Shown here: positions 1 to 64,000 of the stretch, piece after piece | Position numbering within the stretch: the first letter of the stretch is position 1 | How the letters are laid out: each line of letters opens with the position of its first letter | Assembly (NCBI GenBank): GCA_964478075.1 | Contig: CAYZGO010000004.1 | Location: forward strand, 60,492-124,491 | Reading direction: 5' to 3' | DNA length: 64,000 bases | From: an uncultured Anaerolineales bacterium | Lineage (GTDB): Bacteria; Chloroflexota; Anaerolineae; UBA2200 | Program-made: the position numbers and the translations under genes | The notes under the pieces: model-generated | What the model was told of the DNA's origin: nothing | Databases searched by the model: none | What the model saw: only the letters and a program-made list of their open reading frames with translations

Positions 1-295
1 GGATGTTTACTTCGTAGCCGGGGATCCTGACCACATCGGCAAAATCCTCGAACACGGCTATGCTCTCTAGCATCATCCTCACGTTTTCGGGCTCGGCGAA
101 TTGGGCCCTGAAGCACTCTTCTGATGCAGCCGTGGTTAAGGTGGCAAGTCCATCCCTGCGTTCCAGAACTACCGTGTCGAATCCTGCTTCTGTAGTATAG
201 AAGGCAGTGGCGCAGCCAATGATGCCTCCGCCCACGATCACGACATCGGCAGAGCGTGGAAGGCCCCCCACTTGTGGCACAGCGATCCTGCCCAT
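1..295 (-). CDS. FAD-dependent oxidoreductase (DadA / glycine oxidase-like), N-terminal part only; the C-terminus lies beyond the window start
   Basis: Reverse-strand ATG at 293-295 preceded by a GGGGG RBS. Translation MGRIAVPQVGGLPRSADVVIVGGGIIGCATAFYTTEAGFDTVVLER carries the GxGxxG FAD-binding Rossmann motif. Not in the ORF track because it runs off the window edge. Confidence 0.6.
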   Translation of the reverse strand, partial: MGRIAVPQVGGLPRSADVVIVGGGIIGCATAFYTTEAGFDTVVLERRDGLATLTTAASEECFRAQFAEPENVRMMLESIAVFEDFADVVRIPGYEVNI

Positions 296-437
296 CTTAC
301 CCCCTTTGGTAACCATTCACATCCTTGTAGAATGATAGAGGAACCGCTTGACCAGGAAGGCACGCTTTCACGACGCTCTCACCTGGCGAAGGGTTCCCAC
401 TTTTGGTTCCGCAGCGCAAGCTATCCTGTGGCTCAAC

Positions 438-1160
438 TTACTGGTCTGCGATCAGAATCCGCCCGCAGTTGGTGCAGGTAATCAATCCCCGGCCCTGACG
501 CACAAGCTGTGCTTTGCTCGTGGGCAGCGTCACCCGGCAGCCCTGACATACCTGTCCCACCAGCAGAGCAACCGCACGCCCGCCTTTCTTCCGCAGTAGG
601 TCTTCGTACAAAGCCAGTTCACTCGCTTCCAAAAGGGGCACCAGCGCCGCCCGATCCTTGTCAAGAGTTGCGATCCTGGCCTGTAGCTGCGCAATCTCTC
701 TGGTCAGTCCGTCTTGCTCCGCTCGCCACTTGGTCTCAGCCTTCTCCAGCCCTGCAGAGGCATCCGCGACCGTCTTCTCACACTCGTCAAAGCGCGTCAT
801 GGCCAGCAGAACCTCGTCCTCCAGTTTCTCGCGTGAGCGCTTCAGATACTCATGATCTCGCTGCAATGCGCCTAGTTCTTTCGGATTGGTGACTTGACCA
901 CCATAAAGGCGCTGCTCGGTTGTGGCAATCCTATCGTTCAGGCTTTGCAGATCCAATTCCAGGTCCCGCAGACGTGCACGCCAACTGACCAACTCTTTGC
1001 TGGCTTGCTCGTCCGCACGGCGTGCAGCCGCGAGTTCCGAGCTTTCACACAACAAACCTTCAGCCTCACGCAATTTGCTTCGTCGCTCTGACAACTCGGT
1101 ATCCAGCAACTGCAAACGGTATAGCGTCTCCGTTACGTTGGCCATCACTCCCACCGCCAT
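438..1160 (-). CDS. zinc-ribbon domain protein with long coiled coil (COG1579-like)
   Basis: 240 aa ORF. Coiled-coil-rich N-terminal part, then C-terminal CxxC...CxxC (CQGCRV...CTNCGRIL) zinc ribbon. Confidence 0.7.
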   Translation of the reverse strand: MAVGVMANVTETLYRLQLLDTELSERRSKLREAEGLLCESSELAAARRADEQASKELVSWRARLRDLELDLQSLNDRIATTEQRLYGGQVTNPKELGALQRDHEYLKRSREKLEDEVLLAMTRFDECEKTVADASAGLEKAETKWRAEQDGLTREIAQLQARIATLDKDRAALVPLLEASELALYEDLLRKKGGRAVALLVGQVCQGCRVTLPTSKAQLVRQGRGLITCTNCGRILIADQ

Positions 1161-1807
1161 CGTCGCTTGAAGAGGCCAATCAGAACAACACCGACGGCAA
1201 ATCCACCAATATGTGCGAACCAGGCCACACCACCGCTAGCCTCCATGCCCAAGGAAAGCAGCCCACTGAAGAGCTGCAGAATTATCCAGAAGCCCAGAAC
1301 CACCAGCGCCGGCAGTCTGACCAGGCGCATGGAGTATCCCAGCAAGATGAGCGTCTCCACCTCAGCGCCCGGATACAGCAACATGTAGGCCCCAAGGACT
1401 CCCGAGATGGCCCCACTCGCACCGACCATGGGAACGGTGGAGAGCGGAGCCACCAACACCTGCCCCACAGCAGCTCCAAGGCCGCACAACAGGTAGAAAA
1501 AGACGAACCTGAACGAGCCCATAGCTGCCTCGATATTGTCGCCAAAGATCCAAAGGTACAGCATATTGCCGCCCAGGTGCATGAAGCCGCTGTGTACGAA
1601 CATGGAAGTGAACACGGTCAGGATAGCACCCACATCGAGCGCTACCAGCCGGTAGGGAACCAGTCCCAGACTGTGAACCAGGGAATCGAGTGCGCTCTGG
1701 GAAGGCAGCAGCAGCTCGTACACAAAGACAAGGACATTGAGCAGGATGAGTCCAACTGTGGCAATTGGAAAGCGGCGTCTGGGATTGATGTCACGCAGCG
1801 GTATCAT
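1145..1807 (-). CDS. rhomboid family intramembrane serine protease
   Basis: Multi-TM protein with GxSG (GASGAISGVLGAY) and a histidine in the last TMs (AHIGGFAVG). Start set at the internal ATG (MIPLRD) with a GGAGGG RBS; the longer ORF start has none. Confidence 0.8.
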   Translation of the reverse strand: MIPLRDINPRRRFPIATVGLILLNVLVFVYELLLPSQSALDSLVHSLGLVPYRLVALDVGAILTVFTSMFVHSGFMHLGGNMLYLWIFGDNIEAAMGSFRFVFFYLLCGLGAAVGQVLVAPLSTVPMVGASGAISGVLGAYMLLYPGAEVETLILLGYSMRLVRLPALVVLGFWIILQLFSGLLSLGMEASGGVAWFAHIGGFAVGVVLIGLFKRRWRWE

Positions 1808-1883
1808 GGACACCCTCCAGGTGATAATCAGCTCTTCGCCAATTGTACTACAACTGGGCTCAAAACAAAAGTCCTCACACACC

Positions 1884-1960
1884 CTCCCGCAGGATCACAT
1901 TTGATGAAGAACCACCCGCCTCATCTCGTACCCTTATTGCAAGACAAAACCTGCGGGAGG
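1884..1960. repeat. REP-like inverted repeat (CCTCCCGCAGG ... CCTGCGGGAGG) with a loop of about 55 nt
   Basis: Perfect 11-bp inverted repeat. The arm sequence belongs to the CCCTCCCGGAGG family seen at 6205, 6851, 23824, 32852 and 62555. Confidence 0.5.
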
Positions 1961-1983
1961 ATACCCGACGATGTGTTGGGCGT

Positions 1984-2012
1984 TTGACAAAACCACGAGC
2001 TGGGGCTAAATT
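1984..2012 (+). promoter_or_regulatory. putative sigma70-type promoter for miaB (TTGACA - 17 nt - TAAATT)
   Basis: -35 TTGACA at 1984-1989, 17-nt spacer, -10 TAAATT at 2007-2012. The -10 is only 8 nt before the miaB ATG, implying a near-leaderless mRNA. Confidence 0.4.
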
Positions 2013-2020
2013 ACGCTACC

Positions 2021-3298
2021 ATGATGCGTTACTACCTTTGGACAATTGGCTGCCAGATGAACGACGCAGATGCCGCCAGAGTACGCCAGGAGTTAGCGAA
2101 GATGGGCTTCTGGCGCACCTCTGATCCTACAGAAGCGGACCTGGTGGTCTTGATCACCTGCGTCGTTCGTCAAAGCGCAGAGGACAAAGTCCTGGGAAGG
2201 CTGAGTTCCCTGAAGCACCTGAAGCGTAGCAGGCCCCAAGCAGTCATCACGGTCATGGGCTGCTTCATTGACGATGAATCAGCCTTGCACGCCCGTTTTC
2301 CCTACGTGGAAGCTTTCTTCAAGCCCTCGGACGTCTCAGGCCTGCTCGAGTTCGTACGTCAGCGTACCCCAGGCGCACCAAGCCCCTCAAGCCAAGAACC
2401 CATCACCCACCCGACCAGTCAGGCCGTCTGCGCATTTGTTCCCGTCTCCTACGGATGTGACCACCATTGCACGTACTGCATCGTACGCCTGCGGCGTGGA
2501 AGGCAGCAAAGCCGCCCTTTGCCAGACATCCTCGATGAGGTACAAAGCCTGGCGCAGAGCGGAGTTCGTGAAATCACGCTGTTAGGCCAGAATGTCGATG
2601 CCTATGGACAGGATTTGGGCACTGGCGCACCGGATCTGGCTGACGTCTTGATGGCTGTGCAGCAGATAGAAGGGCTGTGGCGCATCCGTTTCCTTACCTC
2701 CCATCCTGGTGACATGAGCCTGAAACTGATCCGGGCTGTAGCGAGTCTGCCGAAAGTATGCCCGCATTTCGAGCTGGCCGTGCAGGCCGGTGACGACAGG
2801 ATCCTGCAACGCATGGGCCGCAACTACACAGTGGCAGGCTACCAGGAGTTGGTAGCCGCGATCCGTGACCAGGTGCCAGGCTGCAGCATTGCCACGGATG
2901 TCATCGTTGGCTTTCCCGGAGAAGACAAGGTTCAGTTTCAGGCCACGTACGATCTGTTGGCTTCAATACGTTTCGACGTCGTGCACATCGCCAGGTTCTC
3001 CCCGCGCCCAGGGACTCCCGCCATGCGACTGCCTGACGACGTACCTCCACAGGAAAAAGAAAGACGCCGCGCCTTGCTCGAAGAGTTGCAGAAGCAAATT
3101 GCAGGCGAGATAAACGCTTCGCTGCTGGGCCAGACTGTGGAGGTGCTGGTGGAAGAGTGCAAACGCGGCAGGTGGAAGGGACGTACGGTGACCAACAAAC
3201 TGGTTTTCTTCGAGGATGCAGCAGACTGGCGTGGCCGGCTTGCGCAAGTACAAATCACGCGGGCCGGGCCGTGGTCACTGCGGGGGCAGCCGGCTTAG
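2021..3298 (+). CDS. miaB: tRNA-i6A37 methylthiotransferase MiaB (radical SAM)
   Basis: N-terminus MMRYYLWTIGCQMN, radical-SAM CxxxCxxC (CDHHCTYC) and TRAM-like C-terminal region. Typical MiaB length of 425 aa. Confidence 0.9.
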   Translation: MMRYYLWTIGCQMNDADAARVRQELAKMGFWRTSDPTEADLVVLITCVVRQSAEDKVLGRLSSLKHLKRSRPQAVITVMGCFIDDESALHARFPYVEAFFKPSDVSGLLEFVRQRTPGAPSPSSQEPITHPTSQAVCAFVPVSYGCDHHCTYCIVRLRRGRQQSRPLPDILDEVQSLAQSGVREITLLGQNVDAYGQDLGTGAPDLADVLMAVQQIEGLWRIRFLTSHPGDMSLKLIRAVASLPKVCPHFELAVQAGDDRILQRMGRNYTVAGYQELVAAIRDQVPGCSIATDVIVGFPGEDKVQFQATYDLLASIRFDVVHIARFSPRPGTPAMRLPDDVPPQEKERRRALLEELQKQIAGEINASLLGQTVEVLVEECKRGRWKGRTVTNKLVFFEDAADWRGRLAQVQITRAGPWSLRGQPA

Positions 3299-3458
3299 AG
3301 CCTATCCGAAAACAGCGGGCCGGGTTCCCACGTTGTTCATCCCGCTTGACGGTGCCCGGCTGTCCAGCAGCGTGCCCACTCCGCTTCGCTCCGTGGGTGC
3401 TACGCGAGGAGCTGCTTCTGCTGACTTTCCGGATAGGCACTTGGTATCGCCTTCGTTG

Positions 3459-3671
3459 TCACATGCTCACAGTTTCAAAAGCGAACCGCAGTTGCTCAGG
3501 TGCCGGCACCGAGAAGTTGAGTTTCTCAAAGCCGATGACCCGCCCAGTGCTGTCTTTCATCAGAATGACTTCATCGCCGGTCTCCTCGCAGATGTATTCA
3601 CTCTGCGGATCACCGAACCAGACCGTCAAGGTATTGCCAGCACGGTCATAGAAGACTTTTACTTGCTCCAT
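3459..3671 (-). CDS. DUF2283 domain protein (antitoxin-like partner)
   Basis: 70 aa. Motif TLTVWFGDP...DEVILMKDSTGRVIGFE is typical of DUF2283. Overlaps the upstream DUF4258 ORF by 13 nt. Confidence 0.55.
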   Translation of the reverse strand: MEQVKVFYDRAGNTLTVWFGDPQSEYICEETGDEVILMKDSTGRVIGFEKLNFSVPAPEQLRFAFETVSM

Positions 3672-3976
3672 ACTCGTTCACCTTCCTTGATCGCATCGGT
3701 CGGATAGGCAGTAATCAGGAAAGCCTCGTCATTAAGCCGCCTCACCACGGCACAAATCCAACGCCCAGGGCGTTCCAACCGATAGAAAAGAAGCACGCCC
3801 ACATCGCTGCGGCTCTGTCGAATCTCATCAGGCGCTTGCAAGACGCCCTGCACATCTGCCTCACGCCCACGCATCACGGGATGCTTGATTGTGACAATAA
3901 GGTCCCAATAGGCACGTGTGATGCGAACACTGAAGCCAAGCGGCGTAACTACTTCCCAGAGTGCATCATCAGCCAT
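3659..3976 (-). CDS. DUF4258 domain protein (toxin-like partner of DUF2283)
   Basis: Start set at ATG (MADDALWEV) with a GAGGGG RBS. 105 aa; the pairing and overlap with the DUF2283 gene fit a two-gene TA-like module. Confidence 0.5.
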   Translation of the reverse strand: MADDALWEVVTPLGFSVRITRAYWDLIVTIKHPVMRGREADVQGVLQAPDEIRQSRSDVGVLLFYRLERPGRWICAVVRRLNDEAFLITAYPTDAIKEGERVWSK

Positions 3977-4185
3977 GCTACCCCTCAACGGAATATGGGT
4001 TAACCCCGCAGAGTCTGCAAGCGCTCTTGGAGTGCTTAACCTTATGGTTGCCTGTGATTCTAGCCGAGAATACGATATTTGCCAAAACGCTCCCGAACCG
4101 AAGACCCGACTTGCGCTCGCTCCCAACGAAGGATATAATCGGGCTGACGTGGACAACAGATTCTGTACCAACAGTTGGGATTAGC

Positions 4186-4677
4186 GTGATCGTGAAGCAC
4201 AAGACCAACTCGATGCGCCTGCTGGAATCGCACCGCATTCCCTATCAGGCCTACGAGTTCTCCACCGACATCCGTTCCGCCGAGGGAGTAGCCGAGGTGC
4301 TTGCCGTTCCTCACAACCAGATCTACAAGACTCTGGTAATCACGCGCGAACGTGGCCAGCCGTTATTGGTCATGATACCTGGTGATAAGACGCTGGACTT
4401 GAAGCTATTGGCCAAGTCCATCGGGGAGAAGAAACTGCGCATGGCCACCCATAAGGAAGCGGAGGCCCTTACTGGCCTGGAGATAGGCGGTATCTCGGCA
4501 CTCAGCCTGGTGCACAAAGGCTTCGATGTCTACGCTGACGAGGCTATCCTGTCCCTGGACGAGGTCTACGTCAGCGCAGGACGCTGCGGCATCAACCTCG
4601 CTTTGCGCCCCAGCGACCTGCTGCGGATCACGAAGGCGCGTACCGTAGGGACGACGAGGCCACACGAAAAGAAGTGA
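4186..4677 (+). CDS. ybaK: Cys-tRNA(Pro)/Cys-tRNA(Cys) deacylase YbaK-like
   Basis: MRLLESHRIPYQAYEF...KTLVI...GGISALS pattern of the YbaK/ProX deacylase family. Start is uncertain: GTG at 4186 or ATG at 4213. Confidence 0.65.
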   Translation: MIVKHKTNSMRLLESHRIPYQAYEFSTDIRSAEGVAEVLAVPHNQIYKTLVITRERGQPLLVMIPGDKTLDLKLLAKSIGEKKLRMATHKEAEALTGLEIGGISALSLVHKGFDVYADEAILSLDEVYVSAGRCGINLALRPSDLLRITKARTVGTTRPHEKK

Positions 4678-4778
4678 GCGGCGTGGTGTGAGATCAAACC
4701 CCTGGTTTCAAATGCCCTGAGGGCCTCCCCATCCTTCGGCCTCAAGCCCTCCAGAGCAAAGGCTTCAGATCCTCAATC

Positions 4779-5960
4779 CTATTCACTGGCTGCGCTCACA
4801 ACCTCACCCGCGCACGCACTGGCCTCGCAGACGTAGATCTCCGGCGTCACGCCCATCTCCTCGCCGTAGCGAGTGGCAACTTGCTGCGCGAATGCCGAAG
4901 CTTCTTCCGAGCGCACCAGGTTGACTGTGCAGCCGCCAAATCCGGCGCCGGTCATGCGTGCCCCCAGGCAGCCTGGGGCACTGCGCGCCAGGTCGACCAT
5001 ACAATCCAACTCTGGGCAACTCACCTCATAGTCATCTCGCAAACTGGCATGCGAGAAGTCCACCAGTCGCCCAAACTCGGCCACATCTCCTGCCCGCATC
5101 GCTGCCACAGCCTGCAGCACACGCTCGTTCTCGCTGACCACGTGCGCGCAGCGCTTGCGCACGACAGGCGGCAAACTGTGACCATGGCGAGCCAGAACCT
5201 TGCTCGTCACATCGCGCAGGGCCCTCACTTGCGGCAGATACCGTCGCAGCAATTCAACGCCCTGCTCACATTCCTGCCGACGCGCATTGTACTCCGAGTC
5301 AATGAGGCCACGGCGCTTCATGGTATCACATACGACCACGGACACACCAGGCGGCAACGGCACAGACTTGCAGCGCAGGCTTCGACAATCAATGAGCAGC
5401 GCATGACCGCGCTGGCCCGACACAGCGATGAACTGATCCATGATGCCACAGCTCATGCCCACAAACTCGTTCTCCGCCCGCTGACAGAGCAGAGCCAAAT
5501 CCAGCGGTGATACTTTCAGCGCGCACAAGGCGCGAAAAGCAACCGCCGTGGCTACTTCAATGGCTGCCGAAGAGGACAGGCCGGACCCGATAGGCACGTT
5601 CCCTGCAATCACCGCGTCCATGCCGTGCAGCGCAAAACCCTGCTGCTGGAACATGAGCGCGACGCCGCGTACATAGTTGCTCCAAGGCGCAGACGGGTCA
5701 GGCGTAACCTGCTCCAGTGAGAACTCGCTGCCTTGCTCAAAGTTGACCGACCATAATCTGACCCAGGCGTCAGGCCGCGCACGTGCCGCAAGCACAACCT
5801 GGCGATCAATGGCCACGGGCAGCACAAAGCCAGCGTTGTAGTCAGTGTGCTCACCGATGAGATTGACGCGGCCTGGAGCCTGAAACAAACGCGGCTGGCC
5901 GCCAGGGAAGCGCTGCGCGAAAACCTCTCTCACCTGCTGGTACAAATCCTTTGCTCCCAT
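4779..5960 (-). CDS. galK: galactokinase
   Basis: GHMP kinase motifs: RVNLIGEHTDYN at the N-terminus and PIGSGLSSSAA. Start at the internal ATG (MGAKDLYQQ) with an AGGAGGG RBS. Confidence 0.9.
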   Translation of the reverse strand: MGAKDLYQQVREVFAQRFPGGQPRLFQAPGRVNLIGEHTDYNAGFVLPVAIDRQVVLAARARPDAWVRLWSVNFEQGSEFSLEQVTPDPSAPWSNYVRGVALMFQQQGFALHGMDAVIAGNVPIGSGLSSSAAIEVATAVAFRALCALKVSPLDLALLCQRAENEFVGMSCGIMDQFIAVSGQRGHALLIDCRSLRCKSVPLPPGVSVVVCDTMKRRGLIDSEYNARRQECEQGVELLRRYLPQVRALRDVTSKVLARHGHSLPPVVRKRCAHVVSENERVLQAVAAMRAGDVAEFGRLVDFSHASLRDDYEVSCPELDCMVDLARSAPGCLGARMTGAGFGGCTVNLVRSEEASAFAQQVATRYGEEMGVTPEIYVCEASACAGEVVSAASE

Positions 5961-6079
5961 GCAGAAACCCTCCTGCGTCGGGTGCTGTGACTGCTGAATG
6001 TTGATAGCCGTGATGGGTCTCGTCTTACCGCCGAGCACGCAGAGCCTTTCGGGTTTCTCTGCAGCCCTTCTGGCCTGAG

Positions 6080-6108
6080 AGTATACTACATGCGTAACAG
6101 AGTTACAA
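6080..6108 (-). promoter_or_regulatory. putative promoter for galK (TTGTAA - 17 - TATACT on minus strand)
   Basis: Read on the minus strand: TTGTAA, 17-nt spacer, TATACT. About 115 nt upstream of the galK start. Confidence 0.3.
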
Positions 6109-6204
6109 TCATGGACTAGGCAGAACCAGGAGCATCCCATAATCCGGAGCCGTCGAGTTATTTGACGGCACACTGTTTCCGGCTAGAATATGGCTACCAA
6201 CCCA

Positions 6205-6235
6205 CCCTCCCGGAGGTTCTCAACCTCCGGGAGGG
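6205..6235. repeat. REP hairpin (CCCTCCCGGAGGTT ctc AACCTCCGGGAGGG) flanking the RAYT gene, 5' side
   Basis: Perfect 14-bp stem with a 3-nt loop, immediately upstream of the IS200-like/RAYT ORF. Confidence 0.7.
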
Positions 6236-6263
6236 TACAGCGGCACAGCAAAGGGGGTAGAGC

Positions 6264-6842
6264 ATGCCCCGCCGGGGCGACGTGTTCGCTGCCGAGAACT
6301 ACTACCACATCTACAATCGAGCGGCGGCAGGCGGCCTGCTATTCTTCAACTCCAGCAACTACGAATACTGCTTGCGCCTAGTCAAGCGGTATCAACAGCA
6401 GTATGGGGCCACCGTGATAGCTTACTGCCTGATGCCCACTCACTACCACTTCCTGCTGAGACAGGAAAGCGATGAGCCCCTGTCCAAGTTCATCGGTGTG
6501 CTCTTCAATGCCTATGTGCAGGCTGTGAACCGGCAACTGGGACGCAGTGGTACCCTATTCGAGGGGCGCTTTCGTCACGTGCGGGTGGACCGGGAAGAGT
6601 ATCTGGTGTATTTGTGCCGATACGTCCATCTGAACCCAGTGGAAGCAGGACTGGTTTCTCGACCTGAAGACTGGCTCTATTCCAACTACCGAGAGTGGAC
6701 TGGACAGCGCGCCGGGACCCTGAAGGACGAGGCATTCATCTTGGAGAGATTCGCAACGCCTGACGCGTATCGACGCTTTGTAGCCGATTGGCAAGGCGCA
6801 GAGCGCTTTGGTGAACAGATACAGAAGTATGTTTGGGACTGA
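6264..6842 (+). CDS. REP-associated tyrosine transposase / IS200-like Y1 (HUH) transposase
   Basis: HUH motif CLMPTHYHFLL and catalytic Tyr region LCRYVHLNPVEAG. Both sides are flanked by the CCCTCCCGGAGGTT hairpin. Confidence 0.8.
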   Translation: MPRRGDVFAAENYYHIYNRAAAGGLLFFNSSNYEYCLRLVKRYQQQYGATVIAYCLMPTHYHFLLRQESDEPLSKFIGVLFNAYVQAVNRQLGRSGTLFEGRFRHVRVDREEYLVYLCRYVHLNPVEAGLVSRPEDWLYSNYREWTGQRAGTLKDEAFILERFATPDAYRRFVADWQGAERFGEQIQKYVWD

Positions 6843-6850
6843 CGCGCCCA

Positions 6851-6880
6851 CCCTCCCGGAGGTTCTGAACCTTCGGGAGG
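6851..6880. repeat. REP hairpin flanking the RAYT gene, 3' side (one mismatch)
   Basis: CCCTCCCGGAGGTT ctg AACCTTCGGGAGG. Sits between the RAYT stop and the RBS of the next gene. Confidence 0.7.
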
Positions 6881-6899
6881 CTTGAGAAGGAGGACAACC

Positions 6900-8687
6900 A
6901 TGAAAAGGCGCCATTTGGTTAGCAGAGGAATCCTGATCGCCATTCTCCTGTACATGCTCTTGTCCATGGGATGCATCAAGCGCGTCACACCCACACCTAC
7001 TCCCGTGCCTAGCCCGTTTGCCACGGCCACTGGCACTTCCGTGCCTGCCGTCATTTCCACCGCCACTCCTACTCCCACGGAGCCACTTCCGACGACGGCG
7101 CCAACTCTGACACCCGAACCGCAGCCCACTGCCACCCCGACGCCATCAACTACTGTCACCCTGCGTATTGGCTGGCTGGGAGCGCCTGACTCGCTGAACC
7201 CCGTTGCTGACGAACCTAGCGAAGCAGACGCCGTCTTGTCCCTCGTGTTCGATCACCTGATCTACGATACGCTGGACAACGCATATGCTCCTGCTTTCGC
7301 CAGGAGCTGGGCCAGCCCGGACGGCGGAAAGACGTGGGTCTTTGACTTGCGGGCCGACGTGGAAACCCACGACGGGCATCCCTTCACCGCCGAGGATGCG
7401 GCCTTCACGCTGCGCCTCTACCAGGGCCATCCCAAGTTCACTTACTACAGCGGCTATACAGCAACCATGCAGAACATCGAGGCCACGAGTCCCAACACCC
7501 TGACCATCACCATGAGCCAGCCAATCGGCAACATTGAAGCATTTGTCCATTGGGTGCCCCTTCTGCCCAAGCACATCTGGGAGACCGTGGAGATCAGCAC
7601 AGTAACAGAATTCGACGATCTGCTGATCGGCAGCGGCCCCTTTATGCTGAAGGAACATCAGTTTGGAGAGCGGATTACCCTCTCGGCCAACAAAGGCTAC
7701 TGGATGACAGCGCCCAGAGTGGACACGGTGACCTTCCAGACCTACCCAGATGCCGATGCCCTGGCACAGGCCCTCAAACAAGGAGACGTTGACCTGATCA
7801 CCGAGTTGTCTGGGCGCTTGATAGCCGATCTGAAGAGTGACCCCCACGTCCAGGTCGTCTCCGGTCCGCACATCCGCCTGCGCACTCTCGCCTTCAACGT
7901 ATCGGACAAGGCGCAGAGCACTGGCCACGCCGCTCTCAAAGATCCGCAAGTGCGCCTGGCCATCGCCCATGCCATTGACAAGCAGCAGATCATTGACCTG
8001 GCGTTGTTGGGTCAGGGTATGCCCGGCCTCAGCATCCTTCCGCCAGCTCTGCGCAGGTGGTTCAACTATGAGATAGAGGACGTGCCGTTTGACCTGCAGG
8101 AGGCACAACGCATTCTGGATAGCGCTGGCTACGTTGACAGCGATGGCGATGGGCTGCGTGACATGCCTGACGGCGCCAGCTCACTGGACTTTCGTCTGTT
8201 CATACCGTCAGATTCGGTCACAGGCAGCCGCGAAGGCGAAATGATCGGAAACTGGCTGCGCCAGATAGGCATAGGAATCAGCGCACAAACGCTGGCTCCA
8301 GACGCGCTGAGCGCTGCTTGCTGTCCTGCCTGTGACTACGATATGGTACTCTGCGAACAGGACGGGGGCCCGGACCCAGATTCTCTCTTAAGCATCGTGA
8401 CAACTGCGCAGATTGAGACTGGGCTAAACGAAACTGGCTACTCCAATCCTGCCTACGACGCGCTTTACGAGCAGCAGATAACCATTATAGACCAGAAGCA
8501 GCGCCGCCAGATCGTCTGGCAGATGCAGGAAACAGCCTTCAACAGCCGACCTTACGTGGTGCTGTACTACGACTTGACGGTGCAGGCCTTCCGCAAGGAC
8601 CGCTTCCAGAACTGGCTGTTCATCCCCAATGGGATTCTGTCGCTGGCAGACGAACGATCGTTGCTACAAGTCGAGCCACTACCATAG
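6900..8687 (+). CDS. ABC transporter substrate-binding lipoprotein, family 5 (peptide/nickel type)
   Basis: Signal peptide plus lipobox LLSMGC, Pro/Thr-rich linker, then an SBP_bac_5-like core (TLRIGW...PDSLNP...). GAAGGAGGA RBS before the ATG at 6900. Confidence 0.85.
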   Translation: MKRRHLVSRGILIAILLYMLLSMGCIKRVTPTPTPVPSPFATATGTSVPAVISTATPTPTEPLPTTAPTLTPEPQPTATPTPSTTVTLRIGWLGAPDSLNPVADEPSEADAVLSLVFDHLIYDTLDNAYAPAFARSWASPDGGKTWVFDLRADVETHDGHPFTAEDAAFTLRLYQGHPKFTYYSGYTATMQNIEATSPNTLTITMSQPIGNIEAFVHWVPLLPKHIWETVEISTVTEFDDLLIGSGPFMLKEHQFGERITLSANKGYWMTAPRVDTVTFQTYPDADALAQALKQGDVDLITELSGRLIADLKSDPHVQVVSGPHIRLRTLAFNVSDKAQSTGHAALKDPQVRLAIAHAIDKQQIIDLALLGQGMPGLSILPPALRRWFNYEIEDVPFDLQEAQRILDSAGYVDSDGDGLRDMPDGASSLDFRLFIPSDSVTGSREGEMIGNWLRQIGIGISAQTLAPDALSAACCPACDYDMVLCEQDGGPDPDSLLSIVTTAQIETGLNETGYSNPAYDALYEQQITIIDQKQRRQIVWQMQETAFNSRPYVVLYYDLTVQAFRKDRFQNWLFIPNGILSLADERSLLQVEPLP

Positions 8688-8940
8688 CTGCGCAGACCAG
8701 AATGACAGCACTCAAGTCTGCAGCGTCCTGTGTGCTAGCAGTGTGGGATTGCGACGCTTGGCCGGCACTACCTTTGACGCTAACACCAACCTTCACCCCT
8801 CGTGCCAGGATGCTTCTGCCCGTGGTCCTAGAGGTAGCCCATCCACAATAGAGAATGCGCCGCGTAGCGCTGCAGAGCAGGACAGGCCCCGTCCCGCTCA
8901 GCTCAGCCGTTCGTCTTCCCGCTGACTGCTTGGCCCGCAT

Positions 8941-8969
8941 TTGTGCAAAGAATCGCTTTCAGCTACAAT
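8941..8969 (+). promoter_or_regulatory. putative promoter for galU (TTGTGC - 17 - TACAAT)
   Basis: -35 TTGTGC at 8941-8946, 17-nt spacer, -10 TACAAT at 8964-8969, about 40 nt before the galU RBS. Confidence 0.45.
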
Positions 8970-9009
8970 AGCCTGCAGTCCAAGAGCCCCTGAGGAAAGG
9001 AAGATTCAT

Positions 9010-9939
9010 ATGCACAGCGCTCAAGATTTGCACAAGGCAGTGATCCCCGTAGGTGGCTTAGGCACTCGTTTGTTGCCTGTTACCAAAGTACTGCCCAAGG
9101 AACTGCTGCCAGTTGGACGGCGCCCAATTGTACAGTACGTTGTGGAAGAAATGCGCGCAGCCGGTCTGGAGTGTATCTGCTTCGTCACGGGGCGCAAGAA
9201 AACGCTCATCCAGGAGCATTTTGACCATGATCCCGAGCTGGTGCGCCACTTGCAGGATCGTGGACGCGACGAGCTTTTGGCGGAACTGGCCTACCTGGAG
9301 TCCGGTCTGCACCTGACGTACATCCGTCAAAGTGGGCCCCAGGGCCTCGCTGATGCGTTGAGTCTAGCCGAGCACTTTGCCGGCGAGGAACCCTTCGTGG
9401 TGGCCTTGGGAGATTCCATTATCTACGAGCCCGAAATGGGGGCACTGCTGCGCAGGATGATGAAGGAGCACATAGAAAAGGACGCGGGAGCTACGATCGC
9501 AGTGGAAACCGTGCCGCTGGAAAAGGTGCGCCAGTATGGCATCGTGCACCCAGCAAAGGCTACGACGGCCAAGGATGATGTATTTGACGTTGATGACCTG
9601 GTCGAAAAGCCCAGGCCCCAGGACGCTCCCAGCAATCTGGCTATTGCCGCGCGCTTCGTCTTCAGTCCTGCAATCTTTTCTGCTATCCGCCACACGAGGC
9701 CAGGACAGGGAGGAGAGATGCACCTGACCGATGCCATTCGCATTCTACTCCGCCAGGGAGGCAAGGTACAGGCGGTGCGGCTCTCTCCAGGACAACGCCG
9801 ACATGACATTGGCAGTTTTGGCGGCTACTTCCGCGCCTTCCTGGAATTTGCCCTGATGGACCGCTACTTCGGAGACGAGGTGCGCGGCTATCTGGAAGAA
9901 GTGGCCGCACGGAAACATGAATGGGAAGATGACGAGTAG
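9010..9939 (+). CDS. galU: UTP--glucose-1-phosphate uridylyltransferase
   Basis: KAVIPVGGLGTRLLP...KELLPV signature. Start at the ATG (MHSAQD) behind a GAGGAAAGGAAG RBS. Confidence 0.85.
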   Translation: MHSAQDLHKAVIPVGGLGTRLLPVTKVLPKELLPVGRRPIVQYVVEEMRAAGLECICFVTGRKKTLIQEHFDHDPELVRHLQDRGRDELLAELAYLESGLHLTYIRQSGPQGLADALSLAEHFAGEEPFVVALGDSIIYEPEMGALLRRMMKEHIEKDAGATIAVETVPLEKVRQYGIVHPAKATTAKDDVFDVDDLVEKPRPQDAPSNLAIAARFVFSPAIFSAIRHTRPGQGGEMHLTDAIRILLRQGGKVQAVRLSPGQRRHDIGSFGGYFRAFLEFALMDRYFGDEVRGYLEEVAARKHEWEDDE

Positions 9940-9965
9940 CCGCGAGTTACGGGCAGGAGGAAGAT

Positions 9966-11072
9966 TTGACTGAGAAGGGCAACATCTGCGGTACTTCTGC
10001 GGATATCGCACAACAGTTGGCAGCGGCGATTGACGAGGTGTTCACGGTTGACCAAATCACTGCTGGCCTGCGCGATGGGCGAGCGATAAAGCTACAGGGA
10101 CAGCTTCTCACCGACTCGGAGCAGGCGTACGCTTACATAGCTGCGCGCTTCAAGGACTATGGCTACACACCGTTCTTGCGCCAACAAACTGGGCACGTGC
10201 TCGTTACCGCTATCCCTGTCGTCTTCACTGCTAAGCCAGCCGGGAATTATGGCGCCATCCTATTGTTCGCTCTGACTATCCTTTCGGTGCTGTTTGCCGG
10301 CACAGCAGCACAAGCCGCCGATCTGCAGTGGCTGCTCAGTCACCCCCTGGCCGGGTTGCCTTTCGCCGCCAGCCTTCTCGCCATCTTGACTGCACACGAA
10401 CTGGGACACTACTTCATGGCACGGCGGCTTGGCGTAGCGGTCAGCCTGCCCTATTTCATTCCCATGCCGCTGAGCCCCTTGGGCACCATGGGCGCCGTAA
10501 TCCGGATGCGAACTCCGACGCGCAACCGCCGCCAACTCCTGGCCATCGGTGCTGCTGGGCCCATAGCTGGCCTGATCGTTGCCATTCCCGTCCTCATCCT
10601 CGGCCTACTCCTCTCAGAAGTGCGGGTCATCCTCATGCAACCAGGAACCTGGATGGAGGGCAACTCCCTGCTGTATGCAGCGCTGAAATTGCTCGTGTTC
10701 GGGCAGTTTCTGCCCCACAATGGCTACGACGTCTTCCTGCATCCGGTGGCATTCGCAGCGTGGGCTGGGTTGCTGGTTACTGCATTCAATCTGATTCCTG
10801 CCGGACAGCTTGATGGAGGTCATATCGCCTATGCCCTCTTCGGAAAGAGTACGCGCTGGCTGAATCGTCTCGCTGTCCTGGTAGCTATGGCTCTGGGTCT
10901 TGCTTGGTCCGGCTGGTTCCTTTGGGCGGCCATTCTCCTCCTACTGGGCCAGCGCAGTGTACAGCCACTAGATGACGTCACTCCATTGACTGCTGGACAG
11001 AAAGCGCTCAGCGTTTGTATGCTGATCCTATTCGCTTTGCTGTTCACGCCCATACCCATGTCCATACTCTGA
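9966..11072 (+). CDS. site-2 protease family (peptidase M50) membrane metalloprotease
   Basis: HELGH zinc motif and NLIPAGQLDGGH third-ligand motif, multiple TMs. TTG start behind an AGGAGGA RBS. Confidence 0.8.
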   Translation: MTEKGNICGTSADIAQQLAAAIDEVFTVDQITAGLRDGRAIKLQGQLLTDSEQAYAYIAARFKDYGYTPFLRQQTGHVLVTAIPVVFTAKPAGNYGAILLFALTILSVLFAGTAAQAADLQWLLSHPLAGLPFAASLLAILTAHELGHYFMARRLGVAVSLPYFIPMPLSPLGTMGAVIRMRTPTRNRRQLLAIGAAGPIAGLIVAIPVLILGLLLSEVRVILMQPGTWMEGNSLLYAALKLLVFGQFLPHNGYDVFLHPVAFAAWAGLLVTAFNLIPAGQLDGGHIAYALFGKSTRWLNRLAVLVAMALGLAWSGWFLWAAILLLLGQRSVQPLDDVTPLTAGQKALSVCMLILFALLFTPIPMSIL

Positions 11073-11107
11073 CTGGTAACTGCCAACTGACAACTGCTAA
11101 CTGTCAA
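11073..11107 (+). repeat. heptanucleotide tandem repeat CTGGYAA x5 in the 5' leader of the CBM48 gene
   Basis: CTGGTAA CTGCCAA CTGACAA CTGCTAA CTGTCAA starts right after the M50 stop codon and ends 14 nt before the ATG at 11121. Same unit and orientation relative to the downstream gene as the tract at 19312-19427. Confidence 0.7.
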
Positions 11108-11120
11108 CAGGAGCATATGC

Positions 11121-11420
11121 ATGATCACGAAGACGACTTCCAACGACCCTGCTAAAGTCACCGTCAGATTCGAACTGCCATCGGCCATCTGGGCCGATTC
11201 AGTTCACCTGGTAGGAGAATTCAACGACTGGAGCGAAACCTCTCACCCGATGACACGCAACCGCCATAACGATACGTGGCACATCACGCTCGAACTTGAA
11301 CGGGGAAGAGAGTACCAGTTTCGATACCTGGTGAACGCCCATGAATGGCATAATGATTGGAAAGCAGATAAGTACGTGCCCAACCCCTTCGGAGGCACCA
11401 ACTCGGTCATTGTGACGTAA
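11121..11420 (+). CDS. small glycogen-binding (CBM48 / AMPK beta GBD-like, isoamylase N-terminal-like) domain protein
   Basis: 99 aa. Motif HLVGEFNDW...HPM...W...G.EYQFRYLV..W.ND resembles CBM48/E-set glycogen-binding domains. CAGGAG RBS. Confidence 0.55.
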   Translation: MITKTTSNDPAKVTVRFELPSAIWADSVHLVGEFNDWSETSHPMTRNRHNDTWHITLELERGREYQFRYLVNAHEWHNDWKADKYVPNPFGGTNSVIVT

Positions 11421-11538
11421 TGAATAAGGGAACGACCTCCAACCCACACAGAGAGTGTTACTGGGATTTCTTGCGTCGTCAGGAACGAGGAGTTTACTGG
11501 AGCATTGCTGAAACCTTGACTGGCTGGGTAGACACCGG

Positions 11539-13335
11539 ATGAGCACTATAGGCCGCTGGGCGGCACGCATCGCTGAATCCCTGTTCGACATCTTTGCCGC
11601 CATCACAGGCTTCTACTACTCCAAGAAGTATGCCGCCATCGTCAGGCGGCTGGGGCTGCGCCAGCAAGCGACGAGTGATGTAGAGCGCCCGGGACTGATC
11701 ATCATTCAAATAGACGGATTGGCTCACGATCATCTTGTGCAGGCTATGGAGAAGGGGTGCCTGCCGCACATCAAAAGGATGCTCAAGAGGGGCGACGTCG
11801 TCCTCTCTCCCTGGCGCTGCGGCCTCCCCAGCAGCACCCCTGCCTGCCAGGCCGGCATCATGTTCGGTGAAAACGACGACATCCCCGCCTTTCGCTGGTA
11901 TGACAAAGCACAGGGAACATCTGTGGTCTGCAAACTGCCCCGAATAGCAGCCTCTCTGCAAAGTCGCGTATCACGTGGAAAGACGGGCATCCTTACAGGC
12001 GGCTCGAGTTATGTGAATTTGTTCGATGGCGGCGCCACCCGCTCCCTGTTCACTCTCAGCGCCTTGCACCCCCGACGCTTTTTCGAAGGCGTACGAGGGC
12101 TCGGGTTCATAGTCCTCTTCTTGCTCAACCCCTTTCGCACACTGCGGGTTATCTACCTGGCAATGAAGGAATACGTCACTGATGGCCTGCAGAGGCTGTC
12201 CTTACGTGTGAAGGGCCAGTCACACCTGCCTTTCATTGGCATCTTCCCCCTGCTGCGCATATTCAGCAACGTCATCTTCCGCGACATAGAGACGTTCGCC
12301 GTGCTGGTGGACATCTATCTAAGCGTGCCCGCCATCTACGCTACGTACTATGGCTACGACGAGATGGCTCATCACTTTGGCGTAGATTCAATAGCTGCCC
12401 GCCAGGCCCTGCGCGGCATTGATAGTTGTATAGGGCAGATAGATCGCCTGAGGCGTGCCAACCTCAGCCGCGCTTATACGCTCTGTCTCCTCGGCGATCA
12501 CGGCCTCACACCGTCCCAACCCTTCATTGACAGCTACGGGCAGAGCCTCGGGCAGTACATCGCAGAGCAACTCGGTGACAGCGTTTTCCTCGTGGAACAC
12601 GCGGGCGGAGAACAGCAATACCTTTTCCAGACTCGCTTTCTGCTGGACGAATTGAAAGCCATCGAAAACAACCTCCCGCCAGCAGCATCAAAGGTAGCAC
12701 GCCGGATTCGGATACTGGTGCGGCGACGACTGGCGCTCAACAACGAACTGCCCGAATGGAACGTGCACCGGCAGTACGACGTGGTGGTCAAGAATTCCGG
12801 CTCGCTGGCGCACGTTTATTTCAACATCACCACCCGCCGCATGGATTTGAGCGAGATTTCCGCTGCATTCCCTGGGCTGGTCATCAAGCTGCTGGCCCAC
12901 GAAGGCATTTGGCTGGTTGTGGCGCGTGAGGGGCAGCAAACACTGATCATGGCCCGTGACGGCATCCTGACCCTCGACGCTGAGGCTCAGGCCCACGTGG
13001 AAGGTAAGAATCCCCTTCTGAGACTGCCAGAGCCGTGGCAGGCTGCAGAACAGATACGTCGTGTTGCCTCTTTTACCCAGAGCGGCGACCTGATGCTTTT
13101 GGGCACCTACGAGCCAGAGGAGGATACGGTCATCTGCTTTGAAAGGCAGTGGGCCTCGCATGGTGGCCTTGGCGGCCCACAGGATTATCCCTTCATCCTC
13201 TATCCACGTCACCTGAAGTGGGATCTGTCCCACGTGCATAACTCACGCGATCTGTACCCCCTCTTTGTCAGCCAACGGGCCTTCGACCCCAGAGAAGAAG
13301 AACAAACCGGAGAGCAAGCATGCGTATCGAGTTAG
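11539..13335 (+). CDS. alkaline phosphatase superfamily protein (type I phosphodiesterase / nucleotide pyrophosphatase-like)
   Basis: IIQIDGLAHD metal-binding start, TPACQAGIMFG nucleophile region, GDHG later. 598 aa. Confidence 0.65.
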   Translation: MSTIGRWAARIAESLFDIFAAITGFYYSKKYAAIVRRLGLRQQATSDVERPGLIIIQIDGLAHDHLVQAMEKGCLPHIKRMLKRGDVVLSPWRCGLPSSTPACQAGIMFGENDDIPAFRWYDKAQGTSVVCKLPRIAASLQSRVSRGKTGILTGGSSYVNLFDGGATRSLFTLSALHPRRFFEGVRGLGFIVLFLLNPFRTLRVIYLAMKEYVTDGLQRLSLRVKGQSHLPFIGIFPLLRIFSNVIFRDIETFAVLVDIYLSVPAIYATYYGYDEMAHHFGVDSIAARQALRGIDSCIGQIDRLRRANLSRAYTLCLLGDHGLTPSQPFIDSYGQSLGQYIAEQLGDSVFLVEHAGGEQQYLFQTRFLLDELKAIENNLPPAASKVARRIRILVRRRLALNNELPEWNVHRQYDVVVKNSGSLAHVYFNITTRRMDLSEISAAFPGLVIKLLAHEGIWLVVAREGQQTLIMARDGILTLDAEAQAHVEGKNPLLRLPEPWQAAEQIRRVASFTQSGDLMLLGTYEPEEDTVICFERQWASHGGLGGPQDYPFILYPRHLKWDLSHVHNSRDLYPLFVSQRAFDPREEEQTGEQACVSS

Positions 13336-13769
13336 AACCCATAGGCGTGGCGAGAAACGAATTCGAGGAAGCAGTGCCCCACGGCTGGAGAACTGCTCTG
13401 TCTCGCATCATCGTCGCTGAGAAATGGGCACCGGCATTGGATGGCCTGGAGGAGTTCTCACACCTGAGCATTCTCTTCTGGCTGCACCGCATGCGGCGTA
13501 AAGTGTCACTGCACATTCACCCGCAAGGGCGCCATGACCTGCCGCTTGTGGGGCTGTTCGCTACTCGTACACCCGTGCGTCCCAATCCCATCGGGTTGCA
13601 GATCGTAGAGTTCGTATCCAGAGAGAAAAACGTGCTTACCGTACGCGGCCTCGACGCGCTCAACGAGAGCCCCGTTCTGGACATCAAGCCCTATCTTCCG
13701 CGAGGTGAGTGCATTGCCGAGCCTGCCATCCCTGCCTGGCTGAAGAAGCTGTGGTCAGAGGACAAATGA
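13320..13769 (+). CDS. tsaA: tRNA (N6-threonylcarbamoyladenosine37) methyltransferase TsaA/TrmO-like (YaeB family)
   Basis: LEGFSHL..LFW and NPIGL motifs typical of the YaeB/TrmO fold. 16-nt overlap with the upstream gene. Confidence 0.7.
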   Translation: MRIELEPIGVARNEFEEAVPHGWRTALSRIIVAEKWAPALDGLEEFSHLSILFWLHRMRRKVSLHIHPQGRHDLPLVGLFATRTPVRPNPIGLQIVEFVSREKNVLTVRGLDALNESPVLDIKPYLPRGECIAEPAIPAWLKKLWSEDK

Positions 13770-13789
13770 ACGCTGGTAGCCGGGCAGGG

Positions 13790-15244
13790 CTAGGCTGAGC
13801 ACTGGCGCAGGAACTCGAGAGCCTCTTTTGTAGTGCGTACCTGCCCTTCAGCCTGCGCTTCGCGCACCTCCTCCAGAAGCCGCCCCACTTCAGGCCCTGG
13901 CTGCAGGCCTAACAGCGTCATTACGTCGCGGCCGCTCACCAGCGGCGATGGGGCCACTGCCACGTGCGCCTTCCGGAAATAGTTGTCCAGCATCAGGCTG
14001 GTCAGTTCCAGATGCCGCCGCCAGTGGTCCTCAAGAGATGCTGCTCCCTGGGCAGCCCGATAGCCGGCTAGGGAGAGTATGAGCACATCTATGCCCGCGT
14101 CGCCGGTGTCACGAAAGAAGCGATAGATGTGCCTCCCGGTGACTGGCGGCCCTTGAACCAGGAGCCCCGGTCGCGTGTGCTGAGCAACGACTGTGCTTAC
14201 CAGGCGGATCTCCCGCGCGGCGAAACGGAGCCGGGTGAGCACCTGCGTGGCGATTTCTGCGCTGAGTCGCTCATACCCGAGAAAGCGTGCGCCCCCATCG
14301 GCCTCCCCTGTGCTGGTCTCCGACCTACCGGCCCCGTGCAGCATGGCAGCAAACTTGAGTAGAGTGGAGCGCCTGCGCTTTTCGCAAATCGTCTCGCTAA
14401 AATGCGCCGCCAGATCAGCGGCGAATGGCCCCAGCGAGTGTGCCTCATCCGGGCCGAGTTGCGCATCCGGGAATGCGCTCAGCCGCTCAACTTCGGCGAT
14501 TGTGGCCAGTGTGTGCTCGTAGACGTCAGCGGCACGTGAATCAGGCTGAGGAAGGCCTTTGAGAGATGCCAATTCGGGGATGACGCCGCGCATCAGACCC
14601 AGGTCATCCATGCGCCGCAAATGATCTGCCGCTCCTGGTGAAGCCACTATGAGTGCCAGTTCCTGTCTTATCCGCTCTGCTGAAGGCTGCGTGACCAGAG
14701 GCGCATCGCGCCGTATCCACGACTCTGTGTGCGGTTCAATGCTCAGGTTCAGAGTCGCGACAAAACGCAGCGCGCGCAGCAGCCGCACCGGATCTTGCTG
14801 AAAAGCATGCTCGCTCGTAGCCCGCAGAATGCGGGCCTCCAAGTCGCCCCGTCCACGACAGGGGTCAAGTATCTGGGGCTCGGGCTCATACCATTCGCGC
14901 ACATCTACGGCCATAGCGTTGATTGTGAAATCACGCGCTCTCAGGTCAGCAATAACGTCCACGCCCCGCATCGCCGCAAAGTCAACGGTCAAATCATGGG
15001 GCCGAGGATAGACAATTCGGGCCGCGTCCGTTTGTTCATCCAGGACGTAAAACGCCCCTTCAGTGTCGTCGGCGACGCGACGTGCGAGAGGCACAGCAGC
15101 ACCATCAACCGCAAAATCCACGTCCCTGCCTGGCTGCTTCAGGAGGCGCTCGCGCACATAGCCGCCAGCGACGTAGCATGGCTGCGCTTCGCTGCACAGC
15201 AGGCCAATGATGCGCTTCAGCAAATCATTCCCGCTCAGGTCCAT
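13790..15244 (-). CDS. cca: CCA tRNA nucleotidyltransferase (poly(A) polymerase head domain plus HD domain)
   Basis: GGxVRD (AGGYVRERLL) nucleotidyltransferase motif, then a long helical and HD-like C-terminal part. 484 aa. Confidence 0.75.
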   Translation of the reverse strand: MDLSGNDLLKRIIGLLCSEAQPCYVAGGYVRERLLKQPGRDVDFAVDGAAVPLARRVADDTEGAFYVLDEQTDAARIVYPRPHDLTVDFAAMRGVDVIADLRARDFTINAMAVDVREWYEPEPQILDPCRGRGDLEARILRATSEHAFQQDPVRLLRALRFVATLNLSIEPHTESWIRRDAPLVTQPSAERIRQELALIVASPGAADHLRRMDDLGLMRGVIPELASLKGLPQPDSRAADVYEHTLATIAEVERLSAFPDAQLGPDEAHSLGPFAADLAAHFSETICEKRRRSTLLKFAAMLHGAGRSETSTGEADGGARFLGYERLSAEIATQVLTRLRFAAREIRLVSTVVAQHTRPGLLVQGPPVTGRHIYRFFRDTGDAGIDVLILSLAGYRAAQGAASLEDHWRRHLELTSLMLDNYFRKAHVAVAPSPLVSGRDVMTLLGLQPGPEVGRLLEEVREAQAEGQVRTTKEALEFLRQCSA

Positions 15245-15255
15245 GCCACTCGACC

Positions 15256-15852
15256 TCAGTTCCTGTCCTGGCGGAGGGCCAGATGCTGCAAGGCAATAAT
15301 CGTCGTTCCGTTCTTAATCAAACCCTGGCGCACCAGGCGCAATGCTTCGTCAAGCGGCATCTCGACCACGCGGATGTCCTCACTCTCTTGTGAGCTCCCT
15401 CCACCAGCCCCTACCCAGGCTGCAGCAGATACGTATCCAAGATACAGATGTATGCGCTCGGAAGATGCTCCCGGGCTGGGGTAGAACGTGGTCACGTACT
15501 CCAGTTCCTCCAGGGAGTAGCCAGCCTCCTCGACCAACTCGGCCCGAGCGACTGCGTCTGGACTGCGACCCCGGTCCACGATGCCAGCCACGACTTCCAG
15601 CAGCCAGCCATCATCCTCCTCGCGCACATACGCCGGGTAGCGGAACTGTTCCACAAGTATCACCGTGTCCTGGCCCCGATCGTACAGCACGACGCCAACT
15701 GAGTCCCCGCGTTCGAAGACGAGGCGAGTGACTTCATTGCTCATGCGCCCGTCAAACTTTTCATAGCGCAGCACAGCCTTGTCCAGCTTGAAAATGCCGT
15801 CGTACTCGCGATGCCGTCCCTTTACTTCCACGCGCATGACCATTGTCTCCAC
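15256..15852 (-). CDS. NUDIX hydrolase
   Basis: Nudix box GIVDRGRSPDAVARAELVEEAGY (GX5EX7REUXEEXGU pattern). Confidence 0.75.
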   Translation of the reverse strand: METMVMRVEVKGRHREYDGIFKLDKAVLRYEKFDGRMSNEVTRLVFERGDSVGVVLYDRGQDTVILVEQFRYPAYVREEDDGWLLEVVAGIVDRGRSPDAVARAELVEEAGYSLEELEYVTTFYPSPGASSERIHLYLGYVSAAAWVGAGGGSSQESEDIRVVEMPLDEALRLVRQGLIKNGTTIIALQHLALRQDRN

Positions 15853-15878
15853 AGTATCTTGGCGGGTTTGACGTTGCC

Positions 15879-15938
15879 AGAAACCCGTTTTCCCGTGGCA
15901 CTGCCCGCCAGGGCATATGTGACAGAAAACGGGTTTCT
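15879..15938. repeat. hairpin AGAAACCCGTTTTC - 32 nt - GAAAACGGGTTTCT (copy 1 of a two-member family)
   Basis: Perfect 14-bp stem. Lies between the start of the NUDIX gene and the end of the oxidoreductase gamma gene. Related copy at 21228-21311. Confidence 0.6.
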
Positions 15939-15953
15939 AGACTATTGCTCTCG

Positions 15954-16496
15954 TTACACCTTCAGAGTCTCTGCCACTTCCAGCCCAGCACGCAGAGCTT
16001 TCAGATTCAGCTCCTGGGTACCTCTGGGAGCACGCGCTGCCACTGCCGCTTCAATTGCCTGTCGGGAGACCACGCCCGTAAGGCCGACGATCAAGCCCAG
16101 AGCGACCACGTTCGCCGCGATGCGCCTGCCTGTGGCTTCCTCTGCGATTCTGGTAATAGGAATGCGATAAGCGCGTGTGGTCGGCACGCGGTCTACATTG
16201 ACCGCATCCACGATCAGGATGCCGTCCTTCTTCAGATCGCAGAAGTACTTATCGCACGCTTCCTGGCTCATGGCCAACAATAGGTCAGCCTCGATGAGCT
16301 TGGGGTAATCTATCTCCCCGTCGCTGATAACCACTTCCGACTTGCTGGCACCGCCACGCGCCTCAGCCCCGTAGGACTGCGTTTGAGCAGCATTCTTGCC
16401 GTCGTACGTTGCGGCGGCCTCGGCCAGGATCACGCCTGCCAGAATCAAGCCCTGACCTCCCTCACCGGCCAGCCGAATCTCGTACCTTGTGCTCAT
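15954..16496 (-). CDS. 2-oxoacid:ferredoxin oxidoreductase gamma subunit (pyruvate/2-ketoisovalerate Fd-oxidoreductase family)
   Basis: IRLAGEGGQGLILAG...TQSYGAEARGG motif of the gamma subunit. No alpha or beta genes are adjacent. Confidence 0.7.
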   Translation of the reverse strand: MSTRYEIRLAGEGGQGLILAGVILAEAAATYDGKNAAQTQSYGAEARGGASKSEVVISDGEIDYPKLIEADLLLAMSQEACDKYFCDLKKDGILIVDAVNVDRVPTTRAYRIPITRIAEEATGRRIAANVVALGLIVGLTGVVSRQAIEAAVAARAPRGTQELNLKALRAGLEVAETLKV

Positions 16497-16595
16497 CCTT
16501 CCTCAAATGCATTCATAGTGTAGGGGCTTGTCCCCCGTTCCAAACGCCCATCAAGGGCCAAGCCCTACTCGGCTCTTTGCAGATTAGTGAAGAAA

Positions 16596-16668
16596 TGCTC
16601 AAAGGGGACAATAGTCCCCGTCCCTAGTCAGTGCGCTTCGTCGGTCACGTGCGTGGCGTACCACGCGG
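16596..16668 (-). ncRNA. sRNA/terminator-like element copy A (GGGGAC-loop-GTCCCC hairpin plus conserved upstream 50 nt on minus strand), candidate
   Basis: About 85% identical to 37911-37983. On the minus strand it ends in a GGGGACUAUUGUCCCC hairpin followed by UUUGAGCAUUUC, which is intrinsic-terminator-like. Confidence 0.3.
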
Positions 16669-16772
16669 ACTGTCGTCCGCTTAGAGCCCATGCCAGTTGC
16701 TTGGGAGGGGGCAAGACAGTGTTTCACGGCCAGAGTAGCCAGTGTACACCAAGCGTGTATTCGCTCAAAGTC

Positions 16773-17471
16773 CTAGGCGCTGGTTTCCTCAGCGGCTTGG
16801 TAATTCGAAACCGTCCTTAGGCACAATTCCTGCTCCAGGATATGATCTTCCTGACGTGCCAACGCCTCGCTCAGACCAGCCCCCGCTTGCTCGACTGTTT
16901 CTCTGGAGTCGTACAGTTCGCTCTGCGCCTGCTGCTTGACACCCATCCACTGGCGATGAAAACTCCTGGCGACAAAGACCAGCGCAATGGCGATGACGAG
17001 GCCCACATACCATTCCACGTTCTCCAGAACGAAGAACACAAAGAGCCAGGCCACAAGCCCCAGCAGGCCTCCGGCATAAGTCTGGTTTTGCGCAGGTGAG
17101 ATTGCCCTCTGACATTCTCTTTTCAGTTCCTGGTGTGCCGAGATAGCCTCCTCGAGTTGTTCACGCTTTGCCTCCACTTCTTGCTCTACGTCAGCGATAG
17201 CTCTCTCGAGGTAGGTCAGGCGTCTCTCTGCGGCCTCAAACGAAGCGCCGTCCACCTCCATTGCCAGGATTGACTCGAATCCCGTGAGCTGCGGTGCATC
17301 AGGATCTGGCCAATCAATGACAAACTTTGAGCCACAGTGCTCGCAGCGGCAGTGTCCCTGATCGGCGGCTATGGTCATGGGGGCGGAACATTGAGGGCAA
17401 TTCACCGGCTGTAGCGTCACCTTGACGGCCACCTTTCCACTACCTTCAGGGTCTGGAGAAGCTACGACCAT
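16773..17471 (-). CDS. hypothetical protein: N-terminal double CxxC zinc ribbon, coiled coil, one TM helix
   Basis: CPQC...CRCEHC, then a coiled coil and the hydrophobic LLGLVAWLFVFFVL. GGAGGGAGAA RBS. A consensus promoter lies about 110 nt upstream. Confidence 0.5.
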   Translation of the reverse strand: MVVASPDPEGSGKVAVKVTLQPVNCPQCSAPMTIAADQGHCRCEHCGSKFVIDWPDPDAPQLTGFESILAMEVDGASFEAAERRLTYLERAIADVEQEVEAKREQLEEAISAHQELKRECQRAISPAQNQTYAGGLLGLVAWLFVFFVLENVEWYVGLVIAIALVFVARSFHRQWMGVKQQAQSELYDSRETVEQAGAGLSEALARQEDHILEQELCLRTVSNYQAAEETSA

Positions 17472-17581
17472 TTCTCCCTCCTTTTCTCCCTGGCGCTCCT
17501 AAGGGCCTCATTAATCGCAGCGGACTCTGCGCGCGCTCCCATCCCCCTTGGCTCACATAGGTCTACCATCTACCCGACAGT

Positions 17582-17610
17582 ATTGTAGCGTAAACGCCTG
17601 TATATGTCAA
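17582..17610 (-). promoter_or_regulatory. near-consensus sigma70 promoter (TTGACA - 17 - TACAAT) reading on the minus strand toward the 17471 gene
   Basis: Minus-strand read: cTTGACAtatacaggcgtttacgcTACAATa. 6/6 match at -35, 17-nt spacer, 5/6 at -10. Confidence 0.55.
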
Positions 17611-17877
17611 GAACCTGACCTACTGGATCTACCCAAGCTGCCCATGAGTCATTTGGTTCACAACTGGAGATGGAAACCGTATTCGCACCACCATGTAGCC
17701 TAGCCCTTTACGGTTCGTGCCGCCTGATCGTTCATCCTCGCGTACCATCTTCCCCGTCAGGGTGTCTCCTTTGTCTCTCGACACCTTTGTCACGTCTGAC
17801 AAAGACGTGGAAGACGAGAGGTCGCCCCCCTGCGGGGCCCTTCGGCGGCGTCGCTCGCCTCAGTCTCTGTCGTTCCC

Positions 17878-17925
17878 CGTTTACGCCTTCCGTTTACGCC
17901 TCTGGCGTAAACGGAAGGCGTAAAG
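17878..17925. repeat. 21-bp near-perfect palindrome (CGTTTACGCCTTCCGTTTACGCC tctg GCGTAAACGGAAGGCGTAAAG) inside an 825-bp non-coding gap
   Basis: 20/21 complementary arms with a 4-nt loop. Flanking sequence carries further, less perfect inverted repeats. Confidence 0.6.
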
Positions 17926-18295
17926 ACAAAGGTGAGACAGAGGCGACGAACGGCGCTTGACGGGACGGGATGGACGTTTGGAACGGGGACCCCGTCAGGC
18001 GGGGCGAACGGCAAGCCCCTATACTACAAGTTCGTATTATTCGTGCACTGCTTTCCCCACGTGAGATTGGCCAAAACCCAGATCGACGCACACCAAGCAT
18101 GTGGCTTGCCTCTACTTCGCTACATAGATATCCAGCTAGTTGGGGGCAGGACAACGTCCAGCGTTAGTCCCATAGCGTCCTTCCTTGCCCATCACTTGTG
18201 CGCCCAACCTGAACTACGTCGCGTCCAAAGCCAGATTCTGAGTATTATACACTATTGCTCTGTCAGCCCCCAATTGAGGGTCTGTAGTAGCGACG

Positions 18296-19378
18296 TCAGT
18301 GGCCGAGCAAGTGCGGAAAGGCAACTCGCGTTGCCACTACGAGCCTATCAGTCAGCGCTTCTATCACTGCTTCCGTGGATACCGCCTCCAGACACATCCG
18401 CTGGCGGCAGCCGCGCCGCTGCTCAACGCCGCACGGCGCGCAAGGTGTTGTGCCTCGCAGTATGCGCACCAATGCTCCGCGTGGTGCCCACACGTCCGCG
18501 TCGGTTGGCCCGAATATGGCCACTGTAGGCACGCCCACGGCCGCTGCCAGGTGGCTCACCCCTGAGTCGTTGCCCAGATAAGCCTGGCAGCGTGCCAAAA
18601 TCGCCGCTAGCCGGTGCAGAGACAAGTTGTGCAGCATGATGCATTCCTGCCCGTCCAGCGCTTGCCTCACCTTGCCAACAGCGCTGGCATCTGCCGGGCC
18701 GCTGAGCAGCAAGATGCGCGGCCCACGTTCACGCGCCAGGTACTGCGCTACAGCGGCAAAGCGCTCTGCAGGCCAGTTCTTCGCCGTGCTGCCGCTGCCA
18801 GGATGTATGGCCACGACCAGTTGATCTCCCAGGCTGTGCTCTTTCCACCACTGCGCGGCATCCTGCTGATCCGCCGCTGTGAGTGCCAGACATGATGGTT
18901 CAGCCTTCGTTGCCACACCTAGCTCCCGCAGAGGCTGCTGCAGATACTCACTCATGTGCACGCGCAAATACGGCACTGGCCGCGCGTCGAAGCTCAGCAC
19001 CTTGCCACGAGCCGCACGCGCCAGGTTGCGCGCGAAAGCATGCGCTGGCGGCGTGGCATAGGAGACAACGAGGTCAAACTGATCGAGGTAGCGCTGGAGC
19101 CGCACGCTGGGCACTGCATCCGGTTGGAACAGGGCGCTCAGGTCGGCACGGTCAAAAGATGACACAGCGGTGACCACGGTGCGGCCAGCCAGCAACCGCA
19201 GTACCGCCAGGTCGCCCATCACCTCAATAGCAGCTTCCGGGAACCTGGCCCGCAGTCCCTCCAGGGCCGGCAGGGTGAGCAAAACGTCGCCCAGGGCACC
19301 GGGACGCAGAACCAGTATCCAGTATCCAGTTGCCAGTTGCCGGTTGTCAGTTACCAGTTTCCAGTCACCAGTTGCCGG
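18296..19378 (-). CDS. glycosyltransferase family 9 (heptosyltransferase-like); 5' end runs into a heptanucleotide repeat tract and has no canonical start codon
   Basis: Conserved GT9 N-terminal strand WILVLRPGALGDVLLTLPAL lies upstream of the TTG that the ORF track used as start. The open frame continues to a TAA at 19379-19381 with no ATG/GTG/TTG between that stop and the motif. Confidence 0.65.
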   Translation of the reverse strand, partial: PATGDWKLVTDNRQLATGYWILVLRPGALGDVLLTLPALEGLRARFPEAAIEVMGDLAVLRLLAGRTVVTAVSSFDRADLSALFQPDAVPSVRLQRYLDQFDLVVSYATPPAHAFARNLARAARGKVLSFDARPVPYLRVHMSEYLQQPLRELGVATKAEPSCLALTAADQQDAAQWWKEHSLGDQLVVAIHPGSGSTAKNWPAERFAAVAQYLARERGPRILLLSGPADASAVGKVRQALDGQECIMLHNLSLHRLAAILARCQAYLGNDSGVSHLAAAVGVPTVAIFGPTDADVWAPRGALVRILRGTTPCAPCGVEQRRGCRQRMCLEAVSTEAVIEALTDRLVVATRVAFPHLLGH

Positions 19379-19427
19379 TTACCAGTTCTCAGTTGCCAGC
19401 TACCAGTTGCCAATTGCCGGTTGCCGG
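19312..19427 (-). repeat. heptanucleotide tandem repeat (CYGGYAA on the gene strand, 16 units) overlapping the 5' end of the GT9 gene
   Basis: Sixteen contiguous 7-nt units on the minus strand: CCGGCAA CCGGCAA TTGGCAA CTGGTAG CTGGCAA ... CTGGATA CTGGATA. Begins 30 nt after the hutU stop. Confidence 0.8.
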
Positions 19428-19456
19428 TATCGCGGTCCGCGCAGGATGAACCGGAT

Positions 19457-21115
<1,659 letters not shown>

Positions 21116-21227
21116 AGCAACACCTCCTCATTGAGATTAACAGTAGCCTTGTTCTTGCATGGCTCAACCCACGGCTTTGCCGCTGAGTATACGGACAGAT
21201 CCCCAGCGAACTCTACCCTATTTGAAG

Positions 21228-21311
21228 GAAACCCGTTTTCTCCTGTGCTTACCCGGCGAGACTCTCCGCAACACTGACAGACAGAGTTGCAGACACAGGA
21301 AAACGAGTTTC
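21228..21311. repeat. hairpin GAAACCCGTTTTCTCCTGTG - about 45 nt - CACAGGAAAACGAGTTTC (copy 2 of the GAAACCCGTTTTC family)
   Basis: Shares the GAAACCCGTTTTC core with the 15879-15938 element. Lies between the hutU start and the rnc stop. Confidence 0.55.
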
Positions 21312-21344
21312 TCTGTGGTTACCTGCTGGCTTGGCGGATGGCAC

Positions 21345-22064
21345 TCAGTCGTCTCCCTGCGTGCTGTGATCCAATGATGCCGAGATGGCGTCCAGAGCAG
21401 CTCTTGCGGCCTCCTGCTCTGCCACTTGCTTGCTGTGACCCGCACCTCGACCGCGCACCTGGCCCTTGACCAGCACTTCAACTGAGAACTGTTTGGCGTG
21501 GTCTGGCCCGCTCTCCTGTACCGTGACATAGCGGGGCGTCACGTGAAAGATGGCCTGAGCCCATTCTTGCAACCGGCTCTTAGCATCACGCAGCAGCGCC
21601 TCAGCAGAAAAGGCCTCAATCTGGGACTCGATGAAGGGGAGGAAGAACTGCCGCGCCGCCTCCAGGCCGTGATCCACGTAGACAGCACCCAGCAATGCCT
21701 CGAAAGCATCACTCAGCATTGCTGCACGGGTACGGCCACCTCCGAGTTCTTCGCCGTGCCCCAGCAGCAAGTAGCGACCCAGGTCAATCTCAGCAGCAAA
21801 GCGCGCCAGTGTCTCGCTGCATACGAGTTCGGCGCGCAGATTGGTTAACTGACCCTCTTGCCACTCAGGAAAACGGTGGTACAGATACTGCGCAGCTATG
21901 AAACCCCCGATTGCATCGCCAAGGAACTCCAGCCGCTCGTTGTCGCCCCACACACAGTCAGGGTTCTCATTCAGATACGAAGTGTGAGTCAGGGCCCGTT
22001 GCAAGAGCGACTGGTCGCGGAAAATAATGCCTATGGCCTGCTGCACTTCCGTCAGATCTTCCAA
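21345..22064 (-). CDS. rnc: ribonuclease III
   Basis: RNase III signature ERLEFLGDA and a C-terminal dsRBD-like region. 239 aa. Confidence 0.9.
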   Translation of the reverse strand: MEDLTEVQQAIGIIFRDQSLLQRALTHTSYLNENPDCVWGDNERLEFLGDAIGGFIAAQYLYHRFPEWQEGQLTNLRAELVCSETLARFAAEIDLGRYLLLGHGEELGGGRTRAAMLSDAFEALLGAVYVDHGLEAARQFFLPFIESQIEAFSAEALLRDAKSRLQEWAQAIFHVTPRYVTVQESGPDHAKQFSVEVLVKGQVRGRGAGHSKQVAEQEAARAALDAISASLDHSTQGDD

Positions 22065-22243
22065 GCTGGTTCCTTATGTCACCTACGTACGGCCATTCAC
22101 TGCGACTCATGCAAGCTAGTGTTGTGTCAACGTTGAATTGATCGTTTGTGCAACCAAGTGGGAAAAGCGAGTAAAGTCGCCACTCCGAACCCACTGCTTT
22201 GGCATTGACAGAGTACTAGCTTTGTCTGTCCGGCTTGGCAGGG

Positions 22244-23587
22244 CTACGCGGCGCTCTGTCTGTCAAGCCACTCACGCAGCACACTAGCTACATCCGACCG
22301 TGCGACCTGCGTCTGAGACTTGGCACGCAAATCGCGCGCCGTGACCTGAGCAGTGGCCAGTTCATCCGGGCCCACAATGACCACTAAGGGAATGCCCTTC
22401 TTCAAGGCGTAGCGAATTTGGGTTCCCAGGGGGGCCGTGCCATAGTACAACTCACAATACAGGCCCGAACCTCGCAGCTCCGTAAGCAGCTTCAACGACT
22501 CATTGAGCAAGTCTGCGCCAAAGACCGTGACCAGCACTTGGCTCAACGTTTCCCCTACGTCAGGCGGGAACATGTTGAGTTCTTCCATCACGTCAATAAT
22601 GCGCTCTATGCCTATGGTCGTGCCCGTAGCTGGGTAGCTTTGGGTCGAGAACATGCCGACCAGGCCATCGAAACGGCCCCCGCCGGTGATGCTGCCAATG
22701 CGCGGCTTCTCAACCAGAGTCTCAAAGATCGGGCCTGTGTAGTAGCTCAGGCCGCGCACCATAGCCAGATCCACGCGGTAGAAATTCTCCGCTACGCCCA
22801 ATGACGGCAGGTAGCTGACCAGCTCTTCAAGCTCGGCGATGCCTTCCAACGCTAGGGGATAGTCCGCCAACTTACCGCGCAAGTCATCTAGAATCGCCTG
22901 CCCCGCCTCGTCCGCCGCGGGCCTCAGCAGTTCAAGCAGGCGATCCGCAGTAGGCGCATCCAATCCGGCCTTGCGCAGCTCGCCGCGCACACCGTCAACG
23001 CCCAGCTTCTCCAACTTGTCTATGGAGCGGTAGAGCCCTGGCAGTTGCTTCTCGGGCACGCCTGCGTACTGACCAATGCCTGTGAGCGTCTTGCGGTTGT
23101 TGAGGACGATAATGAACTGCTCGAACCCGAGCCTCTTCAGCACAGCATAGGTGAGGGCAACTATCTCAGCGTCAGCCAGCATGCTCGAGCAACCAACAAT
23201 GTCCGCATCACACTGCCAGAATTCCCGATACCGTCCCTTTTGCGGCCGCTCCGCTCGCCACACAGGCGCGATCTGGTAACGTCTGAAGGGCTTGGGCAGA
23301 TTCGGGTATTGGGCGATAACCCGGCTCAGAGACACCGATAGGTCGTAGCGCAGTGCCAGCTTCTCCTTACCACCGGGATGCTCAACCATGTAGATGAGCT
23401 TCTCTGCGTCCGAGCCGTACTTGCCCAACAGAATCTCGCGCAGTTCTACTGACGGCGTTATCAATGGCTCAAAGCAGAACTCGGTGAAAACTTGCTCAAC
23501 GGTGGCCATGACATGCCGGCGCAGAATCATCTTCTCGGGCAATATGTCTCTCATGCCTTTCGGCAGGCGGGGTTTGATGATTTTCAT
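22244..23587 (-). CDS. hisS: histidine--tRNA ligase
   Basis: Class II aaRS motifs (GMRD, FRYE-like) and HisRS-like anticodon-binding C-terminal region. Start at the ATG (MKIIKP) with a GGAGAACGAG RBS. Confidence 0.9.
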   Translation of the reverse strand: MKIIKPRLPKGMRDILPEKMILRRHVMATVEQVFTEFCFEPLITPSVELREILLGKYGSDAEKLIYMVEHPGGKEKLALRYDLSVSLSRVIAQYPNLPKPFRRYQIAPVWRAERPQKGRYREFWQCDADIVGCSSMLADAEIVALTYAVLKRLGFEQFIIVLNNRKTLTGIGQYAGVPEKQLPGLYRSIDKLEKLGVDGVRGELRKAGLDAPTADRLLELLRPAADEAGQAILDDLRGKLADYPLALEGIAELEELVSYLPSLGVAENFYRVDLAMVRGLSYYTGPIFETLVEKPRIGSITGGGRFDGLVGMFSTQSYPATGTTIGIERIIDVMEELNMFPPDVGETLSQVLVTVFGADLLNESLKLLTELRGSGLYCELYYGTAPLGTQIRYALKKGIPLVVIVGPDELATAQVTARDLRAKSQTQVARSDVASVLREWLDRQSAA

Positions 23588-23672
23588 GTCTCGTTCTCCA
23601 CAGGTGTTCACGGCCGTGGCGCAAACAAAGAAGAGCGGGAGCATCCCCGCTCCACGCCCCTCAGCACTGCAA

Positions 23673-23749
23673 TGGGGTGGATGACGGGATTTGAACCCGC
23701 AACAACTGGTTCCACAGACCAGCGCTCTGACCGTTGAGCTACATCCACC
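23673..23749 (-). tRNA. tRNA-His (anticodon GTG) with encoded G-1 and 3' CCA
   Basis: Minus-strand read gGTGGATGTAGCTCAACGGTCAGAGCGCTGGTCTGTGGAACCAGTTGTTGCGGGTTCAAATCCCGTCATCCACCCCA: 7-bp acceptor stem, anticodon loop CTGTGGA, T-loop GTTCAAATC, extra 5' G pairing with discriminator C. Confidence 0.85.
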
Positions 23750-23823
23750 ATGCCGTTCCGACAGCCCAAGTATACATCACTTGGGGCCGAAATGCAAATT
23801 GCTCCTGTGCCAGGGCGCGAGAA

Positions 23824-23865
23824 CCCTCCCGCAGGTTCGATCGCCATAAGTAACGTCCGGGAGGG
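23824..23865. repeat. REP-like hairpin (CCCTCCCGCAGG ... CGTCCGGGAGGG) just upstream of tRNA-His
   Basis: Imperfect member of the CCCTCCCGGAGG family (two swapped positions in one arm), 18-nt loop. Confidence 0.45.
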
Positions 23866-23893
23866 TCTGCTTACTGGACAGCGTACCGCTCAA

Positions 23894-24193
23894 TCACCAG
23901 CCTGGTTGTGTCTGCGGGTAGTCTTCATCCCTGCGCAAGTGCATGCCTCCGAGTTCCCAGCGCTCTTCGTCCTCCGAGTCCTCGGGCACAAGGCGCGTCA
24001 CCATGGTGAGGCAGCCCTCACTGGGGTCGTACTCGATCTCCTCAGCACGGCACTGGCCGTCAACGTTGTAGAGGCAGTCCGTCTGCCAACAGGTGATTCC
24101 GGGCGTCGCTGTTCTCCTCCTCCACCCAGGAATCACGTCTTTGTCGTAATGACATACCACCAAAAGCAACGTTGACTGAGCGCTACGCGCCAC
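23894..24193 (-). CDS. hypothetical small Cys-rich protein (possibly DUF1540-like)
   Basis: 99 aa ORF with CWQTDCLYNVDGQCRAEEIEYD. Weak call; the start is unclear. Confidence 0.25.
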   Translation of the reverse strand: MARSAQSTLLLVVCHYDKDVIPGWRRRTATPGITCWQTDCLYNVDGQCRAEEIEYDPSEGCLTMVTRLVPEDSEDEERWELGGMHLRRDEDYPQTQPGW

Positions 24194-24196
24194 TCA

Positions 24197-26017
24197 CTAC
24201 TCACTGCTCACCACTCGCAGTTCCACGTCGTCCAGGTACACCGCCGTGATGCCATCGTGCCCATCGTTTTTCACACCGAAGCGCAGATTGACGCGCTGCC
24301 CTGCGTAGCCCAGCAGGTCGAAGGTGCGCAGGTTCCAGGCTTGATTGTGGTCTGTCCAGTAGGTGCAGTCTGACTCGCCACCGCCGCTAGTAGGGAGCAC
24401 GCAGAAGTAGATGAGATCCCCATCCACCTGCGCGCTCACTGGAAAGTAGTAGAAGGACAGCTCCGCCTGCGTCACCCCGCTGGGGATATCCACCGTCTGC
24501 TGCACAGAGGAGTAGCTCTCCACGTTGTAGCCAGTGTCAATCCCCAGGCGCATAGAGCGCGAGCCGCTGTGCGCACGGCCCACAGAGTAGCCTGCCGGGT
24601 AGGTGGTCCGCAAGATCTCCCACGCCTCCTCCCTCTCAAAGCTGTGATTGAGAATCAACTGTGTGTATTGTGGAGTGGACGTTGCAGTCGCCGTGGGCGT
24701 AGGCGATGGTCCAGTCGTAGGCGTCTCCGAGACTCCAGGCGTGAGGGAAGGGCTGGGTGAGGGCGTCGCACTTCCCGTGAGCGTGGGCGAAGGACTGGGC
24801 GATGGCAGTGCAGTCGCCGTAACCGTAGGGGAAGGGCTGGGCGAGGGCGTTGGACTCGGCGTGACCGTAGGCGAAGGGCTGGGCATGGGCGTCGGATAGC
24901 CTCGCAGCACGATGGGCAGAAAGGCTCTGGAAACCAGCTCTTCGAAAAGGCCATAGGACAATCCGGCCTGGTACACCGCCTCTGCCACCGTCCGCGGGTC
25001 AGGGGCAATACTGTAAGGTGTGTCGTCAAAGGCATACGCTCCCACAATCCAGACAGAGCCTTGAAAAACCAACGTGCGCTCATTCATGGGCAGCGTAGGC
25101 GAGCCAGGGTTCAGGCTGTGGCTGGCCTCGTAAGCATCAAAGCCGTGGAACAACAGTGCGTCCACGTCCCAACCACCAGCAACCAATGCATCGCGCTGCT
25201 GAATCAGCGTTGCGTATGCTTCCGCTGCCTGGCCAAAACGCTGTATCCAGGCCTCAGCGAAATGGCCTGCCGCGGCTGCATATTGCATCGTGTACAGAGG
25301 GTAGTGCACCACCACCTCCGAAGGCCAGCCAAGCGTGCGCGCAGCGTCCTCCAAGACCATCTGCTCAATGTCCTTGTGGGTGGCCGTAGGTGAAGGCACA
25401 TGCGTAGGAGTAGATGTCGGCGTGGCTGTCGCGGACGTAGGCGAAGGAGAAGCTGTAGGCCCACTGACGGTGATGGAATCACCGATCCACGTGGCCACGA
25501 TCGGTTCCGCGCAGTGGTTCGCCAAGACGCCACGGGTGAAGGTGATGCCACTGGTACCCGGTCTGAGCGCACGGAAAGTAATGCGTGCCAGCACGCCGCT
25601 TCCGCTCGCCGGCTCTCCAGGCGGAATGAGGGTCACTGTGTAAGTGATGGCGCCTGTCTCGTTCACAGCCTCATTCCGCGCCGGATAGAGCCACAACAAA
25701 TCCAGGAAGTCGCCTGGCTCAATCTGCACGCCAGTCCTGGCGGGGTGTGCGTCCTCTACCCACAGCACGTTGGGATCAAAAGAGACGGTCAAGTCCAACC
25801 CATAGAGATTCACGACGTCCCGCACCTGTATCTCGACGATGGCAGTCTCGCCCGCTGCCACCACGCTCGAAGCAGGCACGATGAGCACCTGCGTACTTTG
25901 CGTCTCTTGGCCATCCAAGATGCCAAGAGACTGTGTGCCCCGTGCATCCCCGGCGCCGAGCAGCAGCAAGGTAAGCGCCATAGCGACCAATGACACGAAC
26001 ACAGTCAGCCTGCGCAT
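24197..26017 (-). CDS. secreted cohesin-domain protein with Pro/Ser/Thr-rich linkers and a C-terminal beta-rich domain
   Basis: Signal peptide, then a cohesin-like domain ([27 protein letters not shown]...[10 protein letters not shown]), two PT/PS linkers and a C-terminal domain of about 150 aa. Confidence 0.7.
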
Positions 26018-26299
26018 GCTTTACCACCTTGGCATTTGTGGAGATCAAAACGAGGAACTAGGAAACATGCAGGACTGGAAGCCACGCTTCTCACACACGG
26101 ACGGGCGACAAACCATGTCCATCGCTTGCGCACAGCACACGCTAGCAGTCTGGCTTCTGAACAGTCACCCACGCACCTGAGGCGCACCAATACAAATGAC
26201 ACAAGTCGCCAGCCGGGCCCCTATCGCTCAACATCTCCGCACCGCCGTGAAGCAGGCGGTGCTGGGGTGCCGTCCTGCAGATTCCCCCCCCCAGGCTCC

Positions 26300-26332
26300 A
26301 GGTGACCGGCACCTCTAAGGTGCCGGTCACCT
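26300..26332. terminator. perfect 14-bp hairpin (AGGTGACCGGCACC tctaa GGTGCCGGTCACCT) downstream of the LysM-cohesin gene
   Basis: Lies 25 nt past the stop of the 26357-27442 gene on its 3' side. No U-tract, so it is a GC-hairpin type terminator or RNA-stability element. Confidence 0.4.
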
Positions 26333-26356
26333 GATATGTCCAGGCGTCAAATCAAC

Positions 26357-27442
26357 CTACGGAATCAGCAATAGCTGGCCAACGAAAATCAGGTTAGGGT
26401 TGGGCAGGTTGTTGAGCATGATGATTGACCACGGCGTCACGCGGAACATGGCCGCAATGGCCCACACCGTATCACCCCGCTGCACGATGTACGTGCGACT
26501 AGGCGGCGGCGCCGGCGGGCCGACAGGAATGATCAGTATCTGCCCGGCACGGATGTACCACGGATTGATGATCCGATTGACAGCAATGATGGCCTGCATG
26601 GGCACCTGGAACTTGAGCGAGATGCGATACAGATTGTCGCCAGGCTGTACCACGTAGGTTACCGGCCCTGGAGCCGGAGGGGGCAGCGTGGGGATAATCA
26701 GCACCTGACCCACCCATATAAAATTGGGATTGGCCAGGTTATTGGCCTGGATGATGGCCGCTGCTGAAACGCCAAAACGCCGCGCGATGCCATATACCGT
26801 GTCGCCCCACTGCACCACGTACGGGAACCCAACGCCTCCAGGTGGCACTGGCGTTGGAGATGGCGTCGGCGCCGGGGTGCCACTCGGCGTCGGCGTGGCC
26901 GTTGGAGCGCCTGCTGGCAACACGGTGATGGAGCCATCCATCAGCGTAGCGGAGATGGCCTGCGCCTGGTCACTGGACAGCGTCACAGTGTCGAACGTAA
27001 TCAGCGCATTGCCCTGAGCTTTGGCCTTGAAGGTGATGCTCGCCAGTACGCCAGTGCCGCTGACCGCCGGGTTCGGCGCCATCAGAACAAAGACGTACTG
27101 CACCTGCCCCGTTGTGTTGTCCACCGTGTTCTGAGCCAGGAAGCCTTGCGCTGGGTTGAGAAAGCCCCCAGGCGCAATCTGCACGCCGTTGGCGGGATTG
27201 GCGTCCGCATCCTGGGCCTCCAGCTTGGTCGCATCGAAAGTCAGGCGGATGTCCACCCCATACAGGTTGGTCACCGTGTCCACCTTGATCTCCACAGTGA
27301 CTGTTTGGTTCAGATCCGCTGACTGCGACGGTGGGTTCACCAGCACGATCGTGCCCTGTGCCAGAGCCGGAGACAGGGGCAGCACCAGGAGCATGATGAG
27401 CACCAGTGCCAATACGATACCTCGACTAATTCCTTTCTGCAT
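26357..27442 (-). CDS. secreted cohesin-domain protein with three C-terminal LysM peptidoglycan-binding repeats
   Basis: Signal peptide, cohesin-like domain (VEIKVDTVTNLYGVDIRLTFDATKL...GVLASITFKA), PT linker, then 3x LysM (YVVQWGDTVYGIARRFGVS..., YVVQPGDNLYRISLKFQVP..., YIVQRGDTVWAIAAMFRVT...). Start at the ATG (MQKGI) with an AGGAGGGA RBS. Confidence 0.75.
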   Translation of the reverse strand: MQKGISRGIVLALVLIMLLVLPLSPALAQGTIVLVNPPSQSADLNQTVTVEIKVDTVTNLYGVDIRLTFDATKLEAQDADANPANGVQIAPGGFLNPAQGFLAQNTVDNTTGQVQYVFVLMAPNPAVSGTGVLASITFKAKAQGNALITFDTVTLSSDQAQAISATLMDGSITVLPAGAPTATPTPSGTPAPTPSPTPVPPGGVGFPYVVQWGDTVYGIARRFGVSAAAIIQANNLANPNFIWVGQVLIIPTLPPPAPGPVTYVVQPGDNLYRISLKFQVPMQAIIAVNRIINPWYIRAGQILIIPVGPPAPPPSRTYIVQRGDTVWAIAAMFRVTPWSIIMLNNLPNPNLIFVGQLLLIP

Positions 27443-27584
27443 CTGCGTCCCTCCTATAGAGATATCCCACGTCAAGGATTAGAAACCACGTGCTGAATCA
27501 AAGTCTTGCCACAGGGATTGCTTTGCAATGGCAAGCCCCTGGGCCAGGCAGGAATACCCCGCCCTGCCTCCGCAAATACCCCGG

Positions 27585-30500
27585 CTAGCGATCACCGCCA
27601 GCCTTGCGTATCAACGGCAGGTAAACCCGGTACTTTGGAATGAGAATGGACCCATTCACCGTGATCACGTTGTCAAAGAGCTGTGCCTCCGGATCAGCCA
27701 GGTCTGCCAGGATAATGTCCAGCGCGCTGTAGCCTAGCGCCTTCGCCTGGAAGGTGATAGTGCATAATGTGCCACTGCCCACAGCAGGTGGTGTGTCCTG
27801 AAGCAGCCCTACTGCATATTCCAGCACGCCCATTTCGTTGTCCACCGTATTGGTGAACACCATGCCCAACTTCATGTCAGGCGGTCCCAAATCGGGAAAA
27901 CCACCCGGAGTGATCTGCACAAGGCGTGTATCGGGATCAGCATCCTCTACTTGCAAGATGCTGGGATCGAACGTCAGTTGAACATCTACGCCAAAGAGGT
28001 TGCTCACCTGCTCCAGTTGCAGTGTGACGGTCAGCAACTCTCCCACCTCGCCCACCTGGTGCTCAGGCGAAACACGCACGTACACCGGTCCCGCTGCACG
28101 TGCCCGGAGCGCGCTTGCCGCCTCCGCTTCCCACGGGGCGGGCCAGTCCTTGTGCAGTCCCCTGGCCACGATGACCAGATCCTGGACGTTCACCTCGCCA
28201 TCCTGGTTCAAGTCCACATAGAAATCGCTAGGTGGGACAGAGTGCAGCCTGCGGGCAACCCTGACCAGGTCAAACACGTCCACAACCTCATCGTCGTTAG
28301 TATCGCCGCCCCACATCTTTGCGTCGTCCATCACCGTCGTGACGCCACCTTCCACCGACACACCCACCCTCTGCATGGGTATGTAGCCCTTCAGCTCCGC
28401 CTTCAGGGTGTACGTGCCCTCGGGCATGTGCAAGAGGGCAAAATGGCCGTCGCTGTCGGTAGTCGTGGTGACAGCACCCGTGCCCACCGCTACTCCACTG
28501 TGATCCAGGCGGCCGTGAACTTCTATCGTGCCGATGATGGCTCCTGTGCCGCCAGGCGTGCACTGCCCTCCCAAGTAGGAGAAGCCGTACATTCGCAGGG
28601 TATTGTAGGTATCACCATTGGACTGCCACGTGTTGACGTACACATCGTCGCTGTAGTCAGGGTCCGCAGAGTCGTATAGGAACTTGACCCGCAGGCGCTG
28701 CTCCTCGCTGGCGGAGAAGAACGATCGGCCATCAGGCAACGTGGTATTGGGTGCCGGGATAGCGTCGTGCCAGCGGCTCAAATCACTCTGGCTGTAGTGA
28801 TGCACATTGCACCCATAGTAATAGGCGCGGCTCATCTCCGACTCCCAATTGCTGGTCAGCAGGTACTTTTGCCCGGTAGGCAACTCCAAGTCCGTATACT
28901 CATCAGGCACTGTGTGCCATTGCTCCGTCTGCCACAGCTCTGTTCCAATGGCATAATCTGGTTCGTAGTACAGCTCCTTCAACTCGCCAAAGTACTGCGG
29001 CTCGCTGTCCTCTTCCACGATGCGAATCTGGCACGGCACTACGCCTGGCAGTGGATCGCCACGGCAGTGTCCATCTCTGAAGCGATCGTTAGCAAAGACG
29101 AACTCTTCCGTGGTCCCATTAGTGGGCACATCCCTCTTCTCACGCAGCGCCTGGATGTCCTCCACGCAGGTATGCACAAAGTTGAAGGGCGGCATGACGG
29201 ATATGATGCTTGTATCCACACCAAGCACCTCATCGCCGGTGTAGCCCTCAAGCTTTTGCGAGTCAATGTCGTCAACAAAGTTCTTCTTGAACACCGGCGT
29301 GCGGATGGTGATGTACTTGAACTCGTACAGCTCATCGCCAGGGTTGAGCGTACTGGCTTCCACGGCGCGCACTGCCACTACATTGTACTCATGGCCATCC
29401 ACGTAGAAGCGCTTCAGATACCAGGGGTCACCGGGTTTCATATCGCGTCCGTTGCGGCCATCCCCCATTGCGGTATGCGTATGCCCCAGCGCACGGCCAA
29501 CCGTGAGCGAGGCCTGATCGGTGATGTGGTCCACGGACTTGACAAAGACAAACCAGGCACCGTCCACACGACCCAGGTTGTTGCTGCCTTTGGGAATACG
29601 CCGTGGCATCGCTCTGTTGGCAATGGCCATTTCCTTTTCTAGAAGCGACATCGTGCCGATGTAGTCAGGCTGCAACGAGTACTGCCCTGTTCCCGGATCA
29701 TAGTGCACGCCGCCGCCCGTGTCCCAGAACTTCAGTAGGGCCTGCCCAGGGGAGACGCTCAGCAGCGTGACCATGTGGTCCAGGAACTGTATGCTGTCCC
29801 CCTTATCCAAGGGGACATCTTCCAGGACAAAGACCACCATTTCGTTGCCATTCAGCGCGATCGAGTCCTCGTCGAGCAGATCAAGCTGTCCATCGCCGTC
29901 AAAGTCAGCCTGAATACGGGTGAGCGCGGCCAGCGACTGTTCGCTGTGCACCTGTACAATTTGAGGATTGCCGTCAAAGTTGGCATCAAAAGTCGTCAGG
30001 CCATAGCCAAAGCTGGGCAGCTCGATAGTAGGCAGTTCTCCATCAGAGCCCGGTGCGGGCAACTTCTTCTTCCCAGTGGCCATGGGGAAAGCGAACTGGC
30101 TTGAACCTGGCTGTCCATGTGCTGGCTGGTACTGGGTGTCCAGGTACATGTACGTGAACTCCTGCACCACTGCCGGGTAGGAGTAGACCGACGTTGGTGT
30201 AAAGGGCGGCGCGGAGTCCACCTCATTTATCCTGTGCACATACAGCGGCTCGTACCACATGCGCACGAAGACCTTTTCGCGAGCATTGCCCTCCCGAATG
30301 GTAATCCTGCGATACAACTCGACCAGATCGTCGCCGATGTTCTCCTCACTCATGTAGGCCGGATTGAGGGTCAACGAGTCCTTCGGTGGAGCCTCTGGCA
30401 ATTGCGGGTTAAAGGGCGCCCAGGGATCGGTGTAGGGCCATACTTCAACCGGATAGGTGATCGGAGCATCAATTGTGCCAAGATCTTCGATGTGCCTGTT

Positions 30501-32645
30501 GCCCGGCCCTTCATGGTCAAAGCCATAAACGCGCAAGCCCGTGTCACTCTTGTACTTCTTGCCGCCCTCAGCGGGATCGAACCAGAACTTGACCTGCGGT
30601 TTCCAACCGTCGGGCATGTCGTGCACGGCGTCATCGCGCAACCAGCACTGCGTGTCATAGTCCCAACTCAGGTTATAAGCCCAGGTGGTGTCAGTATGCA
30701 CATTCTGCGTCCACAGCACGTACTCGCTTTGCGGAGCCAGGAAAGAGCTGGTCAGCAGGTAAAGGTCAGTCTGGCCAGTCAGGTCGGGCAGCACAAACTC
30801 GGTGTACTTCCAGGGCAGAGTGTGCCACTGCTCTACGTACCAGAATTCCCCTGCCTCCGGGTGCTCACCGTACTTTTCCTTCAGTTCGCCGAGGAATTGA
30901 TCATTCTTGTCCTCTTCCACGTAGAAGAAGTGCATCTCCCGGACGTCCTCGTAGGTAGGAGGCGTAATGCCTGGCGGCCTGTAGGGTATGTAGTCACCAC
31001 TCTTCTGCTGGATAGGTGGCACAGGTCCCACTAGTGAACCATAGTAGTGCACATCCTCCTCTTTGCAGGTGAAAGCCTCGATGGCCTGCACATCCAAGAT
31101 AACATAGTGCTCATAGTTGTAAGGTGGCATGACGGAGAGATAGTCTTCCGCTCCATAGGCCTGCAGGCGCACCGAGTGCTGCTGGATCAAATACCCGTCA
31201 CCAGGATCCTCGTACTCACTGGCCTTGGGAATGGGCGTTCGAATGGTGATGAACTTGAACTTGCTGAGATCTCGCGGCGGCGGCCAGAACTCTGTGTCAA
31301 TTAGCCCATCCCCGTCCTGGTCAATCGAGCACGTTACGCCGCCGTCACCCAACCGAATATCCGCGCCGTCCTCTGTCTTGATGGCGACGACGTTGTATTC
31401 GTGACCATCCACGTAAAAGCGCTTCAGGAACCACGGATCACCCGGGCACCGGTCTTGCTGGTTGGGCGCGTATTCCATGCCGCTCCAGGCAGCACCAAGT
31501 GCGCGTCCCACCATCAAAAATGCGCTTGGCTCGTCGGGATCAATGTGGTCTAGGTACGCGAAGAAAGGACCTGTGGGAAACTGGCACATGTTGGTGCCTG
31601 GCCCGCCATTGGCCACGGCCACGATTTGCTTAACAGGGCCATCGCTCCCCGCAAGGAGCATGTCGCCGACAGAGATAGTCTTAGCGCCCAGGCTATGTGG
31701 TGTCAAGTCGCCAGTATACCAGACTTTGAGAGACACGCTGTTGCTGTCACCGTACACTTGTTGGAGGACGATCCTATGATCCAGAAACTGCAGGGCCCCG
31801 TCCAGGCCCAGCTCCATGGTATCCAAGCGAAGAATGGCCAGTTCGTTGCCATTCAGTTGCGCACCATCGAGGTCCAGCGGGTCAATATAGCCATTCCCGT
31901 CAAAGTCGGCAGCGATAAGCGTTTTCTCGAACAGCGTCAATTCGCTCTCTACGTGGACGATGTCTGGAACGTCATCAAAGTTGCCGTCCAGGCTGGTCAG
32001 GCCGTAGCCGTAGGGATCAGATAGATCGCCCTGCCGCATACCCACAGGGAAGACAAAACTCGTCTCGCCTACCCGCCCAGCCACGGGGCGCGGCTCATCG
32101 GCCAGCGGATAGGGCTGCAGCAGCATGTAAGTGAACTCTTCCATCACCGCTGGGTACCACTCATCGTGCAGGGTATCCGTGTACGGCACCTGCGCCTGGG
32201 GATGGATGTCCAGCTCACCACTGGCGTTGAGATCCTTGTCCCAGTGCCACGGCTGGTACCACATGCGGAAGCACACCTTTTCGGACGCGTCAACGCCGCC
32301 TGCCTTGATCCGGTGGTAGAGGTCATGATAGTAGTTCTCGTCGAAGGTCCTGTTATAGTGCATCCACAGCGGGTTCCAGGTTACGGAGTCTTTAGGGGCT
32401 TGTTCGAGCTGGGGGTTAAAGATGGGCTCAGAGGCAGTGTATGGCGGATCTTCAGGGCACAACCCAGTGCAAGGATCCACAGCATCTGGGTCCCCCGCTT
32501 GGCCCACGATCCGAGCAGAAATGCGCGCCTCTGCCACCGATCCGGCCAAAGCAAAGGTGTCTGCCTCTGTCGCCAATGCAACTACTGCACCCAACAACAG
32601 TGTGGTGACAATCAACGCAACTATGACTCTGAGTGCCCTGGGCAT
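27585..32645 (-). CDS. giant secreted multidomain protein (about 1,686 aa) carrying two tandem large repeats of about 500 aa, a CarbopepD-regulatory-like beta-sandwich, a dockerin-like double EF-hand and a C-terminal cohesin-like domain
   Basis: Signal peptide MPRALRVIVALIVTTLLLGAVVALA. Duplicated block GDPW[FY]LKRFYVDGHEYNVVA / ADFDG[ND]G..D.LD. Dockerin-like VVDVFDLVRVARRLH...DLNQDGEVNVQDLVIVARGL. Cohesin-like tail VGELLTVTLQLEQVSNLFGVDVQLTFDPSILQV...GTLCTITFQAKA. Start ATG at 32645 with a GGGAGGAG RBS. Confidence 0.75.
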   Translation of the reverse strand: MPRALRVIVALIVTTLLLGAVVALATEADTFALAGSVAEARISARIVGQAGDPDAVDPCTGLCPEDPPYTASEPIFNPQLEQAPKDSVTWNPLWMHYNRTFDENYYHDLYHRIKAGGVDASEKVCFRMWYQPWHWDKDLNASGELDIHPQAQVPYTDTLHDEWYPAVMEEFTYMLLQPYPLADEPRPVAGRVGETSFVFPVGMRQGDLSDPYGYGLTSLDGNFDDVPDIVHVESELTLFEKTLIAADFDGNGYIDPLDLDGAQLNGNELAILRLDTMELGLDGALQFLDHRIVLQQVYGDSNSVSLKVWYTGDLTPHSLGAKTISVGDMLLAGSDGPVKQIVAVANGGPGTNMCQFPTGPFFAYLDHIDPDEPSAFLMVGRALGAAWSGMEYAPNQQDRCPGDPWFLKRFYVDGHEYNVVAIKTEDGADIRLGDGGVTCSIDQDGDGLIDTEFWPPPRDLSKFKFITIRTPIPKASEYEDPGDGYLIQQHSVRLQAYGAEDYLSVMPPYNYEHYVILDVQAIEAFTCKEEDVHYYGSLVGPVPPIQQKSGDYIPYRPPGITPPTYEDVREMHFFYVEEDKNDQFLGELKEKYGEHPEAGEFWYVEQWHTLPWKYTEFVLPDLTGQTDLYLLTSSFLAPQSEYVLWTQNVHTDTTWAYNLSWDYDTQCWLRDDAVHDMPDGWKPQVKFWFDPAEGGKKYKSDTGLRVYGFDHEGPGNRHIEDLGTIDAPITYPVEVWPYTDPWAPFNPQLPEAPPKDSLTLNPAYMSEENIGDDLVELYRRITIREGNAREKVFVRMWYEPLYVHRINEVDSAPPFTPTSVYSYPAVVQEFTYMYLDTQYQPAHGQPGSSQFAFPMATGKKKLPAPGSDGELPTIELPSFGYGLTTFDANFDGNPQIVQVHSEQSLAALTRIQADFDGDGQLDLLDEDSIALNGNEMVVFVLEDVPLDKGDSIQFLDHMVTLLSVSPGQALLKFWDTGGGVHYDPGTGQYSLQPDYIGTMSLLEKEMAIANRAMPRRIPKGSNNLGRVDGAWFVFVKSVDHITDQASLTVGRALGHTHTAMGDGRNGRDMKPGDPWYLKRFYVDGHEYNVVAVRAVEASTLNPGDELYEFKYITIRTPVFKKNFVDDIDSQKLEGYTGDEVLGVDTSIISVMPPFNFVHTCVEDIQALREKRDVPTNGTTEEFVFANDRFRDGHCRGDPLPGVVPCQIRIVEEDSEPQYFGELKELYYEPDYAIGTELWQTEQWHTVPDEYTDLELPTGQKYLLTSNWESEMSRAYYYGCNVHHYSQSDLSRWHDAIPAPNTTLPDGRSFFSASEEQRLRVKFLYDSADPDYSDDVYVNTWQSNGDTYNTLRMYGFSYLGGQCTPGGTGAIIGTIEVHGRLDHSGVAVGTGAVTTTTDSDGHFALLHMPEGTYTLKAELKGYIPMQRVGVSVEGGVTTVMDDAKMWGGDTNDDEVVDVFDLVRVARRLHSVPPSDFYVDLNQDGEVNVQDLVIVARGLHKDWPAPWEAEAASALRARAAGPVYVRVSPEHQVGEVGELLTVTLQLEQVSNLFGVDVQLTFDPSILQVEDADPDTRLVQITPGGFPDLGPPDMKLGMVFTNTVDNEMGVLEYAVGLLQDTPPAVGSGTLCTITFQAKALGYSALDIILADLADPEAQLFDNVITVNGSILIPKYRVYLPLIRKAGGDR

Positions 32646-32851
32646 TTCATCTCCTCCCTTGTGCAAAGCGACGTGATACGTAGCACTGGCTCACAGGTTT
32701 ACTAACATTATCTTACCACGAAAGTGCCAGATTGTCAACGTAAGCTAATCTGAGACTTACCTGCAAGTTTACCAAGGATTCGGTCACCGGCGGTGGCAGA
32801 CACGACGGGGTTTCAACCTAAGCCGGCGCTGTAGGTCAGATTGGGAGCAAA

Positions 32852-32950
32852 CAGACTCTCCCGTAGGTTACCAACAACGGTTTCGCTTTCTTGGGATACC
32901 TCGAGCGTCACGGAAGGGCACTCAACACGTTATCAGAAACTACGGGAGGG
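32852..32950. repeat. long-loop REP-like element (CTCCCGTAGGTTACCAACAACG ... GGGCACTCA ... ATCAGAAACTACGGGAGGG), copy 1
   Basis: Terminal inverted repeats related to the CCCTCCCGGAGG REP family. About 65-70% identical over 100 bp to 62555-62651, with compensatory changes in the stem. Confidence 0.6.
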
Positions 32951-33028
32951 CTCGCTCCAGAAACTTGCCCCCAACCCAGTGTCCAGTTGTCAAGGACGGC
33001 GAATGCACGTATAATCTCACCGTAATTC

Positions 33029-33643
33029 ATGACGCAAGGGGATAGCAGCAGATACGCTTGTCCCCGGGAGGTCAAGAACACATTGAACCCACTTGAAATC
33101 AGGCCCTGGGAAGTTCTCGAATCCTCGATTGTCTTCTCCAACCGCTGGCTGCGCGTGCGCAAGGACGTCTGCCACACCAACCGGGGCAACGTCACTGACT
33201 ATTATCTCGTGGAACGCTCCGACTATGTGCTGATCGTGGCGCTCACGCCAGAATCGGAAGTGCTGGTGACGCGCCAGTACAAGCACGGCGCCAGGCAGGT
33301 GGTGCGCGAGCTACCGGCGGGCTACGTCGAAGACGGTGAGGACCCGCTGCAATGCGCACACCGTGAATTGCGCGAGGAGACCGGCTACGAAGCCGCCAGG
33401 ATGGAGCAACTGGCCGTGCTGTTCGCCTCGCCTAGTGCGTCGCGGCACCGCGGGCACCTGTTCCTGGCTACCGGGCTGCGCCGTGCCGGCGAACAACGTT
33501 TGGACACCAACGAGAAGATCGTGGTAGAGAAGATGGATTTTGCCGCAGCAGTGCAGGCCGCCGCACACAATCAGGTGTTCGAGGGCCTCAGCAGCACCGC
33601 GGCGCTGCTCATGGCCTGGCAGCGGCTGCACGGTGCAGACTGA
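33029..33643 (+). CDS. NUDIX hydrolase (ADP-ribose pyrophosphatase-like)
   Basis: Nudix box GYVEDGEDPLQCAHRELREETGY. N-terminal WEVLESSIVFSNRWLRVRKD is typical of ADPRase-type Nudix proteins. Confidence 0.75.
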   Translation: MTQGDSSRYACPREVKNTLNPLEIRPWEVLESSIVFSNRWLRVRKDVCHTNRGNVTDYYLVERSDYVLIVALTPESEVLVTRQYKHGARQVVRELPAGYVEDGEDPLQCAHRELREETGYEAARMEQLAVLFASPSASRHRGHLFLATGLRRAGEQRLDTNEKIVVEKMDFAAAVQAAAHNQVFEGLSSTAALLMAWQRLHGAD

Positions 33644-33719
33644 CCCGACATCGTAGAGACGTAGCATGCTACGTCTCTACCGCTGCACCGCCGCCAAGAC
33701 CAGGCCTCTAGGAGGAACA

Positions 33720-34346
33720 ATGGCTCGCTCAAGAGAAGAAGCTCACTTACCTGCTCTATACAAGGCTTACCAGGACATGCAGAAGCTCGACCCTTACAAG
33801 GTCGCTTTCACGGCAGCCTGTGACTTTCGTCCGGATGAAGAAGGGGGGCGCTTTCTGATCCGTTTCTTTGGTGTAGACTATGTGGTCACCTTCCCGCGCA
33901 TCTCGGTACGCAGTGCCAGCGGTCAGGAACCGGACGTTGCCACACGCTTGATCATCCTGCACTACCTCATCCATGCTGACGGCACGCCGCCCGCCGACCG
34001 CTGGATCGCCTTCCGCGAGCTGCCAAACGGCCTGGTCTACGACCAGGCTTTTCGGAAGCGTTCCAGCCTGCGCTTGGTACGCGCGTATGGCGCCGATCCG
34101 AAAGGCTTCGCCGCAGCAGCGGAGGCTTTGGGCGGGGAGCGACTCACCTTTGGCGACGCCTCCTACATGTTCCGCTTGCTGCCGCGCATGCCCATGGCCG
34201 TGATCCTGCACCTTGGCGATGAAGAGTTTGGCCCGGCAGTGAACGTGCTCTTTGACGGTGCTGCAGGCCACTATCTGCCCGCCGAAGACCTGGCCGTGCT
34301 CGGCGGCATCTTGACCAGCAGGTTGATCAAAGCAGGGAACGTGTAG
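33720..34346 (+). CDS. DUF3786 domain protein
   Basis: Start at the ATG (MARSREE) behind an AGGAGGA RBS. Overall pattern LYKAYQDMQKLDPYKV...FLIRFFGVDYVVTFP matches DUF3786 family members. Confidence 0.6.
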   Translation: MARSREEAHLPALYKAYQDMQKLDPYKVAFTAACDFRPDEEGGRFLIRFFGVDYVVTFPRISVRSASGQEPDVATRLIILHYLIHADGTPPADRWIAFRELPNGLVYDQAFRKRSSLRLVRAYGADPKGFAAAAEALGGERLTFGDASYMFRLLPRMPMAVILHLGDEEFGPAVNVLFDGAAGHYLPAEDLAVLGGILTSRLIKAGNV

Positions 34347-34570
34347 GTTCATAACAGAGAGACACCCTTAATCCAGAACGTGAATCTTGGTTTCATCTTT
34401 GTCCTGTGCAATTTCCGCGACTCCATGTTTGGACGTGCACTTTGCTCGGGCAACTCTGGTTCAGGTGGAAAGCCATCGCCACCAAGATTAGCAACTTTCA
34501 GGCTCGTATCTTCTTTTCGCTCGTCTGTTTCTTGATAGCGACGCCGTTCGGGCTGGCGGTCCGAACTGCA

Positions 34571-35809
34571 TCACTTCCGCCGCCACAGAGCGCTGACGCG
34601 ACCCAGCAGCGCATTGCCGCAACTAATCACTGCGCCAAGTGCAACCAAGCCAGTGGCCGGCAGCACACGCGCCAGTGCCCCACCAATCATCCCCGAGAAG
34701 GAGCCGCAGCCTGGTGCGATCATGTTCCAGATGCCAAAGACTCGCCCCAGGACTTCCTGCGGCACCCGCTCCTGCATCAACGACGCCCCACAAGTGGGAA
34801 TCAGGTTCCCAATCATGCTGGCGAAAAAGCTCGCTACCAGAGCCGGAGCTAACGCACGAAACAAGGGATAGCCGATCAGCGACAGGCCATAACCGAGCCA
34901 GCCCAATACTATGAGCCGCTCCTTATGCAAGCTGCGACCCAGGCGCCCCAGCCACAATGCCCCCAGCAACATGCCTGCGTAGCCTGCTGTCCGTATGTAG
35001 CCATACACTTCCGGCCCAGCATGCAGAACATCCTTCACGAAAAGCGGCACTCCCACCATCACCATGCCATCAGCCAGGACAAAGTACAAAGCGTCGAGCA
35101 AGAGAATGCTACGTACTACCGGGTCATGCCAGACATAGGACACACCCTCCAGCAAGTCGCGCCAGGACAGGGGCTGCCTCTCCTCCGTCTGAACTGCCTG
35201 GGACGGCAATCTCAACGATGACAGCAACAACGCGGAGAGAATCAGTGTCCCGCCATGGATAGCAAAAGCGTTAGCGAGGCCAAGTGCCTGCACAACAGGC
35301 CCGACGAGAGCGGTACCGGCGATCATGGCCAGGCCAACAAGAACCACGTTGGCTGAATTCGCAGTCACGATCTCTTCTTTGGGCACAATCTGCGGGAGGA
35401 TGGAAGAGCGCGCCAGGTAATACAGCAGGCCCGACGCAGAGAGAAGAAAAGCTATCAGCAGTGCGTGCCATCCGGCCAGGACGCCCACGGCGGAAAGGAT
35501 GGGCACAGCCACAGTGAGCAAGGCCGCCAACATATTGACAGCTATCATCAGGCGGCGCCGGTCGAGTCGGTCCACCAGCGTTCCAGAGGGCACCGCAAGA
35601 AGCAAAAAGGGCAGATACCTGGCTGTCGTCGCCCAACCTACTGCGCTTTTGGATCCCGTGACGTCCAGCATCAGCCATGGCAGGATAGTTATATACAAGC
35701 TTTGGCCGACCCACATCAAGACCGCGCTGCCCAGCAACGTACGGTATGCAGGATTGCATGCCAGTGCACGATATCCACTGGGGGAGACGGCAGGGGATTG
35801 TCCCTCCAT
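34571..35809 (-). CDS. MFS transporter (DHA3/EntS-like)
   Basis: 12 predicted TMs. MFS signature region GTLVDRLDRRRLM between TM2 and TM3. Confidence 0.8.
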   Translation of the reverse strand: MEGQSPAVSPSGYRALACNPAYRTLLGSAVLMWVGQSLYITILPWLMLDVTGSKSAVGWATTARYLPFLLLAVPSGTLVDRLDRRRLMIAVNMLAALLTVAVPILSAVGVLAGWHALLIAFLLSASGLLYYLARSSILPQIVPKEEIVTANSANVVLVGLAMIAGTALVGPVVQALGLANAFAIHGGTLILSALLLSSLRLPSQAVQTEERQPLSWRDLLEGVSYVWHDPVVRSILLLDALYFVLADGMVMVGVPLFVKDVLHAGPEVYGYIRTAGYAGMLLGALWLGRLGRSLHKERLIVLGWLGYGLSLIGYPLFRALAPALVASFFASMIGNLIPTCGASLMQERVPQEVLGRVFGIWNMIAPGCGSFSGMIGGALARVLPATGLVALGAVISCGNALLGRVSALWRRK

Positions 35810-35819
35810 CGCGTGTCAC

Positions 35820-36620
35820 CTACTCCCCAACCAGACGAATGGACCCAGTTGGACAGACTCTGATGCATTCCATGCAGCGGATGCAACGCGTGGAATCAGG
35901 GTTCTCGTAGACACAGATATCCACCGGACACACCCGCCGGCACTCATCACAGCGCGTACAAGTCGCCTCGTCCACGGCCAGACGCAGCGTGCTCAGTCGG
36001 TTGAAAGGTGACCAGATGGCACCCAAAGGACAGACGAAGCGACAGAATGGGCGCTTGCTGCTCATCATCCAGATGACAAAGCCCGAGAGGATTGCCACCT
36101 TGACCACGAACAGCCACCCGGCCTGTGCACGCAAATCTGAATATATCAGAAGCAGCGGTATACCTGCCTCCACGGTGCCCACGGGACAGAGCTTGCAGAA
36201 CCAGGGCTCGAGCGTCAGGAAGGGGACCAGGCCAACCAGTACGATCAGAAACGCATAACGAAGCCAGCCAGCACGCTCCGAGACGTGCCATCTCGGCCAG
36301 CGAAACCTGCGCCCAAGGCCATATACCAGCTCTTGCAGCCACCCAAATGGGCAAAGCCAGCCACAGGCCAGGCGTCCGGCCAGAGCCCCGATAAGGCACA
36401 GCACGCCCAACGTGTAGAAAGGGATTTGGTGTATCGCGGCAAAGTGCTGCAGTGTGCCAATAGGGCAAGCAAAGATAGCTCCGGGACAGGCATAGCAGTT
36501 CATCCCCAGGCAGGGAATTGCCTTCAAAGCCTGCAAGACAAACGAGTTCATCATCAGAAACGAGACTGCCTGTACCCAGCGCCTCTTGGTGTTGAGCAGC
36601 AAAGAGACAAGACGGGACAC
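35820..36620 (-). CDS. membrane polyferredoxin (NapH/MauN/FixG-like 4Fe-4S binding protein)
   Basis: KRRWVQAVSFLMMNSF N-terminal motif, two CxxCP.G membrane motifs (NCYACPGAIFACPIG, LACGWLCPFGWL) and C-terminal 2x CxxCxxCxxxCP ferredoxin motifs. Start is uncertain: GTG 36638, GTG 36620, TTG 36602 or ATG 36554. The ORF-track start at 36752 overlaps another frame. Confidence 0.6.
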   Translation of the reverse strand: MSRLVSLLLNTKRRWVQAVSFLMMNSFVLQALKAIPCLGMNCYACPGAIFACPIGTLQHFAAIHQIPFYTLGVLCLIGALAGRLACGWLCPFGWLQELVYGLGRRFRWPRWHVSERAGWLRYAFLIVLVGLVPFLTLEPWFCKLCPVGTVEAGIPLLLIYSDLRAQAGWLFVVKVAILSGFVIWMMSSKRPFCRFVCPLGAIWSPFNRLSTLRLAVDEATCTRCDECRRVCPVDICVYENPDSTRCIRCMECIRVCPTGSIRLVGE

Positions 36621-36651
36621 GTTCGTTGCTCCAATCACATCCTGGGCATTC

Positions 36652-36837
36652 CTACTGAATGCCGATGCAGGACAGGCAAAGCAGGGTTGCGTTGACCCAG
36701 GTGATGAACGCCTGCCCCAGAACAACGCCCAGCACGATTGCAAGCAGCGCAACCACCATCAGGATGCGGTTCGTAAGCATCCGTGACCTTGAACCTGCTG
36801 CGGTATCTGACCTGGCTGAAGTCTGTTCTGTGGTCAT
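36652..36837 (-). CDS. small single-TM ORF (61 aa) overlapping the 5' end of the polyferredoxin reading frame; either a separate membrane peptide or the frameshifted N-terminus
   Basis: MTTEQTSARSDTAAGSRSRMLTNRILMVVALLAIVLGVVLGQAFITWVNATLLCLSCIGIQ; ATG 33 nt after the upstream gene stop. Confidence 0.25.
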   Translation of the reverse strand: MTTEQTSARSDTAAGSRSRMLTNRILMVVALLAIVLGVVLGQAFITWVNATLLCLSCIGIQ

Positions 36838-36869
36838 GGCACCTCTGTCTGGGCCTTCATTTAGTCTGG

Positions 36870-37655
36870 CTAAGCTCGGCGCAGCACTGCGCGCAGGATT
36901 ATGAACACACCGAGACCGATCAGCGACGCTGCCCAGATGAGATGCAGCGACGCAGCCAATGGACTCACGCCTACGCCAACCACTGCCAGCACTCCCGCTG
37001 GGATCAAGGCCCACCAGTTGCGGCGATTGACAATAAAGACAACGAGGAACGCCAGGGCAATGCTCAACAGGATGAACATCGCTACCCACTCGCCGCCCAC
37101 TAGCTCGCCCAGGCTCAACACCACGCCCATGAGAGCCATAATGCCGCCAGCGATGAGAGCCCACCAGTTGCTCTCGCGATTCATGGCAAAGATAACCAGG
37201 AAAGGGACGGCGCTGCCCACAAAGCCCACAAGAAGGAGCACTGCGTCATGCAAACCCAATTCGGCCAGCACTACGCCGAGCCCCCAGGCACTGATTATGC
37301 AGCCCGGGATAAGAGCCCACGATGCCTCGCGGGTGCCCTGTTTGAAAAAGATGTAGAAGAATGGCAGGGCGCTGCCTGTAAAACCAACCAGCACTACGAG
37401 CCACCCTGGAAGCCCGCAAGCCCCAAGTAGCGAGCCCACTCCCCAAGCGAACATGATGCTGCCGGGGATGAGCGGCCACCATTCCACAGTGTTGCTGAAC
37501 CACAGAGACAGAAAGAAAGCAGAACCGGCAAGCAGCACCAGACCACCCCAAAGCGGTCCGGTGAGCGTGATCTGCCCCAACTGCACGAGGAGCAGGATGA
37601 TGCCTGCAACGACCAAAAACAATCCCGCAGTTACGCGCCACCAGTTCTTCTTCAT
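36870..37655 (-). CDS. integral membrane protein with four internal repeats of about 55 aa (NWWALIPG motif)
   Basis: Repeated blocks ...WWPLIPGSIMFAWGVGSLLG..., ...SWALIPGCIISAWGLGVVLA..., ...NWWALIAGGIMALMGVVLSL..., ...NWWALIPAGVLAVVGVGVSP.... Start at the second ATG (MKKNWW) with a GAAAGGA RBS. Confidence 0.5.
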   Translation of the reverse strand: MKKNWWRVTAGLFLVVAGIILLLVQLGQITLTGPLWGGLVLLAGSAFFLSLWFSNTVEWWPLIPGSIMFAWGVGSLLGACGLPGWLVVLVGFTGSALPFFYIFFKQGTREASWALIPGCIISAWGLGVVLAELGLHDAVLLLVGFVGSAVPFLVIFAMNRESNWWALIAGGIMALMGVVLSLGELVGGEWVAMFILLSIALAFLVVFIVNRRNWWALIPAGVLAVVGVGVSPLAASLHLIWAASLIGLGVFIILRAVLRRA

Positions 37656-37910
37656 TGTCAACATCCTTTCTGTCTGCTGTCTGGTTTGTGCTACAAGCCT
37701 GCAATCGCCGGCTGAGCACGATGCGGCAGCTTTATGCGACCAGACGGGATTATAGCACGTTGCACCCTATCTGGCAATCAGCAGTCTTGGTCGGGGTCTA
37801 TGTCAGATTTGCGGCAAGTTTGTGGTGGATGAGGTCCCGTAGCTCGCTCTACCACCGCCCAGGCAACTCAGCCCACACGAAGAGGATAACCTGAGCACCT
37901 TCGTGACCGT

Positions 37911-37983
37911 GTCAAGGACGCTCAAAGGGGACGATAGTCCCCGTCTCCAGTCAGTACGCTTTGTTGGCCACGTGCCTGGCGTA
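37911..37983 (-). ncRNA. sRNA/terminator-like element copy B (candidate), about 85% identical to 16596-16668
   Basis: Same GCTCAAAGGGGAC-[AG]ATAGTCCCCGTC...CACGTGC.TGGCGTAC.ACGCGGA core. On the minus strand it ends in a GGGGACUAUCGUCCCC hairpin plus UUUGAGC. Confidence 0.3.
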
Positions 37984-38236
37984 CGACGCGGAGTAACATC
38001 CACCTCGATCTGAGCCAAGTAGCCCTCAGACGTGATGAAGTGACTGATAGAGAAAAGATGCGCGAACTAAGTCTTGAGATTATCGAACTGGTAGAACTCG
38101 AGTCTGGCGAGGGCAGCGCGGAGCAAGTGCCGACCGAGATCTTTGAGAGCAACCGGGGCCGTGCTAGTCTCTGCACGACCGATGTCGTCAACCTTGAGGT
38201 CGTCGAGGATAGTCGTTTCGCGTGTGTAGCCGGTGA

Positions 38237-38543
38237 GTCGGAATGTCATTCCGACGTACTATGCTGCGTCGGTCAGAGCTCGCTCCGTAAGTCGGAATGT
38301 CATTCCGACGTAGCACGCTCCGTCCGTCGGAGTTCGCCCCGTTGGTCGGAATGTCATTCCGACATAGCACGCTCCGTCCGTCGCAGCTCGCTCCGTTGGT
38401 CAGAATGTCATTCCGACTTAGCACCCTCCGTCCGTCGGAGTTCGCTCCGTTGGTCGGAATGACATTCCGACATAGCACGCTCCGTCCGTCGGAGTTCGCC
38501 CCGTTGGTCGGAATGTCATTCCGACTTACTACGACGTACTATG
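38237..38543. repeat. tandem array of a palindromic repeat with 54 bp periodicity, six copies of the 19-bp core, last unit partial (GTCGGAATGTCATTCCGAC core plus 35-bp near-identical linker); BIME/REP-array-like, adjacent to the second RAYT gene
   Basis: Six near-perfect 19-bp palindromes at 54-bp periodicity. The linkers are about 85% identical to each other, so they are not CRISPR spacers. All three forward frames stay open only because the unit is 18 codons. Confidence 0.8.
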
Positions 38544-39171
38544 TTGTGATGTATGTCCAGGGCCACGTTTCCCAATCAGAGGTCAGGCCCGCTTTTACCG
38601 GATTGTTGACTATGTACTGTACGATGCGGCCTAGTTCGTTCGCGTCCCGCACCACGTGATCATAACTTTCCGCCTGCCAGAACGTACCTTGCCGACCCAA
38701 GACCTTGTTTGCCTGTCGCGCCGTATGTCGTTTGAGGGATTGGAGGATCCGATGGAGGGCATAATACGTGCCGTCTTGACGTTGCAGCGGTGTACAGACC
38801 AAATGCACGTGATTGGGCATAATGCAAAATGCCAGTAGATCATATACCCGCCCGTGACGATAATGCAGGGCCTGAACAACCACCGTGGCCACTCGTGGGT
38901 CTGCTAGCCAGTGTGGGCCATACTCTGAAAAGTCTACGGCTGCGTCCCATAGCCCAAACGCGCGTCGCTCATCCAGATAGGCTTGCTTCTGGCGCTCTTG
39001 CGTGTCGCCGATGTGTGATAGCGCGCGTTCCTCTTGGTCGCGTTTTTCCTGCAACGCGGCGAGTACTGCACGCGGCAACGAGCCAGCAAGTCGGAAAGTG
39101 ACGAACAATGTTGCTCCGCCTGGCTGCCAATGCGGTAAATGGCGACGATAGAATACGCGATGGTCTGTCAT
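38539..39171 (-). CDS. REP-associated tyrosine transposase (RAYT, IS200-like Y1 HUH transposase), second and distinct family
   Basis: YRRHLPHWQPGGATLFVTFRL N-terminal RAYT motif, HUH motif CIMPNHVHLV, then GTFWQAESYDHVVRD and a catalytic Tyr region (VQYIVNNPVKAGL). Start at the ATG (MTDHR); the ORF track's TTG is 15 nt further up. Confidence 0.75.
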   Translation of the reverse strand: MTDHRVFYRRHLPHWQPGGATLFVTFRLAGSLPRAVLAALQEKRDQEERALSHIGDTQERQKQAYLDERRAFGLWDAAVDFSEYGPHWLADPRVATVVVQALHYRHGRVYDLLAFCIMPNHVHLVCTPLQRQDGTYYALHRILQSLKRHTARQANKVLGRQGTFWQAESYDHVVRDANELGRIVQYIVNNPVKAGLTSDWETWPWTYITT

Positions 39172-39195
39172 AGGCCGGATTGACAATCCGGCCTA
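39171..39195. repeat. perfect 12-bp palindrome TAGGCCGGATTG a CAATCCGGCCTA overlapping the RAYT start
   Basis: Seen directly at the 5' boundary of the second RAYT gene. Possible terminal hairpin or operator. Confidence 0.5.
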
Positions 39196-39983
39196 CCGTA
39201 AGACTGCCGGTTGAGCATTTGTCTTCCTCGCTTACATGGTACTCGGTGTCATCAATCTCGCGCAGGTTGACGTAGAATTGATTCGCATCCGGAATCTCCC
39301 GCACGAAGCGCTTCTGGTCGGCAAGGCTGAACTGGGCAAACTCTCGGTGTGTTCGCCGAACTGGTCGTAGTCCATTCTGCAACTGAGGGAGGCTTGCTCC
39401 TGCATTGTCTCCTAGAAGCGCGTCGGATCGTTCTCGGCTCTGTCCAGCGAGAGAGAGTGCGGTAAAAGTCAAGACCCAATTTGAGTCGAGAAATGAACCT
39501 TAGCAACCGAAAAAGAGACGCATTGAACCATGCCTGCCCACGTTGGTTTTTCGAAGAGTGGGGGCTCGAATGGATGCTTATGGTGGCCGGAGGTATACGG
39601 TTTGCTGGTCAGGAGCGGAACGCGTCCCGTCTGCGGTTCGCTCCGTGGCACGACCGGCCCCGTCGAGCGAAGCGAGCGGCTGAACACTAGCGTGGGCACT
39701 CGACCTTGCCTGGTAGTCACACACGTCAAACCTTCTGCGTGATCCTGACGTCTTTCGCAGGCCAATTCTAGCACATGTTGTCCATTCTCGCAATGCTGTA
39801 GCGTGCGGTAGTCTCTTGTGTTGTGATGGTGCGACTTGTTCCATGCCTTGTCAAGCACATCGGCAGCAGTGACCTGACTATACTGTAATAGCCCCCTACT
39901 GCCCTTTAATCCTGATTTCATCTTCGTGCCGTATCATTCCAGCGAACCCAGACTCCTTGCCAGAGCAAGAGTTGCCTTGTCTT

Positions 39984-40012
39984 TTGTAAGCTCGCAGCAG
40001 TTGTGGTAAGAT
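39984..40012 (+). promoter_or_regulatory. putative promoter for the glycan operon (TTGTAA - 17 - TAAGAT)
   Basis: About 65 nt upstream of the AGGAGG RBS and ATG of the first epimerase gene. Confidence 0.3.
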
Positions 40013-40076
40013 ATGCCGCCGCCCGTTCGACATCTGGGGTCTGCCCCGGCGGGCGGCGCAGGCTTGCTTAGGAGGT

Positions 40077-41207
40077 ATGATGCGTTGTGACGTCCTGGTA
40101 ACCGGCGGTGCGGGCTTTATCGGCTCACATCTGACCGATGCCCTGATCGCCGCCGGCCACAAAGTGCGCGTCTACGACAGTCTCGAAGCTCAGGTTCACG
40201 GTGAAGGCGCGCGTGCACCCTCTTACCTGAACCCTGAGGCAGAGTTCGTGGTCGCCAAGCTGGGAGATCGCCAGGCATTGACCAAAGCCCTGTCTGGTGT
40301 CAAAGTCGTGTTCCACCTCGCTGCCGCAGTCGGTGTGGGTCAGTCCATGTATCAGATTCAGCATTATGTAGAGTACAACACCCTGGGAGGCGCAATCCTG
40401 CTCGACATCCTGGCCACGGAGCGGCACCGCGTGCGAAAGTTGGTAGTAGCCTCCTCAATGTCAATCTATGGTGAGGGAGCTTATCATTGCACGCAATGTG
40501 GCAAAGTATACCCACCCCCACGCCCGCTGAGACAACTGAAGGCACGCGATTGGGAAATGCATTGCCCGACTTGTGGTCGCGTCGCAACGCCCCTCCCCAC
40601 CGCAGAAGACAAGGCACTCCAGCCCACATCCATCTATGCCATAACCAAACGTGACCATGAGGAGATGTTCATCTGCGTGGGCCGGGCGTACCGGCTGCCC
40701 GTGGTAGCTCTGCGCTTTTTCAACGTCTACGGTCCCCGGCAGGCGCTGTCCAATCCCTACACCGGAGTTGCAGCAATCTTCTCCGCACGCTTGCTCAATG
40801 ACCGGCCACCCGTCGTTTACGAGGACGGATTGCAGAGCCGTGACTTTGTGCACGTCAGCGATGCGGTACGTGCTGCCATCCTGGCCATGGAAAGCAAAGA
40901 GGCGGACTACGAGCCAATCAATGTGGGCACAGGGCATGCCACCACCATCCTCGACGTGGCACGGCTGCTGGCCGAGAAACTGCACAAGCAAGACCTCACA
41001 CCACAGATCAGAGGGCAGTTCCGCCAGGGCGACATCCGCCACTGCATCGCGGATACCACCAAGATTCGGGAGCGCCTGGGCTACGCGCCCCGTGTCTCCT
41101 ACGAAGATGGCATTGATGATCTCGTCACCTGGGTCAGCAGCCAGATAGCAGAGGATCGTTTCAGTGACGTGGAGTCGGCACTGAGCGCACGGAAACTCGT
41201 GGTATAG
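40077..41207 (+). CDS. NAD-dependent epimerase/dehydratase (extended SDR) with an inserted C4 zinc-ribbon
   Basis: GGAGFIGSHL Rossmann motif and YxxxK (YAITK) catalytic dyad. An insert of about 40 aa, CTQCGKVYPPP...CPTCGRV, sits between the conserved segments. Confidence 0.8.
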   Translation: MMRCDVLVTGGAGFIGSHLTDALIAAGHKVRVYDSLEAQVHGEGARAPSYLNPEAEFVVAKLGDRQALTKALSGVKVVFHLAAAVGVGQSMYQIQHYVEYNTLGGAILLDILATERHRVRKLVVASSMSIYGEGAYHCTQCGKVYPPPRPLRQLKARDWEMHCPTCGRVATPLPTAEDKALQPTSIYAITKRDHEEMFICVGRAYRLPVVALRFFNVYGPRQALSNPYTGVAAIFSARLLNDRPPVVYEDGLQSRDFVHVSDAVRAAILAMESKEADYEPINVGTGHATTILDVARLLAEKLHKQDLTPQIRGQFRQGDIRHCIADTTKIRERLGYAPRVSYEDGIDDLVTWVSSQIAEDRFSDVESALSARKLVV

Positions 41208-41234
41208 GCAATCCCGGGGAGGACATGGCATACA

Positions 41235-42266
41235 ATGTCGATGCCGCGCATACTGGTCACGGGCGCAGCTGGATTCATGGGCAGTCACCTCGTTGATGCC
41301 CTGGTCAACGAATACAAAGTTCACGGTGTGGATGATTTGTCTGGAGGCTTCTGGCGCAATGTTAACCCTAAGAGCCACTTCACCAGGCTGGATCTGCGCC
41401 AGAAAGAAGCAACTGAACAGTACGTTGCCAGCGTGCGGCCTGAGGTTCTCTTCCACCTTGCTGCTGATGCTACCGAGGGCCGCAGCCAATTCACACCGAT
41501 TACCTGTACCGACTGCAATCTCATGGCTTACCTGCACACCCTGGTCCCGGCAATCCGCAATGGCCTGCACAAGGTCGTGTTGGCCAGTTCAATGAGTGTC
41601 TATGGTGCGCAAACACCACCCTTCGACGAAAACATGTCCATGGAGCCAGAGGACGTGTACGGCGTGTCTAAAACAGCGATGGAACAGATAACCCACATCC
41701 TGAGCGAGGTACATGGGTTTGCCTACACAATTATCCGACCGCACAATGTCTACGGGCCACGCCAGAATATCGCCGATCCGTACCGTAATGTTATCGGCAT
41801 CTTTATTAACTGTCTGCTGAACGACAAGAGCTTTTATATCTATAGCGACGGCGAACAGCGCCGTGCCTTCACCTACATAGACGACTTTACGCCCTACATG
41901 CTGAGAGCCGCTCTTGATGACAGGTGCGATGGCGAAGTGATCAACATTGGGCCGCGTGAGGAGCTGACCATCAACTCGCTCGCGGATTTGGTGCTGTCGC
42001 TTTTCTACGAAGGACAGGACATCCCTGACCACGTTCGTCCTGTCCACCTGCCCCCACGCCCTAAGGAAGTGCGTGATGCCTACTGCACTGATGAGAAGGC
42101 TCGACGCTTGCTGGGTTACCACGTGACCGTGAAACTGGAAGACGGCATCCGGCGCATGATCGCCTGGGCGAAGGAACTCGGGGCACAAGAACCCCGGTAC
42201 ATGGAAAACGGATTGGAAATCACCACATCCGCCACACCAGCTACGTGGACACAGAGGCTGATATAG
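41235..42266 (+). CDS. NAD-dependent epimerase/dehydratase (dTDP-glucose 4,6-dehydratase / UDP-glucuronate decarboxylase-like SDR)
   Basis: GAAGFMGSHL, YGVSK catalytic motif, 343 aa. Confidence 0.8.
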   Translation: MSMPRILVTGAAGFMGSHLVDALVNEYKVHGVDDLSGGFWRNVNPKSHFTRLDLRQKEATEQYVASVRPEVLFHLAADATEGRSQFTPITCTDCNLMAYLHTLVPAIRNGLHKVVLASSMSVYGAQTPPFDENMSMEPEDVYGVSKTAMEQITHILSEVHGFAYTIIRPHNVYGPRQNIADPYRNVIGIFINCLLNDKSFYIYSDGEQRRAFTYIDDFTPYMLRAALDDRCDGEVINIGPREELTINSLADLVLSLFYEGQDIPDHVRPVHLPPRPKEVRDAYCTDEKARRLLGYHVTVKLEDGIRRMIAWAKELGAQEPRYMENGLEITTSATPATWTQRLI

Positions 42267-42282
42267 CAATAGAGCATATGCC

Positions 42283-43539
42283 ATGAAAGTTGTAGTGGCC
42301 ATTTTCGAGCAATTGGTGCCAATCTCGGGCGGCGGCACGCCGCGCACCTCTCACATGGTGCACGCGCTGGTCAGGCGGGGGCATCAAGTTTACGTCGCTG
42401 CCGCCTTCGGGGTACATCCCGCAGAAGCATCCAGAGAGCTTGGGTGTGCAGGCATGCTTTCGCTTCCGCACGTCAGCCGACTGGATCACCGCAAGATGCT
42501 CAAGTACCTGTTCGTCTATCCGTGGAACATGCTGTGCCTTGCTCTCTACATCTGGCGCATACAGCCAGACGTTGTCGTGTCACATAACTCGGTTGCTGGC
42601 TTCGCGGCCCTGCTAGGCAAAACCCTGCACCGTCAGACCGTGACCGTGCTTGACCTGACCGACCTGCTGTTCGAGTACCTCGAAAGCTATCGCGCCCGCT
42701 GGGCATCGCCCGTACTATTGCTTGGACGAGCGCTGGAGCGGCACGCCATCCGCAAGTCGGATCATGTTGTGACGATCAGCAAAGCAATGCGCAGCATCCT
42801 CGTGCAAGACTATGAAGTGAGCGAGTCAAGAGTGGATGTCGTGCACGACGGCGTTGACTGCAACGTGTTCCACCCACAAGAGGCAAGCGCACTGCGACGT
42901 CAGGTCTCTCCCTGGGCGCGGCACATCTGCATCCTGCACGGCGTGATAGATCCACAGGATGGCCCTGAACTGCTCGTGGAGGCGGCTCCGCTGGTCCTAT
43001 CGCGATTCCCAAAGACGGCCTTCTGGTGGGTTGGCGATGGCGCTGCTGTGCCAAGGCTCAAGGCTCGCGCTGAACAATTGGATCTGAGCGACAGATTCTT
43101 CTTCTCCGGCTGGGTCAGACAGCAGGAGGTGACTAACTACATCAATGCCAGTGACCTGGGACTGGTAGTGCTGCCTGACATTCTGTCAGCGCGGGGGCGC
43201 GTCACCCTCAAGGAGTTCGAGTACTGGGCGTGCGGGAAAGCAGCGGTGCTGCCGCGCCTACCGGCGCTTCAGGAGATCATTCCAGAGGGCGAGGCATCAC
43301 TGTTCTACACGGCGGGCAACGCTGGCGACCTGGCCGAGAAGATCTGCGTTCTGCTGGCCGACGATGAGCGCAGAAAGGCTATGGGCCGACGCGGCCGGCA
43401 GATGGTGGCTGACCGCTTCGAATGGCGTGTGCTGACGGATGAACTGGCCCGCCTCTGCGAGAGCTACGCTACGCCCCAAGTCGCCAAGCACGACGCCGAT
43501 CCTGAATCGGGAGGTATCCATGAAAGTGCTAGTCACTAA
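42283..43539 (+). CDS. glycosyltransferase family 1 (GT4-type)
   Basis: GT-B architecture with a C-terminal EX7E-like region (KEFEYWACGKA...). 418 aa. Confidence 0.75.
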   Translation: MKVVVAIFEQLVPISGGGTPRTSHMVHALVRRGHQVYVAAAFGVHPAEASRELGCAGMLSLPHVSRLDHRKMLKYLFVYPWNMLCLALYIWRIQPDVVVSHNSVAGFAALLGKTLHRQTVTVLDLTDLLFEYLESYRARWASPVLLLGRALERHAIRKSDHVVTISKAMRSILVQDYEVSESRVDVVHDGVDCNVFHPQEASALRRQVSPWARHICILHGVIDPQDGPELLVEAAPLVLSRFPKTAFWWVGDGAAVPRLKARAEQLDLSDRFFFSGWVRQQEVTNYINASDLGLVVLPDILSARGRVTLKEFEYWACGKAAVLPRLPALQEIIPEGEASLFYTAGNAGDLAEKICVLLADDERRKAMGRRGRQMVADRFEWRVLTDELARLCESYATPQVAKHDADPESGGIHESASH

Positions 43540-44968
43540 CCCGCCTTGGCCTGGTGAAGGGTACGGGGCACGTTCGGACGTGCGCTGGCCTCACAAGCGG
43601 AAAGACAAGTACCTTGAGTACCCGATTTACCTGTCCTACACCGTGGCCGTGCTGGAAGAGGCGGGATTCGACGTTGCCTTCGTGGACGCAATCATGGAAG
43701 AACTCGACATCCCTGCCTTTGTGCAGAGAGTCAAGGGAATAAACCCCCGCCTGTTGGTAATGGAATGCTCCACGCCCTCGATACGGTACGACCTGCAGTC
43801 TGCAGCGGCTGTCAAGAGCGCCTTGCCCGACACCAGGATTGCGCTGGTGGGCTCACATGTCACCTTTTTCAGCAAAGACGTCCTGGCTGAGAACCCCGCC
43901 GTAGACGCCATCTGCCGGGGCGAGTTTGAGATCACCGTGCGCGAACTGGCACGTGCCATTGCGGAGGGGCGCGACTGGAGCACAGTAGAAGGGCTATCCT
44001 ATCGAGCTGGTGACAAAGTCGCAGCCAATCCCGACCGGCCGTTGATCGAGGACGTCGACAGTTTGCCGTTCCCTGCGCGGCACATAGTGCGCGACGACGG
44101 ATACCGAGCCGCCATCTACTCCGGCAAAAAGTGCACGGGGATGGTAAGTTCGCGTGGCTGTCCATATCACTGCACCTTCTGTGTATGGCCCAGCACTCTC
44201 TACGGTCACAGATTCCGTGCCCGCAGCGCCAACAACGTCGTTGATGAAATTGAGCAAGCGGCAACGCGCTACGGAATAGATGAGATCTACTTTGACGATG
44301 ACACGTTCACCATTGACAGAAAGAGGGTTTTGGAGATCTGCCGATTGATCAAGGAACGCGGCCTCCAGGTGTCCTGGATTTGCCAGGCACGAGTGGACAC
44401 TGTGGATCGCGAAATGCTGCTGGCTATGAAGGAGGCTGGGTGCCACTACATCCTGTTTGGTGTAGAGTCTGGCTCGCCGGAAATGCTCAAGATCATGAAG
44501 AAGCAAATCACGCTGGCCAAGGCGCGGGAGGCTTTTCGCCTGTGCAGTGAGTTGGGCATCAAGGCCCAGGCATTCTTCCTCTTCGGCATTCCTGGCGAGA
44601 CCCAGGAGACGATCAGACAAACGATCGAGTTTGCAAAGGAACTAGGCGCCTCCAGCACACAGTTCGCAGTGGCTATCCCCCAACCAGGCAGTGCACTTTA
44701 TCAGCAGTGTGTACAGAACAGCTGGTTGATCTTCAATGATTGGGAGGATTTCGCTTCCTGTAACGCTCTCATCGAGACACCGCAGCTATCACGAAAGGAA
44801 GCGGAGGAAGCACGGATACGGGCCTACCGTGAGTATTACTTCCGACCAACGTTTGTCTTGCGCGAAGCGCTGCGCATTCGTCACCCGCGCGACGTGAAAC
44901 GACTGCTGCGGGGAGCAATGTCGGTGCTGACCCGCATATCTTTCTTCCAGTCTGCACGCAGCTCATGA
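43520..44968 (+). CDS. B12-binding-domain radical SAM protein (class B radical SAM)
   Basis: N-terminal cobalamin-binding-like Rossmann region (VLVTNPPW...), then radical-SAM CxxxCxxC (CPYHCTFC) and a TIM-barrel region. Start ATG 43520 with a GGGAGGT RBS, overlapping the upstream gene by 20 nt. Confidence 0.8.
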   Translation: MKVLVTNPPWPGEGYGARSDVRWPHKRKDKYLEYPIYLSYTVAVLEEAGFDVAFVDAIMEELDIPAFVQRVKGINPRLLVMECSTPSIRYDLQSAAAVKSALPDTRIALVGSHVTFFSKDVLAENPAVDAICRGEFEITVRELARAIAEGRDWSTVEGLSYRAGDKVAANPDRPLIEDVDSLPFPARHIVRDDGYRAAIYSGKKCTGMVSSRGCPYHCTFCVWPSTLYGHRFRARSANNVVDEIEQAATRYGIDEIYFDDDTFTIDRKRVLEICRLIKERGLQVSWICQARVDTVDREMLLAMKEAGCHYILFGVESGSPEMLKIMKKQITLAKAREAFRLCSELGIKAQAFFLFGIPGETQETIRQTIEFAKELGASSTQFAVAIPQPGSALYQQCVQNSWLIFNDWEDFASCNALIETPQLSRKEAEEARIRAYREYYFRPTFVLREALRIRHPRDVKRLLRGAMSVLTRISFFQSARSS

Positions 44969-46251
44969 AGATCCTGTTGCTGGCTCCTTTCGATCTCTTC
45001 CCCCCGGTGCACGGGGGAAGCAGCATCGTTTACAACTTAATAAAGCACGCTGCCGCACGGCACAAAGTGAGCGCGCTCATCTCGCACCTTTACTCCCTCG
45101 GGAGACAGGTGGACCCCTCGTGCTCGAGCCCTCCAGGGCGAAGCTTCGAGGCCGAAGGCTTGAGCCCCCGTCGACCAGGGACGAACGGCCCCTTAGGGCG
45201 AAGCCTGGCTGCAGACAACGTCAACGTACATTACTGCCGGCGCTCGCCCTTCGACCGCTTGCGAGTGCTATCTTTCCTCGTCAATCCTTACTACTATCGC
45301 GCAGCCGAGCGCATATGCCGCCAGAGTCAACCCGATGTGATCCACTGCGAGACCCTGTGGCCTATCCTGGCAGGATGGCACTTGCGGCGCAAGTACCACG
45401 TGCCATTGCTTTGGGTCGAAGAGAACATCGAAGCACTCAAATTCGCCACTCTGGGGCGGCCAAGAATCATCACTTCACTGGTAGCAATAGTTGAGCGCTT
45501 TGCCTGCCAGCACGCCGATCACATCATCACGCTCACCGAGATTGACCAGGGGCATCTCAGAGAGCTGTATCACGTGCAAGCCGAGCGCGTGACCGTAATC
45601 ACGCCCAGTCCGGATCTGTCAGACTTTCAGTGGGACAAAACGGCCCGGTCCGCAACACGCAAACGCTATGGCTTGTCCCAGGAGGATGTGCTGCTGACCT
45701 TCGTGGGCAATATGAAGTACGAGCCCAACCAGCACGCTGTGCGTCGCATTGCGGACTGCATCTATCCTGCAGTGATGGACAGATATCCCAGCGCCAGATT
45801 TGTGGTCATCGGACAGGGAGCGGAGCACCTCACTGACTGCCGCCGCGACAACATCATCTTCGCTGGCTACGTAAGCCGCCAAGACCTGGTGGCACACCTG
45901 TCAGCTACCGACATCTTTCTGGTGCCTGTCGAAACCGGCTCTGGCATAAGAGTCAAGATTCTGGAGGCGGCAGCGTGCGGACGGGCAGTCGTGGCTACAA
46001 GAAAGGCTACGGAGGGCCTGGAGTTCTTCAACGACGACGAAATCGTGCGTGTAGAGGCAGTTGATCAGCGCTTCGTTGCCGCCGTTTTACGCCTGATCGA
46101 GGACGGGGCATTGCGCACCGCCATAGGCGCACGTGTCCAACTACGCACGAGGCGCGAGTTAGGATGGGACAAGACGTTAGCAGAGTATGAACAAGCGTGT
46201 GCGAAAGCCATCGCTGCCGCGCGAACACAAGGACGCCACGAGCCGGCATGA
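44965..46251 (+). CDS. glycosyltransferase family 1 (GT4-type) with a low-complexity insertion
   Basis: GT-B GT1 pattern with ETGSGIRVKILEAAACGRAVVAT near the C-terminus. Start overlaps the previous stop (ATGA). Confidence 0.75.
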   Translation: MKILLLAPFDLFPPVHGGSSIVYNLIKHAAARHKVSALISHLYSLGRQVDPSCSSPPGRSFEAEGLSPRRPGTNGPLGRSLAADNVNVHYCRRSPFDRLRVLSFLVNPYYYRAAERICRQSQPDVIHCETLWPILAGWHLRRKYHVPLLWVEENIEALKFATLGRPRIITSLVAIVERFACQHADHIITLTEIDQGHLRELYHVQAERVTVITPSPDLSDFQWDKTARSATRKRYGLSQEDVLLTFVGNMKYEPNQHAVRRIADCIYPAVMDRYPSARFVVIGQGAEHLTDCRRDNIIFAGYVSRQDLVAHLSATDIFLVPVETGSGIRVKILEAAACGRAVVATRKATEGLEFFNDDEIVRVEAVDQRFVAAVLRLIEDGALRTAIGARVQLRTRRELGWDKTLAEYEQACAKAIAAARTQGRHEPA

Positions 46252-47342
46252 ATAGACTGGCGATCGCTCTCAAGAACACGCCACTTCTCTTGCGCGGCGT
46301 CTATGAATACAACATCGCCAGCCGTTTTGGCCCGTTGCCGCCGCGTGAATGGATGTTTCCGGTTACCTACCGCTGTGATGCGCGGTGCGTGATGTGCAAT
46401 ATCTGGCAAAGCAGCAAGGCTGGTGAGCTGAGCATAGCGCAATGGAAGCACATACTCGATGATCGTCTGTTTGCTGGCATCGAGAGCATAAACCTGACTG
46501 GTGGGGAGCCCACCCTGCGTCGTGATCTGCCACAACTGGTGCAATTGCTGATAGACAAGCTGCCAGCCTTGCGGCGGTTGACGCTCACGACCAATGCTTT
46601 GAACAGCAGCCACGTCATCAATCACTGTGAGCAACTCGGTGAGCTCTGCGCAGGTCGTGGCATCAGCTACTTCGTCGGCGTCTCGCTGGACGCCATAGGC
46701 CCTCTGCACGACGAGATGCGGGGCATACCAGATGCCTTCGAAAAGGTGGAGTGCACGCTCGAAAGACTGCAGCGTCTCCGCGAACAAGGCAGGCTGCGGG
46801 TCGGTATCAACTGCACGCTCACCAGCCACAACCTGCACGACGCCAAGAACGTCCGCCAGTGGTGCGCTGAACGGGATTTGGAGGTCAACTTTATTATCGC
46901 TTCGTTCGCCGAAAGCTACTACGCAAACATCGAAGCCGCGAAGGACCTGGAAATCACAGCACAACAGCGCAGGGCGCTGATCGCTTTTCTGACCGAGCTG
47001 GCTGCACAGAAATCACTGGGGAACCTTGCCGCTTACTTTTACGCTGACGCAGCACGCATGATAGAAAGAGGAACGGCACGTACGACCCCTTGTGTATTCC
47101 AGAAAGATGCCTTCATCCTAGATGCTCGGGGAGACCTGCAGTACTGTATGTACAGCCGCAAGCTCGGCAACGTGCGCAAAGAGAGCGCAGCAGCTCTGTA
47201 CTATGCACCGCAGAACCTGGCCCACCGCCAAGAGATCATTGCGAGCAAATGCCAGAATTGCACAATCACCTGCTTCCTGGAACTCTGCCTGGCCAAGGAT
47301 GCGCTCAAGTACTTGAGATTCCTGCTCGGAAGGCGAACATGA
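46248..47342 (+). CDS. radical SAM protein with C-terminal Cys-rich (SPASM/twitch-like) region
   Basis: CDARCVMC (CxxxCxxC) near the N-terminus and a C-terminal CQNCTITC cluster. ATGA start/stop overlap with the upstream gene. Confidence 0.7.
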
Positions 47343-48109
47343 GTCAAGATCCTGTGCCTAACAACCTTGAACAACCGCGTGACGAATACCGTACCATACC
47401 CGAAGGAGGCTTGGCGGCCAATTTCTGGAACTATGTGCAGCGAGTGACAGGCGAGCGCTCGCTTGGTCGCTTTGTGTGGCAGGGCACTGTCCTGACGCTG
47501 CTGTACCGCCTGCCGACCATCTGGACATCTATTCTGCGTGGCATCATCTACCGCACCGTGCTTGGTGAGGTCGGCTCGTCTTGCCTGATCGAAGAAGACG
47601 TCCGCTTCCGTGTCCCACGACGCGTTTTCCTCGGCAGCCGGGTCTTCATAGGCCAGTACAGCCTTCTCAATGCAACCTGCAAGGACAGTTTCATCCGCCT
47701 GGGCAATGACGTGCACCTGGCCCGCTTCTGCACGCTCCGGGCGGGCAAGCGCGGCATCACTTTACACGATGGCGTGGGGATCAACCAATACACCTTCCTG
47801 GACGGCAATGGCGGGGTCGAAATCGGGCCAGATACACTCCTTTCGCCAGGGGTGCAATGTATCAGTGGCAACCACATCTTCGACAATCCTGACGTGCCCA
47901 TCAAGTACCAGGGCACTGAGTATGGTAAGATTACCATCGGTGAGGATTGCTGGCTGGGCACCAACGTGATTGTGCTACCAGGAGTCACCCTTGGGAGGGG
48001 CGCAGTCATTGGAGCAGGAGCCGTGGTAACAAAGGACATCCCTGCATACGGCATCGCGCTGGGCATCCCGGCCAAAGTGATTGGATTTCGAGGCGAGAAT
48101 GGCAAGTGA
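47339..48109 (+). CDS. hexapeptide-repeat (LbH) acyl/acetyltransferase
   Basis: Left-handed beta-helix hexapeptide repeats in the C-terminal half ([31 protein letters not shown]). ATGA overlap with the upstream gene. Confidence 0.75.
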
Positions 48110-49626
48110 GTACGGACTTGAGTGACGGCAACGGGACCCCTGATCTTGCCAGGCCCGCAGGCCAGTTGGCGCCAGGCATAGCCTTGGTGCTCGCTGGTCA
48201 GGCGTCTTTTGTGCTTTGCGGGTACCTGCTCCACTTTTACCTGAGCCGCGCCATTGGCCCAGTCGTTTTCGGCACGTATGGCGTGATCATAAACGTGTTA
48301 ACCTGGACGGAGAGCGTACTTGAGAGCGGCGTCCCCTGGGCAGTGCGCAGGTTTCTACCGGCGGATCCCAAAGCTTCCACCTCCATCCTGCGCGCTGGCC
48401 TTACGTGGCAAATGATCGTCACGACGGTACTCTATGCGATAACCATGCTTGCAGCGCCCTGGTTTGCGGGCGTCATTGGGGATAGCGGCCTGACCTTCCA
48501 CCTGCGCCTTGCGCTCACAGACCTGCTGCTGATGGCCCTGTATACTTTCTATCGCGCTGCACTCAACGGGTTCCGATTGTTCGCCGCACAGGGTGCATCC
48601 ATGGCCTCCTACGCTGTAGGTAAGCTGGCATTCAGCGCGCTGTTGGTGAAATTGGGCTACTCGCTGACAGGCGCACTCGTCGGCAACATTCTGGGAAGTC
48701 TGATAGGATGGCTGGCCACTTTCTTGCTGCTGAAACGTAGGATTGGATCGGAGCTGAGCCGCACTGCCGCAACAACTGCGCGTGCTTCCCGGCAGTACAA
48801 TGGGCGAACCATTCTGGGTTTCGCCCTCCCTACCGTGCTGTTCACACTTGCCAGCACATTCCTCACCAGCGTGGGCCTAGTCGCAGTAAAGGCGTTGGTA
48901 GCCGACGGCTCGCAGCTCGGTCATTACACTGCCGCCAACTATCTGGGCACCGCACCAACACTGCTGCTCGCAGCATTCTCACTGACGCTCTTCCCTCACC
49001 TAGCCAGCTCCATCGCTGCCAAGAATTGGAATCTGACGAGGACGTACATCCGTTCTGCCGTCCGCTATCTTGCTCTGGTGCTGATCCCTGGCACCTTCCT
49101 AGTGCTAGGCACCTCTCCACACCTCATATCCGTTGTCTATCCGAGACAGTATGCGGTGGCTGCCCCTCTGTTGAACCTGCTGATCATCAGCACAGGGCTC
49201 TACGCCCTGTACATGATCTTTGCCAATGTGATTCTCGCAGAAGGTCGGGTGTTCCTGGCACTGAGTATCCCCAGTGCACTGTTACCTGTGAGCCTGATGG
49301 CTACCTGGTATCTGACCAGGCAGCTCGGCCCGTCGGGCGCTGCGTATGCCGCCGTGCTGACCAAGGGACTGGCCGCACTAGCAACAGCCGTTTACGTGCT
49401 GCGGCATTATACAGTGCATCTGGACTGGACATCCCTGCTGCGGGTAAGCATAGCGTCATTGGGCATGTATGGCCTGACACGGCTCTACGTGGCACAGGGA
49501 GCACTGTTCTTGCCCTACTGTCTGGTTCTCGGCGCCATGTATCTGGCGCTGCTGTGCCTGCTAGGAGAGGTCAGTGTTAAGGATCTGCAGAAATGGCGCG
49601 CCGCCATATCAAGCGTGCTTCAATAA
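48106..49626 (+). CDS. polysaccharide biosynthesis protein / oligosaccharide flippase (MOP superfamily, Wzx-like)
   Basis: About 12-14 TM helices across the whole length. GTG start overlapping the upstream stop (GTGA). Confidence 0.7.
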
Positions 49627-49724
49627 AGGGTTGTTATGAAGTACCGCTTCGAGGACTGTTTTTCAGACGAGGATTGCAGCACAGTTCGGCAAGGTGAGGA
49701 GAATCGCATCAATAAGGACAGACT

Positions 49725-50666
49725 ATGAACAAAGAGCATGTGTATCTTTCCATTGTCATCCCAGTTTTCGACGAGGAAGCAAGCGTGCAGCCACTGCTGG
49801 AGGAGCTGGAGCCAGTACTGCAGTCACTGCATCGCCCCTATGAAGTCATCTTCGTGGACGACGGCAGCACTGACGGCTCGTTCGCAGCGCTGCAGCGATT
49901 GCACGACGCAAGCCCGGCCAACATCCGCGTTATTCGCTTCCGTCGCAACTTTGGCAAGACAGCAGCGCTGTCAGCGGGCTTCAAGCGTGCTCGAGGCGAA
50001 GTAGTGGTGACCATGGACGCCGATTTGCAGGACGACCCGCACGAGCTGCCAAAGCTGCTGCACAAGCTGGATGAAGGCTACGACCTAGTCACGGCCTGGA
50101 GAGAGCAGCGTCGGGATTCGCCATGGAAAACGCTCCTCTCGCGCATCTTCAACAGTACCGTTGCCCGGCTCACGGGTATCAAGCTGCACGATTTCAACTG
50201 CGGCTTCAAAGCCTACCGGCTGCAGGTGGCGCATGAACTCAAACTGTATGGTGACCTGCACCGCTTCATCCCGGTGCTGGCCTACTGGAAAGGCTTCACT
50301 GTCACCGAAGTTCCCGTTCTGCATCGCCCCAGGAGTTTTGGTCACTCCAAGTATGGGTGGCAGCGTATGGCGCGGGGCTTCTTCGACTTCCTGGTGGTAC
50401 TGTTCGTGACGCACTACCTGCGGCGGCCGCTCCAGTTGTTCGGCACGCTGGGCACCATCAGCTTGATCGTTGGCATCGTTCTCGGTCTCCACCTGACGTA
50501 CCTGTGGCTGTTCGGTCCTGGCATCGGCTGGCGTCCGGCGCTGTTCGTGGATATCCTGGCGGTTGTGGTTGGCGTGCAGCTAATAGCCATCGGTCTGCTC
50601 GGTGAAATGCTGCGCAACTTTGCCTACCGCAGCGAGGACGAATATTCAGTGCGCACCGAGCTCTGA
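49725..50666 (+). CDS. glycosyltransferase family 2, polyprenyl-phosphate sugar transferase type (DPM1/ArnC-like) with C-terminal TM helices
   Basis: SIVIPVFDEE...VIFVDDGSTDGS and DADLQD (DxD) motifs, two C-terminal TMs. Confidence 0.85.
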   Translation: MNKEHVYLSIVIPVFDEEASVQPLLEELEPVLQSLHRPYEVIFVDDGSTDGSFAALQRLHDASPANIRVIRFRRNFGKTAALSAGFKRARGEVVVTMDADLQDDPHELPKLLHKLDEGYDLVTAWREQRRDSPWKTLLSRIFNSTVARLTGIKLHDFNCGFKAYRLQVAHELKLYGDLHRFIPVLAYWKGFTVTEVPVLHRPRSFGHSKYGWQRMARGFFDFLVVLFVTHYLRRPLQLFGTLGTISLIVGIVLGLHLTYLWLFGPGIGWRPALFVDILAVVVGVQLIAIGLLGEMLRNFAYRSEDEYSVRTEL

Positions 50667-50824
50667 TTGTGAGCCAGGTCTCCACCTCTCGCTCCCTTGG
50701 GAGTGATGCATCCTAGTCCCCAGCCAGCCGTCCGTGCGTGAGTTGTAGTGCCGGACGGGCAATTGCGTACAGCGTCCTCTCGCAGGCTGACTCCTCAGCT
50801 CGAACTATTGCTTTGACTGCCAGC

Positions 50825-51646
50825 TCAGTGCCGTACCATCATGCCAGGCTGACACGTACGACAAAAGTTGGTCAATCGCCGCCGGGCCGTTATCTCCGAA
50901 ATCGGGTTGCCACAGCATGGGCAAGGCTCTCCCCCATGGCCATGCACCTGCAAGAAATCGCGGATTTCCACGTGGATGTCGGCCCCTACGCGTTCGCTCA
51001 AGGTTTCGATCGCCTCTCGCAACACAGTGTGCATAGCTTCGTATACTCGCCGCACCTCATTATCGCTCAACGAGCGCTTCTTGCGGAAGGGGTACACGCC
51101 AGCACGGAACAGGATCTCGTCGGCATAGGCATTGCCGATGCCAGCCACAAAACTCTGATTGGTGAGGATACCCTTGATCTCGCCACGGCGGCGGCGCAAG
51201 CGCGCGGTGAAGACCTCGAATGTCAACTGCGGATCAAGGGCCTCTGGTCCCTGTGAAGCAAAGGCCGGCACCAACTCCGGGGCCGGCGTCAGATAAATCT
51301 TGCCCATTGTCACAGCATCGCTGTAGCGCAGACTCATGCCACCTGCAAAACGCAGCACCACAAAGGGCTTGCCTGGGACCTTTTTGCCAGAGGTGTGGTA
51401 GCGCAAGCGGCCTGCCAGCATGGGGTTGAGGACCAGCCAGTCGCCAGACGAGAGTCTGAAAAGCAAGAACTTGCCTCGTCTGGATACGGACTCGACACAC
51501 TGTCCCACGAGACGCGAAGCAAAGTCATGCTCTGTCAGGTTTCGCACCACGATAGGCTTCAGAACGCTGGCCTGTTCGATCCTGGCACCTGTCAACTGAC
51601 GTTGTAGGAACTCGGCGATGACCTCAAGATCAGGCAGTTCTGGCAC
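50825..51646 (-). CDS. mutM: formamidopyrimidine-DNA glycosylase
   Basis: PELPDLEV N-terminus and C-terminal zinc finger CPCCGNPI...CRTC. Start moved to the in-frame GTG at 51646 so the mature protein begins with the catalytic Pro2 (GGAGGG RBS 4 nt upstream). The ORF-track TTG start would add 4 residues. Confidence 0.8.
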   Translation of the reverse strand: MPELPDLEVIAEFLQRQLTGARIEQASVLKPIVVRNLTEHDFASRLVGQCVESVSRRGKFLLFRLSSGDWLVLNPMLAGRLRYHTSGKKVPGKPFVVLRFAGGMSLRYSDAVTMGKIYLTPAPELVPAFASQGPEALDPQLTFEVFTARLRRRRGEIKGILTNQSFVAGIGNAYADEILFRAGVYPFRKKRSLSDNEVRRVYEAMHTVLREAIETLSERVGADIHVEIRDFLQVHGHGGEPCPCCGNPISEITARRRLTNFCRTCQPGMMVRH

Positions 51647-51658
51647 AGCACCCTCCAA

Positions 51659-52816
51659 TCACCCCAATCTGCCGTGCCTGCGCAGCAGCGTCAGTAGTGC
51701 TGCGATGGGCAGCGCCTCACTCACGTGCCCATCGCGTCCCTCCATTGTGTCTGCCCTCAGCAGCGCGTTGAGCACTGCTTCCTCTGTGGACTCCGCCACA
51801 GCGTGAAACAGGCCATCGAGCACTGGTGCATTGTCTTCCACCAGTTCCAGACGTCGCGTCAGAGAGGAAGGCGCATGTGCAATCCGGTTGCTCGTGGAAA
51901 AGGCCAGCACAAAGTCCCCGCTGCTATGGCTGGCGATGGCTCCTGTGCGCGCCAGACCGTGGACGGCGCGGCGTGCTATTCTGGCCAGTTGGTGTGGGGC
52001 GAGTGGCGCATCAGTGGCAATGACTACCATCACTGAGCCCCCTGCAGAGGCCGCCTCGCTGGCAGCCACTGGCAGTTCGCCTCCGACGGGCACACCCATC
52101 ACCAACAGGTCACGCCGCCGTCCGAAATTGGCAACAAGCAGTACCCCGACGGTGAAAGCACCCAGGGACGCAGGCAGCCGCCGGGAAGCTGTACCAACGC
52201 CCGCTTTGAAGCCAAAGGCTGACATACCTGTCCCGGCACCTACTGCCCCCTCTTCGACGGGGCCACTTACCGCCGAGTTCAAAGCGGTGAAGACGTGTTC
52301 GGCGCGTAGGTGGCGGCCCTGCATGTCGTTGAGGTAGCCATCGCTGCACTCACCGACAACTGGATTGACCGTTGACGTCGTGATGCCGATGTCTGGGTTC
52401 CGTTCTATGCACCACTGCACCAATGCGTCGACAACGAGCCCGACACTGAGCGTGTTAGTGAGCACGATAGGCGTTTCCAGAGTGCCCAGCTCTAGTATCT
52501 GAGGCAAACCGGTGCATTTGCCAAACCCGTTGATAACGTGCACAGACGCCGCCACTTTGTCACGAAAAAGGTTACCGCCGTGGGGCAATACCGCTGTCAC
52601 ACCGGTGCGTACCGGTCCCTTGCCAGGAACGAGGGCACCCTGTCCAGCGATCAACGTGCAGTGCCCCACCAGCACGCCTTCCACATCGGTGATCGTATTC
52701 GAGCGCCCCGTTGGCATTTCGCCCACAGTGATGCCCACTTCACGCGCACGAGCCCGCTGATGAGCTCCCTCTGGCAATGTCTTACGGCTCAAACCACACC
52801 TCCCTTCTTCAGCCAC
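51659..52816 (-). CDS. P1-family (DmpA/OAT-type) aminopeptidase
   Basis: N-terminal RARAREVGITVGEMPTGRSNTITDVEGVLVGH and an internal autoprocessing-type G/S-T region, typical of the DmpA (S58) fold. Confidence 0.7.
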   Translation of the reverse strand: MAEEGRCGLSRKTLPEGAHQRARAREVGITVGEMPTGRSNTITDVEGVLVGHCTLIAGQGALVPGKGPVRTGVTAVLPHGGNLFRDKVAASVHVINGFGKCTGLPQILELGTLETPIVLTNTLSVGLVVDALVQWCIERNPDIGITTSTVNPVVGECSDGYLNDMQGRHLRAEHVFTALNSAVSGPVEEGAVGAGTGMSAFGFKAGVGTASRRLPASLGAFTVGVLLVANFGRRRDLLVMGVPVGGELPVAASEAASAGGSVMVVIATDAPLAPHQLARIARRAVHGLARTGAIASHSSGDFVLAFSTSNRIAHAPSSLTRRLELVEDNAPVLDGLFHAVAESTEEAVLNALLRADTMEGRDGHVSEALPIAALLTLLRRHGRLG

Positions 52817-53727
52817 TTTCTAGCCTTGGCAGAATCCAAACTGGCTCTCCCCACTTTTATCTGCTGTCGTCTGCGTGCTAACTCGGTGAGAACCTGCTGT
52901 TCGGCAGCAATGGCGCGGTAAGCAAAGGCAGGCAGCGACATAGCAGCAGCCACAGAGGCGAAGGCCAGACTCTCGGCAGGCCCAACGCCGGCCAGGAAGC
53001 GATGGACGAAAGAGGCCGCAAAAGCATCGCCCGCGCCCGTCGCATTAACCATAGGCTGTGGACAAGCATTGACGCGATAGAGGTTTTCTCCCCACGCCAG
53101 AAACGCACCGCGTTCGCCACAGGTGATCACACATAAGAGATGTGGCCCGCCCTCACACAATCGCGCCACGGCCTGTTCGAGTGTGTCCCCGCAAAGCTCC
53201 CGCGCCTCGCGCTGGTTCAGGAATATCCCGGACAAATAGGGCAAGAGACGGGAGAATGCGCCGAACTCTCCCTTATAGTCTCCCTGTGGCGAAAGATAGA
53301 CCGCCTGTCCATGAGTGACTGCCTTGCGTGCCACTGCTAGTTGGTAGTCAGGGGGTGCAGTGCCCAACCACACGCACGTGGAAACCCAAAAGCCTTCGCC
53401 CAGGGCATCCACGTGCAGCAAGCGTCCTACACCAAGCTCATAGTGAAAGCGCGAGATGTGCCCCGCAGAATCGTAGACCAGATGTATCTTTGCGTTGGGG
53501 CCCTGCGCGACCTTGAGCCTCCACAGAATGTCATCACGTTGCAGTTCGTCTAATAGTGAGCGATCAAAGTCGGTGCCCACCTGACTCCAGAACTGCACTG
53601 CATGGCCAAGCCTGGTCAGAGCAATGGCGCTATAGACTGCCGATCCCCCCAGGCAGTATGTTTTCACATTGGATTGCTCCAGACGATCCATGGAGAGAAC
53701 GCCTGTCACGCTGAAAGTGTACACCAC
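52789..53727 (-). CDS. PfkB-family carbohydrate kinase (ribokinase-like)
   Basis: GGSAVYSAIALTRLG glycine-rich sugar-binding motif and C-terminal NATGAGDAF anion-hole motif. Confidence 0.7.
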   Translation of the reverse strand: MVYTFSVTGVLSMDRLEQSNVKTYCLGGSAVYSAIALTRLGHAVQFWSQVGTDFDRSLLDELQRDDILWRLKVAQGPNAKIHLVYDSAGHISRFHYELGVGRLLHVDALGEGFWVSTCVWLGTAPPDYQLAVARKAVTHGQAVYLSPQGDYKGEFGAFSRLLPYLSGIFLNQREARELCGDTLEQAVARLCEGGPHLLCVITCGERGAFLAWGENLYRVNACPQPMVNATGAGDAFAASFVHRFLAGVGPAESLAFASVAAAMSLPAFAYRAIAAEQQVLTELARRRQQIKVGRASLDSAKARKWLKKGGVV

Positions 53728-53787
53728 GCAACTAACGCCCCTGCTGTGTGTTTGCTTAGGCAGATACTCGTATCAGGAGAGAAAACC

Positions 53788-54639
53788 ATGCCCAAGATTG
53801 CCATAGTGACCGATAGCGCGTGCGACCTGCCCGAAGGCCTGCAAAACAGACACGGCATCAAAGTTGTACCGCTGGTAGTACGCTTTGGCACAGAGGTCTA
53901 TTTGGATGGCCAATTGACTCTGGGCGAGTTCTGGAATAAGGCACGGCAAGGACCGCCGCACCCCGAAACATCACAGCCGTCTGCCGGGATGTTTGAGGAG
54001 GCCTTCGCGCCACTGGTAGAACAAGGTTATCACATCATCTGCCTGGTCATTACCAGCAAACACAGTGGAACGTTTAACTCTGCCTACGCCGCCTCACAGA
54101 GCTTTCCCGGGCAGGTCACAGTGTTTGACACACTTTCTCTTTCGTTGGCTCAGGGGTAGCAGGCCATCGCCGCAGCCCAGGCAGCAGTAGACGGACGCAG
54201 CGTGGAAGAGATCATAGCCCTGCTGGAAAGAATCCGCGCCCGCACACACCTGCTCATCGGTTTGGACACCATCGAGTACCTGCGACGCGGTGGACGCGCT
54301 GACCAAATCATTCCCGTGCTGGAGCGCGTGGTTCGCGTCCTGAACATCAAACCCATTTTGCAAGTAGTAGATGGCCAACTCAAGCTCCTGGGAGCCGCTC
54401 GCTCGCGTGAAAAGAGCATGCAGCGGATTCAACAGGGAATCGCCGGGTATGGGCATGCCGAGATGCTGATTGTTGCTCACACGCAGCGAGGCGACGAGGC
54501 GCCCGACTTTGGCCGCGCACTCGCTGAGCGTCTCGACTTTCCCTTCGAGGAAGTCATGATTGCTGAAGCAGGGCCTGTCCTGTCAAGCCACGCGGGGCCA
54601 GGAGTCATGGCTGCGGCCATCGTGCAGCATGTCGCCTAG
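53788..54639 (+). pseudogene. degV: DegV-family fatty-acid-binding protein interrupted by an in-frame TAG at 54157-54159
   Basis: N-terminal half (MPKIAIVTDSACDLP...) and C-terminal half (...EEIIALLERIRARTHLLIGLDTIEYLRRGGR...) are in the same frame, separated only by one amber codon. AGGAGAGAAAACC RBS before the ATG. Confidence 0.6.
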
Positions 54640-54861
54640 TACTACAACCTCATTTGCTTTGGAAACCCGTATTTCTCGCGCCTGCAACCTCAATCCGCCA
54701 GCGTTGCAGAACAGCTTCGCCAGGCAGGCAGAGGAGAAGAAGCGTTTCTTTCCCCGCCTCTCTCGCCCTGCGGCGGCATCTGTGTGGTTGCCCGGGGCAG
54801 GACGGGCAAGCCGCTATCCCAAAGCTGCAGTACTAGCGATGCGCTTCCTATCTGGCCCCTC

Positions 54862-56400
54862 TCAGTCGTACTTGACTTTGTCGGTCACGTCAACGAGTTG
54901 ATAGGGATGTCTATAACTCGAGTAGTAGCTTTGGTCGTCCAACAAGCCATAATCTGTGTGAAGATAATAGTCAAAGATCAGTCTGAAGGTATTGACAGGG
55001 GTTATGGAATCATACAGAAGATCGCTGCCTCCTTGGGGTAGATAGTATGCATTAAAGATCCTCATCCTCTCCTTGAGCATAATCTCCGTTGGTTGTTCCC
55101 ACCCGGGACCTTTGGGGTGGCTAAAGGTTGAGGCGCCACCATGATCTGCTTGCAATACCACAATCGGCGGGACTTCTGAATTCGACAGTATCTCATCAAC
55201 GAGCATTTCCACTTTTTTGTTGACGAAAATGAGCTGATTCACATAGTTCTCTGTCTGCGTCCAGACCCATCCGCTCATCTTGAGTACTGTGTCTGCAACC
55301 GGTTCCCCATTCGCCCCAAACAAATAGGGCGGATGGGGAACAGTGATATGCGCAAGAACAAAACGCGGCCCTTCGATTCTATGCGTTACTTCAGCCAGTT
55401 TCGAGAAAGTGCCCTGCACCCTCTCTCTGGCGACGTCTCTAAGATATAGTCCGAAGGGATCTAGCATAGTCGTTTGAACCAACACTGTAAGGAATTCGTT
55501 TCCTATACCACACGCGATATCCAAATCGGCATACTGATTGCGATCCGTTGGCCCCCAGCCGGACCTGAAATTGACGAACTTGTACCCTCTCTCTTTCAGC
55601 AAACGCATTGCTTTGCTGTTTCTGATCATCTGATAAGGCACGCTCCGGTCTTGCGACCCTACTCCCAGTGTGTCACTCAGGTAGTTAACGTATTCCATGT
55701 TCAAGGATGATGACAGCGAAAGGAAAGTCGACGCGTAATTGCTCACGCTCTCGGAAGCTACATAGAAGCCTGCGTCTTCCAAATAGCTAGTGAATTCGCA
55801 GTTATCATAACCATAGATCTCCTGCAGCGTGCTCGAACTGGCATAGCCATCCAAGATGATGTAGTAAATGTCCGGAAGCGTTTGTGCTTCCCCTGCATTT
55901 GTCGTGGCAGCTTCTCCGCTCTCCGCGCTTCTGTCGTCCTGCCAGACAACCCTCGTTTTGAGCTTGTAGGCGCCAATGCTAATCAGAGACATCACAACCA
56001 GGGAAGCTGCCACAATGTTCACAAAGCGCGTGAGATTGTGCAAATCCCTGCGCGTCTTCAAGCAAAAGCCAGCGCCAAGAACAAAGACAATAGCTGAGCT
56101 TAGCAGAAGATACCTGGGCCTGCCAAGATCAAATGGGCCTATGACCAAACCGTCTATCACACTATGAATATGCCCGTACGAGAAGAAGAGTAGCAAGAAA
56201 AGGGAGACGATTAACCCCGCCTTTCGCGTGTTCCTCAAAACAAGACTCAATAACGAGAACAAGAGGAGAGCAACGCCGAGAGCGACTGCTATCGGGACGA
56301 GAGCCTCACTCAATAAGGCGGAACCTATGTTATTGGCATAGAGGGACAAGACGGGGTATACTGCAAAGAGCAGAGGGTGAATAACAACTGATTTATTCAT
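54862..56400 (-). CDS. LTA-synthase/sulfatase-like membrane protein (5 N-terminal TMs plus extracytoplasmic alkaline-phosphatase-superfamily domain)
   Basis: N-terminal polytopic region then DIYYIILDGYASS, the metal-binding start of a PF00884-type domain. Noticeably lower GC than the window average. Confidence 0.65.
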   Translation of the reverse strand: MNKSVVIHPLLFAVYPVLSLYANNIGSALLSEALVPIAVALGVALLLFSLLSLVLRNTRKAGLIVSLFLLLFFSYGHIHSVIDGLVIGPFDLGRPRYLLLSSAIVFVLGAGFCLKTRRDLHNLTRFVNIVAASLVVMSLISIGAYKLKTRVVWQDDRSAESGEAATTNAGEAQTLPDIYYIILDGYASSSTLQEIYGYDNCEFTSYLEDAGFYVASESVSNYASTFLSLSSSLNMEYVNYLSDTLGVGSQDRSVPYQMIRNSKAMRLLKERGYKFVNFRSGWGPTDRNQYADLDIACGIGNEFLTVLVQTTMLDPFGLYLRDVARERVQGTFSKLAEVTHRIEGPRFVLAHITVPHPPYLFGANGEPVADTVLKMSGWVWTQTENYVNQLIFVNKKVEMLVDEILSNSEVPPIVVLQADHGGASTFSHPKGPGWEQPTEIMLKERMRIFNAYYLPQGGSDLLYDSITPVNTFRLIFDYYLHTDYGLLDDQSYYSSYRHPYQLVDVTDKVKYD

Positions 56401-56548
56401 GATCTATCCAAGCTGGCTCCCTTGTCATCAGATACAAGGTTCCTTTGGAATTTCCGATCTTGACAAGGCTTCCTGAAAACTGCCGCGTCACCGTCACCGG
56501 CTTTCAACGCTCCACATCCATCGCGAGTATGTCTCTTCCTTCCGTGTC

Positions 56549-57754
56549 TCATTGAGTGGAACCGCATATCCGGCCGCCGTAGATATCCATTATGTAATCA
56601 GCGCCGATGTCGGACGATTTGCCAAAATTGTAAGCATACCTCCCCCGCGCGCTGACGATCTTGTCCCTGTACAATTCCCTATGCGCCAACAAATCAGAGA
56701 CTATTACGCCGGCGTTGGAAACGTCATCAACGCCAATGACCTGGCCGATCTGGTCCCTAAGCAACACCTCTAGCGGCTCAATTCCGAGTCTTCCGTACTC
56801 TGGATTGCGAACCTTCCTTGGCAGATCGATGAAGAGGACCGGCCGCTCCGTGCCAAAGGCATACTCCAGCGCCACGCCCGACCAGTCGGAGACAAGCACA
56901 TCTGCCTCGTGAATGAACCTTTCCGACACGGTCTCGGTATCCAGACGAAAGTTCTTGTGGAATCCAAATTCTTGCTCAAGCGCGAGAAGTTGCTCCGGCT
57001 TCTTGGCGATTGTCATTGGATGTGGCCGGAACACTACGTCATAACCCGCGTCGAGCAGTGTGCCGATCAATTCACCAGCGCAGGTCTCGATGATACTGCA
57101 AGGCTGCCAGCTCGGTGCAATGAGCACGCATTCCCTCGGCTTCACTTCTGAAGCGGATTCCCGAAGGTAGTCTTCGTGATCGGCAAAGATCTTCTCGACT
57201 CTGTAATAGCCGACCTCGAGAAGGCACTTTGGTTCCAGACCGTAGACCTCTTCGCTACGTCGCACCTCCCGGAAGTGGTGAGGGCCAGCACAGAAGATTG
57301 TGTCGTAGTAATCAAAGGCCCCCTGCCGATAGACCATGTGAGTGCTCAGCAAGGAATGGAAGACATACACGTGATTCGTGTCGTAGACCGATCTCCTGAT
57401 GTGATACTGATTGAGGTCCGGCATGGTCATGACGACCACCTTCGCGTCCAGGAAAGCCAGGACAAAGGGAAAGAGGACATTGAAGTAAAAGGTCGTGATG
57501 TTCGGTGAGTTCCCACGCAGCATGGGGTCACTGGAGTCAGAGGTAATGTAGCACAGCTTAGCGCCATGGTTACTAATCAAGGCGTTCATCAAGCCTTCGA
57601 AAAAGGATATGTACTGCGCTTGCGATGAATAGAAGACGATGTCCTTCAAATGCCTATCAGTTCGCTTGAAGAACCTGTAGAACGATGAGCATTCTTGCAG
57701 TAGCAAGGAGAGCTTGTTCACAAATACCTCTGCTGGGGCGGCTTGTGACGCCAT
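56549..57754 (-). CDS. CDP-glycerol glycerophosphotransferase family protein (TagB/TagF-like)
   Basis: C-terminal GT-B half with ...DVLVSDWSGVALEYAFGTERPVLFID... typical of the TagF family. Start tentatively at ATG 57754 (MASQAAP); the longer ORF overlaps the upstream MFS gene. Confidence 0.65.
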   Translation of the reverse strand: MASQAAPAEVFVNKLSLLLQECSSFYRFFKRTDRHLKDIVFYSSQAQYISFFEGLMNALISNHGAKLCYITSDSSDPMLRGNSPNITTFYFNVLFPFVLAFLDAKVVVMTMPDLNQYHIRRSVYDTNHVYVFHSLLSTHMVYRQGAFDYYDTIFCAGPHHFREVRRSEEVYGLEPKCLLEVGYYRVEKIFADHEDYLRESASEVKPRECVLIAPSWQPCSIIETCAGELIGTLLDAGYDVVFRPHPMTIAKKPEQLLALEQEFGFHKNFRLDTETVSERFIHEADVLVSDWSGVALEYAFGTERPVLFIDLPRKVRNPEYGRLGIEPLEVLLRDQIGQVIGVDDVSNAGVIVSDLLAHRELYRDKIVSARGRYAYNFGKSSDIGADYIMDIYGGRICGSTQ

Positions 57755-59043
57755 AGCGGGATCATCACCGCCGCTCCCAGGAACGCGCAGGCAATCCAGA
57801 AAGCAAAGCCCGCGTTCCATCCCCAGCGGTCGACCAGCAAACCGGTACCAACCGCTTGCAAGCCCGCGCCCAGATAGCCCCAACCATCAATGAACCCCGT
57901 GGCCGACGCTGCAGCCTTGCGCGTCCCAAAGTCCATCGGCGCCGCAGCTATGATCATGACGTGCGCTCCAAACACGGCGAACCCAACCGTCGCCAGCATG
58001 ATCAGCCCCAGAAGCCACTGATTCACCGGCACGGCAAAACACCACGCGCAGGCCAAAATGCCAGCCAGCACCAGACTGATGACGGCCACCGGCGACCGAC
58101 GGGACTGAAAACAACGATCGCTTGCCCACCCGGCAAACACCGCCCCCAGGGCGCCTGCAATGGGGAAGATCACCGCCGAGTAAGCCGCTTTGTCAATGCC
58201 TGCTTTCTGGGTCTCAAAGAGATAGGTCGGCGCCCACGTCAGGAAACCGTAGCGCATAATATTCACGAAGAACAACCCAAAGCCCATCAGCCAGACTCGA
58301 CTATTGCCAATACTATGCTTCAGAGTGTAGCGCAGGCCTAGGTATTTGTCCTCAGACCTGCCCTCTGTCTCTTCCGAAGCCTCTCCACCTCTCTCGAACT
58401 CCTCCAACGTTGGCAAACCAACACTCTCAGGGGAGTTTCTGGCTCTGAGATACCAATGAACGGCCGATAGCAGCAGCAGAGTGCACGGAATGAAGAACGT
58501 CGCCCGCCAACCAAACCGGGCGGCGATGAACCCGGCAAGGGCCACGGAAATAGCGCCGCCCAGAATGTAACTGGTGCCCAGCCGGCCGGACATCTTTCCC
58601 CGCATAGAGGGTGGGAACCAATTGGCTAATGTCTTGACAGTCGGCGCCCAGCCCATGGACTGCGCGTAGCCGTTGATCGCCCAGATAATGATCATCACTA
58701 CCATCGCCTGGCTGAAGCCAAACAACAGGTTCGCCAGCGCCGAGACAGCGAGACCAACGGTGATCAACACACGAGCGCCCAGCCGATCAGCCAGTTGACC
58801 GTTGATAAACTGTCCGATAGCGTAGGCCCAGAAAAGTGCCGTTCCGATGGCCCCCACATCCGCCCGCGTCCACCCAAAGTCGGCCATGATGCCCGGCAAA
58901 GCCACAGAAAAGTTGACACGTCCCAGGTAGTAGGATGCATAAGTGATCCAGAGGATTAAGAAAACACGTCGGCGCCAACCTTCGAGCACGCTTACCTGTT
59001 GTGCCCGCCTGCGCCTAGCCGCAGAAACAGCAGAATCAGCCAT
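57718..59043 (-). CDS. MFS transporter, organophosphate:phosphate antiporter family (GlpT/UhpC-like)
   Basis: RRRVFLILWITYASYYLGRVNFSVALPGIMADFGW N-terminal signature of the OPA family, 12 TMs. Start at the ATG (MADSAV) with a GAGGGAG RBS. Confidence 0.75.
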   Translation of the reverse strand: MADSAVSAARRRRAQQVSVLEGWRRRVFLILWITYASYYLGRVNFSVALPGIMADFGWTRADVGAIGTALFWAYAIGQFINGQLADRLGARVLITVGLAVSALANLLFGFSQAMVVMIIIWAINGYAQSMGWAPTVKTLANWFPPSMRGKMSGRLGTSYILGGAISVALAGFIAARFGWRATFFIPCTLLLLSAVHWYLRARNSPESVGLPTLEEFERGGEASEETEGRSEDKYLGLRYTLKHSIGNSRVWLMGFGLFFVNIMRYGFLTWAPTYLFETQKAGIDKAAYSAVIFPIAGALGAVFAGWASDRCFQSRRSPVAVISLVLAGILACAWCFAVPVNQWLLGLIMLATVGFAVFGAHVMIIAAAPMDFGTRKAAASATGFIDGWGYLGAGLQAVGTGLLVDRWGWNAGFAFWIACAFLGAAVMIPLWRHKPPQQRYL

Positions 59044-59089
59044 TATCACATCTCCCTCGTCACTAGGAACGCTTCTTCTCGTGACTGTA

Positions 59090-60664
59090 CTATCGCTTGC
59101 GCCCCAGCAGGATAACGTACCTAAAGTCACACAGCACGTCGTCGCCAGCGAGTGTCATGTTGTAGTACTGCTTGCCTGTCTCGTCCAGGTTCAAGTGCAT
59201 TTGCATGATCCTGTCCTGTTGCTCCTGGGGCAGCCCGCTGTTCTGCAGCCAGTTGCCGATGCTGACCTGTGGCGACGTATGCTTCAGCACCTGCTCGACC
59301 TGAAAACCCCCGCCTGTCATCAGCGCCACGAGGTCCTCTTCAAAAAACGTTAGTCGCTCCTCCTTCAGCGCGAACATGCGCGTGTACCAGTCCCCTAGCG
59401 AGCGGTCGGGCGGCACACCTTCCGAAAGCACCATCACGCCTCCTGGCTTCAGCACCCGGTAGCACTCCCTAATCGCTTGATCGCCACCCTCGATCAGGTG
59501 ATGGAAGATCATGCGCGCCATCACCTTGTCGAACCGCTTGTCGGGAAACCGCAGCTTGCGAACGTCTCCCTCTTCAAAGACCTCGTTCGCCACCCGTGAC
59601 GCCCAGGCAAGCGCCAGCATTTGCGGCGAGGTGTCAACACCCACCACCTCAGCCACGAACGGCGATACGGCATGCGCTACAGTGCCTGCGCCGGTGCCCA
59701 CGTCCAGTACCCGGTCCGTGGGTTGGAAATCCCCTGCTGCCACGAGAGCCTGCAAATATCCTTCCCGCCGGGCCCACTCAAGCTGTTCGTACCTCCTGGC
59801 TCTCACCGCCCAGAACTCCCGCTCCAGACCTCGCTCACCCGAAGTGTCCAACCACCGCCGGGCCCGCGCCAAGTCCTGGGGCGTGTCCAGTTCGGCCCAG
59901 TCCCCCCAGATATCTACCGGCTCCACGCACACGCCCAGGTCAATCAGCTCCTGAATCATGTCAGTCAGATAGGCCACCCGGATGTTCGGTGCCTTGTGGA
60001 ACGGGCGCGCCAGGTACTCGTCGCGGATCTCGTTGTAGCGGTCGCGCATTAGGCGCGCCGCCCCCTGGCTGAACTTGGCCAGGCCGATGAATTCCCCGTA
60101 GGCCTGTTCAGACGGCAGGTGTTTGCCGATCTCCACCACTCGTCCGTTGTCCACCACAACTTTCTCGGCCTGAGACTCTGGATGAAGAGTGCGGCCCATG
60201 TATGCCTTCCGCCAGTCCCGGTCCACCACCAGTGCAATCTCGGCGTCGCTGGCTGTCAGTCGCTGTGCCGCACTGCGCCGGTACACAATGTCAGAGTAGG
60301 ACACCACGACCGCCGTGTCCATCTCCGGCGCGGCGTACATGAGCGACTCCAGAATGTTATTGTCCGCCCACTCCGTATTATTGTAGAACCGCAGATGCGG
60401 GTAGGTCTGTACGACTTTCTCCACGTGGTACCCACCGATGAAGACGACGTCATCAATCCCGGCGTGCGCGAGCGAATCCAGAATCCAATCCAGCACACGC
60501 TGCGCCCCCACCCCATCCATCATACACTTCGGTATGCTTGCCGTCTCTGGCATCAGGCGGATGCCCCGTCCGGCTCCTATTATGATTGCTTTCATACCAC
60601 TATGAGCAGGACGAGACCCACTTGCATCCCGAAACGAGCTCGGGGTATTCCCGCTAGTCATCAT
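59090..60664 (-). CDS. bifunctional protein: N-terminal LicC-type nucleotidyltransferase (NTP_transf_3) fused to C-terminal class I SAM-dependent methyltransferase
   Basis: KAIIIGAGRGIRLMPETASIPKCMM (nucleotidyltransferase G-loop) then VLDVGTGAGTVAHAV...VLKPGGVMVL (methyltransferase motifs I and post-I). Alternative start ATG 60595 (MKAIIIG). Confidence 0.7.
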   Translation of the reverse strand: MMTSGNTPSSFRDASGSRPAHSGMKAIIIGAGRGIRLMPETASIPKCMMDGVGAQRVLDWILDSLAHAGIDDVVFIGGYHVEKVVQTYPHLRFYNNTEWADNNILESLMYAAPEMDTAVVVSYSDIVYRRSAAQRLTASDAEIALVVDRDWRKAYMGRTLHPESQAEKVVVDNGRVVEIGKHLPSEQAYGEFIGLAKFSQGAARLMRDRYNEIRDEYLARPFHKAPNIRVAYLTDMIQELIDLGVCVEPVDIWGDWAELDTPQDLARARRWLDTSGERGLEREFWAVRARRYEQLEWARREGYLQALVAAGDFQPTDRVLDVGTGAGTVAHAVSPFVAEVVGVDTSPQMLALAWASRVANEVFEEGDVRKLRFPDKRFDKVMARMIFHHLIEGGDQAIRECYRVLKPGGVMVLSEGVPPDRSLGDWYTRMFALKEERLTFFEEDLVALMTGGGFQVEQVLKHTSPQVSIGNWLQNSGLPQEQQDRIMQMHLNLDETGKQYYNMTLAGDDVLCDFRYVILLGRKR

Positions 60665-60890
60665 CCTTTTCCTGTTCTTGCCCTCTGGAGAATAGATTCT
60701 TGAAGAAGACCTTGATCTTATTCCAGTATGCCTTTACCATAAAGAATCCACCGACCAAGACAGCCATAAGCATCTGAACCGCGAGGTTGCCAGTTGATGG
60801 GTCAATGTAGGCACAAGCTTTCTGAGGCAAGATCAGACAGAACAGAGAAAGGACAGCAAGTGCCCTGATTAACCGTGTTAGGTATTCCAT
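60654..60890 (-). CDS. small membrane protein (78 aa), hypothetical
   Basis: Two hydrophobic segments. AT-rich. Overlaps the downstream gene start by 11 nt. Confidence 0.3.
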   Translation of the reverse strand: MEYLTRLIRALAVLSLFCLILPQKACAYIDPSTGNLAVQMLMAVLVGGFFMVKAYWNKIKVFFKNLFSRGQEQEKDDD

Positions 60891-61393
60891 CGTGATTCCC
60901 TTCGCCTAGATTGAGGCAAGTCTGATTATGAGCACTACGCATGGTATTCCAGGTACCCAACTGCGTAGCGCCGGAAATATAACACAGGCTCTCTCAAAAG
61001 GCAAAACTCCCTCCCGCTCACACCTGAGCAGGCCATGAAATGTCCCACTTTGCCGCGCGCTCGCTGAGCGCCCTAAACTCTAGGTGTGAGTTCCGCACAA
61101 TTTGAGAACAAGGCGGGCCTGAGAAGGTCCCAAGCCTGCCAAGTAGCGACAGGATGAACGACACCAAGATAAGTTGGGAGGCCATCCACCTGTCTTGCGA
61201 CGGCAAGGCGAATCCTCCACGAATACTCTACAACGCCATTCGTGTATTCGCCGCTCGTGCTCTGCATGCCCTCGCTTTGCATGCCCTACGGGCGACGGGC
61301 GACGGGCGACCGCCATGACGGGGTGTGCTCATTCGTGGAGGGCAATCATGGCTGTAATCGTTGTCCAGAGTCCCAATCCCTCATCCCTGATCT

Positions 61394-62398
61394 TTAGTAG
61401 TAAATCGTCTCCACCATCGGCTCGAATAGGGCCCGATAGCCATCGTCTGTGGACCCTATACACGCTCCACTGAGCGGGCAGCGGCCAGGACAATCGTATC
61501 GAAAAGACAAACGTACGCTGCATTGCGTAAAGTCGCACTGCTCACAGCGGGCTCGGCGCGCATAGTGACAACAACTCCGCCCAATAGTCCAGAAGAGTTC
61601 GTCCAGAGTAAAGACCTCGATACCAGACAACTCTTCTACGCGCTTGTAGGCCCATTTGACCGCTGAGCGGATTTCATCCTCTTCGGCACAAGTCGCAGGC
61701 ACCTTTCCCCTCAGGCGCTGCAGCAGTTGTTCGTCGGACACCTGCACTATACCGCTGCGCAGAGCCACACGCAACAGGTGATAGTCCACTGGGATAAACA
61801 GGTGCTGCTTATCCTTCGCCTCCCACAGGCCAAGCCGCTGCCAGATCTTCAAGAGGACAAAAGCCTTCTTCAGGTGCGGATCGTAGTATCCGGCGAGTTC
61901 CGACAGCACGTCAAGGAGCCCCTTTCCATCGTCTCGCCTCAGATAGCCACCGCTTTCAGTCAGCAACTGCCCCAGTGCCCCACCATACCTTCGCAGCAGG
62001 GCCATTGCTGTCTCCTGTAACAGCTTTGCACGCTCCTCCCCTCGGTTGATCAGCGGGCGGGCAGGATCGCCCTTCGCCGAGAAGATGGCCTTGAAGCGCT
62101 CTGGCGTGATGGTAGCCAGACGCTGTGCAGAAAAGGCCTCCGCATCCCGCTGGACTTGGCGCCGTGCCAGGGCGAAGAACAGGTCCGAGCCATGATAGGA
62201 CTGGCCATCCAGAGTGGCGCTCATGCCCTTGAAATCGAACAGCAAAGTGCAGAGAAAGAAGTAGCACTCGCGCAGCTGCAGCGGCGTGAGATCAGGCAAG
62301 GAGCTTTCAATCGTAGCATACACAGCGGCCTGTAGATTCAGCTCCCTCAGGCGGTTCGCAATGAGCGCACAGCGTGCTTCATCAACTGTCACTGGCAT
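61394..62398 (-). CDS. hypothetical protein, possibly DUF2419/queuosine-salvage (Qng1-like) fold, with a C-terminal Cys-rich extension
   Basis: Helical protein with PVDYHLLRVALRSGIV. C-terminal CCHYARRARCEQCDFTQC...CPGRCPLSGAC cysteine cluster. Family assignment from memory only. Confidence 0.35.
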   Translation of the reverse strand: MPVTVDEARCALIANRLRELNLQAAVYATIESSLPDLTPLQLRECYFFLCTLLFDFKGMSATLDGQSYHGSDLFFALARRQVQRDAEAFSAQRLATITPERFKAIFSAKGDPARPLINRGEERAKLLQETAMALLRRYGGALGQLLTESGGYLRRDDGKGLLDVLSELAGYYDPHLKKAFVLLKIWQRLGLWEAKDKQHLFIPVDYHLLRVALRSGIVQVSDEQLLQRLRGKVPATCAEEDEIRSAVKWAYKRVEELSGIEVFTLDELFWTIGRSCCHYARRARCEQCDFTQCSVRLSFRYDCPGRCPLSGACIGSTDDGYRALFEPMVETIYY

Positions 62399-62554
62399 AA
62401 GGACAACCTCGTACTTTCAAGTAGCGATACCAGGGCTGGCAAACTGAGCCAAGCCCACAACAGTAGGTATCACATCACCTGTTTCCCGGAAAACAGTATA
62501 CGATGAATTGGCCTCCTGTGCAAGCCACTCTCTTCGTGGGCTTGGGCATAAGCA

Positions 62555-62651
62555 GACCCTCCCGGAGGTTACCAACAACGCCTTGCACTTTGTGCGATCT
62601 GTCAAGCGTCCCGGCGGGGCACTCACCATGCCATCAGAACCTCCGGGAGGG
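62555..62651. repeat. long-loop REP-like element, copy 2 (CTCCCGGAGGTTACCAACAACG ... GGGCACTCA ... ATCAGAACCTCCGGGAGGG)
   Basis: Homologous to 32852-32950. Its stem uses the canonical CCCTCCCGGAGG arm. Confidence 0.6.
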
Positions 62652-62783
62652 TTCGCCTGGTGCAACAAACTGTTGCCCACTGAGGGAACTTGTGCTATAC
62701 TGCGTCAGGGTTGGCAGTACGCAGCCAAGGGTCTTTTTCACTCCCCTTCGAAAAGGTGTTGGGCAAAGAATCGGAGCATAGGA

Positions 62784-63518
62784 ATGGAAGCCACAAATCG
62801 CGGGCGATATAACAAGGTTTGGAAACACGCTTCTGCGCAAGAACCGCACATCTGGCCTAGTTGGGAGATCGTCAAGGACTCTCAGGGCAAAAGATGCCTG
62901 GAGATAGGTTGTGGAAACTATCCCAAACTTCCGCTTGAGGACGGTTTCTTCCTGGATTTGAGTGAGGTCGCCGCATCCAATTTGAGAGCCAGAGGGCTCA
63001 CTGCCTGTGTAGGTTCTGCCGAGAACCTTCCTTTTGCAGACAATCGCTTCGATTTGACAGTTGCGTGGGAAGTTCTGGAGCACATTGATGATCACGAAAA
63101 AGCCTTTTCGGAGATTGCAAGGGTCTTGAAAAAGAGGGGGGCCTTGCTTCTCTCCGTTCCCCTGGACCAAGACAGATTCAGTCAGCTTGATGCCGTTGCC
63201 GGTCACAAGCGCCGCTACGAACCGCAAGAGCTGGCAAGAATCCTGAAGAAGAGCAGTCTCAGTGTTGTCAAGTTCCGCTGTCCGCAGCTTCTCAAGCGTC
63301 TTAGCAAGATACCGGGTTTCACGTCCCTGCTGAACAAACTCTACAGTTGTCCGGCCCACACGCGCTATTTTGGCCTTCCGAGACCTCTTCTCGGCCTCCT
63401 CACCAGAGTTACCAGTTTCCTAATCAGGATCTCTTCTGGCCCCTGGAAGACCGGGGCGCTCGAAGAGCTCAGGGACGAGGCTGAAATCAACGTTCTCTGC
63501 CGGAAGACTGTGAACTGA
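62784..63518 (+). CDS. class I SAM-dependent methyltransferase (Methyltransf_11-like)
   Basis: LEIGCGNYPKL (motif I), then FDLTVAWEVLEHIDD and LKKRGALLLSVP. Start at the ATG (MEATNRG). Confidence 0.7.
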   Translation: MEATNRGRYNKVWKHASAQEPHIWPSWEIVKDSQGKRCLEIGCGNYPKLPLEDGFFLDLSEVAASNLRARGLTACVGSAENLPFADNRFDLTVAWEVLEHIDDHEKAFSEIARVLKKRGALLLSVPLDQDRFSQLDAVAGHKRRYEPQELARILKKSSLSVVKFRCPQLLKRLSKIPGFTSLLNKLYSCPAHTRYFGLPRPLLGLLTRVTSFLIRISSGPWKTGALEELRDEAEINVLCRKTVN

Positions 63519-63739
63519 CCAGAGTGCTTCATCTCTGTTTAACCGATTTTCCTCACAGCAAAGCCTTCGGCTCGGGATTGGTTCGGACTATGACAATTGC
63601 CGAAGGCGCCGAGAGGTGCGACTTTCGGTTCAAAAGAGGGCGGGAAACAAAACAAGGGTGGCCCCCACCGTTTCTCAAACGGGATGAATCCTGATGGTTC
63701 GGGCCAAAAAGGTATGTCCATTATAGTTGGTGCTCTCAT

Positions 63740-64000
63740 CTACTTGGAGGCGGAGGTTGTAACATGCGGCGGAGATACCCCATATTGGAGTTCGATTCCA
63801 CGCCAGGCGCGGTAATCGACCCCAGGCACCTCGTCGAAGGCATTGACGCGCCTAAGCATTGTGTCATCTGCTTCTTCCAGGATGTTATCAATAGCCTGTG
63901 TCAGGACGGCAAAGCCAGGGTAATCGCACGCCTGAGGAGCGAAATTGGAGCACACCCAGTGCACGAGCTGGAGCTCGAAGGAAAGCGTCTGGCCGTTCTT
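63740..64000 (-). CDS. partial ORF (C-terminal end only; continues beyond window end), function unknown
   Basis: Open minus-strand frame from the window edge to a stop at 63740 (…LQLVHWVCSNFAPQACDYPGFAVLTQAIDNILEE…). Confidence 0.25.
   Translation of the reverse strand, partial: KNGQTLSFELQLVHWVCSNFAPQACDYPGFAVLTQAIDNILEEADDTMLRRVNAFDEVPGVDYRAWRGIELQYGVSPPHVTTSASK

Follow-up and report, generated by a model that had tools for sequence, protein, structure and literature searches.

A RAYT gene and its REP hairpin family in an uncultured Anaerolineales bacterium, with two long-loop copies that are probably REPIN-like elements

The 64-kb stretch of DNA analysed here (the window) holds a RAYT gene and a family of six hairpins, all of them intergenic: elements A, B, C and D, and two short hairpins around RAYT (Table 1). 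The arm motif CTCCCGNAG has 13 matches in the window against 2.5 expected, a count as high being reached in 0 of 100 shuffles. The spacers of the family in this window measure 3, 14, 52 or 67 nt; a high copy number in the genome would be an extrapolation from these 64 kb. Elements A and B are each flanked by divergent promoters, which belong to a 1693-aa cohesin/dockerin gene and a NUDIX gene for A and to a queuosine-salvage-like gene and a methyltransferase for B.

Table 1. The RAYT gene and the hairpin family in the window
Feature	Coordinates	Strand	Description
Element C	1881..1962	+	Same REP arms, C-G at the variable position; 52 nt between 15-nt arms
Short REP hairpin	6204..6236	+	15-bp stem, 3-nt loop; directly 5' of RAYT, within its probable 5' leader
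RAYT	6264..6842	+	192 aa; HUH/Y1 transposase, IS200 superfamily, REP-associated type
Short REP hairpin	6850..6880	+	3-nt loop; directly 3' of the RAYT stop codon; G.T wobble at the variable position
Element D	23817..23873	-	Hairpin 23823-23866 with 14-nt loop; stem mismatches G.G and C.C
Element A	32849..32955	+	Sequence; alignment with B; nhmmer E = 3e-28 (model built partly from A itself)
Element A, parts	5' flank AAACAGA 32849-32855; left arm 32856-32869; 67-nt loop 32870-32936; right arm 32937-32950; 3' flank CTCGC 32951-32955		
Element B	62549..62657	+	Sequence; perfect 15-bp inverted repeat; DNA fold -24.5 kcal/mol, z = -3.65
Element B, parts	5' flank TAAGCAG 62549-62555; left arm 62556-62570; 67-nt loop 62571-62637; right arm 62638-62652; 3' flank TCGCC 62653-62657		

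Elements A and B are homologous units of ~105 nt, in which a stem of 14-15 bp surrounds a 67-nt loop; a preliminary description of this DNA, which had presented them as two elements of ~100 bp with terminal inverted repeats and common blocks, was right about both their sites and their homology. Their identity is 83% in a MAFFT alignment and 77% over 116 nt by blastn, the aligned span being about 116-146 nt, and their arms read ACCCTCCCGGAGGTT / AACCTCCGGGAGGGT. The blocks AGGTTACCAACAACG and GGGCACTCA-CA-G--ATCAGAA have two exact matches in the window, at the A and B sites only. In dinucleotide shuffles, the second of these blocks is expected 0.03 times and the hairpin pattern CTCCCGNAGG...CCTNCGGGAG 0.00 times.

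The stem of B is paired at 15 of 15 positions (62556-62570 with 62638-62652). That of A (32856-32869 with 32937-32950) consists of 12 Watson-Crick pairs, one T.G wobble and one G.A mismatch out of 14, the latter two being visible as CTCTCCC opposite GGGAGGG. A compensated pair occupies the ninth position of the 14-nt arm (CCCTCCCG-N) and is T-A in A and G-C in B; the T-to-G change matched by an A-to-C change that had been claimed for the two stems is thus real. The stem letters originally given need one correction, in that the right arm of A reads ACTACGGGAG and not CCTACGGGAG.

The likeness of A and B reaches past the stems by ~7 nt on the 5' side (AA(A/G)CAGA) and 5 nt on the 3' side ((C/T)TCGC), and then ends. 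The outer flanks of the two elements, including a shared downstream -35 box, align no better than shuffles. A and B are discrete units, each embedded in unrelated DNA. Reading of the sequence around A, B and D revealed no direct repeat of the kind left by target-site duplication, which is as expected for IS200/IS605-type chemistry. With respect to the features of a classical MITE (the DDE-transposase type), the inverted repeats are therefore present and the target-site duplication is absent. A and B differ at 30% of spacer positions and at 4 of 28 stem bases, two of these four being the compensated pair. With this spacer divergence, they are old copies or belong to separate sub-lineages and do not stem from a recent jump.

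Elements C and D differ from this pair in distinct ways. The long loop of C is unlike the A/B loop. Read on the minus strand, D matches A and B in the flanks TAAGCAGA and TTC(T)CGC and in the bases at either end of the loop, and is without ~53 nt of the A/B loop; from its sequence, it is probably a decaying internal-deletion copy of the same sub-lineage. In this genome, the A/B-type spacer is known from only two copies and one deletion derivative. As to the surroundings of these elements, C lies between a rhomboid-family gene on the minus strand and a MiaB-like radical-SAM gene on the plus strand. D is ~75 nt upstream of a tRNA gene (23676-23748), with a promoter-like TTTGCA-18-TATACT between them. 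One arm of D is of the G variant and the other of the C variant, as if the element were chimeric.

Scans of two public collections, which barely cover this genome and returned one of the two known copies, revealed no further spacer of the A/B type. In the 324 kb searched by nhmmer, with a full and a loop-only model, there were no more copies of the A/B type. An exact-pattern scan of genome contigs gave 12 matches, approximately the chance number, and the two Chloroflexi matches that were inspected read as coding sequence. A scan of metagenome contigs returned only the contig of copy A itself. Viral contigs contained five long-loop hairpins with similar arms and no relatives of RAYT; one of these hairpins, in L030, resembles a family member, its loop similarity to A/B being not significant. 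Two perfect hairpins in the window with 3-nt loops, at 17880-17924 (21-bp arms) and 26299-26333 (16-bp arms), are unrelated to the REP family and may be terminators or members of other repeat families.

The RAYT protein scores 29.7 bits against Pfam Y1_Tnp (cut-off 23) and 70.1 bits against NCBIfam REP_Tyr_transpos (E = 2e-19), the latter being below the curated cut-off of 80. Its sole PDB match is a weak one to E. coli TnpA-REP (4ER8, E = 0.034), in which the HUH motif (HYH to HMH) and the Tyr motif (YVHLNPV to YIYINPV) are aligned. Homologues of equal length number more than 1000; several of them are named RayT by JGI or are assigned to Chloroflexota or Anaerolineae MAGs. A promoter-like site at 6162-6189 lies upstream of the 5' hairpin of the gene. 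The 3-nt-loop hairpins on both sides of RAYT carry the same 15-nt arms as A and B; thus, A and B carry exactly the arms that flank RAYT. In eight related contigs (L021, L023, L026, L034, L035, L036, L037 and L038), RAYT has the same palindrome on one flank or on both; the RAYTs of these contigs are 72-99% identical, and the palindromes have C-G at the variable position. The proposal that the two elements are linked to the RAYT gene at 6264 is borne out by both the bracketing of the gene in the window and its flanks in these contigs.

Directly 5' of RAYT, L026 and L037 carry a hairpin whose loop of 65-67 nt is homologous to the A/B loop and collinear with it. A Smith-Waterman comparison of the loops of B and L026 gave p = 0.002; nhmmer scores are not independent here, since A, B, L026 and L037 were themselves the input of the model. 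The A/B spacer lineage is thus common to genomes whose RAYTs are 73-75% identical. The loops of C, L030 and L035 have no detectable homology to the A/B loop. Long spacers have thus arisen more than once, the A/B type being one old lineage.

Several further features of the RAYT loci deserve mention. The RAYT neighbourhood differs in every case examined (L021, L023, L026, L034, L035, L036, L037 and the window), the neighbours in relatives including helicases, type I R-M genes, CHAT/TIR genes and a protease, among others. In this, the loci are unlike the REPIN-associated RAYTs of Proteobacteria, which are described as stably positioned. L021 (1380-2200) and L023 (8470-8500) have only the right REP arm 5' of RAYT. 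In L021, ~50 nt of the 5' end of the downstream gene are duplicated upstream of the RAYT unit; this duplication, together with the half-hairpin, hints that the RAYT unit may have moved with half a hairpin. L035 has triple tandem arrays of the short REP at 9852-9970 (period 46 nt) and at 13768-13941 (about 72-75 nt), the first 5' of RAYT and the second ~3 kb downstream. In L034, the 21-nt loop of a REP at 12348-12392 is itself a hairpin.

Elements A and B lie upstream of both flanking -35 boxes, and neither is framed by a promoter or a terminator. Two relatives, L039 (NUDIX 74% identical) and L042 (82%), lack A in the syntenic intergenic region, although the promoter regions on both sides align; the central intergenic part is not alignable in these contigs, so that they provide no exact empty site, and the difference may also be due to loss in the relatives. 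The absence of A from both relatives indicates that A is lineage-specific and not a conserved regulatory part of the locus. No excision or insertion polymorphism was seen at A, where contigs from other samples are all identical. The divergent promoters and the NUDIX 5' leader (CATGACG..AAGG..GCAGATACGC) are themselves conserved between the window (32660-33095), L039 (9493-10075) and L042 (622-1000). The NUDIX homologues are 183-195 aa long, so that the true start of the gene is probably near 33083 and not at 33029.

The preliminary description held that covariation between the stems of A and B implies selection on the folded structure. A and B alone do not show this: one compensated pair is expected among four random substitutions with p of about 0.07, so that the pair by itself is only suggestive, and the stem is only weakly better conserved than the loop between the two elements (Fisher p = 0.09). 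At the level of the family, the claim is supported. The arms of 32 non-redundant hairpins from nine sources were compared over the 15-bp stem. Among the stem cells, 93% are paired; part of this is built in, since the hairpins were found by means of their core. Covariation is present in three columns, all of them outside the positions used for hairpin finding: an outer pair (C-G, A-T, G-C, T-A), the variable pair (C-G, G-C, T-A) and an inner pair (T-A, C-G). Paired cells with a double change number 14, compared with 2.8 +/- 1.4 in shuffles, and the covariation score is 0.108, compared with 0.048 +/- 0.007; for each measure, 0 of 500 shuffles were as high. The covariation score is far lower in slid registers.

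Uncompensated stem changes at a similar frequency had been named beforehand as an argument against such selection. Unpaired cells at the three covarying columns are indeed about as frequent (13) as compensated ones, with uncompensated mismatches in D (23823-23866), in A and in the 3' RAYT hairpin; the covariation nevertheless extends beyond the position seen in A and B, to three columns. Individual copies decay, and paired lineages persist.

These observations bear on the view that A and B are inert REP relics, no longer mobilised or selected, in which the compensated pair arose by chance, gene conversion or template switching within the palindrome, the latter two copying one arm onto the other. 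The 30% divergence of the spacers, the mismatch and wobble in A, the two mismatches in D and the lack of polymorphism across samples are all compatible with inert copies. So are the chance probability of the single compensated pair among four stem differences and the resemblance of D to a chimera of G-type and C-type arms, such as recombination between copies would yield. Nevertheless, the stem of B is perfect over 15 bp despite the divergence of its spacer, and the covariation is family-wide, involving three positions in several genomes and loci. Template switching, moreover, accounts for the pairing of the arms but not for their persistence beside RAYT genes that are 64-78% identical. For these reasons, we consider it unlikely that the elements are inert.

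The spacer tells a different story from the stem. Its identity between the window and L026 or L037 is 50-53%, compared with 36-45% at fourfold-degenerate sites of RAYT; between L026 and L037, the corresponding values are 75% and 69%. The spacer thus drifts almost neutrally. A few blocks within it (TTRCCA, TCAAGC, GCAC and CAGAA) are kept between genomes whose synonymous sites are saturated. As DNA, the loops of A, B, L026 and L037 are not more stable than shuffled sequences (z = +0.2 to +1.4). The complete unit is more stable than shuffled sequences (z = -2.5 to -5.0), all of the excess being contributed by the REP stem. RNAalifold supported no inner-loop helix on either strand. An extension of the stem by a few G-U pairs on the minus strand was considered and rejected, as it is not conserved and is broken in L026.

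These data make it extremely unlikely that the elements encode a structured RNA or form part of one, be it a small RNA or a cis-regulatory leader. The idea, raised as an alternative in the preliminary description, draws on the folding of the whole unit, on the minus-strand extension and on an excess of T.G wobbles over C.A mismatches of 6 to 1 on the strand as given, which is not significant. The two hints of strand clash, the T.G wobble of A favouring the plus strand and the extension the minus strand. Rfam 15 gave no match to the elements at gathering scores and only noise up to E = 10 (E >= 0.8). The loop alone folds like shuffles and has no convincing covarying helix. Furthermore, the elements lie upstream of the divergent promoters on both sides, are unframed by signals of their own and are not conserved at the orthologous locus.

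Another reading assigns the 67-nt spacer a function within this Chloroflexota RAYT system, either as a cis-acting site read by RAYT or a host protein or as a means of controlling RAYT expression. It arises from the long-spacer hairpin directly 5' of RAYT in two relatives and from the blocks that outlast synonymous saturation. A consensus scan found no promoter inside the long loop of L026 or L037 that could drive RAYT. Were the spacer a functional module, the orphan copies A and B could act as decoys or as local regulators near promoters. On the present data, we regard such a module as distinctly improbable.

A related proposal is that the elements are architectural or regulatory sites at the DNA level, similar to the BIME and RIP of E. 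coli, whose spacer blocks bind a host protein or RAYT and which insulate or modulate divergent promoters. The placement of the hairpins lends itself to this: A, B, C and the 5' RAYT hairpin all lie between divergent genes, and A, B and D each precede a promoter-like -35 box of the same strand by ~20-50 bases. The persistence of the blocks and the unstructured state of the spacer are what would be expected of a duplex binding site. In contrast, the two relatives that are without A have both promoters conserved, and the element is thus not needed for those promoters. Flanks past ~8 nt are unrelated, overall spacer drift is near neutral, and the IHF consensus WATCAANNNNTTR, read against the sequence, is not matched in A or B. 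We therefore judge an architectural role to be very unlikely.

In our opinion, A and B are probably REPIN-like, non-autonomous elements of the REP family belonging to the RAYT at 6264-6842. As their arms are those that bracket RAYT, they add one more case to a known class of miniature mobile DNA in bacteria and are not a new RNA. The suggestion that they are MITE-like mobile units serviced by this RAYT fits their discrete ends and the absence of A from the syntenic site in two relatives. Several observations weigh against the REPIN interpretation: the few known copies with this spacer, the identity of all samples at A, the lack of an exact empty site, a spacer that does not pair, hairpins without GTAG, a RAYT score below the NCBIfam cut-off, and a stem only weakly better conserved than the loop between A and B. 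A possible mechanism is suggested by how IS200/IS605 TnpA and E. coli TnpA-REP are known to act. According to this model, the arms would fold into the 15-bp stem on single-stranded DNA, and RAYT would recognise the foot of the stem and the adjacent bases, cleave beside the stem and reinsert the unit without target duplication. Only lineages with a paired stem would keep being copied, which could produce the compensated changes between C-G, G-C and T-A at the variable position; the spacer would be mostly a passenger.

The proposed mechanism invites comparison with IS200/IS605 elements such as IS608 and ISDra2, whose Y1 HUH transposase recognises subterminal hairpins on single-stranded DNA and generates no target-site duplication. 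Short conserved bases beside the hairpin foot belong to the unit in these elements; their left hairpin differs from the right one, both are imperfect, and the transposase is encoded within the element. The family described here resembles IS200/IS605 ends and their miniature derivatives in the Y1 HUH enzyme, the lack of target-site duplication and the conserved bases next to the foot. Unlike them, it consists of a near-perfect palindrome that is dispersed alone, a single RAYT gene for this palindrome having been found in the window. In E. coli, the HUH/Y1 RAYT is likewise flanked by REP hairpins, and RIP/RIB elements consist of a REP, an IHF site and a second REP. The window has in common with this REP/BIME system a RAYT between REP hairpins and inverted REPs around a spacer with conserved sequence. 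It differs in that GTAG is missing from the foot of the hairpin, which is flanked by CAGA, CCCA or ACA in the window and by NAA in relatives. The spacer is also without the IHF consensus of the RIP/BIME type, and the stems are longer, perfect and not bulged.

The closest parallels are, in many respects, with the REPINs of Pseudomonas fluorescens SBW25. These consist of two inverted REPs in a hairpin of ~100 nt, with a spacer less conserved than the arms (Bertels and Rainey 2011, PMC3116915; PMC3337134). They form families with several spacer lengths, the commonest GI spacing being 71 bp. Compensatory changes occur frequently in these extragenic elements, and copies of the repeat also flank the cognate RAYT (PMC3116915; PMC3337134). 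The spacer of Pseudomonas REPINs itself pairs, so that the whole element is one long hairpin (PMC3337134). Inverted arms, a less conserved spacer, several spacings, compensatory changes, extragenic location and RAYT-flanking repeats are all found in the present family. Unlike in SBW25, however, each REP is one arm of a single 15-bp palindrome, the short form is a plain 3-nt-loop hairpin, and the 67-nt spacer is an open, unstructured loop without a long paired stem. The host, a member of the Chloroflexota, the unrelated arm sequence and the RAYT context, which differs in every relative examined, are further points of difference.

A second comparison concerns the GTAG and CGTC REP superfamilies, or "TIRtrons". 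In the excerpted text of Di Nocera et al. (2013, PMC3733652), these are stem-loop families with complementary stem changes and variable loop length; RAYT-like genes are flanked by the repeats of the family, and GTAG repeats are reported in Chloroflexi. The largest inner loop region quoted in that excerpt is ~27 bp and self-complementary (PMC3733652). As far as the excerpt goes, the present family is similar in its complementary stem changes, variable loop length and RAYT-flanking repeats, and differs in loops that reach 67 nt and are not self-complementary and in having no GTAG or CGTC tag.

Most analyses of REP/REPIN-RAYT systems have concerned Proteobacteria. The present family adds a clear case from an uncultured Chloroflexota lineage, with a clade of 192-aa RAYTs that has more than 1000 metagenomic homologues; no new category of element is opened by it. 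The hairpins form a natural series for asking what the transposase needs, as they combine 3-nt and ~67-nt spacers with three Watson-Crick variants at one stem position.

The window contains a second RAYT-like ORF at 38539-39186 on the minus strand, which scores 82.9 bits against NCBIfam REP_Tyr_transpos, above the cut-off. It adjoins a tandem array (38237-38525, spacing ~54 nt) built of another palindrome, GTCGGAATGTCATTCCGAC. In L039, the syntenic position is occupied by a 198-aa ORF (16983-17579) that has arrays of a further palindrome, GCACGCAAGTGC, on its flanks.

Follow-up and report, generated by a model that had tools for sequence, protein, structure and literature searches.

Within a window of 64,000 nucleotides from an uncultured Anaerolineales bacterium (contig CAYZGO010000004.1), we analyzed a RAYT (TnpAREP-like) gene, referred to as RAYT2, together with the palindromic repeats around it. 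RAYT2 is located on the minus strand (38539-39171), starts with ATG, ends with a TAG stop codon at 38539-38541 and has an in-frame TTG at 39186. Its intact 210-aa product of the HUH-Y1 type was recognized by the NCBIfam model REP_Tyr_transpos (82.9 bits, cutoff 80) and by Pfam Y1_Tnp (27.7 bits, cutoff 23) and carries the motifs YRRHLPHWQPGGATLFVTF, HVHLV and QYIVNNPV. The sole PDB match was E. coli TnpAREP (4ER8), at weak similarity (E = 1e-5). These profiles and motifs establish membership in the RAYT/TnpAREP family at the level of sequence, as the sequence-only reading of this DNA had proposed for the 210-aa ORF. A homologue search with RAYT2 returned 3358 sequences. Judged from codon comparison with homologues of 82-85% identity, the gene is under purifying selection (dN/dS 0.07-0.11, dS 0.86-1.3), and the 64-kb window contains one copy of it.

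Palindromic repeats flanking RAYT2

RAYT2 is bracketed by REP palindromes, with REP-B touching the ATG and the first following unit of the REP-A array (copy 6) starting 13 nt past the stop codon. The array (38237-38525, no strand assigned) contains GTCGGAATGNCATTCCGAC six times at a spacing of exactly 54 bp, with copies starting at 38237, 38291, 38345, 38399, 38453 and 38507, and confirms the six 19-bp palindromes reported before. Tandem Repeats Finder described a period of 54 with 5.4 copies, 89% matches and no indels. A pattern search of the window matched six times, exactly in five cases and with one mismatch at 38399; every match lies inside the array, and 100 shuffles gave zero matches. 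Each unit forms the hairpin GTCGGAATG-N-CATTCCGAC with a 9-bp stem and a 1-nt centre, which is predicted to fold as single-stranded DNA at -7.4 kcal/mol (z = -4.5). The array consists of one REP type, arranged head-to-tail and in the same flank register throughout. Its earlier description as BIME-like holds for the tandem reiteration of REP plus linker (5.4 copies), but not for the orientation, which does not alternate. In addition, an 11-nt junction, CA(A/G)CATAGTAC, comprising the last RAYT codons and the stop, reappears in the window before the distal REP copy 1.

The linkers are 35 bp long and show a mean identity of 83% across all five and of 91% in units 2-5, close to the value of about 85% given in the sequence-only reading. 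Each of them holds a weaker second hairpin (z = -2.1). We considered the linker as a degenerate second REP, but only 13/19 positions of CTCCGTccGTCGGAgttcg match the REP left arm and flank and the hairpin is weak, so that this relationship is suggestive, not established. Linker identity also bears on a CRISPR-like reading, which would see a short palindromic repeat with 35-bp spacers and could point to the regular palindromic repeat and its spacer-sized intervals. However, 'spacers' that are 83-91% identical to one another refute this reading; moreover, the repeat is only 19 bp long, occurs dispersed as single GTAG/CTAC-tagged copies in other genomes, and is neighboured by a RAYT gene, not by cas.

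The full REP-A unit is a symmetric 27-bp GTAG-GTCGGAATGNCATTCCGAC-CTAC. In the array, the tag on most (inner) units is degenerate, namely GTTG on the plus strand and CTAT or CTAA on the other strand instead of GTAG/GTAA. For this reason, most units may be substrates that the RAYT uses poorly, and growth of the array may not require it.

On the other side of the gene, REP-B and its tag (39169-39196, minus strand) were delimited by palindrome search, folding and recurrence in other loci. The perfect 12+1+12 palindrome TAGGCCGGATTGaCAATCCGGCCTA at 39171-39195 overlaps the start codon, as had been noticed from the sequence, by one base: the ATG consists of the final palindrome base followed by TG. 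On the RAYT-sense strand, the element reads 5'-GTAG-GCCGGATTG-T-CAATCCGGC-CTAT-G and is predicted to fold at -12 kcal/mol (z = -7.6). Its core GCCGGATTGNCAATCCGGC is also present in the related loci L148 and L156/L157, and the core CGGATTGNCAATCCG in 21 loci. Two compensatory stem-pair changes and the loop base set REP-B apart from REP-A, and REP-B has the general form G(C/T)CGGATTGN(1-2)CAATCCG(G/A)C; the REP-A counterpart to this variant, written as a searchable sequence, is GTAGGTCGGAATGNCATTCCGACCTAC. By these stem and loop comparisons, REP-B is a sister REP type of REP-A, a kinship which the sequence-only reading did not mention.

A further RAYT-like gene lies at 6201-6880 on the plus strand (CDS 6264-6842). 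It is 33% identical to RAYT2 in the C-terminal half and is flanked by two direct copies of a 33-34-nt palindrome (6201-6236, 6847-6880), unrelated to the REPs of RAYT2. This gene, the other member of the proposed pair of RAYTs with unrelated REP families, scores 70.1 bits with REP_Tyr_transpos, below the cutoff of 80. A search of the whole window with Rfam at gathering thresholds found only a tRNA-His and no known RNA family at the RAYT2 locus.

Type III restriction-modification remnants around the module

Both flanks of the module carry remnants of a Type III restriction-modification (R-M) system on the minus strand, detected by tblastn. Upstream of RAYT2, a frameshifted C-terminus of the Mod methyltransferase (39218-39411) corresponds approximately to residues 565-629 of the 638-aa Mod protein of the related locus L003, which has the domains N6_N4_Mtase and TypeIII_RM_meth. 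The match consists of two HSPs in different frames, one of 42 aa (67% identity) and one of 34 aa (41%). Beyond the array, an internal Res fragment (37992-38246) with an in-frame stop at 38067-38069 matches residues 578-661 of the 886-aa Res protein of locus L079 (Pfam ResIII domain; 49% over 86 aa, E = 6e-16). This fragment adjoins the distal REP copy 1, and the overlap of its first few aligned residues with the REP is probably a spurious extension of the match. We also considered that the junction of array and res arose by a deletion through recombination with a REP inside res; the res gene of L079 is without a REP at that position. In relatives, mod and res around the RAYT gene appear undisrupted, and the arrays of L079 and L148 lie between mod/RAYT and res. 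From these homologies, the RAYT2 module is lodged in a decayed Type III R-M operon, a setting absent from the sequence-only reading.

With mod now lost, a sigma-70 scan of 37600-40200 detected no promoter-like site directly upstream of RAYT2, so that expression of the gene is uncertain. More generally, no sigma-70 or terminator signal close to the array or to the start of RAYT2 exceeded what shuffled sequence gives. A single good promoter-like site (37777-37749, minus strand) was found in this region, upstream of a neighbouring membrane-protein gene.

The flanking homology is also informative for the question whether REP-B, RAYT2 and REP-A together could be an autonomous IS200/IS605-like insertion sequence, moving as a block with the hairpins as its left and right ends. 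Subterminal hairpins bracket the gene as in IS200/IS605, and RAYT2 homologues of 67-85% identity are found in several different gene contexts. However, the sequence shared between the window and its relatives does not end at the hairpins on either side but continues into mod and res, and such a conserved block speaks against mobility of a hairpin-bounded unit. Furthermore, on different metagenome contigs the RAYTs of P0024 and P0042 (69-72% identity with RAYT2) are both found between an AMP-binding ligase gene and an MFS gene, suggesting vertical inheritance, and there is one RAYT2 copy in 64 kb. The RAYT2 protein also scores above the cutoff of the RAYT equivalog model, and its N-terminal region is long, as is typical of RAYTs. 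We consider such an insertion sequence very unlikely. The shared mod/res flanks and the synteny of P0024 and P0042 are consistent with vertical inheritance of the module.

The REP family in related genomes

The RAYT genes of L003-L007 (82-85% identical, from other metagenomes) are followed, immediately past the stop codon, by the identical 19-bp hairpin; their arrays have periods of 32 and 40 bp and linkers unrelated to those of the window. Other homologous arrays keep the hairpin at periods of 28-29 and 77 bp; in L127, the 77-bp repeat unit begins 34 nt before the RAYT protein match ends. Since synonymous sites are near saturation (dS 0.86-1.3) while the hairpin remains identical, the hairpin itself is the constrained part. 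These comparisons establish the identity and conservation of the REP in the aligned sequences. Across the RAYT2 clade, perfect palindromes lie at most 120 bp from both gene ends in 52/66 loci, the apical (A/T)TG-N-CA(T/A) is recurrent and the stems are variable. Alternating or two-type units are present in the relatives L079, L134, L181 and L209.

The same arrays decide whether the 54-bp (18-codon) repeat could code for a repetitive protein, for example through an ORF at 38040-38462 (plus strand). In favour of this, the period is divisible by three, several frames have few or no stops, and a gene caller predicted a 134-aa product across the array, on the same strand, in the L001 contig. The sequence-only reading had stated that all three forward frames stay open; in fact, two of them are interrupted by one stop each and the third by four, and on the reverse strand one frame is open throughout. 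Open frames on both strands are expected of a stop-poor palindrome. Moreover, the non-array part of the ORF is without a family match, and its opposite strand is the res fragment. Conservation of the hairpin at periods of 32, 40, 28-29 and 77 bp, with unrelated linkers, makes a conserved protein repeat impossible. Coding by the repeat is effectively refuted, and the array is non-coding as judged from its homologues. The earlier view that ORFs across the array are artefacts is well supported by these changes in period and linker, and the conserved protein repeat named there as the contrary outcome was not seen.

A scan of a genome collection detected the REP-A hairpin in at least 119 stretches, from MAGs of Chloroflexota, Ignavibacteriota, Chlorobiaceae and Bacteroidota. 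The GTAG-tagged REP is accordingly dispersed beyond the locus in related genomes. Among the matches listed, it occurs mostly as dispersed single copies with the flanks GTAG/GTAA and CTAC/TTAC. In related MAGs, several contigs per MAG carry copies, at a density of about one site per 60 kb. In the window itself, no REP-A or REP-B was found outside the locus at up to 3 mismatches, an absence which is uninformative at the density seen in relatives, about 1/60 kb; dispersal in the window's own genome is unproven.

Next to RAYT2-clade genes, arrays adjoin the downstream side in 19/74 and the upstream side in 11/77 cases. Clusters of at least three copies are present at 2/120 dispersed REP-A sites among the matches listed. 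Arrays are hence strongly enriched beside RAYT genes (19/74 downstream versus 2/120). A REP is also found in frame inside the RAYT coding sequence, in the loop just past the HUH motif, in 10 of about 88 homologues, and is often like the same lineage's own flanking REP. A full-text literature search on RAYTs found no paper on REPs inside RAYT genes. The corresponding post-HUH loop DNA of RAYT2 shows no resemblance to the REP (about 10/27 nt, compared by eye).

A comparison with L001 (GCA_034430235.1) revealed 7 mismatches over 10.57 kb and 0 in the array, which is identical. The change in array length between strains which the sequence-only reading had suggested looking for was not seen, as neither expansion nor contraction was found between these two independent assemblies of near-identical strains. 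The contigs of L002, L003, L004 and L007 stop inside or just past the array and were left out of the copy-number comparison.

A different explanation of the array could be a structural or regulatory element selected by the host, independent of the RAYT and born by replication slippage at hairpins, with RAYT2 merely adjacent. Candidate roles are a 3'-UTR mRNA stabiliser, a transcriptional attenuator or an insulator separating mod/RAYT from res, and a site bound by gyrase or nucleoid proteins. This would fit the degenerate GTTG tags of the inner units, the stable array length in two assemblies, and the arrays between mod/RAYT and res in L079 and L148, where differential expression would matter. 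Effects of REPs on mRNA stability and termination, and binding of gyrase by REPs, are known as background (PMC2817692, PMC3733652). Nevertheless, such an element does not easily account for arrays at 19/74 RAYT genes versus 2/120 dispersed sites among the matches listed, nor for arrays on either side of the gene in unrelated gene contexts. Close relatives change period and linker and keep only the RAYT-type hairpin, and the scan of 37600-40200 found no T-tract terminator at the array. We regard a host-selected element as rather unlikely as the main explanation, although it is partly compatible with, and not exclusive of, the REPtron explanation given below.

A proposed REPtron and its relation to known systems

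Altogether, the locus is very probably a REPtron (a concept introduced in PMC6006769), i.e. the gene of a domesticated HUH-Y1 ssDNA nuclease/ligase (RAYT/TnpAREP) bracketed by cognate REP hairpins. The core of the sequence-only reading, a RAYT beside a cognate non-coding REP cluster and with a second hairpin at its start, is supported by family, motif and comparative evidence. By analogy to characterised TnpAREP enzymes, we infer that RAYT2 acts on the REP-A and REP-B hairpins: it would bind to the hairpin in its folded, single-stranded form (GTAG-type tag, 9-bp stem, 1-nt centre), cut next to it and join the strands again. This activity would spread the 27-bp element around the genome at low copy number. 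The six-unit array would represent a local head-to-tail amplification of one REP with its 35-bp flank, directly 3' of RAYT2, and would presumably have grown by tandem duplication, either through slippage, through unequal exchange between hairpins, or through RAYT cleavage and strand transfer between neighbouring REPs. Growth by duplication on the spot is supported by the 77-bp unit of L127, which starts within the RAYT protein match, and by the 11-nt junction that reappears before distal REP copy 1 in the window. Its growth might be favoured beside RAYT2 because the enzyme may act mostly in cis. At the other end, the REP-B stem would bury the RAYT2 start codon and thereby probably keep translation low. 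The module was probably first housed between mod and res, in the spacer of a Type III R-M operon which later decayed around it.

More tentatively, and with considerable doubt, these observations could be joined into one scenario. A mainly cis-acting enzyme in this clade might produce both the arrays by the gene and the in-frame landings of REPs inside RAYT, and the module could be a long-term resident of the mod-res spacer that moves with Type III R-M systems between phyla. Travelling with R-M operons could explain the identical 27-bp REP in Chloroflexota, Ignavibacteriota, Chlorobiaceae and Bacteroidota.

Almost all work on RAYT/REP systems has been done in Proteobacteria. A RAYT with hairpin repeats is a well-described kind of element, and finding it with the same layout in uncultured bacteria of Chloroflexota type and of the FCB group, with an unusually simple, symmetric 27-bp palindrome as REP, extends the accepted RAYT/REP picture without changing it. 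The comparative set amounts to a natural experiment, with a hairpin that stays fixed against varying periods, linkers and synonymous sites. In quantitative terms, the fractions of 19/74 and, among the matches listed, 2/120 hint at preferential formation of REP clusters next to the RAYT gene. The loci further provide candidate enzyme-substrate pairs for biochemistry. For genome annotation, it is of practical use that ORF predictions spanning such arrays are artefacts and that contigs assembled from short reads are prone to break there.

REPs are known to flank RAYT genes, roughly a third of which are in direct association with BIMEs (PMC2817692). The REPtron of E. coli (yafM/tnpAREP, BIME-2, 4ER8) shares with our locus the HUH-Y1 family, a gene bracketed by REP clusters and a GTAG-type REP tag, and RAYT2 is likewise single-copy in the available sequence. 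In contrast, the E. coli REPs are imperfect, bulged palindromes with an unpaired 5' GTAG and alternate in orientation (BIME), whereas those described here are perfect and head-to-tail. In dispersed REP-A copies, GTAG pairs with CTAC, so that, unlike in E. coli, both strands present the same tagged hairpin. Compared with E. coli TnpAREP, RAYT2 is extended at the N-terminus by about 60 residues, and its post-HUH loop is longer.

In Pseudomonas fluorescens SBW25 (Bertels & Rainey 2011, PMC3116915), REPINs also form ordered tandem clusters including their flanks, with one cluster beside each RAYT. However, the SBW25 unit is a REPIN of two inverted REPs, 71 or 110 bp long and present in hundreds of copies, while here one symmetric REP and a 35-bp linker make up the unit, and the REP family is sparse in relatives (about 1/60 kb). 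A short perfect stem is shared with the perfect-palindrome REP group of S. maltophilia and Marinomonas, for which the TnpAREP mechanism was studied (Corneloup et al. 2021, PMC8266576). In that work, loop positions were critical and GTAG variants were tolerated, which resembles the recurrent apical (A/T)TG-N-CA(T/A) with varying stems and fits the GTAA and GTTG tags found here. Our locus differs from that group by phylum, a divergent protein and a 1-nt loop, and the RAYT2 clade is known from sequence alone.

With IS200/IS605 elements, RAYT2 shares the HUH-Y1 core (Pfam Y1_Tnp), subterminal hairpins and, presumably, single-strand chemistry, but differs by a conserved block extending beyond the hairpins, the lack of tnpB, one copy in the available sequence and the RAYT equivalog match. 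The GTAG REP superfamily (Di Nocera et al. 2013) is closer: the available part of that paper (PMC3733652) describes REPs with the GTAG tag from Chloroflexi, dimers in head-to-tail orientation, clusters whose units are repeated in tandem together with adjoining DNA, and intragenic in-frame copies, all of them resembling the features observed here. This part contains neither the present 27-bp family nor an association with Type III mod-res genes. Finally, RAYT Group 4 (Bertels et al. 2017, PMC5581495), likened here by description only, is reported to be common in Cyanobacteria, Chlorobia and Caldilineae and to have modestly abundant flanking 16-mers, about 14 per replicon, resembling both the spread across taxa and the low REP density of the family described here.

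REP-A array and RAYT2 gene

The tandem array at 38237-38525 has a period of 54 bp, 5.4 copies and 89% matches without indels (Tandem Repeats Finder). Pattern search placed all six matches of GTCGGAATGNCATTCCGAC in the 64-kb window (one with a single mismatch; 0 matches in 100 shuffles) within this array, at exact 54-bp spacing, and the six-copy palindrome array proposed by the sequence-only reading was confirmed by both methods. The five 35-bp linkers, estimated there at about 85% identity, share 83% on average and 91% among units 2-5, the most divergent unit being the one farthest from the RAYT2 gene. The sole inaccurate detail of that reading was that all three forward frames stay open: two contain one stop each and the third four. 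One reverse frame is fully open through the array. A CRISPR-like array was considered and refuted. Two other tandem repeats, at 19311-19425 (7-bp unit CCAGTTG, ~14 copies; a 35-bp period was scored as well) and 24740-24894 (42-bp period, 3.7 copies), are unrelated to the REP array.

The adjoining 210-aa ORF (38539-39171 from ATG, minus strand) was correctly recognized as a RAYT: it carries the motifs YRRHLPHWQPGGATLFVTF, HVHLV and QYIVNNPV and passes the cutoffs of NCBIfam REP_Tyr_transpos (82.9 bits, cutoff 80) and Pfam Y1_Tnp (27.7 bits, cutoff 23). A protein search returned 3358 homologs, and the sole PDB relative is E. coli TnpAREP (4ER8). The array-length comparison between strains, suggested earlier as a check, showed the same array beside a 99-100% identical RAYT2 copy in a syntenic contig of GCA_034430235.1 (locus L001). 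Over 10.57 kb, this contig and the window show 7 differences, six of them within a 38-bp stretch (39997-40034) just upstream of an epimerase gene starting at 40077.

Compared with homologs of 82-85% identity, RAYT2 shows a dN/dS of 0.07-0.11 at a dS of 0.86-1.3, indicating purifying selection on the protein. In loci from other metagenomes with RAYTs at this identity (L003-L007), the identical 19-bp hairpin lies directly 3' of the stop codons, with extra copies just upstream of the gene, and has remained unchanged while synonymous sites diverged almost to saturation. Their arrays have periods of 32 and 40 bp and linkers unrelated to those of the window. Since these periods are not multiples of three, a conserved protein repeat is refuted, in line with the proposal that the ORFs in the array are artefacts. 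By these sequence comparisons, the array is non-coding, with the hairpin as its conserved part.

GTAG-tagged REPs beside, inside and away from RAYT genes

The perfect 25-bp palindrome (12+1+12) reported at the RAYT2 start codon spans 39171-39195, overlapping the ATG by one base. Its sense strand reads GTAG-GCCGGATTG-T-CAATCCGGC-CTAT-G, differing from REP-A by two compensatory stem-pair changes and the loop base, and the core is found again at 21 loci, next to or within other RAYT genes. By sequence, it is a sister REP type of REP-A (REP-B) and no unrelated structure. Translation of RAYT2 is probably restrained, as its start codon forms part of the base of a hairpin of -12 kcal/mol and has no obvious ribosome-binding site. 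Elsewhere in the window, a perfect 28-bp palindrome, GTAGAGACGTAGCATGCTACGTCTCTAC (33653-33680), starts with GTAG, ends with CTAC and spans the gap between the ORFs 33029-33643 and 33666-34346, extending into the beginning of the latter. It appears to belong to a third GTAG-tagged REP family, of which it is a single copy. Long perfect palindromes with 3-nt loops at 17880-17924 (21-bp stem) and 26299-26333 (16-bp stem) have no GTAG tags and are unrelated in sequence to these REPs.

A scan of species-representative genomes yielded exact REP-A matches in at least 119 stretches. Most of the matches listed stand alone, with flanks that continue the palindrome (GTAG/GTAA-GTCGGAATGNCATTCCGAC-CTAC/TTAC). 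The full unit is a 27-bp GTAG-tagged REP with the same reading on both strands and a folding energy of -11.6 kcal/mol as ssDNA. Chloroflexota/Anaerolineales MAGs supply most of the tagged copies among the matches listed, with others in Ignavibacteriota, Chlorobiaceae and Bacteroidota; proteobacterial matches are few, mostly untagged and may be coincidental. The window contains no dispersed copy, which says little, since further sites in the surroundings of any one site number only ~13 per 778 kb (~1 per 60 kb). One REP-A copy from a relative lies in frame within an otherwise intact Type III mod gene (L003, 3192-3210; ...GRNVIPTYV...), an example of a tolerated intragenic REP.

In-frame REP palindromes also occur within the RAYT coding sequence of 10 of ~88 distinct RAYT2-clade homologs (L051, L084, L108, L115, L118, L138, L148, L157, L177 and L193; ~aa 108-148), without exception in the variable loop immediately following the HUH motif (e.g. 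HVHMVIE-VGRNDIPTY-KP) and mostly with GTAG...CTAC-type tags. The internal palindrome varies between lineages and often matches the gene's own flanking REP (identical in L193, matching the type-B flank in L108). The corresponding loop of RAYT2 contains no palindrome. A full-text literature search found no paper on in-frame REPs inside RAYT coding sequences, and we consider them, together with the mod-res residence described below, the most interesting by-products of this analysis.

Arrays and genomic slots in the RAYT2 clade

For the clade, 80 metagenomic loci were pooled with the other loci fetched. Of 66 non-redundant genes flanked by 150 bp or more of sequence at each end, 52 have perfect palindromes (stem at least 7 bp) no more than 120 bp from both gene ends. 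Tandem arrays, defined by a period of 20 bp or more and no fewer than 2.5 copies, adjoin the gene downstream in 19/74 and upstream in 11/77 cases; 16/66 genes have one on either side and 7/66 on both. The periods span ~22 to ~78 bp, and copy numbers reach 18. BIME-like arrays, with two alternating palindromes per unit, occur in L079, L134, L181 and L209; others are head-to-tail with one palindrome, as in the window. Stems vary by lineage, and an apical (A/T)TG-N-CA(T/A) and GTAG...CTAC tags recur. The contigs of L002, L003, L004, L007 and L129, most or all probably from short-read assemblies, stop inside or just past the array, so metagenome assemblies probably understate how frequent and how long such arrays are.

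Away from RAYT genes, the REP-A sites among the matches listed comprise 109 singlets and 9 doublets, with three or more copies in only 2 clusters. This contrast shows a strong enrichment of arrays beside the RAYT gene, which suggests that RAYT activity may be cis-biased. In L127, the 77-bp repeated unit starts within the RAYT protein match, 34 nt short of its end, and in the window the 11-nt junction CA(A/G)CATAGTAC (last RAYT2 codons and stop) is repeated directly in front of the distal REP copy. Both point to local tandem duplication, not repeated insertion, as the mode of growth.

An autonomous IS200/IS605-like element is disfavoured, as homology between the window and its relatives runs past both hairpins. 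At 39218-39411 (minus strand) lies a frameshifted remnant of a Type III Mod methyltransferase, covering its C-terminal ~65 residues; in L003/L004, the mod gene immediately upstream of the RAYT is full-length (638 aa, no internal stop). An internal fragment of a ResIII-family subunit (37992-38246, minus strand; residues 578-661 of 886, with an in-frame stop) adjoins REP copy 1. The gene order is mod, REP, RAYT, REP array, res in L079 and L148, and the RAYT-REP module occupies the Type III spacer in L079 (1-3927), L148 (484-3163) and L003 (3014-5955). In the window, the module thus occupies the mod-res spacer of a decayed Type III R-M operon of which only these two pieces remain, and the array marks the end of a deletion that took the first ~1.7 kb of res. 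The 42-codon mod piece still shows a dN/dS of 0.12-0.38 between loci, including loci with only the C-terminal 64-126 Mod residues detectable. Other clade members occupy different slots: P0042 and P0024 (loci L207 and L211), RAYTs 69-72% identical to RAYT2, lie at ~5950-6680 in the same tight slot between AMP-binding ligase and MFS transporter genes. With a single REP-B per side and at least three of these four REPs starting within the adjacent stop codon, these loci are a minimal REPtron with conserved synteny.

The locus as a probable REPtron

Altogether, the best-supported explanation of the window locus is a REPtron; the original reading, a RAYT with a cognate adjacent REP array, was essentially right. 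By homology with TnpAREP (PMC8266576), RAYT2 would bind folded single-stranded REPs via tag, stem and loop, cleave beside them and religate, which would spread the REP in few copies. Local amplification accounts for the array beside the gene. Because the GTTG tags of the inner units are degenerate, slippage or unequal exchange, and not RAYT2, may now be what propagates the array. Possibly, the array is a RAYT-independent host element, which is partly compatible with the REPtron explanation.

Previous studies reported RAYT genes flanked by REPs, about one third directly associated with BIMEs (PMC2817692), and tandem REPIN clusters including flanking sequence, one of them adjoining each RAYT (PMC3116915). 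Strict BIMEs alternate in orientation, whereas the window array does not; of the proposed BIME-like character, only the tandem arrangement holds. GTAG REPs in Chloroflexi, head-to-tail dimers, REP clusters reiterated with flanking DNA and intragenic copies have been described as well (PMC3733652). So have perfectly palindromic REPs that form a group with a TnpAREP group of their own (PMC8266576), a group of RAYTs that is common in Cyanobacteria, Chlorobia and Caldilineae and whose flanking repeats are modestly abundant (PMC5581495), and the REPtron concept itself (PMC6006769). All main features of the window locus are already in the literature, and it adds one more example to the known RAYT-REP systems.

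Follow-up and report, generated by a model that had tools for sequence, protein, structure and literature searches.

The window considered here is a 64,000-nucleotide stretch of DNA from an uncultured Anaerolineales bacterium. Between positions 40077 and 50666 it carries nine genes, all on the + strand, whose coordinates and domains match an earlier note made from the sequence alone (Table 1). From GT4a through the flippase gene, five start/stop overlaps follow one another: the GT4a/B12-rSAM junction at 43520 overlaps by 20 nt, and overlaps of 4 nt (ATGA or GTGA) lie at 44965, 46248, 47339 and 48106. The earlier note was right about this coupling but counted four overlaps, leaving out 44965, and the genes that it called GT1 do encode glycosyltransferases, but ones that Pfam places in the GT-B, CAZy GT4-type group. 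The starts at 46248, 47339 and 48106 were also chosen where identical public contigs had been annotated independently, and the others are backed by the lengths and N-termini of homologues; a gap of 98 nt separates the flippase gene from GT2. There is support for the general claim of a glycan operon whose genes are translationally coupled and whose two radical SAM enzymes differ in kind, one having a B12 domain and the other being twitch/SPASM-like.

Table 1. Genes of the operon and a further gene of the window, with positions in the window
Gene	Coordinates	Strand	Product and features
SDR1zn	40077..41207	+	Extended SDR, UDP-hexose/HexNAc 4-epimerase-like, C4 zinc-ribbon insert at about residues 135-170
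SDR2	41235..42266	+	Extended SDR, epimerase-like, without insert
GT4a	42283..43539	+	GT-B glycosyltransferase; Pfam Glyco_transf_4/Glycos_transf_1, CAZy GT4-type
B12-rSAM	43520..44968	+	PF02310 (B12-binding) and PF04055 (Radical_SAM)
GT4b	44965..46251	+	Second GT4-type glycosyltransferase (Pfam)
rSAM2	46248..47342	+	Radical_SAM, C-terminal twitch/partial-SPASM cysteine motif
LbH	47339..48109	+	Left-handed beta-helix (hexapeptide) acyltransferase, WbbJ/WcaF/maltose-O-acetyltransferase-like
Flippase	48106..49626	+	MOP superfamily (Wzx/PST-type, Polysacc_synt); GTG start
GT2	49725..50666	+	Polyprenyl-phosphate glycosyltransferase, ArnC/PgfS/GtrB-like, about two C-terminal TM helices
LtaS-like membrane protein	54862..56400	-	Five N-terminal TM helices and extracytoplasmic alkaline-phosphatase/sulfatase-superfamily domain

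The match of SDR1zn to the Pfam Epimerase family (162 bits) is split by the insert, and the zinc ribbon proposed for it is borne out by the homologues, in which C138, C141, C163 and C166 are kept in 22–23 of 23 proteins. In the PDB it comes closest to UDP-sugar 4-epimerases (6wjb, 4zrm, 6dnt and MoeE5, 6kv9); its motifs include SSMSIYG and YAITK but not the T-D-E typical of 4,6-dehydratases. SDR1 is missing at the corresponding position in the closest related loci (L001, L005 and L025), and these encode SDR2 proteins 73–81% identical to that of the window (Pfam Epimerase, 169.5 bits; best PDB match the UDP-glucose 4-epimerase 4zrm, 155.5 bits). In L073 and L074, SDR2 homologues of 44–45% identity adjoin the B12-rSAM/rSAM2 genes.

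The radical SAM clusters on which the earlier reading depended are present in both enzymes. B12-rSAM matches PF02310 with 57.7 bits (cutoff 32.1) and PF04055 with 101.5 bits, its CX3CX2C motif (C214/C218/C221) is invariant in 13 sequences, and its conserved C-terminal helix, with R461, R472, F475 and F476 invariant, would suit membrane association. Identity within the family is 66–80% across Anaerolineae MAGs and 55–60% in MAGs of PVC/Omnitrophota and Bathyarchaeia, with a full span across phyla of 55–99%. The recurring neighbours are a GT4 gene directly upstream, a hexapeptide acetyltransferase gene and an ArnC/PgfS-like GT2 gene, an association that is conserved across phyla, and either SDR1zn or SDR2 is frequently found nearby. 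The minimal recurrent module, seen in PVC-type loci, is LbH-GT4a-B12rSAM-GT2, and the window shares the block B12rSAM-GT4b-rSAM2-LbH-Wzx with an Omnitrophota MAG (L060). B12-rSAM is the core of the module and a member of a compact, uncharacterised family common to other bacterial phyla and some archaea.

In rSAM2 the match to PF04055 reaches 53.4 bits, and that to the SPASM family PF13186 (19.5 bits) falls under the cutoff of 21.5. Its CX3CX2C motif (C43/C47/C50) is invariant in 76 sequences, as are C282, C300, C335 and C338, with C342 kept in 75 of the 76 (pattern CX12GX4C ... CX2CX3C). The AlphaFold model (pLDDT 91.9) has as its top fold matches BlsE, which ranks first, anSME, SkfB and MoaA, with TM scores of about 0.6. 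The family has few members (142 proteins at E<=1e-10), and since this accessory gene occurs in few lineages only, the two radical SAM genes do not have to occur together.

Each radical SAM gene has its own glycosyltransferase partner upstream. Of 63 genome loci left after de-duplication, 41 have a homologue of GT4a (48–75% identity) that ends no more than 400 nt from the start of B12-rSAM, often with an overlap of 4 nt. GT4b overlaps both flanking genes by 4 nt, and each of the seven contexts observed (the window, L001, L005, L006, L060, L073 and L074) has a GT4b-like gene, of 36–62% identity, directly 5' of rSAM2.

As for the remaining genes, LbH matches Pfam Hexapep (59 bits) and, under their cutoffs, the NCBIfam models WbbJ (83.5 bits) and WcaF (81.1 bits), and its homologues (41–77% identity) are found in 27 of the loci, including those of PVC, Omnitrophota and Bathyarchaeia. 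The flippase matches Polysacc_synt (65.9 bits) and MurJ (54.9 bits) and has about 12–13 hydrophobic segments by hydropathy. GT2, with TM segments at about residues 245–295, matches Glycos_transf_2 (120 bits) and, both under cutoff, ArnC NF007986 (199 bits) and PgfS (154 bits); its homologues (49–63% identity) come directly 3' of B12-rSAM in loci of the PVC type, and many Anaerolineae loci have one no farther than 10 kb away. In L001 and L006, which are among the closest relatives, GT2 is not found after the flippase gene, and an LtaS-like gene, convergent with the latter and encoding a protein 63% identical to that of the window, occurs there; the LtaS-like gene of the window probably belongs to the locus. 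The window copy gives no Pfam match and no PDB sequence match, many of its homologues carry PF00884 (Sulfatase), and PF01663, of the same superfamily, recurs in five related loci.

The description of the locus as a Wzx-dependent surface-glycan operon was overstated: the MOP flippase is present, but this is not a canonical Wzx/Wzy operon, because the 64 kb window holds neither a priming phosphoglycosyltransferase nor a Wzy polymerase. Deacetylase, hopanoid and tetraether genes are likewise absent from the window, which speaks against the HpnJ-type reading considered below. In the relatives, ArnC/PgfS-like GT2 is accompanied by GT-C enzymes (PMT_2, YfhO), LPG_synthase_TM proteins and alkaline-phosphatase-superfamily enzymes, and further recurrent neighbours are GDSL proteins and a trans-polyprenyl synthase, the latter in 15 related loci; this company suits a lipid carrier.

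Regarding the function of B12-rSAM, the best by far of 18,950 NCBIfam profiles is HpnJ (TIGR03471), matched end to end with 351.3 bits (cutoff 577.6) and followed by BchE (208), ApyD (194) and AprD4 (180 bits). The members from PVC, Omnitrophota and Bathyarchaeia also have HpnJ on top (312–331 bits) and the same order of profiles. Against genuine HpnJ the identity is 35% (246.6 bits, phmmer), and over 150 uncharacterised clusters at 50% identity are nearer (294–475 bits), so that the function of HpnJ is not transferable with confidence; the enzyme is related to HpnJ and is no equivalog of it. Among plasmid-borne B12-rSAM proteins, the best 15 matches listed are annotated hpnJ or come from equally similar unannotated Burkholderiaceae loci. 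HpnJ, Cds and PtmC have been proposed to be radical ring-contraction enzymes that act after glycosylation (PMC13459092; PMC9092360), and the activity of HpnJ has never been reconstituted in vitro (PMC9092360).

The likeness extends to the gene context. In the genuine hpn locus of Paraburkholderia, hpnJ and the glycosyltransferase gene hpnI share 4 nt, and a gene for an LPG_synthase_TM protein comes after hpnJ; among the related loci, L003 has an LPG_synthase_TM gene and L038 a paralogous B12-rSAM fused to LPG_synthase_TM. The C-terminus of Paraburkholderia HpnJ also has an FF pair, comparable to F475/F476, and in L074 a polysaccharide deacetylase, the role of HpnK before HpnJ, lies between the GT4 and the acetyltransferase.

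Taken together, these observations lead us to propose, with somewhat less than even confidence in the statement as a whole (a compromise between its parts), that the enzymes of the operon work in sequence on the cytoplasmic face of the membrane to build a short glycan or the head group of a glycolipid, lipid-linked and thus bound to the membrane, and heavily tailored, ring-contraction or rearrangement chemistry included. Radical tailoring of a membrane-bound sugar installed by a glycosyltransferase is the rather likely part of this proposal; that B12-rSAM specifically carries out a ring contraction or rearrangement is a more tentative suggestion. The organisation would be that of two pairs that glycosylate and then tailor by radical chemistry. 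Both epimerase-like SDRs would supply 4-epimerised UDP-sugars, and GT4a would transfer a sugar to an acceptor bound to the membrane; alternatively, the substrate might be soluble or a nucleotide sugar, given that APH-like kinases are present in L059 and L074. B12-rSAM, from its overlapping frame, would then abstract a hydrogen from the added sugar, and the chemistry thought likeliest is a skeletal rearrangement, a pyranose ring contraction of the HpnJ/Cds type that would yield an ether-linked cyclopentitol. GT4b would add a second sugar, which rSAM2 might oxidise, epimerise or decarboxylate in the manner of BtrN or BlsE. LbH would O-acetylate the product, the MOP flippase would export it, and attachment to the final acceptor may fall to the LtaS-like phosphotransferase here and to GT-C enzymes in relatives, while GT2 would provide this pathway with a sugar carried on polyprenyl phosphate. 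This order of steps is conjecture, since gene order around B12-rSAM differs among lineages.

Other readings of B12-rSAM have to be considered. It could be a cobalamin-dependent class B radical SAM C-methyltransferase that places a methyl branch on the lipid-linked sugar, with the remaining pathway unchanged; the models would be the C-methylases MoeK5 (moenomycin) and GenK (gentamicin). Most characterised B12-type radical SAM enzymes are methylases, the match to the B12-binding domain is solid, and TsrM, MgmA, TokK and CysS are among the structural neighbours. MoeK5 acts on a phosphoglycolipid-bound sugar, SDR1zn matches the moenomycin epimerase MoeE5 with 126 bits, and published similarity networks drawn with stringent thresholds group HpnJ with MoeK5 and Fom3 (PMC9204698). 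However, the best-scoring profiles HpnJ, BchE and AprD4 are not those of methylases, and all the named methylase profiles score well under HpnJ (Sden_1168 174, PhpK 138, HpnR 119, RiPP C-MT 114 and KedN5 84 bits), with the same order in other phyla; among solved proteins compared by sequence, the methylases TokK (71 bits) and MgmA (79 bits) fell under AprD4 (146 bits). Related loci repeatedly hold conventional class I methyltransferases of several families, which shows that methylation usually takes another route there, although it is still compatible with C-methylation. We regard this reading as unlikely; of the C-methylated or rearranged sugar suggested earlier, rearrangement is favoured and C-methylation is possible but not favoured.

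No solved protein is closer than the sugar diol dehydratase AprD4 (6fd2), whether sequence or full-length fold (TM 0.71–0.75, 26% identity) is compared. An AprD4-like, cobalamin-independent radical 1,2-diol dehydratase, with one of the adjacent SDRs, frequent neighbours of the family, as a ketoreductase in the role of AprD3, would lead to a deoxy-sugar. That AprD4 does not bind cobalamin (PMC12931638) also speaks against the main proposal. Nevertheless, the AprD4 profile gives half of the HpnJ score, far under the 500-bit cutoff, the best structural relatives of both SDRs point to UDP-sugar 4-epimerases, and no SDR was detected beside the minimal PVC-type modules, which makes this explanation distinctly improbable. 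Yet further down in likelihood, the radical SAM enzymes would methylate, cyclise or cross-link the polyprenyl or membrane-lipid chain, as modelled by Gmm, HpnR/HpnP, Tes/GDGT-MAS and the ladderane enzymes. Lipid modifiers are numerous among B12-type enzymes, homologues of the lipid methylase Gmm being abundant in Bathyarchaeota (PMC11214058; PMC13459092); the lipid-biosynthesis model TIGR04072 matches B12-rSAM with 126 bits, GDGT-MAS is among the weak PDB matches of rSAM2, and the polyprenyl synthase of the related loci points the same way. Against it, the partners to which both radical SAM genes are coupled are glycosyltransferase genes and not lipid synthesis genes, the window holds no polyprenyl synthase, and lipid-methylase profiles are the lowest of the B12 matches (HpnR).

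A role in sugar chemistry, as the earlier note had supposed, agrees with the nearest characterised relatives, all of which act on sugars (HpnJ and AprD4 for B12-rSAM, BlsE for rSAM2). Since the B12-type radical enzyme belongs to an unstudied family, the cell surface of this bacterium probably carries a chemically unusual sugar.

The nine ORFs of the operon lie in the same orientation, and the Pfam and NCBIfam assignments bear out the gene content that the earlier note had read from the sequence (see the table). According to the junction analysis, the first two junctions are gaps of 27 and 16 nt; five overlaps follow in succession, one of 20 nt at 43520 and ATGA/GTGA overlaps at 44965, 46248, 47339 and 48106, and a gap of 98 nt separates the flippase gene from that of GT2. 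The tight overlaps described in the earlier note are real, although they number five and not four, the one at 44965 having been overlooked. The operon contains two GT4–radical SAM gene pairs (GT4a, at 42283-43539, with B12-rSAM, and GT4b with rSAM2), each of them translationally coupled. The starts of the last three overlaps (46248, 47339 and 48106) are the same in the gene calls on identical public contigs, and the remaining starts are backed by the N-termini and lengths of homologues; proteins identical to those of the window are present on contigs of the Anaerolineae MAG GCA_034430235.1.

Features of the window, with coordinates counted from its start and the short names used in the text
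Feature	Coordinates	Strand	Remark
Galactokinase-like GHMP kinase	4779-6173	-	
Y1 transposase ORF, IS200-like	6264-6842	+	Y1_Tnp 29.7 bits
Sugar-1-phosphate nucleotidyltransferase	8941-9939	+	
PF01663 phosphodiesterase-like protein	11539-13335	+	
GT9 heptosyltransferase-like protein	18296-19282	-	Unexpected for a Chloroflexota genome
tRNA	23676-23748	-	Sole Rfam match
Three adjoining surface-protein genes	24197-32666	-	Cohesin, dockerin, LysM and CarboxypepD_reg domains; one protein of 1693 aa
MFS transporter	34571-35809		
Y1 transposase fragment, IS200-like	38539-39186	-	Y1_Tnp 27.7 bits
Nine-gene operon	40077-50666	+	Order: two extended SDRs (the first with a zinc ribbon, then SDR2), GT-B/GT4-type glycosyltransferase (GT4a), B12-binding and radical SAM protein (B12-rSAM), second GT4 (GT4b), radical SAM protein with weak SPASM match (rSAM2), hexapeptide acyltransferase (LbH), MOP/Polysacc_synt flippase, GT2
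B12-rSAM	43520-44968	+	
rSAM2	46248-47342	+	
LbH	47339-48109	+	
Flippase	48106-49626	+	
LtaS-like protein	54862-56400	-	63% identical to the 509-aa membrane protein of L001 and L006
MobA-like nucleotidyltransferase and class I SAM methyltransferase fusion	59090-60664	-	524 aa
Another methyltransferase	62508-63518		

The GC content is uniform across the region (0.55–0.60) and, therefore, there is no compositional island; a recent foreign island was ruled out on these grounds, despite the transposase fragment at the operon's 5' edge, a stretch that also holds small ORFs without matches. On the other side lie the convergent genes for Fpg, an S58 peptidase and a PfkB kinase. Apart from a tRNA, no RNA element, cobalamin riboswitches included, was found by Rfam in the window, and a scan for promoters and terminators between 38 and 57 kb gave counts no different from the shuffled expectation. 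The comparison with the closest relatives (the genomic loci L001, L005, L006 and L025) identifies SDR2-GT4a-B12rSAM-GT4b-rSAM2-LbH-flippase as the ancestral block of the window's clade, which in L001 and L006 is followed by a convergent gene for a 509-aa membrane protein. This synteny implies that the first SDR and GT2 are additions at these positions in the genome of the window; homologues of both regularly neighbour B12-rSAM in other lineages. The transposase fragment marks a synteny break relative to L001, the closest long relative, where, a few kb before the cluster, genes for carbamoyltransferase (Carbam_trans_N/C), GDSL/ALGX-like and DUF5989 proteins are present (L001 1451-4586); the corresponding place in the window is occupied by the MFS transporter gene. 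Farther away, the three surface-protein genes form a surface assembly of the cohesin-dockerin type, here in an Anaerolineae MAG.

B12-rSAM matches PF02310 with 57.7 bits (cutoff 32.1) and PF04055 with 101.5 bits, the class B layout, and the CX3CX2C motif that the earlier note presupposed is invariant (C214/C218/C221). Its fold matches TsrM, OxsB, TokK and MgmA, and its closest solved structure is AprD4, both by sequence (146 bits) and by fold (TM 0.71–0.75). By its domain layout it belongs to the cobalamin-type radical SAM enzymes and may bind cobalamin; the fold searches, for this protein as for rSAM2, confirmed the enzyme class without separating the chemistries.

Among 18,950 NCBIfam profiles, the HpnJ equivalog (TIGR03471) is the best for B12-rSAM by a wide margin, and the two are collinear, residues 1-469 of the protein being aligned with positions 1-463 of the 472 in the profile; the score of 351.3 bits misses the cutoff of 577.6, while genuine HpnJ reaches 843.2 bits and members of the B12-rSAM family from other phyla reach 312–381. 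BchE (208), ApyD (194), AprD4 (180), the P-methylases (at most 174) and HpnR (119 bits) come next, and the order of the profiles is the same for PVC, Omnitrophota and archaeal members of the family. BLASTP aligns B12-rSAM with a genuine HpnJ from Paraburkholderia along its whole length (35% identity), and phmmer gives HpnJ 246.6 bits. At least 150 representatives of uncharacterised 50%-identity clusters have scores of 294–475 bits, all of them closer to B12-rSAM than HpnJ is, and this continuum, with no clean family boundary, weakens the functional inference for B12-rSAM. In that 50%-identity library, many of the best relatives are very long (900–2600 aa) and contain two to five matched stretches, that is, they are multi-radical-SAM fusions, and the window's own family is represented only by one match of 45% identity. 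As for plasmid-borne homologues, the best 15 listed are annotated hpnJ genes or equally similar unannotated Burkholderiaceae loci.

The B12-rSAM family is large and very well conserved, with at least 120 relatives that are 65–99% identical among the matches listed. A scan of one genome per species yielded 65 loci, every one from MAGs, with identities of 60–80% in Anaerolineae, Anaerolineales, Ardenticatenales and other Chloroflexota, 55–61% in PVC-group, Omnitrophota, Aerophobetes, 'Clostridia' and unclassified MAGs, and 55–58% in two Bathyarchaeia (L052 and L059). Across these phyla the enzyme is linked with GT4, the O-acetyltransferase-like LbH and the putative polyprenyl-phosphate GT2. In 41 of 63 de-duplicated loci, the gene for a GT4a homologue (48–75% identity) ends within 400 nt of the start of the radical SAM gene, and the two often overlap by 4 nt; a GT2 of the ArnC/PgfS-like family is found in 30 loci (close homologues are 49–63% identical), and a hexapeptide transferase (41–77% identity) and an SDR in 27 loci each. 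Other recurrent neighbours are PMT_2 GT-C proteins (23 loci), large GDSL/SGNH proteins (18), a trans-polyprenyl synthase (15), a MOP flippase (11), several class I methyltransferase families and PF01663 proteins of the alkaline phosphatase superfamily. The PVC-type loci have the minimal module LbH-GT4a-B12rSAM-GT2, and locus L003 includes YfhO and LPG_synthase_TM proteins. In the two Bathyarchaeia, a gene for a large PKD-repeat surface protein, which may be a glycosylation target, directly precedes that of B12-rSAM (L052 7364-9982 and L059 62-2230), and genes for GT2, an APH-like kinase, LbH, GT4 and SDR follow it. Three loci (L036, L044 and L050) carry a divergent B12-rSAM paralogue (29–35% identity) directly upstream of the family member, in the place of GT4a. 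In locus L038, from a PVC-group MAG, a protein of 802 aa (2568-4976) joins a paralogue, 31% identical to the window protein, with an LPG_synthase_TM (MprF flippase-like) domain; the fusion gene adjoins PMT_2 and GDSL/TPR genes, upstream of a GT4a-B12rSAM-GT2 module.

The family of the second radical SAM protein is small, with 142 proteins at E≤1e-10. The CX3CX2C motif of rSAM2, also anticipated in the earlier note, is invariant in 76 relatives (C43/C47/C50), so that the cofactor motifs are intact in both radical SAM proteins. The label SPASM/twitch-like has the conserved CX12GX4C...CX2CX3C pattern in its favour, and the PF13186 match (19.5 bits) is under the cutoff of 21.5. Of the auxiliary cysteines, C282 and C300 (CX12GX4C) and C335 and C338 are invariant, C342, which completes CX2CX3C, is present in 75 of 76 relatives, and C347 is not conserved; this makes five conserved residues against the seven auxiliary cysteines of a full SPASM domain (CX9-15GX4C, then CX2CX5CX3C...C). 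The motifs are compatible with a twitch or partial SPASM domain that would hold one, possibly two, auxiliary clusters. In its motifs (CX3CX2C plus an auxiliary-cluster motif) rSAM2 resembles the sugar-acting enzymes BlsE and BtrN as well as anSME; BlsE, to which there are also weak sequence matches, is the top fold match of the rSAM2 model (pLDDT 91.9), but with a TM of only about 0.6 and an identity of 17–20%, and anSME, SkfB and MoaA match about equally. Apart from the window's clade, the gene turned up only in the Omnitrophota MAG L060 and in two more contigs (L073 and L074). Its order in L060 (B12rSAM-GT4b-rSAM2-LbH-flippase) is that of the window, and in the three contexts its neighbours include homologues of B12-rSAM (55%), LbH (56–62%), SDR2 (44–45%) and GT4b (36%), with a GT4b-like gene immediately before it in every context found. 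The enzyme is probably a twitch/partial-SPASM protein, and it is accessory to the core module.

Both SDRs have the features of extended SDRs of the UDP-hexose 4-epimerase type, a class that is predicted from the Rossmann GxxGxxG motif (GGAGFIGS/GAAGFMGS), the S...YxxxK residues (SSMS(I/V)YG and YAITK/YGVSK) and the lack of the dehydratase TDE motif. Their best solved relatives are 4-epimerases, and their scores of 145 and 96.7 bits do not reach the GalE equivalog cutoff of 262.3. The zinc ribbon that had been noted in the first SDR is confirmed by C138, C141, C163 and C166, kept in 22–23 of 23 homologues. GT2 has the ArnC/GtrB/PgfS-type architecture, with a catalytic domain (residues 9-171) followed by transmembrane segments (approximately 245-295), and equivalog scores of 199 against 529 bits for ArnC and 154 against 500 for PgfS. 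The flippase is of the Wzx type (Polysacc_synt 65.9 bits, cutoff 28.2; 12–13 hydrophobic segments, approximately). The 509-aa membrane protein of L001 and L006 has its counterpart in the LtaS-like protein, whose gene has been displaced in the window by GT2-fpg-S58-pfkB, so that three unrelated genes separate it from the operon. It shares the topology of the LtaS-type lipoteichoic acid synthases and alkaline-phosphatase-superfamily phosphotransferases, five N-terminal transmembrane helices followed by an extracytoplasmic sulfatase-like domain; the Pfam and PDB sequence searches gave no match for the window copy, and the classification rests on this topology and on the PF00884 Sulfatase matches of its homologues. 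Parts for export and extracytoplasmic transfer are present, namely the MOP flippase, the LtaS-like protein and, in relatives, GT-C proteins.

The earlier note had described a Wzx-dependent glycan operon, and this holds for the flippase but not for the remainder of such a system. No priming phosphoglycosyltransferase (WbaP/WecA type), Wzy or chain-length regulator was found among the window ORFs of at least 150 aa, of which those without Pfam matches could hide a divergent Wzy, and none of them appears among the annotated recurrent neighbour families of 66 related loci and the window. A canonical Wzx/Wzy O-antigen or capsule operon was thus ruled out, and this absence points to the logic of polyprenyl-monophosphate or glycolipid pathways. 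The three-component systems (ArnC-ArnE/F-ArnT, GtrA/B/V, CsbB-YfhO and PgfS/PgfE/PgfM) have in common with the locus an ArnC/PgfS-like GT2 with C-terminal transmembrane helices, an epimerase and a flippase, they have no priming phosphoglycosyltransferase either, and GT-C proteins of the YfhO and PMT_2 types are carried by relatives of the locus. However, they transfer one unmodified or lightly modified sugar, whereas the window adds two GT4 enzymes, two radical SAM proteins and an acetyltransferase; there is no recognisable GT-C in the window, and every equivalog cutoff is missed.

HpnJ resembles B12-rSAM in its B12-binding and radical SAM architecture, aligned end to end, and its locus in Paraburkholderia has a similar arrangement, in which hpnJ and the glycosyltransferase gene hpnI share a 4-nt overlap and an LPG_synthase_TM gene follows; genes of the latter type are also nearby in related loci here (L003 and L038). 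The substrate of HpnJ is a sugar already on a membrane lipid, and the reaction proposed for the enzyme would turn BHT-glucosamine into a cyclitol ether through contraction of the glucosamine ring; Cds (Sulfolobus) and PtmC (pactamycin) are likewise radical SAM enzymes for which a ring contraction following glycosylation has been proposed, from a glycosidically bound hexose or hexosamine to a cyclopentitol (PMC13459092; PMC9092360). Unlike HpnJ, B12-rSAM is partnered by a GT4-type enzyme and not by a GT2 such as HpnI, whose model gives 18.9 bits on the window GT2, and its hosts are Anaerolineae, PVC and Bathyarchaeia MAGs instead of Burkholderia and Methylobacterium with their bacteriohopanetetrol cyclitol ether pathway. 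A genuine hopanoid hpnJ was ruled out because the score is under the cutoff and no hopanoid genes (squalene-hopene cyclase shc/hpnF, hpnH, hpnG, hpnI or hpnK) were found among the Pfam- and NCBIfam-scanned window ORFs. Cds, likened here, as is PtmC, by description only, is archaeal, and the B12-rSAM family likewise occurs in archaea (L052 and L059). Homologues of Cds are reported mainly from acidophiles, whereas nothing points to an acidic source for the B12-rSAM MAGs.

An HpnJ-type skeletal rearrangement or ring contraction is tentatively ranked first for B12-rSAM, with serious caveats: the missed cutoff, the closer uncharacterised clusters, and the methylases of a published network and of Bathyarchaeota. 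In that network HpnJ falls in one cluster with MoeK5 and Fom3, C-methylases of sugars and phosphonates (PMC9204698), which favours C-methylation, the second and more doubtful reading. MoeK5 of moenomycin, compared by description only, is a B12-rSAM whose substrate is a lipid-anchored sugar, and its cluster combines several glycosyltransferases with a UDP-sugar 4-epimerase, just as an SDR of the window gives a MoeE5-like match; MoeK5 differs in being a methylase of Streptomyces antibiotic biosynthesis, without the logic of a flippase or a polyprenyl-phosphate GT2. An AprD4-type deoxygenation, which ranks third and is unlikely, has in its favour that AprD4 is the nearest solved structure by sequence and fold, and AprD4/AprD3 have a sugar-ring substrate and an oxidoreductase partner gene nearby; yet the identity is 26% and the AprD4 profile score is far from its 500-bit cutoff. 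AprD4 is a sugar 1,2-diol dehydratase from antibiotic biosynthesis; its substrate is a soluble pseudodisaccharide, and it serves the C3' deoxygenation of apramycin. It has the same domain layout as B12-rSAM without binding cobalamin (PMC12931638). Modification of a lipid chain, the least likely of the four, draws on the abundance of B12-rSAM lipid methylase homologues in Bathyarchaeota (PMC11214058). By analogy, the operon may resemble the hpnI/hpnJ, Cds, moenomycin or apramycin tailoring systems, set in a polyprenyl-phosphate context of the Arn/Gtr/Pgf kind.

If ring contraction is retained as the working reading, the pathway would begin with UDP-sugars supplied by the epimerase-like SDRs, whose best solved relatives suggest this role; GT4a would glycosylate a membrane-bound acceptor, and B12-rSAM would rearrange the sugar so added. 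GT4b would then add a second sugar, to be tailored by rSAM2, before acetylation by LbH, export by the flippase and attachment by the LtaS-like or a GT-C enzyme. A more specific and speculative proposal, which we regard as possible but doubtful, is that the B12-rSAM family represents a third and far wider-spread sugar ring-contraction lineage after HpnJ and Cds, one that would turn a hexose, installed by GT4 on a membrane-bound carrier, into an ether-linked, hydrolysis-resistant cyclopentitol, later acetylated and exported. If this were true, carbocyclic pseudo-sugars would be a common but overlooked part of the envelope in uncultured Anaerolineae, PVC/Omnitrophota and Bathyarchaeia, horizontal transfer would have carried the module across two domains, and the window's clade would have added a second radical tailoring step on a neighbouring sugar.

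Most known cases of glycoside tailoring by radical SAM enzymes come from antibiotic pathways and from two lipid head groups, BHT cyclitol ether and calditol. The B12-rSAM family is uncharacterised and unusually conserved, and a literature search found no paper describing it or its cluster. It spans several bacterial phyla and Bathyarchaeia and is set in envelope glycan or glycolipid machinery; its hosts dominate anaerobic digesters, sediments and sludge and, to our knowledge, their surface chemistry is essentially unknown. With the tight GT4–radical SAM coupling, two genes make up a minimal system for heterologous tests. Knowledge of the product would extend B12-type radical SAM chemistry by a reaction or, failing that, by a substrate class, and would provide a structural entry to the Anaerolineae envelope and perhaps a lipid or glycan biomarker of diagnostic value; the importance would be high if the product were a carbocyclic sugar widespread in uncultured lineages.
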